Positions 1 through 64,000 of a stretch of 64,000 bases of DNA are shown here, piece after piece (within the stretch, counting starts at the first letter, position 1; every line of letters begins with the position of its first letter). A program made the position numbers and the translations under genes. The notes under the pieces are model-generated. The model was not told the origin of the DNA, made no database searches, and worked only from the letters and a program-made list of their open reading frames with translations. Source of the DNA: Malacoraja senta (Eukaryota); NCBI GenBank assembly GCA_038087875.1, contig CM075988.1, forward strand, positions 18,292,001 to 18,356,000, given 5' to 3'.

Positions 1-639
1 ATGGCCGTGCTGGATCGAAGGGCCGAAAGGCCTACTCCTGCACCCATTTTCTATATTTCTGTTTCCCACTGACCAGTTGGCAAGGCATGACGAGCCTGCT
101 TCAAATTCTCACCCCCACCCACGTATACTTGTGTCTCATTTGGCCAAGGAGTGTCTCGTAAATTAGGCGACACTTCATGTAATTTATTCAGAATGCTTAG
201 CACCAATTTAACACAAAGCCCGGAGTCAAATTTTAACACAGGACTGTTCTGGTTTACTGAAGGGGCTCAGCCAGAACACACTGTACAGCATTAGTTCAGG
301 ACGAGAAATCAACACTTGGTCTGGGCCAGAGGGGGAATGCAGAAATCCCAGGATAATAGGGAGTTGTACAACGGCAAAACTGAAGATCTCGGAGAAAACA
401 CACGCGGTCACGGGGAGAACGTGCGGACAGCACTTGTAGTCGGGTTCAAACCCCGGGTCTCTGGTGCTGCAAGTGCTGTAAGGCAGTAACTCTACCGCTG
501 CACCACTGTGGCCGCCACCTGCTCAAACTCTGTGTCCTATGATTCCCTTATCCATGGCTAATCTCCCTACTCCTGCAGCCCAGTGCACTGTGCCGATTAC
601 AATATAAAGAGAAAAATATCCACGCCCCACCAAAGGATC

Positions 640-1008
640 TTACAGAGGTGGATAAAATCATAAGAGGAATAAATTGGGTCGACACATGGCGTCTCTTGCC
701 CAGACTGGGGGAATCGAGAACCAGAGGGCATAGGTTAAAATGAAGGGGGAAGATTTTACAGGAATCTGGGGGGTAACGTTTTCACGCAAAGTTTGGTGGG
801 TGCATGGAACAAGATGCCAGGGGAGGTAGTTGAGGCAGGGACTATAGCAACGTTTAAGAAGCAATTAGACAGGTAGATGGATAGGACAGCTTTAGAGGGA
901 TATGGGCCAAACACAGGCAAGTGGGACTAATGTAGATGGGACATGTTGGTCGGTGTGGGCAAGTTGGGCTGAAGGACCTGTTTCCACACCGTATGATCTA
1001 TGACTCTA
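640..1008 (+). mobile_element. CR1-clade LINE 3' fragment
   Basis: RT C-terminal remnant (agaaccagagggcataggttaaa...tggaac...gaggtagttgaggcagg) followed by a gggctgaagg...ctatgactct tail repeated many times in the window. Confidence 0.75.
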
Positions 1009-1309
1009 AGATGCAATACGAAGCAAAACAAATTCACAGCCGGGAATGAAGAATGATGTTATTAAAAATAATCATCCACATATTAACAGGCCCTTTGGGC
1101 CAAGTAATCCATGCCAAGCAAGATGCCCCATCTAAGCTCGTCCGATTTAACTGAGTTTGGACCATAGACCTCTAAACCTTTCCTATACATTGACCAGCTC
1201 AAATGTCTTTTAAAATGTTGTTATTGCACCTGCGGCAGTTCAGGGAGCAGCCAATTAGTGGTTTGTGCTGTAATGTTACTCTGAGACCAAAGCACAGGTT
1301 TTAATTTTA

Positions 1310-1590
1310 GTTTTAGGGATACAATGCAGATCCCTTTGGCCAACCGAGTCCATGGTGACCAGCTACTACCCCATACACTAGCATTATCTTATACACCAGG
1401 GATAATTTACAATTTTTACTGAGGCCAATAAACCTACAAACCTGCACATCTTTGGAGTGTGAGGGGAAACACACGTGGTCACAGGGAAATGTACAAACCC
1501 CGTACAGACAGTACACATAGACGGGATGGAACCCGGGTCTCTGGCGCTCTAAGACCACCGCTCTAAGGCTCTACGCCATCGTGCCGCTCA
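1310..1590 (-). mobile_element. tRNA-derived V-SINE (HE1-like)
   Basis: Reverse complement shows the tRNA-like head remnant, central cccacactccaaaga domain and CR1-like tail. Confidence 0.75.
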
Positions 1591-1938
1591 AAGAATTGTA
1601 TTGATGAAGTTGGTGCTGGTTGTCATTTTTGGGTCTGTATCCAACCACTAAGGCAGGTCTGGGAGGGAGTGGCCCAGCAGTAAATGCCGTTCCCACCCGG
1701 ACAGCGGTTTGCAGAAAACCCACGTGGTCACAGGGAGAACATACCAACTCCGTACAGACAGCACCCAGGACTCTGGCGTTGTAAGGCAAGAACTCTACCG
1801 CTGCGCCACCATGCCGGCCCCTTGTGTACGGGTGATCGTTAGTCAGCGTAGACCCCGTGGGCCGAAGGGCCTATTTCCACGCTCTATCTGTGATGTAAAG
1901 TCTATACGAGATACCCACTCAGTGTTTGTCTCTCCCAG

Positions 1939-2039
1939 CATGGGGCAGACATCATCCCAGACACTGAAGGCTGCGCACTGCATTCACTTGTCAGCGTTTT
2001 GCAGGACAGTTTTCTCGCAGTGACTCGGGTGGTCATGAG
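1939..2039 (+). CDS. Candidate internal exon, unidentified protein (HGADIIPDTEGCALHSLVSVLQDSFLAVTRVVM)
   Basis: Acceptor gtttgtctctcccag, donor AG|gtgagg, only one open frame, non-repetitive sequence. Confidence 0.4.
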
Positions 2040-2342
2040 GTGAGGCAGGAGCGGACCACGGGAAGCAGTTGATATCTTCAGCGAACACAAGAGGTCGCGG
2101 GGAAGATGGCAGTCAGGGCGTTCCCTGTTGTCCTTTCCCTGGAGCGGAGATTAATGACTGGAGCGGAGATGTAACTGTAACCAGGGCAACCTGACCACGT
2201 TATCCCCCAGGTTACAAGGGTCTTGTACCTCAGCACTGAATCGATGCGTTCAATAGCGTCCAGTTCTAAACGCAGGGCGGGTTAACATTTCACAAGGTGG
2301 GGGGGGGATTTGTGAATAGAGAAAAAACAACTGTCTCTGCAG

Positions 2343-2406
2343 GACTCTTGATCAGGCGGCGAGGAGAGACTCGCTGGACAAGACTGGACAATACACGACC
2401 AGATAG
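2343..2406 (+). CDS. Candidate terminal exon (RTLDQAARRDSLDKTGQYTTR*)
   Basis: Acceptor ctgtctctgcag; phase-compatible with 1939-2039. Confidence 0.25.
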
Positions 2407-2835
2407 CCACTGTGAGCAGCTGCCTGAAGATGGAGCCACTGACAGTCCCACAGCTGGAGAATGGAGCAGCAGAAATCAGTGCACACTTATGGCCCTGTCC
2501 CACTTACGTGCCCTTGGCACGCAAATTACGCGACATCATCGTCGCGTTGAGGCGCACGGGCATCGTCTGTCCCACTGAGAAGCGCGGAGGGGTATGGAGT
2601 TGTGCGCGGTATCGCACGGCGCTCCGAAATTCTGTAGCGAACAAAATCTTCGCGGGCCACCGGCCTGTCGCGTAACTGACGGCCAAAGTGGGACAGGCCC
2701 AAGACCCTGGTGCGACGCAACGTCTCACCTCCAACAGCAGCAGAAGCAGGCAAACGATCGCCGTGCTCGGCCTGGGGCTCATGGCCGTTGCGGTCCGGAT
2801 CCGCCCCCACTTCTACTCCCAGAGCGGGGCCAAGA

Positions 2836-3227
2836 GGGTCGGGAGGGAGGAGGGGGTCTCCCTGTCGGACTGCTCCTGGGCCTGGCCAAGATGGCCATTC
2901 GTGGGTCCAGGCAGCGGGCGGTCGATGGCCGCACAGCGGTCGGCTGCCTGCCCCTTTTCCGGGGTTACGTCCGTGACCGCGTGTCCCTAGAGAGGGAACA
3001 CGCGGTGTCCACGGGGACTGTGGAGGCCTTCTGTGAACGCTGGTCACCGCAGGAGGTTGAATATATTATGGATAAAAATGTTAATATTTTAATTTGATAA
3101 TTTTGTTTAAGTGTTTTTTAAATTGTGTGAGCTTTCTACCCTCCCTTGTAAATTGTACATTTGTTTAAAAATCTAATAAAAAAAAACATTTACGGAAAAA
3201 AAAGAAGAAAAAAAAGAAGAAGAAAAA
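2836..3227 (+). mobile_element. 5'-truncated Tx1/L1-clade LINE (ORF2 C-terminus, 3' UTR, A-rich tail)
   Basis: Peptide LLLGLAKMAI...FRGYVRDRVSLE...STGTVEAFCERW resembles the Tx1 ORF2 end; AATAAA plus A-rich tail; 15-bp TSD AGAGCGGGGCCAAGA at 2821-2835 and 3228-3242. Confidence 0.85.
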
Positions 3228-3254
3228 AGAGCGGGGCCAAGAAAATTGAAGATA

Positions 3255-3436
3255 AACACAAAATGCAGGAGTAACTCAGCGGGACCGGCAGCATCTCTGG
3301 AGAGAAGCAATGGGTGACGTTTCGGGTCAAAACCCTTCTTTCAGACTGAAGAAGAGTCTCGACACGAAACATCACCCATTGTTTGTCTCCAGAGATGCTG
3401 CCGGTCCCGCTGAGTTACTCCAGCATTTTGTGTCCA
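3255..3436. mobile_element. Fold-back pair of Penelope-terminal modules
   Basis: Two inverted ~90-bp copies joined at ttcag-a-ctgaag. Confidence 0.75.
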
Positions 3437-4009
3437 TCTTCAAATGACGTCACGCGCTCCAGACGGCTGTGCGGACGCATGAAGTCGCGCGTGACCTTCG
3501 CGGGACCGTTGCGTAATTAGCGTGCCAAGGACACGTAGGTGGGACAGGGGCTTTAGTTATAACCCAGGCAGCCATTCGATAGTGCAGACACTTCCCATCA
3601 AGCTCAAACAAAGATTTATCTTTCATCTGCAATAACAATTTTTAGCCATTGGTGATCTCAGGCACTCTGCAGGTGAGACGATACTTGGGTTTTTTTATTG
3701 ACCCAGAATCGGATGTGAAAGCGAATCTCCCACAGCACGGTGTTCTGTTAGCGGGCGTGATTGGCGGGCACTGTGCAGTTGGCTTAGTTTAATCTGTCAG
3801 AACCTAAACATCAACGTCTTGTTCATTTATCACCACAACTTGTTGTGTAGTTATGGGGAAGGCAAGGCCAAGCTTTAGTTCACATGTACATAATTGGTGG
3901 ACACTGCCTGGTCCATCAAGGGGTACTGTCCTCCCCACCATCGAAGAGATAGTTGTTAGTTTAGTTTTGTTTAGTTGGTGAGGCTCCATGTCAACATTAA
4001 TGACACCAG

Positions 4010-4312
4010 CTTAGTTTAGTTTAGAGATACAGCATGGAGACAGGCCCTTCGGCCCATCGAGTCGTCAATGTTGACCAGCGATCCCCGCACATTAACACTA
4101 TCCTATACACAATGTCCAATTATACCGAGCCAATTAACCTACAAACCTTTGCGTCTTTGGAGTGTGAGAGGAAGCCAGAGATCCCGGAGAAAACCCACGC
4201 AGGTCACGGGGAGAACGTACAAACTCCGTACAGACAGCTCCCCTGGTCTGGATCAAACCTCTGTCTCTGGCGCTTTATGGCAGCAACTCTACCGCTGTGC
4301 CACCGTGCCGCC
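4010..4312 (-). mobile_element. V-SINE (HE1-like), near full length
   Basis: Head gggcggcacggtggcacagcggtagag and (ctaaa)n tail on the minus strand. Confidence 0.85.
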
Positions 4313-4810
4313 CTACAAGAGTACCTAGCGTTATAGGAGTATCTGCCTCAAAAAGGCAGCCAATACCATCAAAGTCCCACGCCATCTTGGCCACGCTCTC
4401 ATCTCACTCCCACCATCGGGAAGAAGGTACAGGAGCCCGAATACTGTGAACGCATGAGTCTTTTACCTTGGATAGGGGAATCAAGAACCAGAGGATATAG
4501 GTTTAAAGTGGGAGGGGCAAGATTTAACAGGAACCCGAGCGGAAATCTTGACACAAAATGATGGTTAGTACGAGCTGCCAGAGGAGGTACTTGAGGCAAG
4601 TACTATAACAGCATTTAGAAGACATTTGGGCAGATACATGGCTAGGAAAGGTTTAGAGGGATGTGGGCCATATACAGGGCAATGGGACTGGCATAGATGG
4701 GGCATGTTGGTCGGCATGGCTGAGTTGGGCCGAAGGGCCAGTTTCTGTGCTGTATGACTCGATGAACACGACACACTAACTGTCATCTACTATGGACGGT
4801 GTCTTTAGAG

Positions 4811-5570
4811 CAAGGGTTTCCAACCTGGGATAAATAGAATAGAATGCCTTTTATTGTCATTCAAACAGACAAGGTTTGAACGAAATGTCATTCCTGCAGT
4901 CATGACATTACCAAAAAAACCAAGACGCACACTTAACACAATTTACACAAACATCCATCACAGTGAATCTCCAACACCTCCTCACTGTGATGTCTAACTG
5001 CAGCGTTGAGGTGACTGGGGCTCCCGATGTTAAAGCCCCCGGCGGGCGATGGTAAGTCCCGCTGCCGTTTAAGCCGCGCCGGATGATGTTAGGCCCCGCT
5101 CCAAGTAAATTAAACCCCACGATTCCGGCGGGAGAAGTTGCCGTTGCGGGAGCTCCGAAAAGCGGACTCCCACCAGGGACCTGCGAGCTCCCGGTGTTCC
5201 TGTCCACCGGGCCTGCGGCCGGAGCGTCCGAACCTCCGAAGTCGGGTCGCAGCCGCGCGCCACCGCAGCTCTCCCCGCTCCGAGGTCGGCCAGCTCCGCG
5301 ATGGTGAGTCCGCAGGCTCCACGACTGGAGCCCTCAAGTTGGTTCCGGTTGGAGGCCGCCGCCGGCTCCACGATGTTAGGCCCAACGACACTGGTGACCC
5401 GACAGGGAAAAAGTCGGGTCCCCGTACAGGGAAGAGACTAAACGGTTTCCCCCCCTCACAGATCAAGGTATCTGTTCATCATTAGTTGTTCATAAATAAG
5501 TGAAATAACATTATTATGTGCTATTAAAGTTGCCACGGGTAAATGGGACGAAAAAGGTTGGGAGCCCCTG
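4811..5570. mobile_element. hAT (Charlie-like) non-autonomous DNA transposon
   Basis: TIRs CAAGGGTTTCCAACCT / CAGGGGCTCCCAACCT; 8-bp TSD CTTTAGAG at 4803-4810 and 5571-5578. Confidence 0.8.
4833..5456 (-). mobile_element. GC-rich non-coding retroelement with Rex1/Babar-like tail
   Basis: Ends aatgacaataaaa + (ttcta)n on the minus strand; homologous to 30690-31183; nested inside the hAT element. Confidence 0.6.
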
Positions 5571-7018
5571 CTTTAGAGGCACGGTAGGCTTCAGTTTTGC
5601 ATCATTATGGTTACCTAGCATTATAGTTGATAATTTATTGTATTATTGATTACTATATATTCATCAATATGTTATCACGTTTACGAGCCGGTTAAGCTGC
5701 TGCAAGGAAGAATGTTATTGTTCCGTTGCTGGTACGAATGATAATTAAACTCTCTCCACTCTTGAGAACAGGTTCCACAGACCTGCCAGCCCAAAGGAGC
5801 AGATTATATAAGAACACATTGGACAGCCAAGTAGGAAAGCAGGTGGAGTTGCTGCCTTCAGAGTCCGCGTTCATTCCCGACTTCTGGTGCTTCCTGTGTG
5901 GGGTTTGCACGTCCTCCCCTGTGAATGTGCGAGTTTCCCCCAGGTGCTCCGGTTTCTTTCCACATCCCAAAGGTGTGCGTGTCGGGTCGGTTAAGTGGCC
6001 ACTGTAAATTGCCCCTCAGTTAGGTAGGCACAAGGCATCGATGGGCATATAGAGTAAGCTGCAAGGTTGCAGGGGTATAGGGAGGGGGCGGGGAGGGGGA
6101 AGGGGGAGTAGTAAGTCCCAAGGGACTATCCTGCTGAGAGTTGGCATGAATGTGATGGGCTGAAAGGCCTCCTTTAGTGCCACAACAAGAACTATTGGAA
6201 GTATTGTCGGGAAATAGGTTGGTATGGATGCAGAAGGGATTCACCATGATGCCACCTGGGCTTGTGGGCTTGAGGTATAGGGAGGCTTTTGTTTGGAGAG
6301 TAGGCAGATGAGGGGTGACTTTATTGAGATGTACAAGATGATAAGGGGCATTGATAAAGTCACACCCACAGCGTAGAGGATTCTAAAATTAGAGGGCGTA
6401 GGCTTAAGGTGAGAGGGGAGGGATTTAAAGGGACATTTTTACTCTCAGATACTTGTCTCAGATGGTTGATAGTTTCCTTGTGACCGTGTGGGTTTCCTCC
6501 GGGTGCTCCGGTTTCCTTCCACATCCCAAAGACGTGTGGATTTGTCAAATAATTGGCCTCAGTAAATTGCCCTGAGTGTGTAAAAAGTGGATGAGAAAGT
6601 GGGAAAACATAGAACTAGTATGAACGGGTGATCAATGGTCGGAGGGTGGGCTGAAGGGTCTGTTTCCATACTGTATCCATTAGGATCAGCTGCCGTCTCC
6701 TCCCTGGCCTCGGGGGAGAGAGGCTGGGCAGACAATTGATTAGTAAAGGTGTCAGAGGTTATGGGGAGAAGGCAGGTGAATGTGAGAGGGAGAGTTAGAT
6801 CAGCCATGATTGAATAGCAGAGTAGACTAGATGGGCAGAATGGCCTAATTCTGCTCGTATGAACTTGCAAACCTGTACGTCTTTGGAGTGTGGGAGGGAA
6901 CCAGAACACCCGGAGAAATCGCACACAGGTCATGGGGATAACCTATAGACAACACCCGTAGTCAGGATCGAACCCGGGTCTCTGGCGCTGCATGTGGTGT
7001 GAGGCAGCAACTCTACCG

Positions 7019-7100
7019 CTGCGCCACCATGCTGCCCCTACACCTGCGCCACCATGCTGCCCCTACACCTGCGCCACCATGCTGCCCCTACACCTGCGCC
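7019..7100. repeat. 25-bp tandem repeat, ~3.3 copies
   Basis: Unit ctgcgccaccatgctgcccctacac, spanning a SINE 5' end and its flank. Confidence 0.9.
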
Positions 7101-8651
7101 CCAGTGGATCAAGGAGTTGGATTGCCAGGGAGAAGATCAACACTGTGCCCTGAGGTGTATTATCTAATTGAGTTGAATGTGAACTCTGGACTTATCTGCG
7201 TGGCTTTCCTCAGGGGATCTTCGAGCTAAAAGCTAAAACAACCCGTACTAATTCTCCCTGTGCCTTCCAGCTGTTGGTGAGGAATCAGCATCTCCCATTG
7301 TTACAGGGAATTCTCAGCGTTGCTAAATCACACACCAGCTCCACATCTTATCCTGTTCAGACAATAATCTGATTCAAGATGCAACTGGGCCCAAACCTTC
7401 CCATCTGTGGTTCAACCAGAGCAAGCCTGTTAATCTCGCTTCCCTTCATCGGGGGGGGGGGCAGCACAACTGAGGAGATAGTTCACCCCGGCCGTTATCT
7501 TGTAGCAACAGGCCCAACGCCGGCCGGCTGGTTGCTATGGCAGTTATATTTCCAGCAGTTCTGTTCGAGAACAGAGGCAAAGTCGGGAACAGAGACCAGA
7601 GGTCGGTGCGGTGGAGCTGCTGCCTCACAGCCCTTCGTGAGTGAGGTGGGCTTCGGACCACTAACCAGTGATCACCCCGTACACTAGCACTATCCTACAC
7701 ACTAGCGAAAATGTACTATTCTATGTACAGACGCGATTTAACCTACTTTGAGTCCTCAGAGTGCGGGAGGAAACCGGAGCACCCGGAGAAAACCCACGCA
7801 GGCACTGGGAGAATTAGTATGGGTTGATTAGTACGAGTGTGCCAGGGTTATATGGGGAGAAGGCAGGAGAATGGGATTGAGAAGGAAAGATAGATCAGCC
7901 ATGATTGAATGGTGAAGTAGACTTGATGGGCCGAATGGCCAAATTCTGCTCCTATCACTAATGAAAATGTATAATGTCCGTACAGACATCACCTGTAGTT
8001 AGAATCAAACCCGGGACTCTGGAGCCGTAAGGCAGCAACACTACCGCTGGGGAGGGGAGAAGAGGGAGTGTCCGCGGTGGGACTAAAGTCTGAATGACTA
8101 AAGTTCCCAAACTTCTCCAAATCACGCTGACGGATGCTTGTCATTCCTCCCGCACCGTTCCCAGGGGGATCTGCTCCCCAGCTCGCTTCTTTACAACCTG
8201 TCTACAAACACACCGCTTCGCTTCCATCGAACACCCTGCACCAAGCGAGGAGAGTCAGTGCGGGGGACAACAGTCCCTGAATTGTTTGATATTTATGTAG
8301 TGTTATCAAAATGAAAACAGGAGAAAAAAATTGGATTTATATTTTTAGAAAACAGTTTAAAAAATAATCCTATTCACAGCACGGGGAGAATGCACTGGGC
8401 TTTTTAAAAAAAAATCATTGACTTTTATTATTTAAAACTCATGCCTGGAGTTCTTTATATTAAAAAAATTGTTCCCTCTCTAATCTTCACCCTTTCACTG
8501 GTACTGAAGGACTGAAGTTGATGGTCGATAAGGAGCTAGCAGTGGAAAGCGGGGTTCTGAAGGAGAACAGAGCAGAGGGATGAATGGAGAGGCAGACAAT
8601 CTTATCTTGCTAAAAAAGCGCACACAACTCTGCCTCAGAAATGTCCGTCGC

Positions 8652-8743
8652 TTAAAACAATTCTGGCGTGATGCGGTGGGCGATGGCTGACAGGCTGTGT
8701 GGTCTCAGTCCTTCCCACACCCATACCCCAAGAGATACCTTCT
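8652..8743 (-). CDS. Candidate terminal exon (..KVSLGVWVWEGLRPHSLSAIAHRITPELF*)
   Basis: cag acceptor, open frame to TAA, then unique sequence and AATAAA on the minus strand at 8424-8429; frame uncertain. Confidence 0.25.
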
Positions 8744-9465
8744 CTGGTGAGGTATCAGTGATAGAGGCAGAGATGTCTTCATGTTATAATGAAGATAGGC
8801 AACAAGTGCTGGAGTAGCTCGGCATGACAAGCAGCATCTCTGGAGAACATGGATAGGTGACGTTTCGGGACGGGACCTTTCTTCAGTCGGATTGTAGTTG
8901 GGGGTGAGGGGGGGGGGTAGGTGATGGGGGGTGCAGGAAGTGAGAAAGTAAAAAGTGGACAAATCGGGGCTGGCAACAGGTGACCTCAGGCAAGGAGGTT
9001 TCCTGATTGACTAATTGTTGGTTAGAGAGGGTGTTCATCCCACTTTATGTCCCCTTGTTGCCTCCCTCAGGTGGGGTTCTTCCAGACTGAAGGGTTTTCC
9101 ATGGTGTTACCACAGGGAGAGAGACTCCCCTGCCAGCGAAGGTACACTAATGGACATTAAACCAGCCACCGCTTCAGCTTTCAGCAGCTGGGAGTGAAAG
9201 GCAAAGAGCTGGAGGAACTCAGCGGGTCAAGCAGCATCTGCGGTGGCGGGCAGACAGGCGATGTTTCACGTTGGGACCTCTCTATAGAATCGAAGAAAGG
9301 ACCCTGCTTGGATTGTTGACAGCTGACTATGAAATGGGTCCCGGCCTGAAGCGCCACCTGTCCATTTACCGCCACAGCTCCACCAGCACTTTGCTTTCAC
9401 TCAGGGTTCCAGCATCTGCAGTCTCCCGAAGAATCTCCATTCTCCAGCGCCGGGAGGTCAGTCAC

Positions 9466-9521
9466 CTGCCCAGTGGCCACTCTCTCCAGATGTGAGGGAA
9501 CATCTGCGTGGAGGCCAACAC
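9466..9521 (-). CDS. Candidate 56-nt internal exon
   Basis: Acceptor tctgtctccag, donor CAG|gtgact; all three frames open. Confidence 0.3.
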
Positions 9522-9933
9522 CTGGAGACAGACCATGGTCAAGGTGTAACTTTACTGCACTGTGGGTGTCTCACTGTGGACCAGGGCAGACTCTGGGAAA
9601 ACACGCCGTTACTGAGGGAGCTCAGGCAGACTTTGACACCAGGGCTTGAAGTCCAGGCAACAAAACCCCGGCCCATTGGGCGCATCTGTGAAACTAATTG
9701 CTTTTATGTTCACGTATAAAATAAATTGATTTTATGCACGTGTGGTATATCTGATCTGATTGGACAGCATGTAAGATGCTTGTAGCATAGGTGGTGAGAG
9801 CGAGGAGGGTTGTTCTGGAACAACCAGCCTTCCTAAGGTGTCGTGGGCCCAACTCAATGAAACACCAGTGAAGGGAGGTGCCCACTTGATAACCCCAATG
9901 ATATACTTGCATCTACACGATCAGTTTTTGTTT

Positions 9934-10300
9934 AAACATAGAAACATAGAAAATAGGTGCAGGAGGAGGCCATTCGGCCCTTCGAGCCAGCACCGTCATT
10001 CATTGTGATCATGGCCGATCGTCCCCAATCAATAACCCGTGCCTGCCTTCTCCCCATATCTCTTGATTCCACTAGCCCCTAGAGCTCCATCTAACTATCT
10101 CTTAAATCCATCCAGTGACTTGGCCTCCACTGCCCTCTGTGGCAGGGAATTCCACAAATTCACAACTCTCTGGGCGAAAATGTTTTTTCTCACCTCGAGT
10201 CTTAAATGGCCTCCCCTTTATTCTAAGACCGTGGCCCCTCCTGGTTCTGGACTCGCCCAACATTGGGAACATATTTCCTGCATCTAGCATGTCCAGTCCT
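9934..10300 (-). mobile_element. CR1 (HER1-like) LINE 3' fragment
   Basis: ORF LDAGNMFPMLGESRTR..; tail cctcctcctgcacctattttctatgtttctatg. Confidence 0.9.
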
Positions 10301-10743
10301 TAAGAGCCAGTTAATATGTAGGTACCTGTTTTTTGCACACAGAGTTATTTATTGTAAGTTGGCATATTGAGTTAGGTAGTTAGATAATCCTTTGGCTTTG
10401 GGCTTGGCTTTCTTAGTTGAGTGCTTATCCTGCAGCTATAGCACAAGTATTTTGTGTTTTATTTGTAATCTGATCAAATTGGACAGCATGGAAAACAAAG
10501 CTTTTCACTGTACATGTGACAGTAATAAATGTAACCCAGAACACACGTCACCTGGTTCTTGCATCCCTCACCTGAAAAGGTTACTTTGGGTAAAGGACTC
10601 TGTGCATTCGCTCTGTTTATTCCCCTCATGATTTTATACACCTCTATAAGATCACCCCTCATCTTCCTGCGCTCTATGGACACAGCTGACAAAACCCTCA
10701 TGGTTGATCTCGGCATAAAGCACAAAGTACGGGAGGGCATAAT

Positions 10744-10835
10744 CAGTCTGAAGAAGGGTCTCGACCCGAAACGTCGCCCATTCCTCTCCAGAGATGCTGC
10801 CTCACCCGCTGAGTTACTCCAGCATTTTGTGTTCT
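10744..10835 (+). ncRNA. Penelope-terminal module with intact minimal hammerhead ribozyme core
   Basis: CTGAAGA-A-GGGTC-TC-GACCC-GAAAC-GTC at 10748-10775. Confidence 0.6.
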
Positions 10836-11295
10836 ATTTGGAAGGCGTTTGGAAGGGTACACGGTTAGGAAAGGTTTAGTGGGAATTAGGCCAAATACAG
10901 TTAAGTTTGACTTGGTAGACACAAAATGCTGGATTAGCTCAGTCGGTCAGGCAGCATCTCCAGAGAGAAGGAATGGGTCTCGACCCGAAATGTCACCAAT
11001 TCCTTCTCTCCAGAGATGCTGCCTGACCCGCTGAGTTACTCCAGCATTTTGCGTCTACCTTTGATTTAAACCAGCATCTGCAGTTCTTTCTTCCACATAA
11101 ACACATCTCTTGTTAGTTGATAATCCAAAATTGAGTCGGTAAACTGGATGATTTTGCATGAATCTTCACGAGAAGGTGATATTTTGGTCGATCCCGCGAA
11201 GCCCCTTGGCGTCTGTTGCTAAATCAAAGATGCTTCACTAATCTGAGCAGGCAGCAGACCCGGCGGAGATTCATTTGGAAGAAACGTCTCGCATC

Positions 11296-11320
11296 TCAGG
11301 CCGGAATGATTACTTTCACC
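11296..11320 (-). CDS. Candidate terminal exon (RVKVIIPA*; an alternative frame runs to 11219)
   Basis: Acceptor ctgtcctctctgtcag; phase-compatible with 14022-14092. Confidence 0.25.
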
Positions 11321-11348
11321 CTGACAGAGAGGACAGATAGGCTGCATC

Positions 11349-11801
11349 AGCCAGTGTCCAGTTGCAGTAGCCAGTGTCCAGAGTAGAGTAGCCAGTGGCC
11401 AGATGCAGTAGCCAGTGTCCAGAGTGTAGCCAGTGGCTACATGCAGTAGCCAGTGTCCAGAGTGTATCCAGTGTCCAGAGTGGAGTAGCCAGCGTCCAAA
11501 GTGGAGTAGCCAGTATACTGATGCAGTAGCCAGTGTCCAGAATGGAGTAGCCAGGGTCCAGATGCAGTAGCCAGTATCCAGAGTGGAGTAGCCAGCGTCC
11601 AAAGTGGAGTAGCCAGTATATTGATGCAGTAGCCAGTGTCCAGAGTGGAGTAGCCAGTGTCCAGATGCAGTAGCCAGTGTCCAGATGCAGTAGCCAGTGT
11701 CCAGATGCAGTAGCCAGTGTCCAGATGCAGTAGCCAGCATCCAGATGCAGTAGCCAGTGTCCAGTGTACAGTAGCCAGTGTCCAGATGCAGTAGCCAGTG
11801 T
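11349..11801. repeat. 20-22 bp minisatellite
   Basis: Unit cagtagccagtgtccagatg and variants, ~22 copies. Confidence 0.95.
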
Positions 11802-12304
11802 ACATAGAACATGGAACAGTGCAGCACAGGAATGGGCCCTTCGGCCCACAATGCTTGTGCTGAACACAATGGCGTTAAATTCATCTCGTCTGCCTGTACA
11901 TGATCCATATCCCACTATTTCCTGCACTTTCACGTGCGTATCTAAAAGCTTCGTAAACGGCGCTATCGTATCTGCCTCCACCACCACCACCCCTCGCAAT
12001 GCGGCTCCAGGACCCCACCATTCTCTGCCCCGTACATCTCCATTACATTTCCCCCTCTCAACCTATTGCTGCGCCCTCTAACGTTGGATATCTCCACCCT
12101 GGGGATGTACGTCCGCACGCTGCTCACTGGAGGAAAACTGCTCCCATTTCCTTTGTTAGAACAATCCCAGTGCTCCGGCCAGCCAGACAGACAGACAGCG
12201 TGAAAGAATATCCGTGCGACAGCCTGCCGAGATACCGCATTGTTGCCTTTCACAAAGATTCTGCTGCTGATGAGAATGATACTTACAATTCCAGTTTGAG
12301 AGAT

Positions 12305-12602
<298 letters not shown>

Positions 12603-13579
12603 CAATGGAGGGAAACTGCAGGAAACTGCAAATGGAAACAGTGACCCTCAGCAGGTCTTCTGGAACCGACGATAATAAAGGTGACTGTCCCTGGGTGCTG
12701 TTGCCGGTGCCTGGGGGTGGTTGTGTTCTTGTTAAGCAGCTACATTGAGATGTTGCTGTCGATCCCGTGTGCAGAGTTCAATCCTGACCTCGGGTGATGT
12801 CTGTGGGATTTTATCTGTGACCACATAGGTTCCCCCCCCCCCCCCCCCCCCCCCCCGATGACTTTACTTGAGAGTTTAGGGATACAGCGCGGAAACAGGC
12901 CCTTCATCCCATCGGGTTCGTGCTGCCCGGCAATCACCCTGTACACTGGCACTATCCTACACACGGGGAACAAGTTAACCAATTGAAGCCAATTACCCTG
13001 CAAACCTGTACGTCTTTGGAACGTGGGAGGACACCGGAGCCAACCCACGCAGTTCACGGGGGGAACGTACAAACTCCGCACGGACAGGTCAGGATCGAGC
13101 CCGGATCTCTGGTGCTGTGGGCAGCGGTTCTGCCAGTTGCTCCACTCTGCTGTTTCCATCAGGTCTCTCCTCAACCCTCCAATCCAGGCAGCATTTCCAC
13201 CCACATCCCAATGACGGGGTCAAGGATACATCATCACACTTACCATGGCACATTGAAATGCTTTGTGTTTGCAAACAACCCGGTTAAATCATACAGCGGA
13301 CCTCACGTAGGCAGGGCACAGAGTCGCCACGTTCCTGGTGCTGACAACGTTACAGAAAGTTCATCAAACAGTCTATATTTCCTCACAGCGGTGAACCAGG
13401 CTTGGTGCCACACGTGGCCCCCGTCCCCCACCCCCAGTGCATTCCTTTGTTACTCTAGATGGTCCTCCTCGCTCCTGTTGGTGCGGGTCCCCCTACATTC
13501 ACGATGCCCCCCCCCCCCCAAGTGAGAGTGGGTTAATTAGCCTCTGTAACAACTGTCGCAGTGGGGCACCCTAGCCGGT

Positions 13580-13880
13580 GGGCAGCACGGTGACACAGCG
13601 GTAGAGTTGCTGCCTTTCCGTGCCAGAGGCCCGGGTTCGATCCTGACCTTGGGTGCTGTCTGTGCGGAGTTTCCCCGTGACCTGTGTGGGGTTTCCCCAG
13701 GAGCTCCAGTTTCCTCCCACACTCCAAAGACGTGCAGGTTTATATGTTACTTGGCTGTGTTAAATTGCAAGTTGTCCCCAGTGTGTGTCGGATAGTTCTA
13801 GTGTGCGGAGATCGCTAATCGGTGCGGACTCGGTGGGCCGAAGGGCCAGTTTCCGTGCTGTATCTCTAAACTAAACTAAA
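13580..13880 (+). mobile_element. V-SINE (HE1-like)
   Basis: Head with A-box- and B-box-like motifs (ggttcgatcc), V-domain, CR1-type tail ending ctaaactaaactaaa. Confidence 0.85.
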
Positions 13881-14021
13881 ATGTGGAGGAGGGCTGGGGG
13901 GGGTTGGAGGGGGGGTGGAAGGTTGAAGGGAAGAGGGAAGAAAGGTCACAGGAAAAGCTGCGGAGAATGGGATTGGTGGAATTGTTCGAACTAGAGCAAG
14001 CTGCACGACAAGAAAATACAC

Positions 14022-14092
14022 CTGAGATATCCTCCTCGTTTCCCTGTTGCATTTGACTTGCACATTTTGTATTTGGTTCGGCTCATCCCATC
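14022..14092 (-). CDS. Candidate 71-nt internal exon (DGMSRTKYKMCKSNATGKRGGYL or WDEPNQIQNVQVKCNRETRRISQ)
   Basis: Acceptor cctatctctgtcag, donor CAG|gtgtat, unique sequence; two frames open. Confidence 0.3.
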
Positions 14093-15774
14093 CTGACAGA
14101 GATAGGGGGATGATGGACAACAGCTGGGAGACGGAGCAATGCCCTGGGAATTCTACCTTACAACTAGTCTTTAATCTCTCCTGTCGGTGCGCATGGTACT
14201 ATCAGTAATTAGCTAGAGTGAAGGCAGCCACAATGATTCACTCCACAGCCAGCATCCTGCCTTAGCCATGAGGCTCTCATATCCAGCTGTGGAAATGAAA
14301 CACCAATCTCTACACTGGTGCAGTTCCAGCCAGGTCAGAAATCCCTCTCCAATCCACCCTGTTTCGGCCCATCTACTCCGCCATTCAATCATGGGCTGAT
14401 CTCTGCCACCTAATCCAATTTTCCTGCCTTCTCCCCATAACACTGGACACCCGTTCTAATCAAGAACTTGTCTATCTCTGCCTTTAAAAAAATCCACTGA
14501 CTTGGCCTCCACAGCCCTCTGAGTTCCACAGATTCACTACCCTCTGACTGAAGAAGTTCCTCCTCACCTCCTTTCTAAAGGAGCTCCCTTGTGAGACGCT
14601 CGTGAGGTCCCTGCCTGAAAAATTGTTTATCAGCTTTCTTAAAGTCACACAGCGCAGCAACAGGCCCTTTGGCCCAATTCGTCCAGGATGCCCCATCTAA
14701 GCCAGCCCCATTTGGCTGTGCTTGGCCCATATCTCTCCAAACCTTCCCTATCCATGTACCTGTCCAAATGTCTTTTAAATGTTGTTATTGTATCTGCCTC
14801 AACTACACTTTCTGCACACCTACCACCCTCTGTGTGGAAATGTTGCCACTCATGTTCCTACTCAATCACTCTCCACTCACTGTAAACCTATGCCCTTGAT
14901 TACCCTACCCCTTGGAGAAGGACTTGTGTATTCACCCAGTCTATTCTCATGGTCTTGTACACCTCTATAAGGTCACCTCTCTGCCTCCGAATGAGTTGGT
15001 GTTGTGTGAAGATACACTGACGGTGTTATATAAAGAGATGCAGCCTGCATGAGCAAAACACAAAGTGCTGGAGGAACTCAGCGGGTCAGGCAGCATCTGT
15101 GGAGGAAACGGACAGCCACTGTCTTTGGTCAGGATCTTTCAACAGCCTGGTGGTAGTTAAGGGGCTGCCATCTCGGTCCTGTTACTCCTTAAGGTTCAAA
15201 CACTGGAGTAGATCCTTGCCGAGTGTGGCAACGTTATACGCGTTCAGACGTTCTGACGTGCACACGTTACCCATTGCACAATTCATACCTTGCACTTCAC
15301 CTTGCACTAAACGTTATTCCCTTATCATGTATCTATCTATACACTGTAATGGCTTGATTGTAATCATGCATTGTCTTTCTGCTGACTTTCTGGTTAGCAC
15401 GCAACAAAAGCTTTTCACTGTACCTCAGTACATGTGACAATAAACTAAACTGAAACTGAATAATAAACTGACAATAGACTGAACTGAAAATGAGTTTAGT
15501 CAATTCCAGGATACAATGTACACCGCGGCACACCTTGTTTCTGTTCTGCATATAACCCGGTAAAATCATACAGCAGACCTCACCTAGTCAGTGCACAAGT
15601 GTCGCCACGTTTCTGGCACTGCTCAGAAACAGGCCCTTCGGCCCACTGGGTCTGTGCCGACCAGCAATCCCCATATACTAGCACTACCCTACACACCGGG
15701 GACAATTTACAATATTTAACCAAAGCTAATTAATCTACAAACCTGTATGCTGTTGAAGAGTGGGAGCAAACCTA

Positions 15775-16303
15775 TGCTGCACTCCCTCAATAGCAAGAAT
15801 GTCCTTCCTCAAATTTGGGGACCAAAACTGCACAGAATACTCCAGGTGTGGTCTCACTAGGGCCCTGTGCAACTGTAGAAGGACCTCTTTGCTCCTATAC
15901 TCACTTCTCTTGTTATGAAAGCCAACATGCCATTCGCTTTCTTCACTGCCTTCTGTACCTGCATGCTTACTTTCAGTGACTGATGAACAAGGACCCCCAG
16001 ATCTCGTTGTACCTCCCCTTTTCTTAACTTGACACCATTCATATAATAATCTGCATCCTTTTCTTGACACCAAAGTGGATAACCTCACATTTATCCACAT
16101 TAAACTGCATCTGCCATGCATCTGCCCACTCACCCAACCTGTCCAAGTCACCGTGCATCCTCATAGCATCCTCCTCACAGTTCACACTGCCAACCAGCTT
16201 TGTGTCATCTGCAAATTTGCTAATGTTACCTTTAATCCCTTCATCTAAATCATGAATGTATATTGTAAATAGCTGCGGTCCCAGCACCGAGCCTTGCGGT
16301 ACC
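15775..16303 (-). mobile_element. CR1 LINE internal RT fragment, frameshifted
   Basis: [32 protein letters not shown] spread over several frames. Confidence 0.9.
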
Positions 16304-16820
16304 CGCAGGAAGCTGTCTCAGAAAAACCCTGCATTATTTAATGGTTTACAGAGCCGCAGATTAAAGGCAGTAATAACCACACTTCAAAGTGTTTTAGTTA
16401 TTCTGCCAGAACTTGAAATCACCAGCATTCCACATTTTATAGCCAGCCACATGCTGAAACGTCACCCATTCCTTCTCTCCAAAGATGCTGCCTGTCCACT
16501 GAGTTACCCCAGCTTTTTGTGTCTCTCTGCTGTGGTGAAACTTGGCTCGCTTTTAGAGAGGCCTCCAGCCACATAACCCATCGCCATCCCCGTCCATCTG
16601 CTTTGGGTGGGGTTGTTTCACCCTTCCCCAGTGCCGGGGAGGGATCAGTTATACCCACCACCACACCAGATGCTGGAGTAACTCAGCGGGACAGCCAGCA
16701 TCTCTGGAGAGAAGGAACGGGAAGGAACTGAGTCAGGGGAGAGGGAGACAGAGAGATATGGAGGGGTAAGGTGTGAAAACGACAGATCAAAACAAGATGT
16801 GATAAGGAAATGTAGAATGG

Positions 16821-17424
16821 ACAATGCAACACTTGTCCCTTCACTTCCCCCCTCCACTCCATTCCAGGACCCAAGCAGTCGTTCCAGGTGCGACAGAGGT
16901 TCACCTGCATCTCCTCCAACCTCATCTATTGCATTCGCTGCTCTAGATGCCAGCTGATCTACATCGGTGAGACCAAGCGGAGGCTTGGCGATCGTTTCGC
17001 CGAACACCTCCGGTCGGTCCGCAATAACCAACCTGAACTCCCGGTGGCTCAGCACTTCAACTCCCCCTCCCATTCCGTATCTGACCTCTCTGTCCTGGGT
17101 CTCCTCCATGGCCACAGCGAGCAACACCGTAAATTGGAGGAAATGCACCTCATATTCCGCTTGGGCAGTCTACACCCTGGTGGCCTGAACGTTGAATTCT
17201 CCCAATTCTGCTAGCCCTGGCTGTCCCCTCCCCTTCATCAGCCAGCTGGTTGTCTCCTCCCCTCCCCCAACCCTCGGGCTCCTCCTCCTCCTTTTCCTTT
17301 TTTCCTTTCTTCTCCCCACCCCCTATCAGTCTGAAGAAGGGTTTCGGCCCGAAACGTTACCTATTTCCTTCGCTCCATAGATGCTGCTGCACCCGCTGAG
17401 TTTCTCCAGCATTTTTGTGTACCT
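16821..17424 (+). mobile_element. Penelope-like element 3' fragment (GIY-YIG endonuclease plus terminal module)
   Basis: ORF 16888-17214 NLIYCIRC..YIGETKRRLGDRFAEH..HFN..PGGLN; TSD TAGAATGG at 16813-16820 and 17425-17432; hammerhead-like core at 17331-17358. Confidence 0.9.
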
Positions 17425-17737
17425 TAGAATGGTTCATTGTTGGCTGAGGGGAAGGTGACAACGCGGCAAGCAATCAGTGATATTTAATCAGGACAGTGAA
17501 ACTAGTCGGAGAACTGGGGTGGGGAAGGGGCGGAGAGAGAGGGAAAGCAAGGGTTACTTGAAGTTAGAGGTCAATATTCATGCCTCTGGGTTGTAAGCTG
17601 CCACACCAGTGACAGACTGGCCCTCTCAGCTTCACAGTGACCGCACACAGAGCAAAGTTAGTCTATCACTCCGCATTATAGGGGCAATGGACAGGGCTCA
17701 CAGTTCACAAACCATTCGGAGACAGGATACAGATTTA

Positions 17738-19028
17738 TAGATACATAGATACATAGAAAATAGGTGCAGGAGTAGGCCATTCGGCCCTTCGAGCCTGCAC
17801 CGCCATTCAATACGATCATGGCTGATCATCCAACTCAGTATCCCGTACCTGCCTTCTCTCCATACCCCCTGATCCCTTTAGCCACAAGGGCCACATCTAA
17901 CTCCCTCTTAAATATAGCCAATGAACTGGCCTCAACTACCCTCTGTGGCAGAGAGTTCCAGAGATTCACCACTCTCTGTGTGAAAAAGTTTTTCCTCATC
18001 TCGGTCTTAAAGGATTTCCCCCTTATCCTTAAGCTGTGACCCCTTGTCCTGGACTTCCCCAACATCGGGAACAATCTTCCTGCATCTAGCCTGTCCAACC
18101 CCATAAGAATTTTGTACGTTTCTATAAGATCCCCTCTCAATCTCCTAAATTCTAGCGAGTATAAGCCAAGTCTATCCAGTCTTTCTTCATATGAAAGTCC
18201 TGACATCCCAGGTATCAGTCTGGTGAACCTTCTCTGCACTCCCTCTATGGCTATAATGTCCTTCCTCAGATTTGGAGACCAAAACTGTACGCAATACTCC
18301 AGGTGTGGTCTCACCAAGACCCTGTACAACTGCAGTAGCACCTCCCTGCTCCTATACTCAAATCCTCTTGCTATGAAGGCCAACATACCATTCGCTTTCT
18401 TCACTGCCTGCTGCACCTGCATGCCTACTTTCAATGACTGGTGTACCATGACACCCAGGTCTCGCTGCACCTCCCCATTTCCTAATCGGCCACCATTTAG
18501 ATAATAGTCTGCCTTCCCGTTTTTGCCACCAAAGTGGATAACCTCACATTTATCCACATTATACTGCATCTGCCAAACATTTGCCCACTCACCCAGCCTA
18601 TCCAAGTCACCTTGCAGTCTCCTAGCATCCTCCTCACAGCTAACACTGCCCCCCCAGCTTAGTGTCATCCGCAAACTTGGAGATGTTGCTTTCAATTCCC
18701 TCGTCCAGATCATTAATATAAATTGTAAATAGCTGGGGTCCCAGCACTGAGCCTTGCGGTACCCCACTAGTCACTGCCTGCCATTGTGAAAAGGACCCGT
18801 TTACTCCTACTCTTTGCTTCCTGTTAGCCAGCCAGTTCTCTATCCACATCAATACTGAACCCCCAATACCGTGTGATTTAAGTTTGTATCCTAATCTCTT
18901 ATTGTGGTACCTTGTCGAAAGCCTTCTGAAAGTCCAGATACAACACATCCACTGGTTCTCCCTTATCCACTCTACTAGTTACATCCTCGAAAAATTCTAT
19001 AAGATTCGCCAGACACGATTTACCTTTC
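17738..19028 (-). mobile_element. CR1 (HER1-like) LINE, 5'-truncated, RT domain
   Basis: [46 protein letters not shown]; 3' UTR and (ctatgtat)n tail. Confidence 0.95.
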
Positions 19029-19624
19029 GGGATCACAAATAGGACACAAAGTGCTGGAGTTCAACAGTTCACTTATTGTCATGTGTACGTACCAAAGGGA
19101 CAGTGAAAGACATGTTTTTGCATCATCGACCAGTGCGATTATTGCCAAATGTAAAGACAATCTCCGATTAAGTACCACGTGCCTGGGAACAGCCCGCAGA
19201 GTCCGAACATAGGTGGCTCAGGCAGCATCTCTGGACAACATGGATGGGTGACGTAGAGATGTCTATTTCTGCCACAGATGCTGCCTGACCCGCTGAGCTC
19301 CTCCAGCACTTTGTGCTTTAACAAGATCCTCCAGCACCTGCAGTTCCCGGTCTCCAAACGCAGTGGACCCACGATTTGTCTGGGAAGGAACTGCAGATGC
19401 TGGTTTCTATTGAACACAGACACAATGAAGAATGACACCAAAATTCAGGCAGCATCTCTGGACAACATGGATAGGTGACGGTTCAGGTCGGGAGGCTACT
19501 GCTGACACAGTATTGCACTGTAGAATCTTGCATTGTGTAACGCTTCATATTCTGTAAGATGAGACTATAAAATGGAACTGTGTTGGAAAGAACTGTAGAT
19601 GCTGATTTATACAAAGGACAAAGG

Positions 19625-20452
19625 ACATTGATTGTCACATACACCAAATGGTGTAGTGAAATTTGTCTTGCCATGCAGCACAAATAGACACAACATTAAA
19701 GAAATTTAACATAAACATCAAACATCCCCCCACAATGGTTCCCACTGTGGGGGAAGGCACACAGTTCAGTCCCTATCCCCTTGTCCACCCATAGTCGGGC
19801 CTATATAGGCCTCCACAGTCGCCGCTACGGGGGCCAATGTTACAGGCCCTTCTTCGCCGGGTGATGGTGCTCCGGCGTCGGGAGAACCCTCTCAGCGGCT
19901 TGGGACACCTGGAACGGCCGCCTCCTTACCGGAGACCGCGGCTTCCGAAGCCGACAGGCCGCGCTGGACGGAGCTCCACCACTGGCGATCTCGGCGAGAG
20001 ATCCCAGGCTCCCCGATGTAAAGTTCAGCGCCGCCGCCCGCAGCTGGCCGCTCCACAGACCCGCAGCTCCGCGATGTTCACCGGCGGTCCCAGCTCGCCG
20101 GAGTTCCAGCGCGGCGACCCGGGCAAGGCATCGCCCGCGATAGCGCTCCAGCGCTGCGCCGCCGCCAAAGCCGAGGTCCTGGGCGGTCCCCTCAGGAAAA
20201 CGCCGCTCCCTCAGGAAACGCCGCTCCAGGCCCGCTGGACGGGTCGAAAGTGCAGCCGGAGAAAAGCTGCCACTCCGACCAGGTAGGGACCCTAGAAAGT
20301 AGTTTCCCCCTCCCCCCACCCCCCCCCACCCCCCCACATAAAAAAGAATAGAACTCCTAAAAAACAAAACTAACTAACAACTAAATAAAAAATAAATGAA
20401 AACGGACAGCTGCAGGCTGGGCAGCCATACCACACAGGACGGCGCCCCCCCA
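19625..20452 (-). mobile_element. GC-rich non-autonomous retroelement (LINE-like 5' end, Rex1-like tail)
   Basis: Minus strand ends aaatttcactacacc...gtgacaatcaa; CpG-rich body; splits a Penelope module. Confidence 0.5.
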
Positions 20453-21464
20453 ACAATAGACACAAAATACTGGGGTAACTCAGCAGGTCTACCACTACTT
20501 AACTCTACGCCTTGGTGATTGCCAGTCATCCCACCCCCCCTCGGACACTCCTTCCCCCAATGACTGATCTCCCTCCCTGGAAATTGCACTACTGCTACTG
20601 TATGTACATATATATATATATTACTGTTCTATTATTCTGTGTTGGCACTTCTGGGTGAGATGCTAACTGCATTTCGTTGTCTCCTGTACTTGTACACTGC
20701 ACAATGACAATGAAGTTTTGAATCTGAATCTGAATCTGAGGTCACATAGCATCTCTGGAGAAAAGGAACAGGTGACATTTCGGGTCACAACCCTTCTTCA
20801 GTCCGAAACTGAAACGTCGCCTATTATTTTCTCCAGAGACGCTGCATGACCCACTGAGTTACTCCAGTGTCTATCTTTGGTGTGACCCAATGATGTGTGC
20901 GCGGCAGGCGGCGACTGGAACCAAGCGGCTGTACGCTGTCTGTCGGTGCACGGTACCCCAGTGGGTAGTGACCACGGGACTAAGCCAGTGTCACTCCACC
21001 AGCGGTTTTCTGCTCCTCTCTCTCAAAGACTGTGTGGAACAGGTTGCTGCGTGCAAAATAAACCTCTGCAGAATTCACGGCCTTATCTCCGCCAGCCCCC
21101 TCTTCAGGGACACCTGTTGAGCCACTGCGTCTCATCAGTATGGAAATGAAATGAACCATCCCTCTCCAGTGCACTGCTCCATTACCCAGGACAAAGGAGA
21201 GATAACAAGCTGCCAGCGCCACAACTCTCTGATTTAATGTCCTTTATCTCCCTCTTACTTATTTACCCACAACTCCTTTTTTTCTGCTACAAGATTAATG
21301 AAAGAGGATGCGGCCATGACAAGCAGCATAAATATGTTGAGCAAACTCCGTGCCTGTGGGCCCAGCTGTCCGTGTGCAAGCTTATCGGTGCTGGAGATGC
21401 AGGCATCTCTCTACCAGCTGCGGGGCAGCGATGAGCCGCTGCACGCGCTGTACACGTCGACTTG

Positions 21465-21775
21465 GGCGGCAGGTTGGCGCAGCGGTAGAGTTGCTGCCTT
21501 ACTGCGCCGGACATCCGGTGACGATCCTGACTACGGATGCTGTCTCTACGGAGTTTGCACGTTCTGCCCCGTGACCTGCGTGGGTTTTCTCCGGGTGCTC
21601 TCGTTTCCTCCCGACTTTACACTCCAAAGACGTGCGGGTTTGTAGGTTCATTGGCCTCGGTAAAATTGTAAATTGTCCCTAGTGTGTGGGACCGTACGAG
21701 TGAACGTGGGGATTGCTGGTCGGTGCAGATTCAGCGGGCTGAAGGGCCTGTTTCAGCACTGTATCTCTAAACTCA
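21465..21775 (+). mobile_element. V-SINE (HE1-like)
   Basis: Matches the family consensus seen across the window. Confidence 0.85.
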
Positions 21776-22904
21776 CCTGCACTAAACTCTCTAATTGCTC
21801 ATTAGCAGAGAGGGGGTAAAGTCTGTGTCTGTACAGTCTAAAGTCTAAATTCCTCCTCATCTCCTTTCTAAAGGTGCATTGATCGAGGCTGAGCCCACTG
21901 GTCCTAGACTCTCCCACGAGTAGAAACATCCTCTCCACGTCCACTCTATCCAGGCCTTTCACTATTCAGCAACATCTACCTCGAGCGGGTGAGCGAGCAC
22001 CATCAGACTGTGCCAGTGCCTGCGGCTAGCTCTCTCCTGCAGCCCAGCTGAGATTCACCGTTGTGTTAGCAAATGAATGATTTATTTAGATGCCAGAACG
22101 CAGAAGAGAATGGATGAGAGACGCAATCTGACTGCTGCAGGATGCAAGTTCCCGAATCCAACCATTCAATCACCCATCCCTCAGTCTGCAGCTGTCTGTG
22201 ATCGGGAGGCATGGTGGCGCAGCGGTCGAGTTGCTGCCTTATAGCGCCAGAGACCCGGGTTCGATCCTGACCTCGGATGCAGTTCAAGAAATTTTGAGAT
22301 ACAGCATGGAAACAGGCCCTTTGGCCCATCGAGGCCACGCCGACCATCGATCACCTGTTCACATCAAAGGGATCCACAGGAGGCCCTGCCTCAAAAAGGG
22401 CAGCCAATATCACCAAGACCCACACTACCCTGGCCACGCTCCCATCTCGCTGCCACCATCGGGGAGAAGGTACAGGAGCCTGAAAACCGTGACACTAAGG
22501 ACTGTGTCTTTGGTTGCACTACAGACCTTGGGTTTGCGCTATTATGGTTACCTAGTATTATGCTTATAAATTTATTATATTATTAGTTATTAAATATTTA
22601 TCTGTGTGTTATTGAGTTTATGGGCCCGTTAAACTGCAGCAGGTAAGAATGTCATTGTTCTGCAGCTGGTATACAAGATAATAAACACTCTTTGTCAGGC
22701 AGCAAAGCTGCAGCAAGCAAGAATATCATCGTTCTGTTGCCGATCCAGATGACAATTAAACGCCGTGGAATTTTGATCAGCAAAACTGACGCCCCTGATA
22801 AAAAAAACTGCTCGCAAATCAATCAGTTATCGCAGTGGACGGTCGAAGGGAGAAGCAGAGCTGCACATCCTCGACTTGCCACCCGAGAAGTCTTTCTGGC
22901 CAGC

Positions 22905-23178
22905 AAGGTGGTGCAGCGGTAGTTGCTGCCCTACAGCACCAGATCTTGAATACGGGCGCTGTCCGTGCAGGGCTTTGACCTGCGTGGGTTTTCTCCGGGT
23001 GCTCCGGTTTTCTCCCACACTCCAAAGGCGTGCAAGTTTGTGGGCGTATTGGCTTGGTAAAATCGTAAATTATCCTGGTGTGTGTAGGAAAGTGCTCGTG
23101 GAGGGGGGCGATCGCTGGGCGGTGCGGACTCGGTGGGCCGAAGGGGCCTGTTTCCGCGCTGTATCTCTGAACTAAACC
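22905..23178 (+). mobile_element. V-SINE (HE1-like)
   Basis: Family consensus with CR1-type tail. Confidence 0.8.
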
Positions 23179-24425
23179 AAGCGGCACCTCTGTACTACTC
23201 TATCTCCTCTAATACTTTCCCGAGACCATAAGTTGCCATGCAGACTAGGCGAGGAAACAACAGACCTGATTAAACACCGCACATTGTAACAAAACATAGC
23301 CAAAGGGTAAAGGACCCTGTGCACATGAAAACATGCTGAGCATAAAACAGAGAACAGTACAAGAAAAGGCCTTTCGGCCCGCAATGTCTGTGCCAAATAC
23401 AATGCCACTACCTTCTCTAATCAGCCTGCACATAATCCATATCCTTCCACTCCCCGCACATCCATGTCCCAATCCAAAGGTCTCTTAAATGCAATTTAAC
23501 GCATCAGCACAAAGTTAAGTAAAAGACTAATTACTTCAACTCATGATGAGAACTTTGTTAGGCGGCTTCCCTCCCCAGTTACAACATAAAAGAACATCCA
23601 TTAATTAGAATTTAAAGGCCATTCCCAAAGCTTTAGCACAGCATTTACAAACAAATATTATGAGAATGTTATTCACTTTGTGAATCAGACCCGATAGAGG
23701 TTTGTAAAATTATGACAGGCGTAGACAACCAGAATCTTTCTCGCAGAGTGGAAATGTTAAAGACTAGAGGGCACAGTTTTACGGTGAGAGGATGAGATGG
23801 GCACGGAGAATGGTGGGGGCCTGGAACGTTACTTCCAAGGGTGGTGGTGGAGGCAGATACGTTAGAGGCATTTAAAAGACTTTGAGATAGACACATGGAT
23901 ATGCAGGGAATGGAGGGATTATGGCTCACATGCACACAGAGGAGATTAGCTTGTTTTGGCACATTGTTCGGCTGAGATATTTTGGACCAAAGGGCCTGTT
24001 GCTGCACCGTACTGTGCTATGTTCTATGTTCTAGATGCTATTACTCAAAGTATCTACAACCTCTGAAGTTCCTGGGCTCCAGGGCACAATAGTGGGACTA
24101 TTGTCAATGGGGCTTCTTGGTTGGCATGCGTGGAGTGAGCCCACGGGCCTGTTTCTGTGCTGTATGATTCTATCAGGTAGTGGAGTCAATGGATATGGGG
24201 GAGAAGGCAGGAACAAGGTACTGATTGAGGATGATCAGCCATGATCACAGTGAATGGCGGTGCTGGCTCGAAGGGCCAAATGGCCTACTCCTGCACCTAT
24301 TGCCTATTGTCTATTGTCTATTATCATTCAAGGACCCTTCATCAGTTTTTCAGTGCCTGAGTATTCCTGCGGTGCTGTTTAAGGGGACATGGCTTGCTTT
24401 CTCCACAGAGAGAGTTGCTGCCTTA

Positions 24426-24758
24426 AACCCCTGTCCCACGGTACGAGTTCATTCCAAGAGTTCTCCCGAGTTTGCCCTGATTTGAACTCGGAGATTTACG
24501 GTAATGGCCACTCGTCGGTACTCGGGGCTCTCGTGGACATTTTCCATCATGTTGAAAAATCTTCACGAGTCTTCCCGTGGCTTACCTGCCGTTAGCGAGT
24601 CTTCCCGTGTACATGCCGTTCGCGTTACGAGCCGCTAAGAGACGTCCCCAAGCTCCGACGTACCCGCTACGTTCATTCTCCGTGCTTACCACGAGTTTGA
24701 TTTTTTTTAAAACTCGGGAGAGCTCTTGGAATGAACTCGTACCGTGGGGACAGGGCTA
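24426..24758. mobile_element. PIF/Harbinger-like MITE
   Basis: ~45-bp TIR ccctgtcccacggtacgagttcattccaagag(t/c)tctcccgagttt; TTA on the left flank; same family as 48523-48840 in opposite orientation. Confidence 0.85.
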
Positions 24759-25339
24759 TCACAGACCCGGGTTCGATCCTAGCAACGGGTGCTGTCTGTA
24801 CGGAGTTTGTACATTCTCCGCGTGACCTGCATGGGTGTTCTCCGGGTGCTCCGGTTTCCTCCCACACTCCAAAGGCGTGCAGGTGTGTAGGTTAATTGGC
24901 TCGGTAGATATGTAAATCATCCCTAGTGGGTGTAGGGTTGTGTTAATGTGCAGGGATCGCTAGTCGGCGCGGACTCGGTGGGCCGAAGGGCCTGTGTATC
25001 ACTAAACTAAATGTTCACATGTACAGTGAAATGCTTTGTTTTGCAGACAAACTAAACTAATCTTCATTGCACAACAATGAATATAAAGCTGCTCATGGAG
25101 CAGGTGCTATAGAAATGCATATCCTCTTTTAAAAATAAAGTACTTCTACATGGTGATCAGGTACATAAAGTGTTTGATTAATACCACCTCCAGGTCTCGT
25201 TTCTCTGCCAAATGCAACATTTACTTGACACTCCTGGTGCCCATTCCTCTAACAGGATACCATAAATTGTGTTTAAAATTATTACATTCTATTCACCATT
25301 TGTCCAACCGATTGTAAATGCAATCGAGACTATGATTAC

Positions 25340-25367
25340 CGTGTCTTCAGACGGGCTCACTATTTCA
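25340..25367 (-). CDS. Candidate 28-nt micro-exon (EIVSPSEDT)
   Basis: Acceptor tttttgttgacag, donor ACG|gtaatc, inside a repeat-free island. Confidence 0.3.
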
Positions 25368-25589
25368 CTGTCAACAAAAATAAGGCAGCTAACATTTTAT
25401 GATACGAAGGACATTCATACAAAATACAAAAGTCACTTCTGTAACAAATCCTGCAGAAAGCCAGTGATTGCGTCTAGCTAATCTGTCATCCCTCTTCCCC
25501 TGTGTACAGGAGCTACTCTGCAATCAACCTAATTCAGATACCTGTTCCGCACTGGATTGATGAGACTTTCAATTTAATAAGTCTTGGCC

Positions 25590-26345
25590 ATGGATGGTTC
25601 GGCAACTCGAACGCCCAGCAATGAAGGGGAACTACGGAGAGTGGCGGACACTGCCCGGGGCAGCCCATCACGAGGTACTTGACCTCCCCGCCATTGAAGG
25701 GACCGCTGCCTCAAAATGGCGGCGTCTAATATCAGAGACCCGCTCCACCCTGGCCACGCTCTCATCCCGCTGCTACCATCGGGGTGAAGGTACAGCAGCC
25801 TGAAAACCGTGATCTCCAGGTTCAAGAACAGCTTCTTCCCAGCGACCATCAGGCTCTTGAACACTGCACAACACTTTTATTTTACCAAAAATAATTTAAA
25901 TCAATTATTTACAAAAATGATCAGTACAATTACAAGACAATACAAACAAACCCACCACCATGAACCAATATAATAAAACAAGTATTCTTAAATTCTGAAT
26001 ATTAAATAACCGTTCCCCCATCCTTATTGAGAATACATTCCACGCCAGCGGTCCCGGAAATCCCCCAGGGTGCCTGTGGACAACGCGCAGTCTCTGTCTA
26101 ACACCGGAAAAGGGACAGCAGCCCGCTCGGGCACTGCACAACACTAACCTCAGCAACTATGACCTGCTACGGACGGTGTCTTTGGTTGCACGAAGGACTG
26201 TGATTTTTGCACTAACATGGTAATCTAGTCTTACAGTAATTCATTGTATTATTGATCATTATATATTTATCTGTGTGTTATTGCAGCAAGTCACAATTGC
26301 ATTGTTTCGCTGCTGGTACATATGACAATCACACCCTCCTGACTC
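25590..26345 (+). mobile_element. Rex1/Babar LINE 3' fragment, interrupted
   Basis: Homologous to 36590-37160; tail atgacaat. Confidence 0.75.
25876..26131 (-). mobile_element. Tx1/L1-clade 3' fragment
   Basis: Similar to 2836-3227; 14-bp TSD CACTGCACAACACT at 25862-25875 and 26132-26145. Confidence 0.75.
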
Positions 26346-26536
26346 TAGAAAATAAAGTCCAGATCTCAAAGGAATTGCACTTTCTGAACAATGTCATTTT
26401 AAATTTATAATAGATCAAAACAAGCTCTCTGCCTCAGAGGGCGGTTCTCTGGATAGTTTCAAGAGAGAGCTAGATAGGGCACTTAAAGATAGCGGAGTCA
26501 GGGGATATTGGGAGAAGGCAGGAATGGGGTACTGAT

Positions 26537-27348
26537 GGGGTACCTTTCACCCCACCAGCCATCACATACAACAAGTAATCCTCCGTCAGTTTCGCCACCT
26601 CCAACGTTATCCCACCACTCGCCACATCTTCCCATCTCCCCCCATGTCTACCTTCCGCAAAGACCGCTCCCTCCGTAACTCCCTTGTCAATTCTTCCCTT
26701 CCCTCCCCTCCCGTACCACCCCCTCCCCGGGCACTTTCCCTTGCAACCGCAAGAGATGCAACACTTGTCCCTTCACCTCCCCCCTCGACTCCATTCAAGG
26801 ACCCAAGCAGTCGTTCCAGGTGCGACAGAGGTTCACCTGCATCTCCTCACACCTCATCTATTGCATCCGCTGCTCTAGATGCCAGCTGATCTACATCGGT
26901 GAGACCAAGCGGAGGCTTGGCGATCGTTTCGCCGAACACCTCCGGTCGGTCCGCAATAACCAACCTGACCTCCCGATGGCTCAGCACTTCAACTCCCCCT
27001 CCCATTCCGTATCTGACCTCTCTGTCCTGGGTCTCCTCCATGGCCAGAGCGAGCAACACCGGAAATTGGAGGAACAGCACCTCATATTCCGCTTGGGGAG
27101 TCTGCATCCTGGGGGCATGAACATTGAATTCTCCCAATTTTGCTAGCCCTTGCTGTCTCCTCCCCTTCCTCAGCCCTCGGGCTGTCACCTCCCATCCCTC
27201 AGCCCTCGGGCTCCTCCTCTGCCTTTTTCCTTTCTTCTCCCCACCCCCTATCAGTCTGAAGAAGGGTTTCGGCCCGAAACGTTGCCTATTTCCTTCGCTC
27301 CATAGATGCTGCTGCACCCGCTGAGTTTCTCCAGCATTTTTGTGTACC
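26537..27348 (+). mobile_element. Penelope-like element 3' fragment (GIY-YIG)
   Basis: ORF 26820-27146; 13-bp TSD ATGGGGTACTGAT at 26524-26536 and 27349-27361 within a CR1 3' end; hammerhead-like core at 27256-27283. Confidence 0.92.
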
Positions 27349-27584
27349 ATGGGGTACTGATTGGGGATGATCAGCCATGATCACATTGAATGGCGGTGCT
27401 GGCTTGAAGGGCCGAATGGCCTACTCCTGCACCTATTGTATAAATTATTGGATTTCACATTTCATCTCACATTTGACAATGAAATTCTCCTGCCCTCGGT
27501 GGCTGAGGGGATGGACAAGGTGTGTCTGAGTCCGAGCTCAGCTTTGTCCACTGGGTTTAGCCACAGAGTTCCCCACCCTGTGCA

Positions 27585-27805
27585 GGAAGCAACTGCAGAT
27601 GCTGGTTTAACCCAAAGATAGGCACAAAATGCTGGAGCAACTCAGCGGGACAGGCAGCATCTCTGGAGAGAAGGAATGGGTGACGTTTCGTGTCGAAACC
27701 TTTCTTCAGTCTGCAGAAGGGTCTCGACCCGAAAAGGTCATGTATTCCTTTCCTTCAGAGATCTCGCTGACCCACTGAGTTACTCCAGCATTTGGTATCT
27801 GTCTT
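27585..27805. mobile_element. Fold-back pair of Penelope-terminal modules
   Basis: Inverted copies joined at cttcag-t-ctgcag. Confidence 0.7.
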
Positions 27806-28677
27806 CCATTTATTTCTTGACAGATACCGCCTGACCTGCTCAATATTCCCAGAATTTTCCGATATTATAGGAGAAATCCTATCAGAATGAATTGAAAGTT
27901 GACGTCCTCTGATTTCACACCAGAAATCGGAGAAGTTAGTATTGAATTGGGTCTGAGAGGGAGTGTTCTGAGGAGATGTGGAGCTGATTGCGTGGAAACG
28001 TCGCCCATTCCTTCTCTCCAGAGATGCAGTCCATCTTGGGTTCACCACCCTCCTCGCTGCCCACTGAGGCTGCAGAGGCACGGGAGGGTCACAGCCCAGG
28101 GCAAACGCTTGCTAACAATCCGAGAGGGTTGGGAATTGCTCACTGACGTTATGTTTTTTGCACTGAGTTGCTGGAACCACTGCTCCAGGCAGCATTTCTC
28201 AGCTTTCTGCTCAGAGGAGTCATCTCATGGAGGTGTACATCTCCACACTGCTGGAGGAACTCAGCGGGTCAGGCAGCCTCTGCGGAGGGAGTGGATAGAC
28301 AGCGTGGCAGGTCGGGACCCTTCCACAGACCGTGCCTGACCTTCAGCCAATGATAAATGAAGGTTCTCGACCCAAAACATCATCTGTCCATTCTCCCCCC
28401 CCCCCCACACACACACACACACAGATGCCACCAAACCCTCTGAGTTCTTCCAGCACTTTGTGTTTTCCTTGGAAGAGATTCCATTGTCTTGCCTCATCAT
28501 TCTTCCCCCAGTGGACTGTGAACAACGTGGTTCCAAGCATTGCCTAATGGCTGTCACGAGCAAAACAGGAAACAATGACTGTGGCCATTGTTACCCACAG
28601 ATTTACAGTATGATACACCGATCTCCAAATCTCAGAAAGAACCTCACTGAGGTTTAGGGATCTTCAAAGGCAACCTG

Positions 28678-28855
28678 GACACAAAGTGCTGGAGTAACTC
28701 AGCAGGTCAGGCATCATCTCTGGAGAACACGGATAGGTGACGTTTCAGGTTGGGACCCTTCTTCAGACACAAAGTGCTGGAGTAACTCAGCGGGTCAGGC
28801 ATCAACTCTGGAGAACACGGATAGGTGACGTTTCGGGACAGGACCCTTCTTCGGT
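28678..28855 (-). repeat. Tandem dimer (88-bp period) of the Penelope-terminal module
   Basis: gacacaaagtgctggagtaactcagc starts at 28678 and 28766. Confidence 0.85.
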
Positions 28856-29699
28856 CTCAGGAGTTTCAGTGAAGAAGCGAAGATGAAGAATAACGATGCC
28901 CGTGAGCCTGTCCACGTCAGCTGCTCGTGCAGGCTGGCTGAACACCGGCCGAAGATGTACGAGGCTGCCTTCGGATGGCTTGGCCGTTGGCCAAGTTGAA
29001 TGGTTCCTCTTGGCTGTTAAAGAAGGAACTGCAGATGCTGGAAAATCGAAGGCACACAAGAATGCTGGAGAAACTCAGCGGGTGCAGCAGCATCTATGGA
29101 GCGAAGGAAATAGGCAACGTTTTGGGCCGAAACCCTTCTTCAGACCTCTGACGTTCCCCTTGGCTTCCCGGTTAGCGCACCGTGCGGCAGCAGGGATAAC
29201 CGAATGACTGGCGCAGCCCTGATATCAGCTTGTGTCCAGACATGTTGCCAGTTGCTAATCTTTGTTAGTTTAATGTGGTTTGGCATTTGGCGAGTGTTTA
29301 AAATGAATTCCCCGCAGCTGTGCTAAGCAACCACAGTCTCCCTGCCAAGCAAGGTTTGAGTAACCAAGTGTGATGAATTAACGAGTTTTTCTGGATTAAT
29401 GAGCTAAGATTCCACAGATATGTGATGTGAATACTTTATTTGTAAAAGCCCAACGGTGTGTGAGTTGTACTGGTCTTAAACAAATTTGCTCGGGCCGCCT
29501 GGCTATTCGAGGAATCCATGTTGAAGTGATGTTGGGTTGGTGTTGGTCTTTCAGGGTTCTATCTGCTTCTCCATCTACACCAAGGGAAACAAGTGCTGCT
29601 CTCAGATGGCCGCTTCGAATCTTCAAAGGCAAGCATCCCTTCCAGATGTACACAGACCTTGCTGAGGCCGAGAGCTCTTCCCGGAGGCTGTGGAGAACT

Positions 29700-29998
29700 G
29701 GAGTGGCAGGGTGGCACAGCGATAGAGTTGCTGCCTCACAGTGCCAGAGACCCGCGTTCGATCCTGACTACAGGTGCTGCCTGAACAGAATTTGTATGTT
29801 CTCCCCGTGACCGCGTGGGTTTTCTTTGTGGATTTTCTTCTCCTCCCACACTCCAGGGATCTGTAGATGAATTGGCTTCTGTAAATTGTCCCTAGCTTGT
29901 AGGGTAGAGCTGGCGAACCGGGATAGCTGGTAGGCACGGACTTGGTGGACCGAAAGGGCCTGTTTTCCGCGCTGTGTCCCCAAAGTCCAATGTCTAAA
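29700..29998 (+). mobile_element. V-SINE (HE1-like)
   Basis: Family consensus. Confidence 0.8.
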
Positions 29999-30689
29999 CT
30001 GGGAGCCGAGACTGGATCATGGGTGACACCAGCACCTCCTTCCCTTGGGGACCCTGTGGCTGCCAGGGGCGGGTCTCATTGTCCACAAAGGGCTTGAGCT
30101 GGTCCCAAGGGTTTTGCTTCATGCTCCAGGCTCACAGGCACGGGCTTTTCTTTGCATGTTGGATCTGTGGCCACTTTGTGGAGACACGAGAATCTGCAGA
30201 TGTTGGAATCCTGAGCTAAAAAGAGGGAGTGTGTCAGAATGAACCGCAGGTGCTGGTTTAACCCGAAGGTAGACACAAAAATCTGGAGTAACTCAGCGGG
30301 ACAGGCAGCATCTCTGGAGAGAAGGAATATGGGTGACGTTTTGGGTCGAGACCCTTCTTCAGAAAAGGAGGGAGACTGCCAGAGAGTCTCAGCAGCAAAG
30401 GCAGAATCTGCCCCGATACCTCCTCCCCCACACCCATCCACAGACCCCAGCCGTCCTTGCAGGTGAGGCAGAGGTCCACATGTGCCCCCTCTAACTCTCA
30501 TCTACTGCAGTCGGTGTTGCCGATGTGGCATCCTCTGTACATCGGCAAGGCCAAGAGTAGAATAGCTGACTATTTCGCCGAACACTTACGTGAGGTTAAA
30601 ACTCGGATCATTCCTCAGTGAGGAAAATTAATGCTGTGGTTTAACAGATTCTTACTATTATTTTTTATTTTTTAGCAGATTCTTACTTT

Positions 30690-31183
30690 TTCGGAGCTCC
30701 CGCAACGGCAGCTTCTCCTGCCCGAGTTGCGGGGTTGAAAATTACACGGAGCAGGGCCTTACATCGCCCGGCGCGGGTTTAGCGGCCGCGGGACTTGCCA
30801 TCGCCCGCCGGGGGCTCCGACATTAAGACTCGGAGCAGGACCTTACATCGCCCGGCGCGGGAATTGCCGTCGCCTGCCCAGGGGCTCCAACATTAACATT
30901 AAGACCCGGAGCGGGGCCTTACATCGCCTGGCGCGCGCCTTAACGGCCGCGGGACTTGCCATCGCCCGCCGGGGGCTTTAACATCGGGAGAATAATGGAA
31001 CACAGGGGAGAGACAAGACTTTGCCTCCATCACAGTGAGGAGGAGATTCACTGTGATGGATGTTTGTGTAAATTGTGTTGGTTGTGTGTGTCTTGGTTCT
31101 TTTCTTGTTGTATGACTGCAGAAACCAAATTTCGTTTGAACTTCATACTTGAGGTTCAAATGACAATAAATAAATTGTATTGT
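30690..31183 (+). mobile_element. GC-rich non-coding retroelement with internal tandem repeats and Rex1-like tail
   Basis: Three ~80-bp internal repeats (ggagc..ccttacatcgcccggcgcg), 13-bp hairpin at 31026-31060, tail aatgacaataaa(ttgta)n. Confidence 0.65.
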
Positions 31184-32495
31184 AGAGAAAAATGTCTGAT
31201 TGAATGCCACAAGACATGTGATCGTTACAGTGCAGGCATCAAGACAACATGAGGACTGAGTCACAGACCACGGAAACAGGCCCTTTGGCCTAACTTACCC
31301 ACGCCAACCAAGATGCCACATCTAAACCTGTCCCACTTGCCTGCATTTGGCCCATATCTCTCCAAACCTATCCTATCCACGGACCTGCCCAAATGTTTCT
31401 TAAACATTGTGATAGTCCCTGCCTCAACTATCTCTGGCAGCTCGTTCCATACACCCACCATCTTCTGGATGAAAAAGTTGCCCCTCAGGTTCCTATTAAA
31501 TCTTTCCCCCCCGCACCTTAAATATCTGTCCTCTAGTTCTTGATTCCCTACACTAATTGCAATGACATTCTGTGTCGCTGTTCAAATTAATTTAAAAAAA
31601 AAATTCAAGTAAAAAAAGGAATTAAAATTACATTAGCATGTCTTTGACATTAACATCTGACAGTAAATCAAAGATGTTTGAACTCTGAGCCAAATCAAAT
31701 TGTCTCAACTGAACAGGAGGCATGATATTGGTGTTTAAGAGGCTTGTAGATAGGCGCATGCAACAGCAGGGAAGACGGATCATGTACAGGCAGATGAGAT
31801 CAGTTTAACTCGACAATATGTTCTGCACAAATATTGTGGCCGAAGGGCCTATTCCTGTGCTATACTGCTCAATGCTCTAGTTATCTTGAGGCTAAAATCA
31901 ATTTCTCACAACCCCAATTTTCTTTAGCAGAGGTTAAAACTCTGATCGTTTCTCAGTAAGGAAAATTAATGCTGTGGCTTAACAGATTCTTACTGTTACG
32001 GAGAAATGCCTGATTGAACTCCACAATGTTGATGGTCATCACAGTGCAGGCATCACCACAACAAGAGGACTGTGTTCATAGAGCCACACAGCACAGAAAC
32101 AGGCCCTTCGGCTCAACCTGCCCAAGCCGACCAACATGCCCCATCTACACCAGACTCACCTGCCCACCTATGGCCCATATCCCTCTAAACCTGTCCTATC
32201 CATGTACCTGTCTAAATGTTTAGTGTCTTAGAATTATAAAATTATATAAAATTATACCGTTGGGTCCCCTCCCCTCAACGTGCGGTTGCGGGGGGGGGGG
32301 GGTATGGGGGGGGGCATGCGGCGTCACACACACTAACCACCCCCCCACACACACACTAACCACCCCCACACACACTAACTACCCCCACACACACTAACTA
32401 CCCCCCTTTATATTATATTGATATTATTAATTTGCTCCTTTTACTCCATAACCTATCCACTGACGCATAGCCCCCAACTCGCAGGCGCATCTAGT

Positions 32496-33010
32496 GAAAC
32501 ATAGAAACATAGAAACTAGGTGCAGGAGTAGGCCATTCGGCCCTTCGAGCCTGCACCGCCATTCAATATGATCATGGCTGATCATCCAACTCAGTATCCC
32601 GTACCTGCCTTCTCTCCATACCCTCTGATCCCTTTAGCCACAAGGGCCACATCTAGCTCCCTCTTAAATATAGCCAATGAACTGGCCTCGACTACCCTCT
32701 GTGGCAGAGAGTTCCAGAGATTCACCACTCTCTGTGTGAAAAAAGTTCTTCTCATCTCGGTTTTAAAGGATTTCCCCCTTATCCTTAAGCTGTGACCCCT
32801 TGTCCTGGACTTCCCCAACATCGGGATGAATCTTCCTGCATCTAGCCTGTCCAACCCCTTAAGAATTTTGTAAGTTTCTATAAGATCCCCTCTCAATCTC
32901 CTAAATTCTAGAGAGTATAAACCAAGTCTATCCAGTCTTTCTTCATAAGACAGTCCTGACATCCCAGGAATCAGTCTGGTGAACCTTCTCTGCACTCCCT
33001 CTATGGCAAT
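32496..33010 (-). mobile_element. CR1 (HER1-like) LINE 3' fragment, young
   Basis: Uninterrupted ORF 32591-32995; nearly identical to 17750-18255. Confidence 0.95.
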
Positions 33011-33595
33011 GAGGGATGAGGGATGAGGGATGAGGGGGAGTAGAGTGAGGGCAGAGAGGAAGGTTGCAGAGACAGAGAGAGGGGCATAGACAGAGAGGGA
33101 GAGGGGGAAGGGAGGGGAGGGGAGGGGGAGAGGGGAGGGGGGAGTGAGGGGGTGGGGTGAGGGGGAGAGGTGGGGGGGAGGAGGGGGGAGGAGAGAGGGG
33201 GGGAGGGGGAGGGAGGCTGGAGGAGGGGTGGAGGGGGAGGGGGGAAGGGGGGAGAGGAGGGGGGAGCGAGAGGAGGGGGAGAGAGAGGAGGGGGAGAGAG
33301 AGGGGGGGGAGAAAGAAAGAGGGGGAGAGAGAGAGAGACAGGAGGGGTAGAGAGAGAGGAGGGGGAGAGAGAGGGAGGAGGGGGAGCGAGAAAGAGAGGG
33401 AAGGGGGGGAAGAGAGAGATAGGACGGGGAGAGAGAGAGAGGGGAGAGAGAGAGAGGAGGGGGAAGAGAGAGGTGGGGGGCAGAGAGAGGATGGAGGGGA
33501 GACAGAGAGAGGTAGACCGGAGAGAGAGAGAGGGGGAGAGAGAGAGGAGAGGGGAGAGAGAGGGAGGAGAGGGGGAGAGAGGGAGGAGTGGAGCG
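33010..33595. repeat. Polypurine (G/A) low-complexity tract
   Basis: Almost only G and A on the plus strand, with many G runs. Confidence 0.95.
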
Positions 33596-34090
33596 GGGCG
33601 GCAGCTCGAGGGGGACCGAGCGAGGCCCAGAGCGATCTGAGGACTGTCAAAAGCAGCGGAGGGCCGGCCGATCATGGCTTCCGCGAGGGGAAGCCCACCC
33701 TCCAGCGTGACAGACGATCGGACGGGGGAGACGGTGAGGTCGTCCCCTGTGACGACCGCCACGGCCACTTTTCCACCACACTTGTCCGCGCCCGCGCTGC
33801 GATAACGACCGCCGCCGCCATGTTGCAGAACTTCAAGGAGCCCAGCGGAGCGCTCAGCACGACTTGAACACGTGTTTAGCGGCTTCAATCCAGAGCTGTG
33901 GGGGGGGCGGGGGGGAGGGAAATAATAAACCCGGGAAATAATTAATCCAATTTTCAGATGAGGGGATTTTGAGATCATGAGGTAAATCTCTACTGGAATA
34001 TGTAAATATTTCACCGTTACCGCGTCGGGTTTTCGAGGAGATGTGAATCAAAGAAAAAGGAGAAGGAATGGGTGACGTTCCGGCACGTGG
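33590..34090. promoter_or_regulatory. CpG island, probable promoter and first exon
   Basis: Unique CpG-rich sequence; GC boxes (ggggcgg at ~33595 and ~33905), YY1-like gccgccatgtt at 33814-33824, E-box cacgtg at ~33869. Confidence 0.7.
33674..33733 (+). CDS. Candidate first coding exon MASARGSPPSSVTDDRTGET
   Basis: Kozak atcATGG, 20 codons, donor ACG|gtgagg, inside the CpG island. Confidence 0.45.
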
Positions 34091-34694
34091 CCCTTCTTCA
34101 GACGCAGACACCGAAAAGGCACCCATTCCCTCTCTCCAGAGATGCTGTCGGTGCCCGCTGAGTTACTCCAGCTTTTTGTGTCTATCTGGTTAGTATTTGG
34201 TGTTGAGAGATTGTGAGCCCCCTGCCCACCGTATCGTTCCATGTCTACCTGCGGTGTAAGCCAGAGATGGGGTCTGGACATTTGCCCCGCACGTCTGCGT
34301 GTCCGAGCGTTATCACAGAGCCACTTTCTGCACGAGCCCCAGTTCTCCCCCGTTCCCTTTGACCCACCGATCCCATCGACCTCTGGCCAGAAGACTCTCA
34401 GTGCCTGCACCTCCCCGACCTCCAGGTCTGGAGCTTCCCCATCCTCAGGATGAACAGACCTTTCCCCCCCCCCCCCCCACCGAATGGCAGGGCCCCTGCT
34501 TCGAGACTGTGAGCACAGCCACAGTGGGACACGCCTGCCTTCACTCACCCCCGCACCGCAAGGCCTTGAAGCATTTGCTGCTTCAACACTGAGTTTTGCT
34601 CTTCTGTCACTCCACAGTGAACAGCTGATTAGCCTGGACCATTCATCAAGTGAAACAGCTGATGTGACAGGTTCAATAAAATAAGCACTACAGT

Positions 34695-35400
34695 GTGAGT
34701 GTGTGTGTGTGTACACGTACGTATGTGTGCCTATGTCAGCATGTACGTGTGTGGGAGTGTACACATGTGTGCATGCGACTGTGTCTTTTTATCCACTTGC
34801 GTGTGCAACTGTGTTTTTCACCCAGAGAGTCGTGAATCTGTGGAATTCTCTGCCACAGATGGCAGTGGAGGCCAATTCACTGGATGTTTTCAAGAGAGAG
34901 TTAGATTTAGCTCTTAGGGCTAACAGAATCAAGGATATGGGGAAAAAGCAGGAATGGGGTACTGATGTCGGATGATCTGCTATGATCATATTGAATGACA
35001 GTGCTGGCTCAAAGGGCCGAATGGCCTACTCCTGCACCTATTTTCTATGTTTCTATGTATGTACATGTGTTTGCATCTGTGTCTGTCTGTATACGTGTTT
35101 GTCTATGTATGTCTGTACATGTGTGTCTATTTGGGTGTATGTGTCTGTGTGTACATCAGTGTGTTTGTCAGTGTGTATTTGTGTGTGTGTGTGTCTGTAT
35201 GTACATATATGTGCTTGAGCATGCGTTTGGGTGTACAACTATGTACATGCATATATTTGTGCCGTGTTTGTGTGTACGCGGCATGTGCCAGTGTGCACGT
35301 GTTTGTGCATACACGCCGTGTGCCAGTGTGCGAGTGTGCATATATCTGTGTGTACACTAGTGTGCATGTGTTTGCCTGTGCCCACTCATGTACACAAGGA
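34695..35400. repeat. Degenerate (GT)n tract interrupted by a CR1 3' fragment (34812-35058, +)
   Basis: Direct reading; FFTQRVVNLWNSLP in the CR1 part. Confidence 0.85.
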
Positions 35401-36069
35401 TACAATTATAAACTGTTGTGCAGAGGAACAAGGACACTGTTCTTCGACAACCAAGTCTGCTCGCTGACTTTCATGAAAGATTAACTGGGAAAAAAACAGT
35501 TCCGAGTTTGACTACATCATCATTCACTCTAAGGGAAAACAGTGCAGGCCAAGATAGCGAAACCCCCTGAACCTCAGGGCAAGTCATTTGTCTGAGGCTC
35601 TCCGTCATTCCTGAGTCAGTCACATCTGTCAGGTCTTGCTGAGACAGACTCACCTCCTTCCTGTACCTGCTTCAACCTCTACCTTGCATTTCCTGTGATT
35701 AAACCAGCTTTGGCAACTTCACAAAGCTCACGAACCTGTACTAACCGGCTGTGACCTGCTTGCCGTGGAATAGTTTAGCTCCATTTCAAACCAGAGACAC
35801 AAGAGACCGCAGATGTTAAACAAAAAACAAAGAGCTGGAGGAGCTCAGCGGGTCAGGCAGCATCTGTGGAGGGAATGGACAGATGACATTTTGGTCGGTC
35901 CCTTCTTCAGACTGATGAAATAGGGGGGGGGGGGGGGGGAGAAAGCTGGAAGAGGGAGGTGGGGCTGGGGAAAGCCTAGCAAGTGATAGGTGGATACAGG
36001 TGGGTGGAGAGTGGTGATACACCATGTAATGTGTGCTTTCCTGGTCAGTTATACTGTAGGAGACTTTCC

Positions 36070-36300
36070 CCTACACCATCCTACACACTAGGGACAACTT
36101 TACAATTTTACCAAAGCTAATTAACCTACAATCCTGTATGTCTTTTGAGTGTGGGAGGAGGCCGGAGCACCCGGAGAAAACCCACGTGGTCACAGGGAGA
36201 ACGTACAAACACTGTACAGACAGCACCCGTAGCCAGGATCGAACCCAGGTCTCTGGAGCTATGAAGCAGCAACTCTACCGCTGCTCCACTGTGCCGCCCC
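36070..36300 (-). mobile_element. V-SINE (HE1-like)
   Basis: Family consensus. Confidence 0.8.
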
Positions 36301-36586
36301 TGTAATTCCCCCCACTCCCCGTCAGTCCCCTGTCACCCTCTCATTCCTCAAACGTCCGTTCTTGCTCCCTCCCCTCTCGAGAGCGCCAGGGAACGCAATG
36401 CGCCAACACACCACTGCCAACCACCACTACACCAGCAGAGTCAGAGCCACAGAACCGTACAGCGCGGAAAAAGGCCCTTCGGCCCACCTTGCCCATGCCA
36501 ACCATGTTGACATACTGGGCCAGCTCACAAGTTCATTATAGGAGTAGAATTAGGCCATTCGGCCCATCAAGTCTACTCCGCCATTC

Positions 36587-37162
36587 CTGAGAAGTTTACG
36601 GAGAGTCGGTGTGTCAAGGAGGACTCTCTCTAACTTCTACAGGTGCACAGTAGAGAGCATGCTGACCGGTTGCATCGTGGCTTGGTTCGGCAACTTGCGC
36701 GCCCAGGAACGGAAAAGACCACAAAAAGTAGTAAACACTGCCCAGTCCATCATCGGCTCTGACCTCCCTACCATCGAGGGGATCTATCGCAGTCGCTGCC
36801 TCAAAAAGGCTGGCAGCATCATCAAGGACCCACACCATCCTGGCCACACACTCATCTCCCCGCTACCTTCAGGTAGAAGGTACAGGAGCCTGAAGACTGT
36901 AATGTCCAGGTTCAGGAATAGCTACTTCCCCACAGCCATCAGGCTATTAAACTCAACTCATACAAAACTCTGAACATTAATAGCCCATTATCTGTTTATT
37001 TGCACTTTATCAGTTTATTTATTCATGTGTGTATATATTTATATAATGGTATACGGCCACACTGATCTGTTCTGTATTCATGCCTAGCATATTCTGTTGT
37101 GCGGAAGCAAAGCAAGAATTTCATTGTCCTATCTGGGACACATGACAATAAACTCTCTTGAA
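36587..37162 (+). mobile_element. Rex1/Babar LINE 3' fragment (RT C-terminal, DUF1891-like region)
   Basis: ORF 36611-36973 FYRCTVESMLTGCIVAWFGN..KDPHHPGH..LPSGRRYRS..RFRNSYFPTAIRLLN; tail atgacaataaactctcttga. Confidence 0.9.
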
Positions 37163-37901
37163 TCTTGAATCATGGCTGATCTCTGCCTCCAAATCCCATT
37201 TTCCTGCCTTCTCCCCATAACCCTTGACACCCATTCTAATCACGAATTTGTCTATCTCTGCCTTAAAAATATCCCCTGACTTGGCCTCTACAGCCAAGTT
37301 GTTCCACAGATTAACTGCCCAATGAGTTCCACAGATTAACTGCCCTCTGACTAGTCCCATTTGCCTCCGGGTTACGCCCTACAAAACCTGAGCTGCCGTG
37401 AGGAAACAGCCCGAGATACTCACTGAGTCACTCCAGCATGAAACAGCCCACCTCGTCACAAGTTAAACTAAATGCAGAGATTTCCACTCAGTGCACGCTA
37501 CTGCATGTAAACCAAAAAATATAATTCTGCTTCTGCCGTGATGGATGCGTTTATGAAATCAATTATCTCAAGGTTACAAAAATGGTCACGTCCCAAATGA
37601 ATCGCATTTAAGAAAAATTTCCCCATAATGGAGTCTATTGCAGAGAGACGGAGTGCAGGCTGGTAGGATGTGCCATTCTATGGAACATAACGAGCTATAG
37701 GGAGGGCTGGGCAAAAGTGAGCAGATGTATTGTACACTTAATCATTCTACCTGCTAGTTTAATTCTTTTGAACTTTTTTTTTTCCCTTGAACCTTATGAT
37801 TCATTCGGATGGGACTTTCGAAAGCAAATTCAAATGCAAACAACTCAGGGGATAATACAATTGCTGGAATCCTTCCATCTCAATGGTAATCTCGTGGAGG
37901 T

Positions 37902-38330
37902 AGAAACATAGAAAATAGGTGCAGGAGGAGGCCTTTCAGCCCTTCGAGCCAACCGCCATTCATTGTAATCATGGCTGATCGTTCCCAATCAATAACCCGT
38001 GCCTGCCTTCTCCCCATATCCCTTGATTCCACTAGCCCCTAGAGCTCTATCTAACTCTCTCTTAAATCCATCCAGTGACTTGGCCTCCACTGCCCTCTGT
38101 GGCAGGGAATTCCACAAATGCACAACTCTCTGGGTGAAAAAGGTTTTTCTCACATCAGTCTTAAATGGCTTCCCCTTTATTCTAAGACTGTGGCCCCTGG
38201 TTCTGGACTCGCCCAACATTGGGAACATTTTTCCTGCATCTAGCTTGTCCAGTCCTTTTATTATTTTATATGTTTCTATAAGATTCCCCCTCATCCTTCT
38301 AAACTCCAGTGAATACAAGCCTAGTCTTTT
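37902..38330 (-). mobile_element. CR1 LINE 3' fragment
   Basis: RLGLYSLEFRRMRG..FFTQRVVHLWNSLP. Confidence 0.9.
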
Positions 38331-39020
38331 CATGTACGAAATCATGACGGGAATAGATTGGGTAAACACACAGAGACATTTGCCCAGAGCAGGGGGGTTG
38401 ACAACCAGAGGACATAGGTTGAAGGTAGGATCTAAATAGGGCAAGATTTCATTGTTGTTGCTATACAAGACATTGGTGAGCAACTTTTGGAGTATTGTAT
38501 TCAGTTGTGGTCACCATGTTATAGGAAAGATGTTGTCAAGCTGGGAAGAGTGCAGTGAAGATTTACAAGGATGTTGTTAGGACTCGAGGGCCTGGGCTAT
38601 AGAGTTAGGTTGAGCAGGCCGGGACTTTATGCCTTGGAGTGCAGGAAGATAAGGGGTGATCTGAAAGAGGTGTAAAAAAATAATGGCAGGAATAGATCGG
38701 GTAAATGCTAAAATCTCTTGCCCAGAGGAGGGAGATCGAGAACAATAGATTTAAGGTGAGGGGGTGAGATTTGAATGGGAACCTGAGGGGTGAAGAACCT
38801 GAACAGAGGGTGGTGGGTGTATGGAACGAGCTGCCGGAGGAGGTAGTTGAGGCAGGTACTATTGCAACGTTTAAGAAGCATTTGGACTGGTTCAAGGATA
38901 GGGTAGGTTCAGAGCGATATGGGCCCAAGGCAGGCAGGTGGGACTAGTTTAGACGGGGCATGTTGGTCGGTGTGGGCAAGTTTGGCCAAAGGGCCTATTT
39001 CCACGCTGCCTGACTCTGTG
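38331..39020 (+). mobile_element. Older CR1 fragments
   Basis: Degenerate RT C-terminus and gggcctatttcc tail. Confidence 0.75.
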
Positions 39021-39364
39021 ACTGGTGCGGTGTGGGCCAGGCACAGGCAAAGGACTCATTCAGACAGGCAACTTGGACGGATAGATGGGTTGGGACGAGG
39101 GGCTTTTCTGTGGTGTACAGTTCTAGGACTCTAATAAACATTGGAAATACAGCCATGGGTACCAGAGCTCAGTAGATCTGCCCCCCACCCTCAAACTCCC
39201 ACCCCCACACGACACAATTCCTCCATGCAGGAAGCAGTAATCTGGGCGGAAACACAAATAGTTCTTCATCCAGTTTTGCATTGATTATGAAAGTACAACG
39301 CCTCTTTGTGTAGATAGAACATAGAACAGTACAGCACAAGAACAGGCCCGTCGGTCCACAATAG

Positions 39365-40243
39365 AAAATAGAAGCATAGAAAATAGGTGCAGGAGTAGGC
39401 CATTCGGCCCTTTGAGCCAGCACCACCATTCAATATGATCATGGCTGATCATCCAGATTCAGCACCCTGTTCCTGCTTTCTCCCCATATCCATTGATTCC
39501 ATTAGCCCTAAGAGCTATATCTAACTCTCTCTTGAATACATCCAGTGAATTGGCCTCCACTTCTGAGGCAGAGAATTTCACAGATTCACAACTCTCTAAC
39601 GAGAGACGACAGATGGCCCAGGGACGACAGATGGCGCAATGGGCTAAGTGTTCGGCTGGCAACCGGAAGGTAGCCGGTCGAATCCCGCTTGGAGTGCATA
39701 CTGTCGTTGTGTCCTTGGGCAAGACACTTCACCCACCTTTGCCTGCGTGTGAATGTGTGTGAATGTGTGTGAGTGATTGGTGGTGGTCGGAGGGGCCGTA
39801 GGCGCAAATTAGCAGCCACGCTTCCGTCAGTCTGCCCCAGGGCAGCTGTGGCTACAGAAGTAGCTCACCACCACCGAGTGTGACTGAGGAGTGAATGAAT
39901 AATGCGATGTAAAGCGCCTTGAGTATTAGAAAGGCGCTATATAAATCCCATCCATTATTATTATTACTAGGTGCGGTCTCACCAGTGCCCTGTACAACTG
40001 CAGCAGGACCTCCTTGCTCCTAAACTCAAATCCTCTCGCTATGAAGGCCAACATGCCATTAGCTTTCTTCACTGCCTGCTGTACCTGCATGCTTATCTTC
40101 AGTGACTGATGTACAAGGCCACCGAGGTCTCATTGCACCTCCCCTTTTCCTAATCTGACACCTGATAATAGTCTGCCTTCTTGTTCTTGCCACCAAAGTA
40201 GATGCCCTCAGATTGTTCTTGCCACCAAAGTGGATAACCTCAC
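39365..40243 (-). mobile_element. CR1 fragment interrupted by a SINE
   Basis: 3' end at 39365-39597; RT part at 39968-40243. Confidence 0.8.
39621..39966 (+). mobile_element. tRNA-derived SINE with CORE-like domain and L2-type tail (distinct family)
   Basis: tRNA-like head, gtgtccttgggcaagacactt, tail tgtaaagcgccttgag...aaggcgctatataaat + (tta)n. Confidence 0.8.
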
Positions 40244-40267
40244 AATGCCTGTGCCAAACAGAATGTC

Positions 40268-40636
40268 TTCTTTTTTTTTAATTTAAAAATATATATATTT
40301 ATTAGAAGCAGTACAAAAATATAACCAGCAGCATATGACATAATACAGTTATTGTACAGATTCCATTTTAATTTTTAGCTAAAGTTAAGAGAAAAGCAGA
40401 GAGAAAAAGCAAGAAAGAGAAGGTGGATGTGCAAGGATAGAACCCCTAGACTTCCAAATTGGTGTCGCCAAAGAGTGAGTAAGTAAAAGAAATAAGAAAG
40501 ACGTAGAGAAATAAAAAGTCAAAAACAGAAAGAAAAACAAACGGTGATGATATACCAGCCTCGTATCCCTCCCCACCCATCACCCAACCCGTAATTAGAT
40601 TTAACTCCAAAATTGTGTTGCATCATACTATCCTAC
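40268..40636 (-). mobile_element. AT-rich poly(A)-tailed retro-insertion (L1-like 3' UTR)
   Basis: AATAAA and A-tail on the minus strand; flanking CAGAATGTC at 40259-40267 and 40637-40645. Confidence 0.55.
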
Positions 40637-42900
40637 CAGAATGTCAAGACCATCTCTTATCTGCTTGTCATCCACATCTTTCCTTCCTACATAGCCATGT
40701 ACCGAACCAAAAGACTCTTAAAAGCCATTATCGTATCTGCCTTTAAAAACATCCCTGGCTGGCAATGTGTTCCAGGCACCCACCAACCTCTACTTACAAA
40801 AACTTGCTCCGCACATCTCCTTTAACCTTTACCCCTCTCACCTTAAACTATGCTCTCCAGTAGTTGATGTTTTTCATCCTGGGATAAAGGTTCTGATTAT
40901 GCCTTGCATCATTTTATACACTTCTAGCAGGTCTCCCTGCAACCTCTGGCATTCCAGGGAAAACAATTCAGGTTTGTCCAGCCTCTCCCTGTAGCTAGTT
41001 CACCCCTAATCTCGGCATCATTCAGTGTGGAAACATCATTCTGGTAAAGATAAATGCAAAATGCTGGAGTAACTCAGGCAGCATCTCTGGAGAAAAGGAA
41101 TAGGTAACGTTTCGGGTCGAGACTCTTCTTCAGACTGAGAGTCCCTGTTTATGATTCCGGTAAATCTAATCTGCGCTCCGAATATGTTGAAAACTGACAA
41201 ATAATCCCTTCAGTTTGCACAGTTTAAAGTCAAATAACAAATCTGCACAACACCCTGTTTACTGTGACTGAGTCAGAGAGTCACAGAGTGATACAGTGTG
41301 GAAACAGGCCCTTCGGCCCAACTGGCCCACAACGGCCAACAATGTTCCTGCTACACTAGTCCCACTTGCCTGCGCTTGGTCCATATCCCTCCAAACGTAT
41401 CCTATCCATGTACCTGTCTAACTGTTTCTTAAACGATGGGATGGTCCCAACCTCAACTACCTCCTCTGGCAGCTTGTTCCATACACGCACCACCCTTTGT
41501 GTGAAAACGTTACCCCTCGGATTCCTATTAAATCATTTCCCCTTCACCTTGAACCTATGTCCTCGATTCCCCTTCTCTGGGCAAGAGACTCTGTGCATCT
41601 ACCCGATCTATTCCTCTCATGATTTTGTACACCTCGATAAGATCCCCCCCTCATCCTCCTGCGCTCCATGGAAAGACTGGCTATGTGAAAGGGGTTTTTA
41701 AATCACTTCTTCTTCCTCACAAGCATGACGCACACAACACAGGGCCGGTGGTGCCAGCAATGTATAATCAGTTTATTGCGAAGCAATCATACTGCATTAA
41801 CGCTGCATAATCGTGCAGCACACGCTCGCAGGTCAGCCCACGTCAGTATTTATTTATATAAGCTGCCGGGACGTCACAGATGTCGAGCAGGGGCTTGCGG
41901 GATGGCTGCCCAGTTGAGCAGGTGGGAGCTTGTGATACGTGGAAGGGCAGCAGCACCTAGACTGAACTCACGCAGTGATCTCCTCTGCTTCCAGTTCTAC
42001 TTTGTGCCCAGTCCTCAACTAGCAATAAATGCCTCCACTGATGAAGGAACGAAGGGAGACTACAGAGAGCGGTAGACACTGCCTGGTCTGTCACGGGTAC
42101 TGACCTCCCCGCCATCGAAGGGATCGACGGGAGATGCTGCCACAGATATGATCAAAGACCCACATCACCCTGGCCACGCTCTCATCTCGCTGCTACCATC
42201 GGGTATAAGATACAGGAGCCTGAAAACCATGACCTCCAGGTTCGGTCCGACAGCCCCGACTGCAGGAGAATAACGAGGGAGAAGATTTATTACTTCCATC
42301 ACAGTGAGCAATGCGGGGAGCCGCCCGCTGTGGTGGGTGTTCATGTTAACTGTTATTTTATGGGTGGCTGTGTGTCTTGCTGCTTTTCACTTAGTATGGC
42401 TGTATGGCAACTCAAATATCACTGTACCTTAATTGGTGCATGTGGCAATAAACTGACCTTGAAACCTTGAAGAACAGCCTTTTCCCAGCAACCATCAGAC
42501 TCTTGAACACTGAGCAATACTAACCAAGAGTCACAGAGTCATACAGCATGGAAACAGGCCCTTCATTCCAACTTGCCCATGCCAACCAACATGTCCCATC
42601 TACACTAGTCCAACCTGCCTGAGTTTGGCCCATATCCCTCTGAACCTGTCCTATCCACGTACCTGTCCAAACGCTTCTTAAACATTTCAATAGTAACCTC
42701 AGCAACTATGATCTAGTATCAGCTGTGTTTTTATTTGCACTAAGGCCTTTTGTTTTGCACCATGATGGTTTGGTTACCTAGTATTGCTGTATTACTGTTA
42801 TTAATTTATTTTACTTTTGTGCGGCCACAGGGAGAACCTGCAGATTCCCCAGTAGTCAGGATCAAAACCGGGTCTCTGGCGCTGTAAGGCAGCAACTCTA

Positions 42901-43225
42901 AGGGCGGCAGAGTGGCCCAGTGGCACAGTTGCTGCCTTACAGCGCTTGCAACGCCAGGGACTCGGGTTCGATCCTGACTAAGGGGTGCTGCATGTACGGA
43001 GTTTGTACGTTCTCCCCGTGACCGCGTGTGTTTTCTCCGAGATCTTCGGTTTCCTCCCACACTCCAAAGACGTGCCGGTTTGTAGGTTAATTGACTTGGG
43101 TTTGTATACTTGTTTTCAGTGTAAATTGTCCCTAGCATGTGTAGGATAACGTTAATGTGCGGGGATCGCTGGTCGGTGCGGACTTGGTGGGCCGAAGGGC
43201 CTGTTTCCGCGCTGTATCTCTAAAC
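42901..43225 (+). mobile_element. V-SINE (HE1-like), full length
   Basis: Head, V-domain and tail; head-to-head with a minus-strand fragment at 42826-42900. Confidence 0.85.
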
Positions 43226-43401
43226 TTATTTGACATGTTTTAGTCCAGGACAGCACACAACATGAGCATATGAGAAGCATTCCCTGTAACCCAGGGGCTA
43301 TGCTCTGGGTGTAAAACCTCCCAGCTGACCTGCTTAAAACTAGATGGCCAACCAAAGAGTACGTTCTCCATGTGACCTAGAAACCTAGCGCGTTTAGGTA
43401 A

Positions 43402-43617
43402 AGGACCCGTCCCACTTTCACAACCTAATTCACGACCTTTTTTATTCGTGGACATTTTTCATCAGGCTAGAAAAACGCCCCGACCTACTTGATGCCACGA
43501 GTACCTACGACCCTACCTACGACCTCCTACGACCTCGTGACGACCATGCTGCGAGTATGTGTCAAGGGCAAACTCGGCAGAGGTCGTGAATTAGGTTGTG
43601 AAAGTGGGACAGGCCCT
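43402..43617. mobile_element. PIF/Harbinger-like MITE
   Basis: 37-bp TIR with 2 mismatches (agggcctgtcccactttcacaacctaattcacgacct); TAA TSD at 43399-43401 and 43618-43620. Confidence 0.88.
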
Positions 43618-46312
43618 TAACTCTGGCGAGTTGCTTTTAATCAATTTGTATGTCACTCTGCTTTGCCAAAAGGCTGACATCAAAGTAGAATGGACAATTT
43701 CCAGCCACTTTTGGAGGTAATATGAAAACAACAGTAATCTTGTTCCGTCAATAATCTGAACCTATGAACAGACTACCTACTTAGCAGTGTTATAAAAATT
43801 GGTGGTTTCGTTCTACTAAAGTTGCGGCACATTCGGGGAAGCCAAACACTCCCAATTCTCAAAGGTTGACATTGATATAATGGTAGTCCAACAACAATCT
43901 GCTGGAGGCACCAGGAACTGCAGGTGCTGGCATCTGGAGTAAAACACACAAAGTGCTGGAGGACTCGGCGGGTCAGGCAGCATCTGTGGATGGGAAAGTT
44001 TGACCATTCTCTCCCATGCGCAGTTGCAGACTGAGTGAGTCCCTCAGCTCATTGTGAGCGGCATTCACCAGCAGCTTCCCGGGGGGGGGGGGGGGGGGGG
44101 CAAACAGGATGGGCAACAATTGCTGGCAACAACATCCTGTGTCCCCTCAAATGAATACACTAACAGCATGGTCCACAGGTAACAACACGCACACGCATCC
44201 CACATGCCTCTACACACAAAGCAACACTGACCTGTAGAGAATCAATGAACATGCAGCAATTTTTAATTAAACCTCAGAGCGTTACCATCAGGAGTGATCA
44301 GTTAACTGGCCCGACCTGCGTCTGGTCTTGAAGCAGTTCCTAACCGCGACAGTTCCACTTACCTAGAAAACAAAGGATGAGACATTGATTATAAAATACA
44401 TTCGGTGGGAGATGCAGCATCCTTCATCAGTACACAAGAGTTAATTCTAATGATACAGAAAGTTCAGAACATCAAGTAGGTTTAAAACCCATCTGGGATC
44501 TGGAACTGAACCATTGAGTAGGACAGCACGGAGACAGGCCCTTCGGCCCACCTTGTCCATGCCGACCATGGCATCTCTCCATCCCAATCCCATTTGCCCA
44601 AATTATCTCGCTTCTTTCCTGTCCATGATCCTGTCCAAATGCCGTATAAATGTTGTTACTGCGCCCGCTTCCACCCCCCCCGCTGGCAGCTCGGTCCATA
44701 TAATCACCATCCTTTGTGAGAAAAACATACTCCTCAGATCTCCTTTAAACTTCTCCCCTCTCTGTGTAAATCTGCGCCTTCTGGTTCTAGACTCCCCTGC
44801 TCTGGAAGAAAGACTCTGATGATCAATCCTCTCCAAGGCCCCAATAATGTTATAAACCTTCATAAGGTCACACCACCCTGGCCACGCTCTCATTTCACTC
44901 CTGCCATTGGGACGGTATAGGTGCCTGAAAACTGCAATGTAAGGAGCAGCTTCTTCCCTGCAATCATCAGGCTATTAAACACTACAACCTCCAAATAGGC
45001 TCTGAACTATATAGACTTTGGAAAATTATTTTTGCCCCATTTACAGTAGTCTCACCTGCCTCCGTTTGGCCCATATCCATCCAAACCTTTCTCTACAATG
45101 TGCCTGTCCAAGTGTGTTTTAACATAATGTCACCAAAGCATAACGTCCTAAATCTTATACTCAGACCCTTAGCCTATGAAGCAGCTTCGCAGAACATACA
45201 ATTTTCACCAAATTATGAACTTGCGCTCCTAGGTCCAGCTGTTACACTGTGCTGGGCTCCCTGCCATTTATGCCTCGTTGGTATGTGGCATCCCAGAGGT
45301 ACTGTACTTCCTCACATTGTTCACATTAAATACCACCAGTCCACGCTCTGAGTGACCTTGCACCCATCTATGTCCGCCCATATCCTTTCACAACCTTCTT
45401 CACTATTTCCCTGGGTAGAGGATTCTAGAACTAGAGGGAAGACACAAAATGCTGGAGTATCTCAGCGGGACGGGCAGCATCTCTGGAGAGAAGGAATGGG
45501 TGATGTTTCGGGTCGAGACAAACCACAATTTGTGTCTACCTTCAATTTAAACCAGCATCTGCAGTTCTTTCCTTACACACCAAAACTAGAGGGCATAGGC
45601 TTAAAGTGAGAGGGGAGAGATTTAAGTGGGATCTGAAGGGCAACCTTTTCACTCAGAGGGTAGTCCGTATCTGGAATGTGCTACCAGAGAAAGCTATCGA
45701 AGCAGATACAATTATGACTTTTAAAAGACATTTGGACAGATATATGGATAGGACTGGTCTGGAGGGACATGGGCTAAATGCAGACAAATGGGACTAGCCC
45801 AAAATGGACAAGGTGGGCTGAAGGGTCTGATTTCATGTTGTGCAGCTCTAATGACCTGTGACTATCTACTAGTTGAGTTTAGTTCATTGTGACATGTACT
45901 GAGGTACAGTGAAAAGCTTTTGTTGCATGCTAACCAGTCAGCGGAAAGACCGTACATGATTGCAATCGAGCCATCCACACTCCCACATCCACACTATTCC
46001 ACCAATGTTTGTGTCATCAGAAACCCCAGTAATTTGTCCACCGACACTCTTATCCGTCATGTCATGTCATGTCATGACAAACAACAACAGGCCAGCGCCG
46101 ACCCCTTACGGCACACATTTGGATAGTGTTTAGCTTTTGCATCATGCGGTAAAAATACTTTCACAAACATATCTGAAACATCACGGTGAGAATTCCTCCT
46201 GCGTCATCGGGCCCGACTGTTCCTGTGTACACAGAGTGTGTACACGTAAAAACAAGTGGAATCTCTGCATCTTCTCACTACTAATGCAGCATGGTGGCGC
46301 AGGGTAACTATT

Positions 46313-47283
<971 letters not shown>

Positions 47284-48117
47284 CTGGAGAATGAAGGGAC
47301 TGGGTGGAGTGGATGTGGAGAGGTGGTAGTGGGAGAGTCTACAACCAGGGGGCGATGTCTCAGAATGAGGCCTGTTTCCGCGCGTGTATCTCTGAACTAG
47401 GCTAAACTAAACTAATCCATTTGTGCAGGGCATTATCACATTATTACAGCGAGATCCCGAGCTTCTCAAATCTAAACAGACACGACCTCAGCTCACTGGG
47501 AACGTCGCAGGATGTGAGACTTGAAGCTAATCGACCAGAAAAGTGCATCAACACAATGCAGGAGTTTTGCTCTTGTTTGTCTTATCAGAGAGCATTACGA
47601 CACAAGACGCTGGAGGCATGTAACATGACAGGGGATGGTGGACATGTTGTGTGCCCATTATTGCATTCAAAACAAGCAGCAAAAGGCAAAGCCAGCACCC
47701 GGAAAAGGCCCCCCCCCCCCATATTAAAACCGCCCTTCTTCTTCACCGCCACTGCTGCTATCAAAGAAACAAAAGCAAATGACTAATAATGCGACTAATC
47801 TGTTACCATGGCAGCATTCAGAGCCCTACACACCTGGAGCCATAGAGATTTGTTTCCTCGGCTAATAAGCACGAGAATTCTGAACAGCCAGCAGAGAACT
47901 CCTGTTAACAAAGCAACTCCAATTACATCGAGAGTAGCGCCGCATCTCGCTAGGTGTTGACGTGCCTTGCAATCCCAGGTGAATGGTACGCAGATGAAAA
48001 CTGACATCTGATTAATCAGCCGTCAGCAAAGTAATTGCTGACTGGATTCATGAATTCCTTCCCCACCAATGCTCCACGTCACGAGGCCTTCACAGGGGAA
48101 GATCTCACTGGAAACTG

Positions 48118-48427
48118 GGAGCGGCACAGTGGTGCAGCGGTAGAGTTGCTGCCTTACAGCGCCAGAGACCCAGGTTCGATCTTGACTACGGGCGCTGTCT
48201 GCACGGGGTTTGTATGTTCTCCCCGTGACCTGTGTGTGGGTTTTCCCCGGGTGCTCCGGTTTCCTCCCACGCTCCAAGACGTGCAGGTTTGTAGGCTAAC
48301 TGGGTTTGGTAAAATTTTTAAATTGTCCCTAGTGTGTAGGATAATGCTAGTGGACTGGAATCACTAGTCGGCACAGACTTGGTGGGCTGAAGGGCCTGTA
48401 TCCATGCTCTATCTCTAAACTAAACTA
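48118..48427 (+). mobile_element. V-SINE (HE1-like)
   Basis: Family consensus. Confidence 0.85.
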
Positions 48428-48522
48428 CCAGATGATGAAAGGCCTGGATAAAGTGGATGTATAGAGGGTATTTGCAGTAGTGAGAGAGTCTAGAACCAGG
48501 GGGCACAGCCTCAGAATAGTAA

Positions 48523-48840
48523 AATCCCTGTCCCACTGTACGAGCTCATTCAAGAGCTCTCCCGAGTAAAAAAAAATAATCAAACTCGTGGAAGCACGTA
48601 GAATGTACGTAGCGGGTCCGTTGGAGCTCGGGGACGTCTCTTAGCGGCTCGTAACGCTAACGGCAGGTACTCGGGAAACGCGGTAAGCTCGGGAAGACTC
48701 GTGAAGATTTTTCAACATGTTGAAAAATGTCCACGAGAGCCCCGAGTACCTGCTAGCGGCCATTACCGTAAATCTCCGAGTTCGAATCAGGGCAAACTCG
48801 GGAGAACTCTTGAATGAACTCGTACCGTGGGACAGGGCTT
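48523..48840. mobile_element. PIF/Harbinger-like MITE inserted in a CR1 fragment
   Basis: TIRs as at 24426; flanks TAA and TAT; CR1 sequence on both sides. Confidence 0.85.
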
Positions 48841-51800
48841 TATGGAGATGAGGAGGAATTTCTTTAGCCAGAGGGTGGTGAATCTGTGGAATTCATTGCC
48901 ACAGATGGCAGTGGAGGCCAAGTCATCGGGTATTTTTAAAGCACAAATTGATTAATAAGATTGTTAAAGGTTTCGGGAGAAGGCAGGAGAATGTGATTGG
49001 GGAGAGAAAGATAGATCAGCTATTACTGAATGGTAGAGCAGACTCGATGGGCCGAATACTGTTCCTTTGTCTTTCGGTCATCATCAAGGTAAAAGAGATA
49101 CTCACTTACATTTACCAACCGGAAACATTCACCATCTCTCTCCACAGTTGCTGCTTGACCTGCTGAGTCTTTCTGGCACCGATTTGATTTTGGATTTCCA
49201 ACACTTGGCTCCAATGTGTTCTACATTTCAGGTGTCCATGAGGATTACAGATAAACCAGGGTACTCCATCAGCTAATTGCACTCTCTCTCAACGATGTAC
49301 TTTAATCAAATACAATCAGCAATGCACTAGACAATCGATTACTTCTGTTGCTTTGTTGAGCCCCAGAGGTGTTCTGGCTTTTACTACAGCGAGCAGGTTT
49401 TAGCGTGGAGTGCCTGTCTCCACTCAGGGGACCGATACACTCGAGAGCCACAGAGGGGAGGGAGGTTAAAGCAGCGACTGGATTAGCCTGCAATTGTTAA
49501 GCCTCTTGATAGCATTTTGAGTGTCAATGCGACTGAAAGCTCTGAACTGACGGTGAACAGTGGACATTTATTGAAGACTGTACGTACGGGAGTGGTAGAC
49601 ACTGCCTGCTCCGTCACGGGTACTGACCTCCCCACCATCGAAGGATCTACAGGAGGCGCTGCCTCAACAAGCAGCCAGCTTCATCAAAGAACATCACCAC
49701 CCTGGCCCCGGCTGAACACCTCTGATGGACAAACCCAAGTCAGATGCTGTATTCCCCCTCAATACTGGGACACCAGCCTATATCTGCGATGACTTCATTG
49801 ATTAATTTATAGATACAGCATGGAAACTGGCCCTTCGGCCCACCGTGCCTAGACCGACCGTCAATCACCCGATATCTCAACGTTATTATATGTTTCTCCA
49901 CCATTCCCCACACACTGGGGACAACTTAAGAGAGGCCAATTCAACTTACAAACACCAGCACGTCTTTGGGGTGTGGGAGGAAACTGGAGCAGCTGGAGGA
50001 AACCCATGTGGTCACAGGGAGGACATGTAAACTTCACACTGACTGGAGCCGAGGTCAGGATCGAACCCGGGTCTCGGGTGCGGTGAGGCAGAAGCTCTAG
50101 CAGAGGAGTAGGACTTGAACTCGTAATCTTCAGACATTGGTCAGAGTGTGCAGGTACACATGCCGGGTGCACTCTTCAAGACTATTTTGGGCGGCACGGT
50201 GGCACAGCGGTGGAGTTGTCGGGTTCGATCCTGACTATGGGTGCTGTTTGTACGTTCTCCCCGTGACCATGTGGGTTTTCTCCAGGTGCTCCGGTTTCTC
50301 CGGTTTCCTCCCACACTCCAAACATGTACAAGCTTGTAAGTTAATTGTAGGTTAATTGGCTGGGTAAAATGGTACGTTGTAATTGTAAGTTGTCCCTAGT
50401 GTGTGTGGTGTGCGGGGACACTGGCCAGTGCGACGAAGGGCCTGTTCCCGTGCTGTATCTCTTAAACGAAACAAAACGAAACTATTCATCCAAACACATA
50501 ACTATTAAATTGTTGGAATCTCCCAGCAACTCTTCGACTGTGTTAAAGTTATATAACACCAACCAACCAAGGGCAAATGGATGGTGTGGCATGTTGGTCG
50601 GCATTATCGAGTTGGCCGAAGGGTCTGTTTCTGTGCTGTACAGCGCGATGGCTCTAACCTTGAGTCTGACTTGTTCACTGTGGGACAGCTAGGTTGGAGT
50701 AACACGCCTCCAGCTACAGGTTCTGCCTGACTACAAGTTGAAAGAAATTAAAAGAAAGGTTACAAACTATTATTTCCTAAAGATAACAAGGGGCCGTACT
50801 GATTACTTTTCCCATTCAAAGAACCTGCAACCCGACTGAGCTGTGATATAATAGTTGAGAAGAACTCAATCTGAACTGGGGATTAGATTACAGATCACTA
50901 CTTTGTAATTATTACCGGATATTCATTCATTTCCACATATTGTACCACTTCAATAATTAGCATGTTAAAGCAGAATTTAAAAAACTGCAATGATGCATGT
51001 GTCACTGAACTGAATGTGACAAACCAGTCAATATGCACAGATGCAAATCCGGTATATTTATTGCAGCTCACAATAATGCTAATTCTTCCATTGAACTTCC
51101 TTTTTGTATCTATATTGAGCACAGCAAAGAATCAGTAATGACCTCGGTCTACAGAATCCCTTTAGCACTAGGTCTCAGCTGGGAAATGTAACTCTGCCAC
51201 TCGCAGCTTCTAACGTTGTTGGCGAGGCCAAACTTGGATTATGGTGTTTGGTTTTGGTCAGCATAATAATGGGAAAGATGCCATTAGGCTGGAAGGTGCG
51301 CAGAGAAGATTTACGAGGATGTTGCCAGGACTCAAGGGCCTCAGCTATAGGGAGGGGTTGGGCAGGCTAGGTAGGGCCTTCCGAGAATTTCTGTAAAATT
51401 CTAAATAGCTTTGAACCCCTAAAATGGCTGGGGTTGTGAGCCCTATACAAGCAACGCTGGAAGTGGTTGAGGCAGGGACAATAACGACATTTAAAAGACT
51501 GGTTGATGTCAGCATGGGGGAGTTGGGTCGAAGGGCCTGTTTCCATGCTGTATATAATCCTATAACGCACTCCTGTCGGGAGAAACATCCATGGTGTAGG
51601 AAGGAAGTGCAGATGCTGGTTAAAACCGAAGATAGACACAAAATAACTCAGCGGGTCAGGCAGCATCTCTGGAGCAAAGGAATAGGTGACGTTTCGGATC
51701 GAGACCCTTCTTCAGACGTCCATGGTGTATGAAGAGGAACCGAGAGGCATACATCCTCATGTCAGGAATAGGTAGTTGTTGGCCAGTCAGTCCGAACTCC

Positions 51801-54214
51801 TGCTCCATTGTTGAACAGAGGCGTTTTAAAAATTAACATATTGCAAGTTTCCTGCACTAAATGAACCTCCTTGCTCTCTAAATCTCCAAAACTCTATCAA
51901 ACTTTTATATGGAATACACTCTCACAGAGTGTAAGCCTACATCTCCCTGAGGAAGAGAACTCAGTCATAGTCATACAGCAGGGAAACAGGCCCTTCGGCC
52001 CAACTCATCCATGCTGACCAAATCCAAATTAATCCCATTTGCTTACATTTGGCCCATATCCCCCAAATCTTTCCAAACTATGTACCTGTCTAAGTATCCA
52101 TTGAATGCTGTTATCGTCCTTGCCTCAACTATCTGCTCCGGCAGCTCGTTCCATAAATGTGAAAACATTGTCCCCCATCTCTGCTTATCATTTCTGTACT
52201 GAATGGCTAACCCTTTATTCTGAGCTGGACACCCCTGGCTCTGGACACTGAGCGAGAGTCCCCACATCTAACCTGCCCATCCTAAAGCCAAGCCACAAAC
52301 AATATCCAATAATATCACATCTTGTCTGCTCATGAAAAGCTGAATCCCTCCCCCCCCAAACCCCCCCCTCCCCCCCCCACCATTGACTCTTTAAAGAAAC
52401 AAAGATCGGTCTGATTCAGATCTGATAGCTGGAGGTACATCATACACTGTGGAAACATGCCCTTCGGCCCAACTTGCCCACACCGACCCACATATCCCAT
52501 CTACACTAGTCCAACCTGCCTGCGTTTGCCTACCTATGTCCTCTGGTTCTCAATTCCCCTACTCTGGGCAAGAGACTCTGTGCGCCTACCCGATCTATTC
52601 CTTTCATGATTCTGTACGCCTCTATAACATCAGCCCTCATCCTCCTGCGCTCCAAGCAATATAGTCCTAGCCTGCTCAACCTCTCCCTTTGGCTCAGGCC
52701 CCTCCTGAGTCCAGGCAACGTCCTCGTAAATCTTCTCTGTGCCCTTCCCAGCTCAACAACATCTTTCCTATGTGTAGGAAGAAACTAGTTTGAAGAAGGG
52801 TCTCGACCCTCTGTCCAACGATGCTGCCTGTCCTGCTGAGTTACTCCAGCTTTTTGTGAACATCTTTCCTATAATAGAGTGAGCAAAACTAACCAAAACA
52901 TCTGCCCAGAGAAGTCACTAAAGAGTAAAGCCTGTGACTACGCTTGTGTTCTCAGTCGAGAATTATAAATCAGTAAATAATTGCGTGAATCCAGCTGGAA
53001 ATAATATGCCCGCTTTGTTTAATGCATCAAAACTAAAGAGAGAGATTGATGGGGTGGGGAATTTGATTCTAAAGTCAAATCAGTACATTGAATATATCAA
53101 CTTTTTATCAACTTGCTGTCTATGCAAAACCGGCATTTAGCTCACCAAAACCCACATCTTAACCCATCAAGATTGATGCAACCACAAAGATAGCTCATTG
53201 ACATTAACTTAGAAACATAGAAAATAGGTGCAGTAGACCATTCAGCCCTTCGAACCATTCATTATGATCATGGCTGATCATCCAAAAACAGTACCCCGTT
53301 CCTGCATTCTCCCCATATCATTTGATTAGCCCTAAGAGCTATGTATACCTAACTCTCTCTTGATTACTTTCTTGGTAGATTGAGGAGATACAGTATGTTG
53401 GTGGGGTCAAGGAAAGAGCCATCACGTCGCGGCCCTGTTTCCGCCAATCTTTCCACCACTACGCACAAGAAGCGCAAGAAGCGACCAGACAGACCCCATT
53501 GTATGCAGATGCCGAGTAATGTGTTCAGCTCTGGTTGAACAACTAATCTTGTGTGTGGACTCGATAAGAAGTATGTTGGCGGGAATGCTGGTGAACTTCT
53601 ACAGGTGCGTGGTAGAGAGAACACCGACTGGTGATGTCGCAGCTGTTTCGGCAACTCAAGTGTTCAGGGATGAAGGGGACTGCAGAGAGTGATGGTCCTC
53701 CGGTCCATCACGGGTACTGAATGGAAGTTGCTGCCAGTTTGACTGGGATTCTCAGTGAAGGCTATGAATTTCCAGCTCTTTGCCCATCACAATCAGGTAG
53801 TGGCGACAGGAAGTAAAAAACGTTCAAGTCACAATATGCTGGAGTGTCTCAGCGGGTCAGGCAGCCTCTATGGAGGGATGGCCAGGCAACTTTTCTTCAT
53901 TCTGAAGAAAGGTCCCGACCCAAAACATCACCCGCCCATTCCATCCACAAATGATAACTTGACATATTAGTACAGGTGAACTTGATTAGTACAGGTGTCA
54001 GAGGTTATGGGGAGAAGGCAGGAGAATGGGGTGGGGAGGGAGAGATAGATCAGCCATGATTGAATGGCGGAGTAGACATGATGGGCTGAATTGTCTAATT
54101 ATACTCCTATTCCTTATCACCTTATGACCGGCTAAGTTTCTCCAGTATTTTGTGTTTTGCTTACGATTCCTGCATCCGCAGTTCCTTTTGTCTCCAAAAA
54201 ACATCAAGAATCTT

Positions 54215-54495
54215 GTGCGGCCCGGTGGCGCAACGGTGGGGTTGCTGCCTCACAGCGCCGGAGACCCGGGTTCGATCCTGGCCACGGCAGCTGTCTGTAT
54301 GGAGTTTGTACGTTCTCCCCGTGACCGCGTGGGTTTTTCCCGGGTGCTCCGGTTTCGTCCCACCTTCCAAAGACGAGCAGGTTTGTAGGGTGTTTGGCTT
54401 CTACAAATTGTCCCCAGTGTAGCAGGATAGAAATTTGGTCGGCGTGGGCCGAAGGGCCTGTTTCCACGCTGTGTCCGTAAACTAAACTAAAACCA
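54215..54495 (+). mobile_element. V-SINE (HE1-like)
   Basis: Family consensus. Confidence 0.85.
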
Positions 54496-55091
54496 AATAT
54501 TTCCCAAGAGTGTATTAAGTCGTGGGAAGGTGGCCCAGGCACCCTCAACCACCCCTCAACCACTCCCACACTAATATTTCACATTCATGTATACACCCAA
54601 AAGACATTAGAGTGAATGTAGATAATTAACAAAGATCAACAGCATCTTTATGCTGGTTAATGAAGTGCTTAACCCAATTAGAGCAACTCATTGTCTTCAC
54701 ACACAAGTGATTAGCCTCTGCAGCTGCATCAGAATTTTTTGCTCATTTGCACAATTTATGACCCTCTGATTCAAACTGTTCCTCGTTTGTGGATGGCTCT
54801 GTAAAACCACCAGATGATTGTAGAAGGATGGTCCCGGCCCGAAAACGTCACCCATCCCTTTTCTCCAGAGATGCTGCCTGACCCGCTGGGCTGCTCCAGC
54901 ACTTTGTGTCTATCTTCAGGTGATTGTAGGAGGTTTGGTTTGTAAGTTTGTGGATGGCTCACAAAGTTGTTATTATTGTTGTGGACAGCAAGTAAACGCT
55001 GTCTCCGGCTACAGTAGGGCATCGGTCCGATGGAAAGTTGGGCAGAGTGTTGGCAGATGGAAGTTAAGTGTGACGTTGGCATCAGTCTGAA

Positions 55092-55395
55092 GGGTGGCAC
55101 GGTGGCGCAGCGGTAGAGTTGCTGCCTTACAGCGCTTACAGTGCCAGAGACCCGGGTTCGATCCTGGCTATGGGTGCTTCTCTGCGCGGAGTTTGTACGT
55201 TCTCCCCGTGACCTGCGTGGGTTTTCTCCGGGAACTTAGGTTTCATCCCACACTCCAAAGACGTACAGGTTTGTAGGTTAATTGGCTTGGTAAAAATTGT
55301 CCCTAGTGTGGGTAGGATAGTGTTAATGTGCTGGTCGGCGCGGATTCTGTGGGCCAAAGGGCCAGTTTCCGCGCTGTATCTCTAAAACTAAAAAA
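55092..55395 (+). mobile_element. V-SINE (HE1-like)
   Basis: Family consensus. Confidence 0.85.
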
Positions 55396-55974
55396 CAGCT
55401 AAAGCGATGCATTTGGGAAGTTAAGTAGGGTTTGGACGTATATAGTAAATGGTGGGCACAAGAACATGCAGGTGCTGAAATCTTGATCGAAACACACAAT
55501 AGGTGCTGCAGGAACTCACTGGTTTAGGCAGCATTTGTGGAGAGAATGGACAGATGACATTTCGGGTCATCATCATTCTAGGTCTGGTCAGTTTGAAAGA
55601 AGGCCCTGACCCAAAATATCCAGACACAAATGCTGCCTGACCTGCTGAGTTCGTCCAGCAGTCAATAGTAGGACACTGAGGAATGTGATCAATGGGATCT
55701 GGGCGTTCAGGTCCATGGCTCCCTGGAAGTAGTAACAGAGGTAGTGGCGGCACAGTGGTGGAGCTACTGCCTTACAGCGCCAGAGACCTGGGTACCATCC
55801 TGACTAAGGGTGCTGCCTGTATGGAGTTTGCAGGTTTTCTCTGGGTGTTCTGGCACATTCCAAAGACGTGCAGATTTGTAGGTGAATTGGCTTCCGTAAA
55901 TTGTCCGCTAGTGTGTAGGATAGAACAAGCGTACGGGGATCATTGGTCAGCGCGGGCTCGACGGGCCGTAGGGC

Positions 55975-56132
<158 letters not shown>

Positions 56133-57079
56133 TTGAATGGACTCCTTCTGCGGAGTAGATTTTCTATGAGGAGTAACAGGCCATCATTCCCACAGACCCA
56201 GTATATAACCACAGTGATCCTCACCCATCACAGCACCTTTTAGGTGTCGTCACTGTTGTAAGGCAGGATGCACAGCGGCACTCTGCAGTCAACTGAAGGG
56301 CAACGCTTGGCTTTTACACCAGGGGCCCTCCCTGTGTTAGCACTAAATATAGCCAGGGATCTCTGGGAGAAAAGAGAGGCCTCGCGTAAATGTTTCATCC
56401 CAAGGTGATGTGTCTAAAGATACGGAACCACAGTTGGAAGCTAATTATATTTGGTCGTGGAGTTAAACCCTGCACATTATCAACAGCACAGTCTCAGTTT
56501 CACCTGCAAGGAGATGCAGGATTTCTCTCAGAAAGCTGCCTCGTCCAAAATAAAGTGAGTAGAACGGAACTGCAGATGCTAATAAACTCCGAAGAACAGC
56601 ACAGAGTTCTGGAGTAACTCAGCAGGTCAGGTAGCATCTCTGGAAAAAAATGGATGGGTAGCGTTTCGGGTTTGAGGACCCAAAACATCACCCATCCTTG
56701 TCCTCCAGAGATGTTGCTGACCGGCTGAGTTACTCCAGCACGTTGTATCTATCTTCGTCCAAAACAAACTTTGTTCGCTGATTAAACTGCTTGCCAAAAC
56801 CCGCCTCAGTGTGGCACAACGACGTGAAAGTGTAGACACCGTGTCAACATCGTGCATTCTATTTGTAACTAAACTATCGAACTCCGCGTGGTTAGTGGGC
56901 CAGTGAGCCAGCATTTCTCACACACACGAGCTGCCTAGCAAAGCCAGCGATTTATCCACAGCATTGGTCTACAGTAGATGGATGGATTGTTGGAGAAATG
57001 CCACATTAAAATGTTCAGTCCCACCACAAACTCAATCATGTGCACACAGATAGAGAGAGAGAGAGAGATAGCAAGCCAA

Positions 57080-57450
57080 GACGCTAAGTGCTGCAGTAAC
57101 CCGGAAGGTCAGGCAGCACCTGTGGAAAACATGGTTAGGTGACGAAAGATAGACACAAAGTGCTGGAGTAACTCAGCGGGTAGACAAAAACGCTGGAGAA
57201 ACTCAGCGGGTGAGGCAGCATCTATGGAGCGAAGGAAATAGGCGACGTTTCGGGTCGAGACCCTTCTTCAGACTTAGCAGGTCAGGCAGCATCTCTGGAT
57301 AGGTAATGGATAGGTGATGCTTCGGGCCGGGACGCTTCTGCAAACCCGAAACATCACCCATCTACGTACTCCAGAGATGCTGCCTGACCCGCTGAGTTAC
57401 TCCAACACGTTGCGTCTTTTTACTGCAAACCAGCAGCTGCAGTTCCTTGG
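57080..57450. mobile_element. Cluster of nested and inverted Penelope-terminal modules
   Basis: At least four partial modules; intact hammerhead-like core on the minus strand at 57244-57271. Confidence 0.7.
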
Positions 57451-57769
57451 GTCTCCGATAGAGAAGAGAGCAAATTGTTGTTTAGAAAGGTAATGGTTCA
57501 GGTTGTGTGTTATTGTTACAAAGATCATACAACAGCACTGCACAGGAACAGGCCCTTCGGCCCACAATGTCCATGCCGTACATGCTCCAAGATAAAATGG
57601 AGGGGTGCTGGGCAAGTCTCTTACACAAAGAGTGGTGGGGGCCTGGAACGCGCTGCCAGGGGTCATGATGGAGGCAAATACGATAGTGCTATTTAAGAGG
57701 CTTGTAGATAGGCACATGGAAGTGCAGGGAATAGTAGGATATGGATGTGTAGGAAAGAACTCCATATGC

Positions 57770-58715
57770 TGGACACAAAATGCTGGAGTAACTCAGCGGG
57801 TTAGGCAGCATCTCTGGAGTGAAAGAATGGGTGACGTTTCAGGTCGAGGCTCTTCTTCAGGGGAGCGGGCGGGACAGAGATAAAATGTAGTCAGAGACAG
57901 TAAGACTGGTGGGAGAACTGGGAAGGGGGAGGGGATGGAGAGAGAGGGAAAGCAAGGGCTATTTGAAGTTAGAGAAGTCAATGTTCATACCACTGGGGTG
58001 GAAGTTACCCACGTGAAATATGAGGTGCTGTTCCTCCAATTTGCGCTGTGCCTCACTCTGACAATGGAGGATGCCCAGGACAGAAAGGCCAGATTGGGAA
58101 TGGGAGGGGGAGTTAAAGTGCTGAGCAACCGGGAGATCAGGTAGGTTAAGACGGACTGAGCGGAGGTGTTCAGCAAAACGATCGCCGAGCCTGCGCTTGG
58201 TCTTGCCGAACGACAGGAGTTGACACCTGGAACAGCTGTCACAGTAGATGAGGTTGGAGGAGGTGCAAGTGAACCTCTGCCTCATCTGGAAAGACTGTCG
58301 GGGTCCTTGGATGGAGTCGAGGGGGGAGGTAAAGGGACAGGTGGTGAATCTCCTGCGGTTGCAGGGAAAAGTACCTGGGGAGGGGGTGGTTTGGGTGGGA
58401 AGGGACGAGTTGACCAGGGAGTTGCGGAGGGAACGGTCTCTGCGGAAAGCAGAAAGGGGTGGAGATGGGAAGATGTGGCCAGTAGTGGGATCCTGTTGGA
58501 GGTGGCGAAAATGTCGGAGGATTATATGCTGCATGCGACGGCTGATGGGGTGGAAGGTGAGGACAAGGGGGACCCTGTCCTTGTTACGAATGGGGGGAGG
58601 GGGATGGGGAGCAAGAGCGGAGCTGCGGGATATTGAGGAGACCCTAGTGAGAGCCTCATCTATAATGGAAGAGGGGAAACCCCCGTTTCCTAAAGAATGA
58701 GGACATCTCCGCCAA
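57770..58715 (-). mobile_element. Penelope-like element (RT C-terminal region, GIY-YIG, terminal module)
   Basis: ORF 57959-58534 PPLSAFRRDRSLRNSLV..FTCTSSNLIYC..RRLGDRFAEH..PSGMN; YIG degenerated to SFG. Confidence 0.9.
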
Positions 58716-59080
58716 CCTGATAAATGGGATATAGAAGGATATGGATCATGTACAGGTTGGTGAGATCAGTTTAACGTGACATCATGTTCTGTACACTTTG
58801 TACTTTTTAACGCAGAGACAGATAGATTCTTGAGTAGTACGGGTGTCTGGGGTAATGGGGAGAAGTCAGGAGAATGGGGTTGAGAGGGAGAGATAGATCA
58901 GCCATGGTTGAAAGGCGGAGTAGACGTTGGGCTGAAAGGCCTAATTCTGCTCCTATCATTTATGAGTTTATGAAGTTACTAAATCTGGGATTGTACTTAA
59001 ATACAGTGAAGATTCACTGAACTGTGTGCGAAAAAAGGAATTCCACTGTCCCTCGGTACATATAATAATATAGAACCACT

Positions 59081-59223
59081 TCTTCTTCTTCTTGCCTATG
59101 ACGTGCACAGCCTAAAGTTGTTGGACAACTTGTTCTATTTGATCTTATTTGATTGTGCACGCCAGGTTGATTGCATTCGTCAAAACAGGGTGGACCACGC
59201 GAAGGTTGCAATCTCCCACCCCA
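59081..59223 (-). mobile_element. Short element with (GAA)n tail, Ingi/Vingi-like
   Basis: Minus-strand end cgtcataggcaagaagaagaag; flanks AGAACCACT / AGAAGCACT. Confidence 0.5.
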
Positions 59224-59857
59224 AGAAGCACTGAAGGGCCTGTTCTAAGTTGTAAGGCCTCAACCTTCTTGCTTGCTACATGGGTTGGTATCCTCCATCC
59301 AAGGAGAACGGCAGTTTTCAATTAGAAACTGCAGCCTGTATCAGAACCACACAAGGTGAAGTTCCCCTGCACTGAACCATCCACAATGCTGCAGAGATTA
59401 CAGGGAGGACGTCACATTCCCAGTACAAATAGGCTGGCAAGTAAGCAGATGATCAGCAACAGAAATCTTCAGCAAATAAGCAGATTAATCCAGGCGCATT
59501 CAGATATATACGCGGTTTATTCCAGCGACATTGGAAACCAAATCTGTAGCTTATCCAATTAATAATTCCCACAGTGTATGATTATGATCTGTAGTGTTCA
59601 GGGGCTATTTGTTTTTATTTAAAAATCTTTATTTGCAAAAAAACAACTGTACTCTGGAGAGCTCCACAAACAGAAGCAATTAAATCCACTGCTCGGTGCG
59701 ATCGTGCAAGGTGTTGTAAAAGGGAGAGGTTGTGGTGTTAGGGTCTAATTTTAATTTGGCAACGCTGTTTAAGTGTGGCGCGTTTGCAGCAGGGTAAACT
59801 GGCCAGACATCACCCCACATCGTTCCCTGAACCATACGGAGGGCTCTTGCCCAGAAG

Positions 59858-60160
59858 TGGTGGCACGGTGGCGCAGTGGTAGAGTTGCTGCGTTATAAGG
59901 CGAGAGACCAGGTTCGATCCTGACTACTGGTGCTATCTGTATGGAGTTCGTACATTATGCCCGTGACCTGCGTGGGTTTTCCCCGGGTGTTCCGGTTTCC
60001 TCCCACACTCCAAAGACGTACATTGTAAGTTGTAAATTGTAATTGTAAATTGTAAAATTGTAATTTGTCCCTCCTGTGTGTACAATAGTGCTAGTGTACG
60101 GGGATCGACAGTCGGCGTGGGCCGGAGGGCCTGTTTCCACGCTGCATCTTTAAAATTAAA
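59858..60160 (+). mobile_element. V-SINE (HE1-like)
   Basis: Family consensus with expanded (aattgt)n. Confidence 0.85.
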
Positions 60161-60969
60161 CTCAAATTAAAGTGCCGGGCGGTGAGGGAGGGGGGTGAAG
60201 AGGAACACTGGCCATTGGGACAGGTAAAGAGGGCTCTCGTGCTAATGGTTACTCACAAGGCATGGTGGTGAGTTGATTTTTATACAGTCGTGTCCAGGTG
60301 TGAATGATCCTGGACGGTGCATCAGCTGCCCACGTATGGTTTGCCAGGATCATAGTGACACAGCACAGAATCACGCCCTTTGGCCCATGCCAGCCATGAT
60401 GCCCCATCTAAGATAACCTATTTGCCCTCGTTTGGCCCATATTCCTCTGAACCATTTGGCCATTCGTGTGTTTAGATGGAAAGGAGCTACACAAATGGAA
60501 ATAAGCGAGTTCGGTATTCCACCTGCGCATGCCTAGGTCATGGGTCATTCGGGATAAAGATTCTCGCCAGCTGATCTACTGTGTGTGTATGGACCTGCGT
60601 ATTCATTTCAATGAGATTTATAAATAAATGTATCTGTCAAATATGTCAGCAGTAGGCCACTGCGTACTGCAGGCTGCACAAACCCCAAATTGTATTGATT
60701 TAAATTATTGACTCAATACAGCACCAGCCTTGAAAACGCAAGAATGCCTGGAACGAACCTGTCAATTATCAAATCCCTGGCATTAGCCTGAGTTACAGCC
60801 ATTCAAACTCAATATTGATTTACACGAATTACAAGTTGTGTGGTCAACCAATTTGAGACAGTCCTTACATTCCTATCTAAACAACCTTCCTGGATTGAAG
60901 GAACCGAGGAGAATGTGCTGTGTGGGGGATAGGTTGGAAAGTTCAGATTGGATTTGAACAGGCTGGTTA

Positions 60970-61133
60970 AGGGGCTGTCCCACTGCGGCGACCTAATCCG
61001 CGAGTTTAGAAGAGTTTGCCCTTGACTCATACTCGCAGCATGGTCGACACGAGGTCCTAGGAGGTCTTTGTAACTCTCCTTCATGCTCGAGAGTAGTCCC
61101 GGCGTACTCGAGGCCTCAGCTAGGTCGCGGCGA
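60970..61133. mobile_element. Truncated Harbinger-like MITE (left end only)
   Basis: tta|aggggctgtcccactgcggcgacc; no matching right TIR found. Confidence 0.55.
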
Positions 61134-62334
61134 CCTGGGCTGATCTGATCTGACAGCCCTCTCGCCAGCTCGCTGCGTGCCCGATCCTAACGCAGAACCC
61201 CCACAAAACCTTTGGTCTTTGGGTAACACCTGCACAAAGAGCCTCTGCTACCAAGGGCTGGCGAAGTGTGCTGGTCAACGTGCACTGGGCGAGATGGCTG
61301 GGGGAAAGCGCACTGCAACCACTGCAAACTTGGAACAGCACCGACCCTCCACTCAATCTATCCAATACTATTTCACAGTAAAATGTCTTATATCGGATTG
61401 GCGGCTCTTTCACAGGGCCAACCCTGTACTCAGTTTTCCCCGGAGATGAATCTTTGCCTTAACGGTGCATTCCCAACGCCTCTAGGTAAAGCATCAGCCC
61501 TCATCACACTGATAGTCGCTGCCTGCCTCAGATCCAATATATTTTTACACATACATTATTAATAAAGATAAGAAAATGTTTCAAACACAAGTAATATTTT
61601 CTTATTCCAGTAGCAAACACATTAAGGACTAAATGGAAATAATCAATTCTTTAACTTTTTGAATAATATCATAATTGCAGATGAATGAACTGAACTAGAA
61701 CTGGGACTGTGCAAGTAGTGTGTGAACAGCAGAACAAGAAAGGAGGCTATTGAGTTGACAGAATTCTAGATTAATTCCTTGGTAGAATAGTTATCAATTT
61801 TGTACACAGTTTATACAGCGCTGCGTTGGCTTGTTTTTAATCCCGAACGACCTTTGACAAATCCCATGATTCCTTGTGTTTATCGGATACTGAGTTGGAT
61901 GATCAGCCATGATCATATTGAATGGCGGTGTAGGCTCGAAGGGCCGAATGGCCTACTCCTGCACCTATTTTCTATGTATCTATGTATCGGGATACCGAAC
62001 TCGCTTACTGTTGTAGTTGCAAGGACACAACTGTGCAGCTTCCACACAGTCATCAGTCAGGGGAAGCCATCAGTCCTGGCTTGGCTTCCTGTCCATGGTC
62101 TCGTTCCCCGGAGATACGTTGTGTATTTATGGACGCTGTCTCACTGCCTCACCTGCTCTCCCGGCTGCAAACCAAGTCCTCTGTTCCCATCTGTTTGTTT
62201 ATTTTGTCATAATTATGACAAATATGAGGAACACGCTATAATAATCCTTGTGTTTCATCCATCTGGATGTCAGACACGGAGTGTAAATCAGTGCGGGTTT
62301 AACCAGGTACAATTCCAGCCTTGGTCATCATCTG

Positions 62335-62635
62335 TTTAGTTTAGAGATGCAGCGCGGAAACGGGCCCTTCGACCCACCGAGCCTGCACTGACCAGTGATC
62401 CCCACACATGAACACTGTCCCACTCTAAGGACAATTTATACAATTATACCAAGCCAATTAACCTTACAAACCTGTGTGTCTTTGGAGTGTGGGAGGAAAC
62501 CAACGTTTTTGGAGAAAACCCACACAGGTCACGGAGAGAATGTACAAACACCGTAAAGACAGCACCCTTAGTCGGGATTGAACTCAGGTCTCTGGCGCTG
62601 TAAGGCAGCAACTCTCCCGCTGCGCCACCGTGCCA
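62335..62635 (-). mobile_element. V-SINE (HE1-like)
   Basis: Family consensus. Confidence 0.85.
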
Positions 62636-63604
62636 CCGTTACCTTTTGGGTGGTCAGATAGCAGCGCAGGTCACAGGTGCTATTAACCCCAGCCCAAGAT
62701 ACAAGTAAAATCCCCCCCGCATTCAAAGCCAAATTGAAACACAATCCTTTTCAGGGTTTCACTTCGACCAGGGAAAGCCCTGAAATAATAAAACAACATT
62801 TCACTCGGTTCAAATTAAAGTCCCAGGAAAGGCTTCAGCCAGAAAGAGTCATCTGTGTCTTGACTCGCTGGAAGAGCCCAACGATGACCGTGTGGCCTCC
62901 ACAAACATCTTGTTACCGTCACAGAGTCATACATCATGGAAACAGGCCCTTTGGTCCAACTCGTCCATGCTGACCTAGAGATCAAACAGCCCACCTCGTC
63001 TCAAAACCCAACAGTCCACAAGCTTTTAAATAACAGGTGGCACAGTGGTTGCAGAGGGAGAGTTGCCAGAGAACCGGGTTCGATCCTGACTGCGGGTGCT
63101 GCCTGTAAGGAGTTTGTGCGTTCTCCCTGTGACCATGTGGGTTTTCTCCCACACTCCAAAGACGTGCAGGTTTGCAGGGTTAATTCATCATCGTTGAAAA
63201 CATTAGCGACGCAGTGGTGCTGGTTTCCGACGGGAACGGTGACGGACGCACCACACATCTCTGTCCTCCAGTTCCTGCGGACTTACGCCGCTGGAAATAT
63301 AGGATTTTGGTGAGTGTGCTATATCATCATTCCTTACACAATGCCATGTACGACAGTGATCGCAACGTCTACTGAAGTGTGGATGGCCGTTGGCTCACTA
63401 GGAGCTCACCCGCCCTTTGACAGGTCTTGTTTTTGGTCCTGCTGGGGGTCCACAGCCCCCTCCTCACCTGGCAAACCAGGTGGGGGAGACGGTTTGGTCG
63501 CCGACTATCCGACCATGGAGCAGGTTGCCGTGGGGGGGGGGAGGGGAGGAGGGGGGGGGGGGGGGGAGGGGGGGGGGAACTCCCCCCGACCTGACCTTCT
63601 GGTA

Positions 63605-63957
63605 ACTTTGGACACACTAGAGGCAGGAAACATGTTCCCGATGTTGGGGGAGTCGAGAACCAGGGGCCACAGTTTAAGAATAAGGAGTAAGCCATTTAGA
63701 ACGGAGACAAGGAAACACTTTTTCTCACAGAGAGTGGTGAGTCTGTGGAATTCTCTGCCTCAGAGGGCGGTGGAGGCAGGTTCTCTGGATGCTTTCAAGA
63801 GAGAGCTAGATAGGGCTCTTAAAAATAGCAGAGTCAGGGGATATGGGGAGAAGGCAGGAACGGGGTACTGATTGGGGATGATCAGCCATGATCACATTGA
63901 ATGGCGGTGCTGGCTCGAAGGGCCAAATGGCCTACTGCACTTATTGTCTATTGTCTA
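63605..63957 (+). mobile_element. CR1 LINE 3' fragment
   Basis: LEAGNMFPMLGESRTRGHSLRI..FFSQRVVSLWNSLP; tail (ctattgt)n. Confidence 0.9.
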
Positions 63958-64000
63958 TAATTGACTTCTGTAAATTGTACCCAGTGTGTAGGATAGTGCT

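What the first reader, a model, noticed from the sequence alone, without database searches (positions are those of the whole stretch)
10744..10835. High-copy minimal hammerhead-ribozyme module spreading independently of Penelope ORFs
Seen: CTGAAGA-A-[stem II hairpin]-GAAAC-GTH recurs on both strands, e.g. + 10748, 17331, 27256 and - ~20775, ~28740, 41106, 51688, 57244. Stem II varies (GGGTC-TC-GACCC, GGGTT-TC-GGCCC, GGGT-CCCA-ACCT) but stays mostly pairable. At 17331 and 27256 it lies just 3' of a GIY-YIG ORF; most copies have no ORF. Established: CUGANGA/GAAA/NUH is the hammerhead core, Penelope-like elements carry minimal type I hammerheads in their pseudo-LTRs, and a palindromic AC-GU helix III is thought to need dimerisation. 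Inference: a Penelope-mobilised, ribozyme-bearing non-autonomous family that may put self-cleaving sites into host transcripts. Helix I looks weak (2 bp plus an internal loop), and many copies have core mutations.
Basis: partly seen in the sequence, partly recalled or inferred. Interest (0 to 1): 0.72.

Follow-up and report, generated by a model that had tools for sequence, protein, structure and literature searches.

The report
Penelope retrotransposon stubs carrying minimal hammerheads
A ~100-135-base repeat covering about 7% of this cartilaginous-fish window is the ribozyme-bearing end of a known kind of jumping gene (Penelope-like), inserted as short stubs that mostly look unable to cut RNA; the only odd point is that so many stubs stop right at the ribozyme's 5' edge.

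Summary
The motif is real and commoner than reported: 52 arms in about 34 clusters, 7% of the window, none in the reversed window. It is the pseudo-LTR end of Neptune-type Penelope-like elements (PLEs) and fits the published minimal type I hammerhead. ORF-less copies bear ordinary PLE insertion marks: 13 head-to-head pairs, a one-sided tail, 8-15 bp target duplications. In a tree they mix with ORF/UTR-linked copies, so a separately evolving family is not needed. Cervera and de la Pena (2014) already described such genome-wide single copies as probable truncated PLEs. Cleavage of host RNA is unsupported: 6 of 27 copies keep every feature, monomers misfold in prediction, core CpGs decay like others, and stem II covariation does not beat shuffles. 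One unexplained feature: 27 of 52 arms start within 12 nt at the hammerhead's 5' edge (about 2 expected), echoed in two DNA runs. This suggests a fixed template end or stop site. The scan holds 225 hammerhead+Penelope notes on other genomes, none on this sequence.

The parts
10742..10835 (+). The finding's copy: solo pLTR stub, short 3' end, keeps 6 nt (ATCAGT) of the element upstream of the core; 3-nt deletion in the linker; no target duplication found
10746..10777 (+). Minimal type I hammerhead: helix I 10746-47 with 10776-77 (G-C, U.G), CUGAAGA 10748-54, extra A 10755, stem II 10756-59 with 10764-67, GAAA 10768-71, palindromic ACGU 10771-74, predicted cut after C10775
   Evidence: sequence; all features intact
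10914..11097 (.). Neighbouring head-to-head pair: minus arm 10914-10978 (short end) joined through GGGT/ACCC microhomology to plus arm 10975-11097 (with tail, lacks CUGANGA)
26542..27348 (+). 5'-truncated PLE, subfamily B: GIY-YIG ORF end (to 27146), pyrimidine-rich 3' UTR, intact hammerhead at 27256, target duplication of about 15-17 bp (26524-26540 / 27349-27365)
16822..17424 (+). 5'-truncated PLE, subfamily B, hammerhead at 17331, 8-bp target duplication; inserted into an older PLE copy
16663..17600 (-). Older main-subfamily PLE end (ORF stop plus UTR at 17425-17600, rest of UTR plus module at 16663-16821, hammerhead deleted), split by the 16822-17424 insertion
   Evidence: blastn 82.5% over 120 nt to 58004-57885; continuity across the duplication is my inference
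57746..58705 (-).
8786..8990 (-). Subfamily C module with pyrimidine-rich upstream tract (UTR inferred; no ORF found)
35801..36000 (-). Subfamily D (oldest) module with pyrimidine-rich upstream tract (UTR inferred; no ORF found)
27578..27812 (.). Head-to-head pair joined at the CAG-T-CTG quasi-palindrome; tail on the minus arm only
3243..3447 (.). Head-to-head pair joined at the same quasi-palindrome; no tail on either arm
45437..45579 (.). Head-to-head unit (module plus inverted tail piece) flanked by a target duplication of about 10 bp
56559..56762 (.). Head-to-head unit joined at the 3' arm of stem II, tail on one arm, target duplication of about 12 bp
29015..29147 (-). Solo subfamily-B module with tail and 13-bp target duplication; 5% from the ORF-linked 17327 copy; G12 mutated
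30230..30363 (-). Solo module with tail and about 11-bp target duplication; G12 mutated
51593..51719 (-). Solo module with tail and target duplication; all hammerhead features intact
54823..54918 (+). Solo module, core damaged, target duplication
52768..52868 (+). Module with internal deletion preceded by a short inverted tail piece; 12-bp target duplication
28676..28857 (-). Direct tandem of two modules (89-nt period): the only clear dimer candidate; first copy has U4C, second is intact
57079..57450 (.). Nested cluster: intact module 57275- inserted into the minus arm of a head-to-head pair, plus partial direct copies

Best explanation
The module is the 3' pseudo-LTR end of Neptune-type Penelope-like retrotransposons. 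The element's RT/GIY-YIG protein nicks a target and starts reverse transcription inside its own uncleaved RNA, at one of two sites about 95-105 and 125-138 nt downstream of the hammerhead's 5' edge (inferred from the two 3' end classes and from the anole element studied in vitro). Most cDNAs end soon afterwards, at the hammerhead's 5' edge or at stem II, and often join an inverted second cDNA. This gives ORF-less stubs and head-to-head palindromes with target duplications. The stubs are by-products of four successive subfamilies rather than a lineage of their own, and they decay neutrally. The hammerhead is kept by selection on the master elements and is probably silent in nearly all stubs. 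Shown: anatomy, duplications, mixing with UTR-linked copies, clustered ends. Inferred: the RT steps. Open: why ends pile up at the 5' edge. My odds are run-off to the RNA's 5' end 40%, fold-back, stalling before the C-rich tract or endonuclease cutting 45%, splice-acceptor effect 15%.
For: ORF remnants directly upstream of three modules; best homologues are shark proteins at 56-57% identity, and several hits carry RT and GIY-YIG domains. 13 of 15 close opposite-strand neighbours are head-to-head, p=0.007. In 8 of 13 pairs one arm has the tail, in none both. 9 of 26 units have flanking duplications at p<=0.013 against random pairs, 7 of them ORF-less. The 6 UTR-linked copies fall in all four sequence groups: 5 label changes against a shuffled mean of 5.7, with 128 of 500 shuffles as low. 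Only 1 of 52 non-UTR arms starts near the cut site, so the templates were uncleaved, as in PMC11167929. TG/CA decay is 38% and 33% at the two core CpGs, against 24% and 27% at two non-core CpGs. The same structures are described as typical of PLEs in PMC8557442 and PMC3846280, and PMC4209133 calls such single motifs probable truncated PLEs.
Against: Plain random 5' truncation does not predict 27 of 52 starts in one 12-nt window (about 2 expected). A fixed start is also what a dedicated non-autonomous master would give. The tree is weak (3 of 37 inner branches well supported, 95 columns, 12 of 52 arms left out). For most solos the nearest relative is another solo, as the numbers would give anyway. 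The finding's own copy and 57275- look intermediate between A and B and have no UTR-linked member in this window. Two of the six 'UTR-linked' copies rest on pyrimidine content only. Five duplications were seen by eye before the scripted test, and I chose the unit ends. The one-sided tail pattern is not significant alone (p=0.21). No full-length element or whole genome was available.
Confidence: 0.7

Rival explanations
1. Dedicated non-autonomous family: short master copies with their own start are transcribed and mobilised in trans by PLE proteins, as SINEs are by LINEs.
For: Sharp common 5' boundary. About 10 arms per ORF remnant in the window (52 vs 5). RNA depth on the module is 4,800 (B) and 15,000-18,000 (A) per strand against at most about 940 on the ORF and about 45 on the UTR. 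The finding's A/B-intermediate type has no UTR-linked copy here. Non-autonomous PLE derivatives exist in other taxa.
Against: Each of four sequence groups holds both solo and UTR-linked copies with the same boundary, which would need four separate masters. Solo 29147- is 5% from an ORF-linked copy. ARAGORN finds no tRNA gene in the window. No long tandem arrays of the retrozyme kind: 4 direct adjacencies, one clean dimer. 96% of laid RNA reads run on into unlike sequence.
Confidence: 0.18
2. Solo pLTRs left by recombination between the two pLTRs of longer insertions, like solo LTRs.
For: Solos keep target duplications, as recombination products would; solo pLTRs by recombination or deletion were proposed in PMC3846280.
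Against: It does not produce the head-to-head pairs (26 of 52 arms). It only moves the question of the fixed 5' end to the upstream pLTR. About 100-nt repeats are short substrates. None of the ORF remnants here has an upstream direct module.
Confidence: 0.07
3. Many copies are live ribozymes that cut host transcripts, alone or as dimers between distant copies, and are under host selection.
For: 6 of 27 aligned copies, the finding's among them, keep every feature. The module is abundant in poly(A) RNA of a related species on both strands. One direct tandem exists (28676-28857).
Against: The hammerhead fold is 5-8.5 kcal/mol above the predicted minimum in 4 of 4 copies. Stem II pair probability is at most 0.003 in 4 of 5, and helix I is about 0 in 5 of 5. 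Palindromic units fold as long hairpins. Core CpGs decay at least as fast as others. Covariation does not exceed shuffles (201 of 500 reach it). Published minimal PLE hammerheads showed no monomer cleavage and low dimer cleavage, or needed the PLE protein. No significant strand bias (30 minus, 22 plus, p=0.33), though the host gene's strand is unknown.
Confidence: 0.05

Closest known systems
[quoted passage not shown]
   Same: Core boxes, extra nucleotide between A9 and 10.1, G10.1-C11.1 pair, palindromic 15.2-16.2 with no loop 3, short helix I, position just 3' of the ORF, mostly single dispersed copies, some close pairs on opposite strands.
   Different: Stem II is 4 bp here (7-8 bp in Schistosoma). 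Helix I is 2 bp. The parts I read do not mention cartilaginous fish. Local density here is very high (paper: about 4,000 in coelacanth, 9,000 in Xenopus, by a different search method). No fixed 5' boundary of the single copies is reported in what I read.
Neptune-clade EN+ Penelope-like elements and their insertion structures (Craig et al. 2021, PMC8557442; Arkhipova et al. 2013, PMC3846280)
   Same: [quoted passage not shown]
   Different: Here the stubs are mostly just the last 100-135 nt. RT phylogeny was not tested, so Neptune versus Nematis rests on host range and motif.
Poseidon element of Anolis (PAc; Frangieh et al. 2024, PMC11167929)
   Same: Two 3' ends about 30-40 nt apart at a similar distance (about 100-140 nt) from the hammerhead; insertions made from uncleaved RNA; both strands primed would give head-to-head arms.
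   Different: Different clade. In PAc the ORF starts at stem II; there is no ATG at that place here. Nothing was tested biochemically here.
Non-LTR retrozymes of animals (PMC7229834; Li, Clavereau and Pollet 2026 preprint 10.64898/2026.07.22.740005)
   Same: Type I hammerhead, no protein, probable PLE origin and mobilisation, dispersed monomers.
   Different: Retrozymes are tandem arrays with, in the 2020 paper, canonical efficient hammerheads and circular RNAs. Here copies are single or inverted, with minimal hammerheads and only one clean direct dimer.

Membership tests
Minimal type I hammerhead of PLEs | CUGANGA, GAAA and NUH boxes in type I order | tested here: met
   12 of 27 aligned copies have all 11 core positions, the finding's copy included
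Minimal type I hammerhead of PLEs | Extra nucleotide after A9, G10.1-C11.1 pair, palindromic 15.2-16.2 | tested here: met
   A at 10755; G10756-C10767; ACGU
Minimal type I hammerhead of PLEs | Stem II supported by compensatory change | tested here: inconclusive
   78.7% of cells paired in stem II, but one two-sided change only; whole-structure covariation 0.161 vs shuffled 0.158; RNAalifold predicts no pairs
Minimal type I hammerhead of PLEs | Match to a curated Rfam hammerhead model | tested here: not met
   No hammerhead family among the 6 matches at E<=1; whether Rfam models this minimal form was not checked
Minimal type I hammerhead of PLEs | Self-cleavage as dimer or with protein help | not testable with these tools
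   needs an in vitro assay
EN+ Penelope-like element | GIY-YIG endonuclease at the ORF's C-terminus, upstream of the pLTR | tested here: met
   PF01541 above cut-off for 26679-27146 and 16816-17214; 57959-58765 had no Pfam hit but is 57% identical to a shark homologue and aligns to the same region
EN+ Penelope-like element | RT domain in the same ORF | tested here: inconclusive
   Window copies are 5'-truncated before the RT; 5 of 13 homologues carry PF00078
EN+ Penelope-like element | Inverted 5' copy, optional one-sided tail, target duplication | tested here: met
   13 head-to-head pairs, tail on at most one arm, 9 of 26 units with duplications
Neptune clade | CX2-5CxxC linker before GIY-YIG plus internal cysteine pair | tested here: met
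   CNRKRCNTC and YCIRCSRC..YIGET in the 26679-27146 translation; definition
Neptune clade | RT phylogeny | not tested
   no RT in the window
Non-LTR retrozyme | Head-to-tail tandem arrays with a complete hammerhead in at least two consecutive units | tested here: not met
   one clean direct dimer, first core mutated; definition
Non-LTR retrozyme | Circular RNA | not testable with these tools
   only oligo-dT libraries were laid
Independent non-autonomous family | Solo copies form lineages without ORF-linked members | tested here: inconclusive
   UTR-linked copies are spread over all four groups, which is against it, but the tree is weak and the sample small

The most novel reading that the evidence does not exclude
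The stubs are run-off ('strong-stop-like') cDNAs. The PLE transcript begins at the hammerhead's 5' edge, where TCAGTCT matches both published initiator consensuses, so the ribozyme sequence doubles as the element's core promoter. RT primed at the internal site in the leader copy then reaches the RNA's end after 100-135 nt and integrates. This would explain the fixed boundary, the solo excess and how pseudo-LTRs form, and would make these genomes a very large natural record of the PLE transposition intermediate. Some stubs could then act as secondary masters. Against it: initiator-like 7-mers occur about 10 times per kb here, the same CAG follows a polypyrimidine tract like a splice acceptor, three non-palindromic copies keep 2-3 nt beyond the putative +1 A, and no RNA start pile-up was seen. 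I did not find this model in searches.
Probability: 0.3. Interest if true: 0.62.

Novelty: new member of a known kind. Interest (0 to 1): 0.34.

Why it matters
As a ribozyme finding it is ordinary: PLE minimal hammerheads and their dispersed single copies have been in print since 2014. Two things keep some value. First, the density: about one cluster per 2 kb and 6 fully intact motifs in 64 kb. If typical (an extrapolation I could not test), these genomes would rank among the richest in hammerhead motifs, giving a large set for testing selection on intronic strand. Second, the fixed 5' boundary of the stubs bears on the still unresolved PLE transposition cycle, and can be tested with existing assemblies and 5'-end RNA data.

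Tried and rejected
No whole genome is held for this window, so all copy statistics are window-level. Rfam: no hammerhead match; the mir-624, MIR831 and similar hits are inverted-repeat folds. Motif scans of viral contigs and metagenome contigs found nothing. No RNA holder was listed for the stretch; RNA came only from runs of a related species, about 5 in 100 of each read. No place where many molecules begin or end was reported (threshold: a fifth of depth), and no splice-like joint at the CAG before the core was among the 15 joints shown (2849 not shown). Fragmented oligo-dT libraries are poorly suited to this, so neither blank is used as evidence. Contig depths are not copy numbers. Host gene: 140 of 231 candidate frames from unique DNA were scanned against Pfam; three weak DUF hits below cut-off, no exon identified, so sense/antisense bias could not be tested. 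A shared spliced first exon upstream of solos: not seen in the window nor in loose-end consensus (agreement 0.34-0.35). Hammerhead cleavage as the source of the 5' end: rejected, since ends lie upstream of the cut site. Coding of the module: an ATG frame is open in subfamily B but stopped in A (read by eye); not pursued. No target duplication found for the finding's own copy. Lunse et al. (PMC5785218) is not held; I saw only its citation. Supplements (for example the species and alignment lists of PMC4209133 and the 2026 preprint) were not read and may include a cartilaginous-fish example. Earlier scan notes: none by sequence or place; the eight listed concern other systems and were not used.

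Full report
Observation. The sequence at 10748-10775 reads CTGAAGA-A-GGGT-CTCG-ACCC-GAAAC-GTC. A profile from 11 window copies finds 52 arms, and none in the reversed window. They form 33-34 clusters covering 7.2% of the window. Rfam gives no hammerhead match at E<=1.

Host and element. The best protein homologues of the ORF remnant are from two named sharks (57% and 56% identity); 5 of the 13 hits carry an RT domain and 4 a GIY-YIG domain. The window is therefore most likely a cartilaginous fish (inference). tblastn finds ORF remnants at 26542-27140 (+), 16822-17208 (+), 58681-57962 (-) and an old one at 30397-30606 (+); blastn adds an ORF end at 17482-17597 (-). The remnants carry a CX4CxxC linker and the internal cysteine pair, which passages of PMC8557442 assign to Neptune and Nematis. 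The third, at 57860 (-), belongs to the main subfamily and is 8% from the finding's copy. A fourth, at 16663-17600 (-), was split by the B insertion and has lost its hammerhead. Two more (8889-, 35914-) follow pyrimidine-rich tracts that I read as UTR; no ORF was found for them.

Anatomy of the ORF-less copies. 26 of 52 arms are in 13 head-to-head pairs, against 2 tail-to-tail and 4 direct adjacencies. Junctions fall mostly at the CAG-T-CTG quasi-palindrome or in the palindromic stem II. 3' ends form two classes, about model 91-113 and 125-138; 16 arms have the tail, and in 8 of 13 pairs exactly one arm has it, never both (p=0.21 alone). 9 of 26 units have flanking duplications at p<=0.013 against 2000 random pairs; 7 are ORF-less. 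I chose the unit ends, and had seen five duplications by eye first. The finding's own copy has none. Passages of PMC8557442 and PMC3846280 describe these same marks as typical of PLEs. PMC11167929 (parts 1-2 of 4 read) explains the tail by two internal RT start sites, shows both strands cleaved and extended, and finds uncleaved RNA the main template. PMC4209133 (parts 1-2 of 4) states that most minimal hammerheads are single elements probably related to truncated PLEs, some in close opposite-strand pairs.

Independent family? In a tree of the 40 of 52 arms that cover model 41-85, the six UTR-linked copies fall in all four groups (5 changes; shuffled mean 5.7; 128 of 500 shuffles as low). The solo 29147- sits with the ORF-linked B copies at 100/98 support. 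Support is otherwise poor (3 of 37 branches starred). The finding's copy shares diagnostic bases with 57275- and lies between A and B, with no UTR-linked member here. A separate lineage is thus not needed but not excluded. The retrozyme definition (tandem units each with a complete hammerhead; preprint parts 1-3 of 5 read; passages of PMC7229834) is not met: the one clean tandem has a mutated first core.

The odd feature. 27 of 52 arms start within model 4-15 without UTR, 12 at 16-31, 1 at 32-45 and 6 beyond 45; 6 are UTR-linked. A uniform stop rate fitted to the downstream 85 nt predicts about 2 in that window (arms are not independent, so the p-value of 2e-27 is descriptive only). Some starts at 12-15 are old copies trimmed by the local alignment. 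Upstream DNA of these arms is not pyrimidine-rich and not shared, apart from inverted arms. Non-UTR copies keep 0-6 nt of the element's upstream ATCAGT. Two DNA runs agree: loose ends at 27709, the first core base of the minus arm, are among the six best-supported in each (987 and 1213 records), with a consensus matching three upstream letters and then none (agreement 0.34-0.35). That site is partly selected by a private mismatch of the window copy, and 4785 loose ends were not shown. In two RNA runs of a related species, depth steps from about 45 on the B UTR to about 4,800 on the B module, and reaches 15,000-18,000 per strand on the A module, against at most about 940 on the ORF. A-type ORF reads are under-counted at 82% likeness. 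Candidate causes: the RNA's 5' end (TCAGTCT fits YYANWYY and TCAKTY, passages of PMC1475891, but such motifs are common); fold-back at the quasi-palindrome (self-priming proposed in PMC3846280); stalling before the C-rich tract; endonuclease cutting; or a splice acceptor, as the Drosophila virilis intron ends at the 5' side of helix I (promoter passages of PMC2377424). I cannot separate these.

Is the ribozyme alive? It has the four traits given for PLE minimal hammerheads. 12 of 27 aligned copies keep the core and 6 keep all features. Core identity is 0.90, linker 0.73, downstream blocks 0.93 and 0.89, so the whole module, not the core alone, is conserved. Core CpGs have decayed in 38% and 33% of copies, non-core ones in 24% and 27%: no sign of protection after insertion. 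Stem II shows one two-sided change, and covariation does not beat shuffles. Predicted monomers pair the purine-rich core with the downstream linker instead, and palindromic units form long hairpins. Nearest-neighbour folding ignores tertiary contacts and protein help, so this lowers but does not exclude activity. The copies do ride in transcripts on both strands, 96% of reads running on into unlike sequence. No host exon was found, so strand selection was not testable.

Literature status. Searches found no paper on this family in cartilaginous fish or on a fixed 5' boundary of PLE stubs. The library lacks most subscription journals, repeat databases were not searchable, Lunse et al. was not available, and supplements were not read. 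Passages only were seen of PMC6155905, PMC6765202, PMC8969392 and PMC8455134. The names HER1 and HE1 used below are recalled, from no call.

Verdict. A real, very dense, but known kind of feature: PLE pseudo-LTR stubs with minimal hammerheads, most likely inert by-products of transposition. The fixed 5' boundary is the part worth following. Interest 0.34.

Noticed in passing
window 16663-17600: A young PLE copy inserted into the 3' UTR of an older PLE in the opposite orientation, with an 8-bp duplication; 57275- likewise sits inside another module. PLEs here often land in each other.
   Followed up: partly
window 26500-27440: The 27252 PLE copy is inserted into the tail of a CR1-type LINE (HER1-like, name recalled); 16 blastn hits of that tail in the window, with RT-tail frames at 17835-18770, 32591-33646, 37989-38510 and 63314-63871.
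   Followed up: partly
window 29703-29980 and elsewhere: A tRNA-like SINE (HE1-like, name recalled) gives 28 blastn hits in the window; ARAGORN calls no tRNA. About 52% of the window is self-repeated.
   Followed up: no
window 30397-30606 (+): An old, diverged GIY-YIG remnant (38% identity) lies 34 nt from the 5' end of the solo 30363- module in opposite orientation, outside that module's target duplication; no module follows it.
   Followed up: partly
protein P0001, C-terminus: The annotated shark protein reads through into its UTR and ends in SLMKGLRPKRQLL, which is compatible with translation across the same hammerhead; this suggests the motif sits at the same place in that shark's element. 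Inference from amino acids only.
   Followed up: no
module positions 50-87, e.g. window 10789-10825: A downstream block is as conserved across all four subfamilies as the hammerhead core (0.89-0.93) and includes a small predicted hairpin; a candidate binding or RT-start signal for the PLE protein.
   Followed up: partly
window 3243-3447, 10914-11097, 27578-27812: Head-to-head units fold into 90-100 bp near-perfect hairpins (down to -151 kcal/mol); if transcribed they are likely dsRNA substrates for editing or small-RNA pathways, and they explain the Rfam microRNA-like hits.
   Followed up: no
window 30700-30990: A G+C-rich, CpG-rich short tandem repeat of roughly 70-80 nt units, unidentified.
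   Followed up: no
window 11316-11914: A tandem repeat giving long low-complexity frames on the minus strand, just downstream of the finding; not examined.
   Followed up: no
window 2579-3097 (+) and 36554-36973 (+): Frames that look like ends of other LINE families (recalled resemblance only; no Pfam hit).
   Followed up: no
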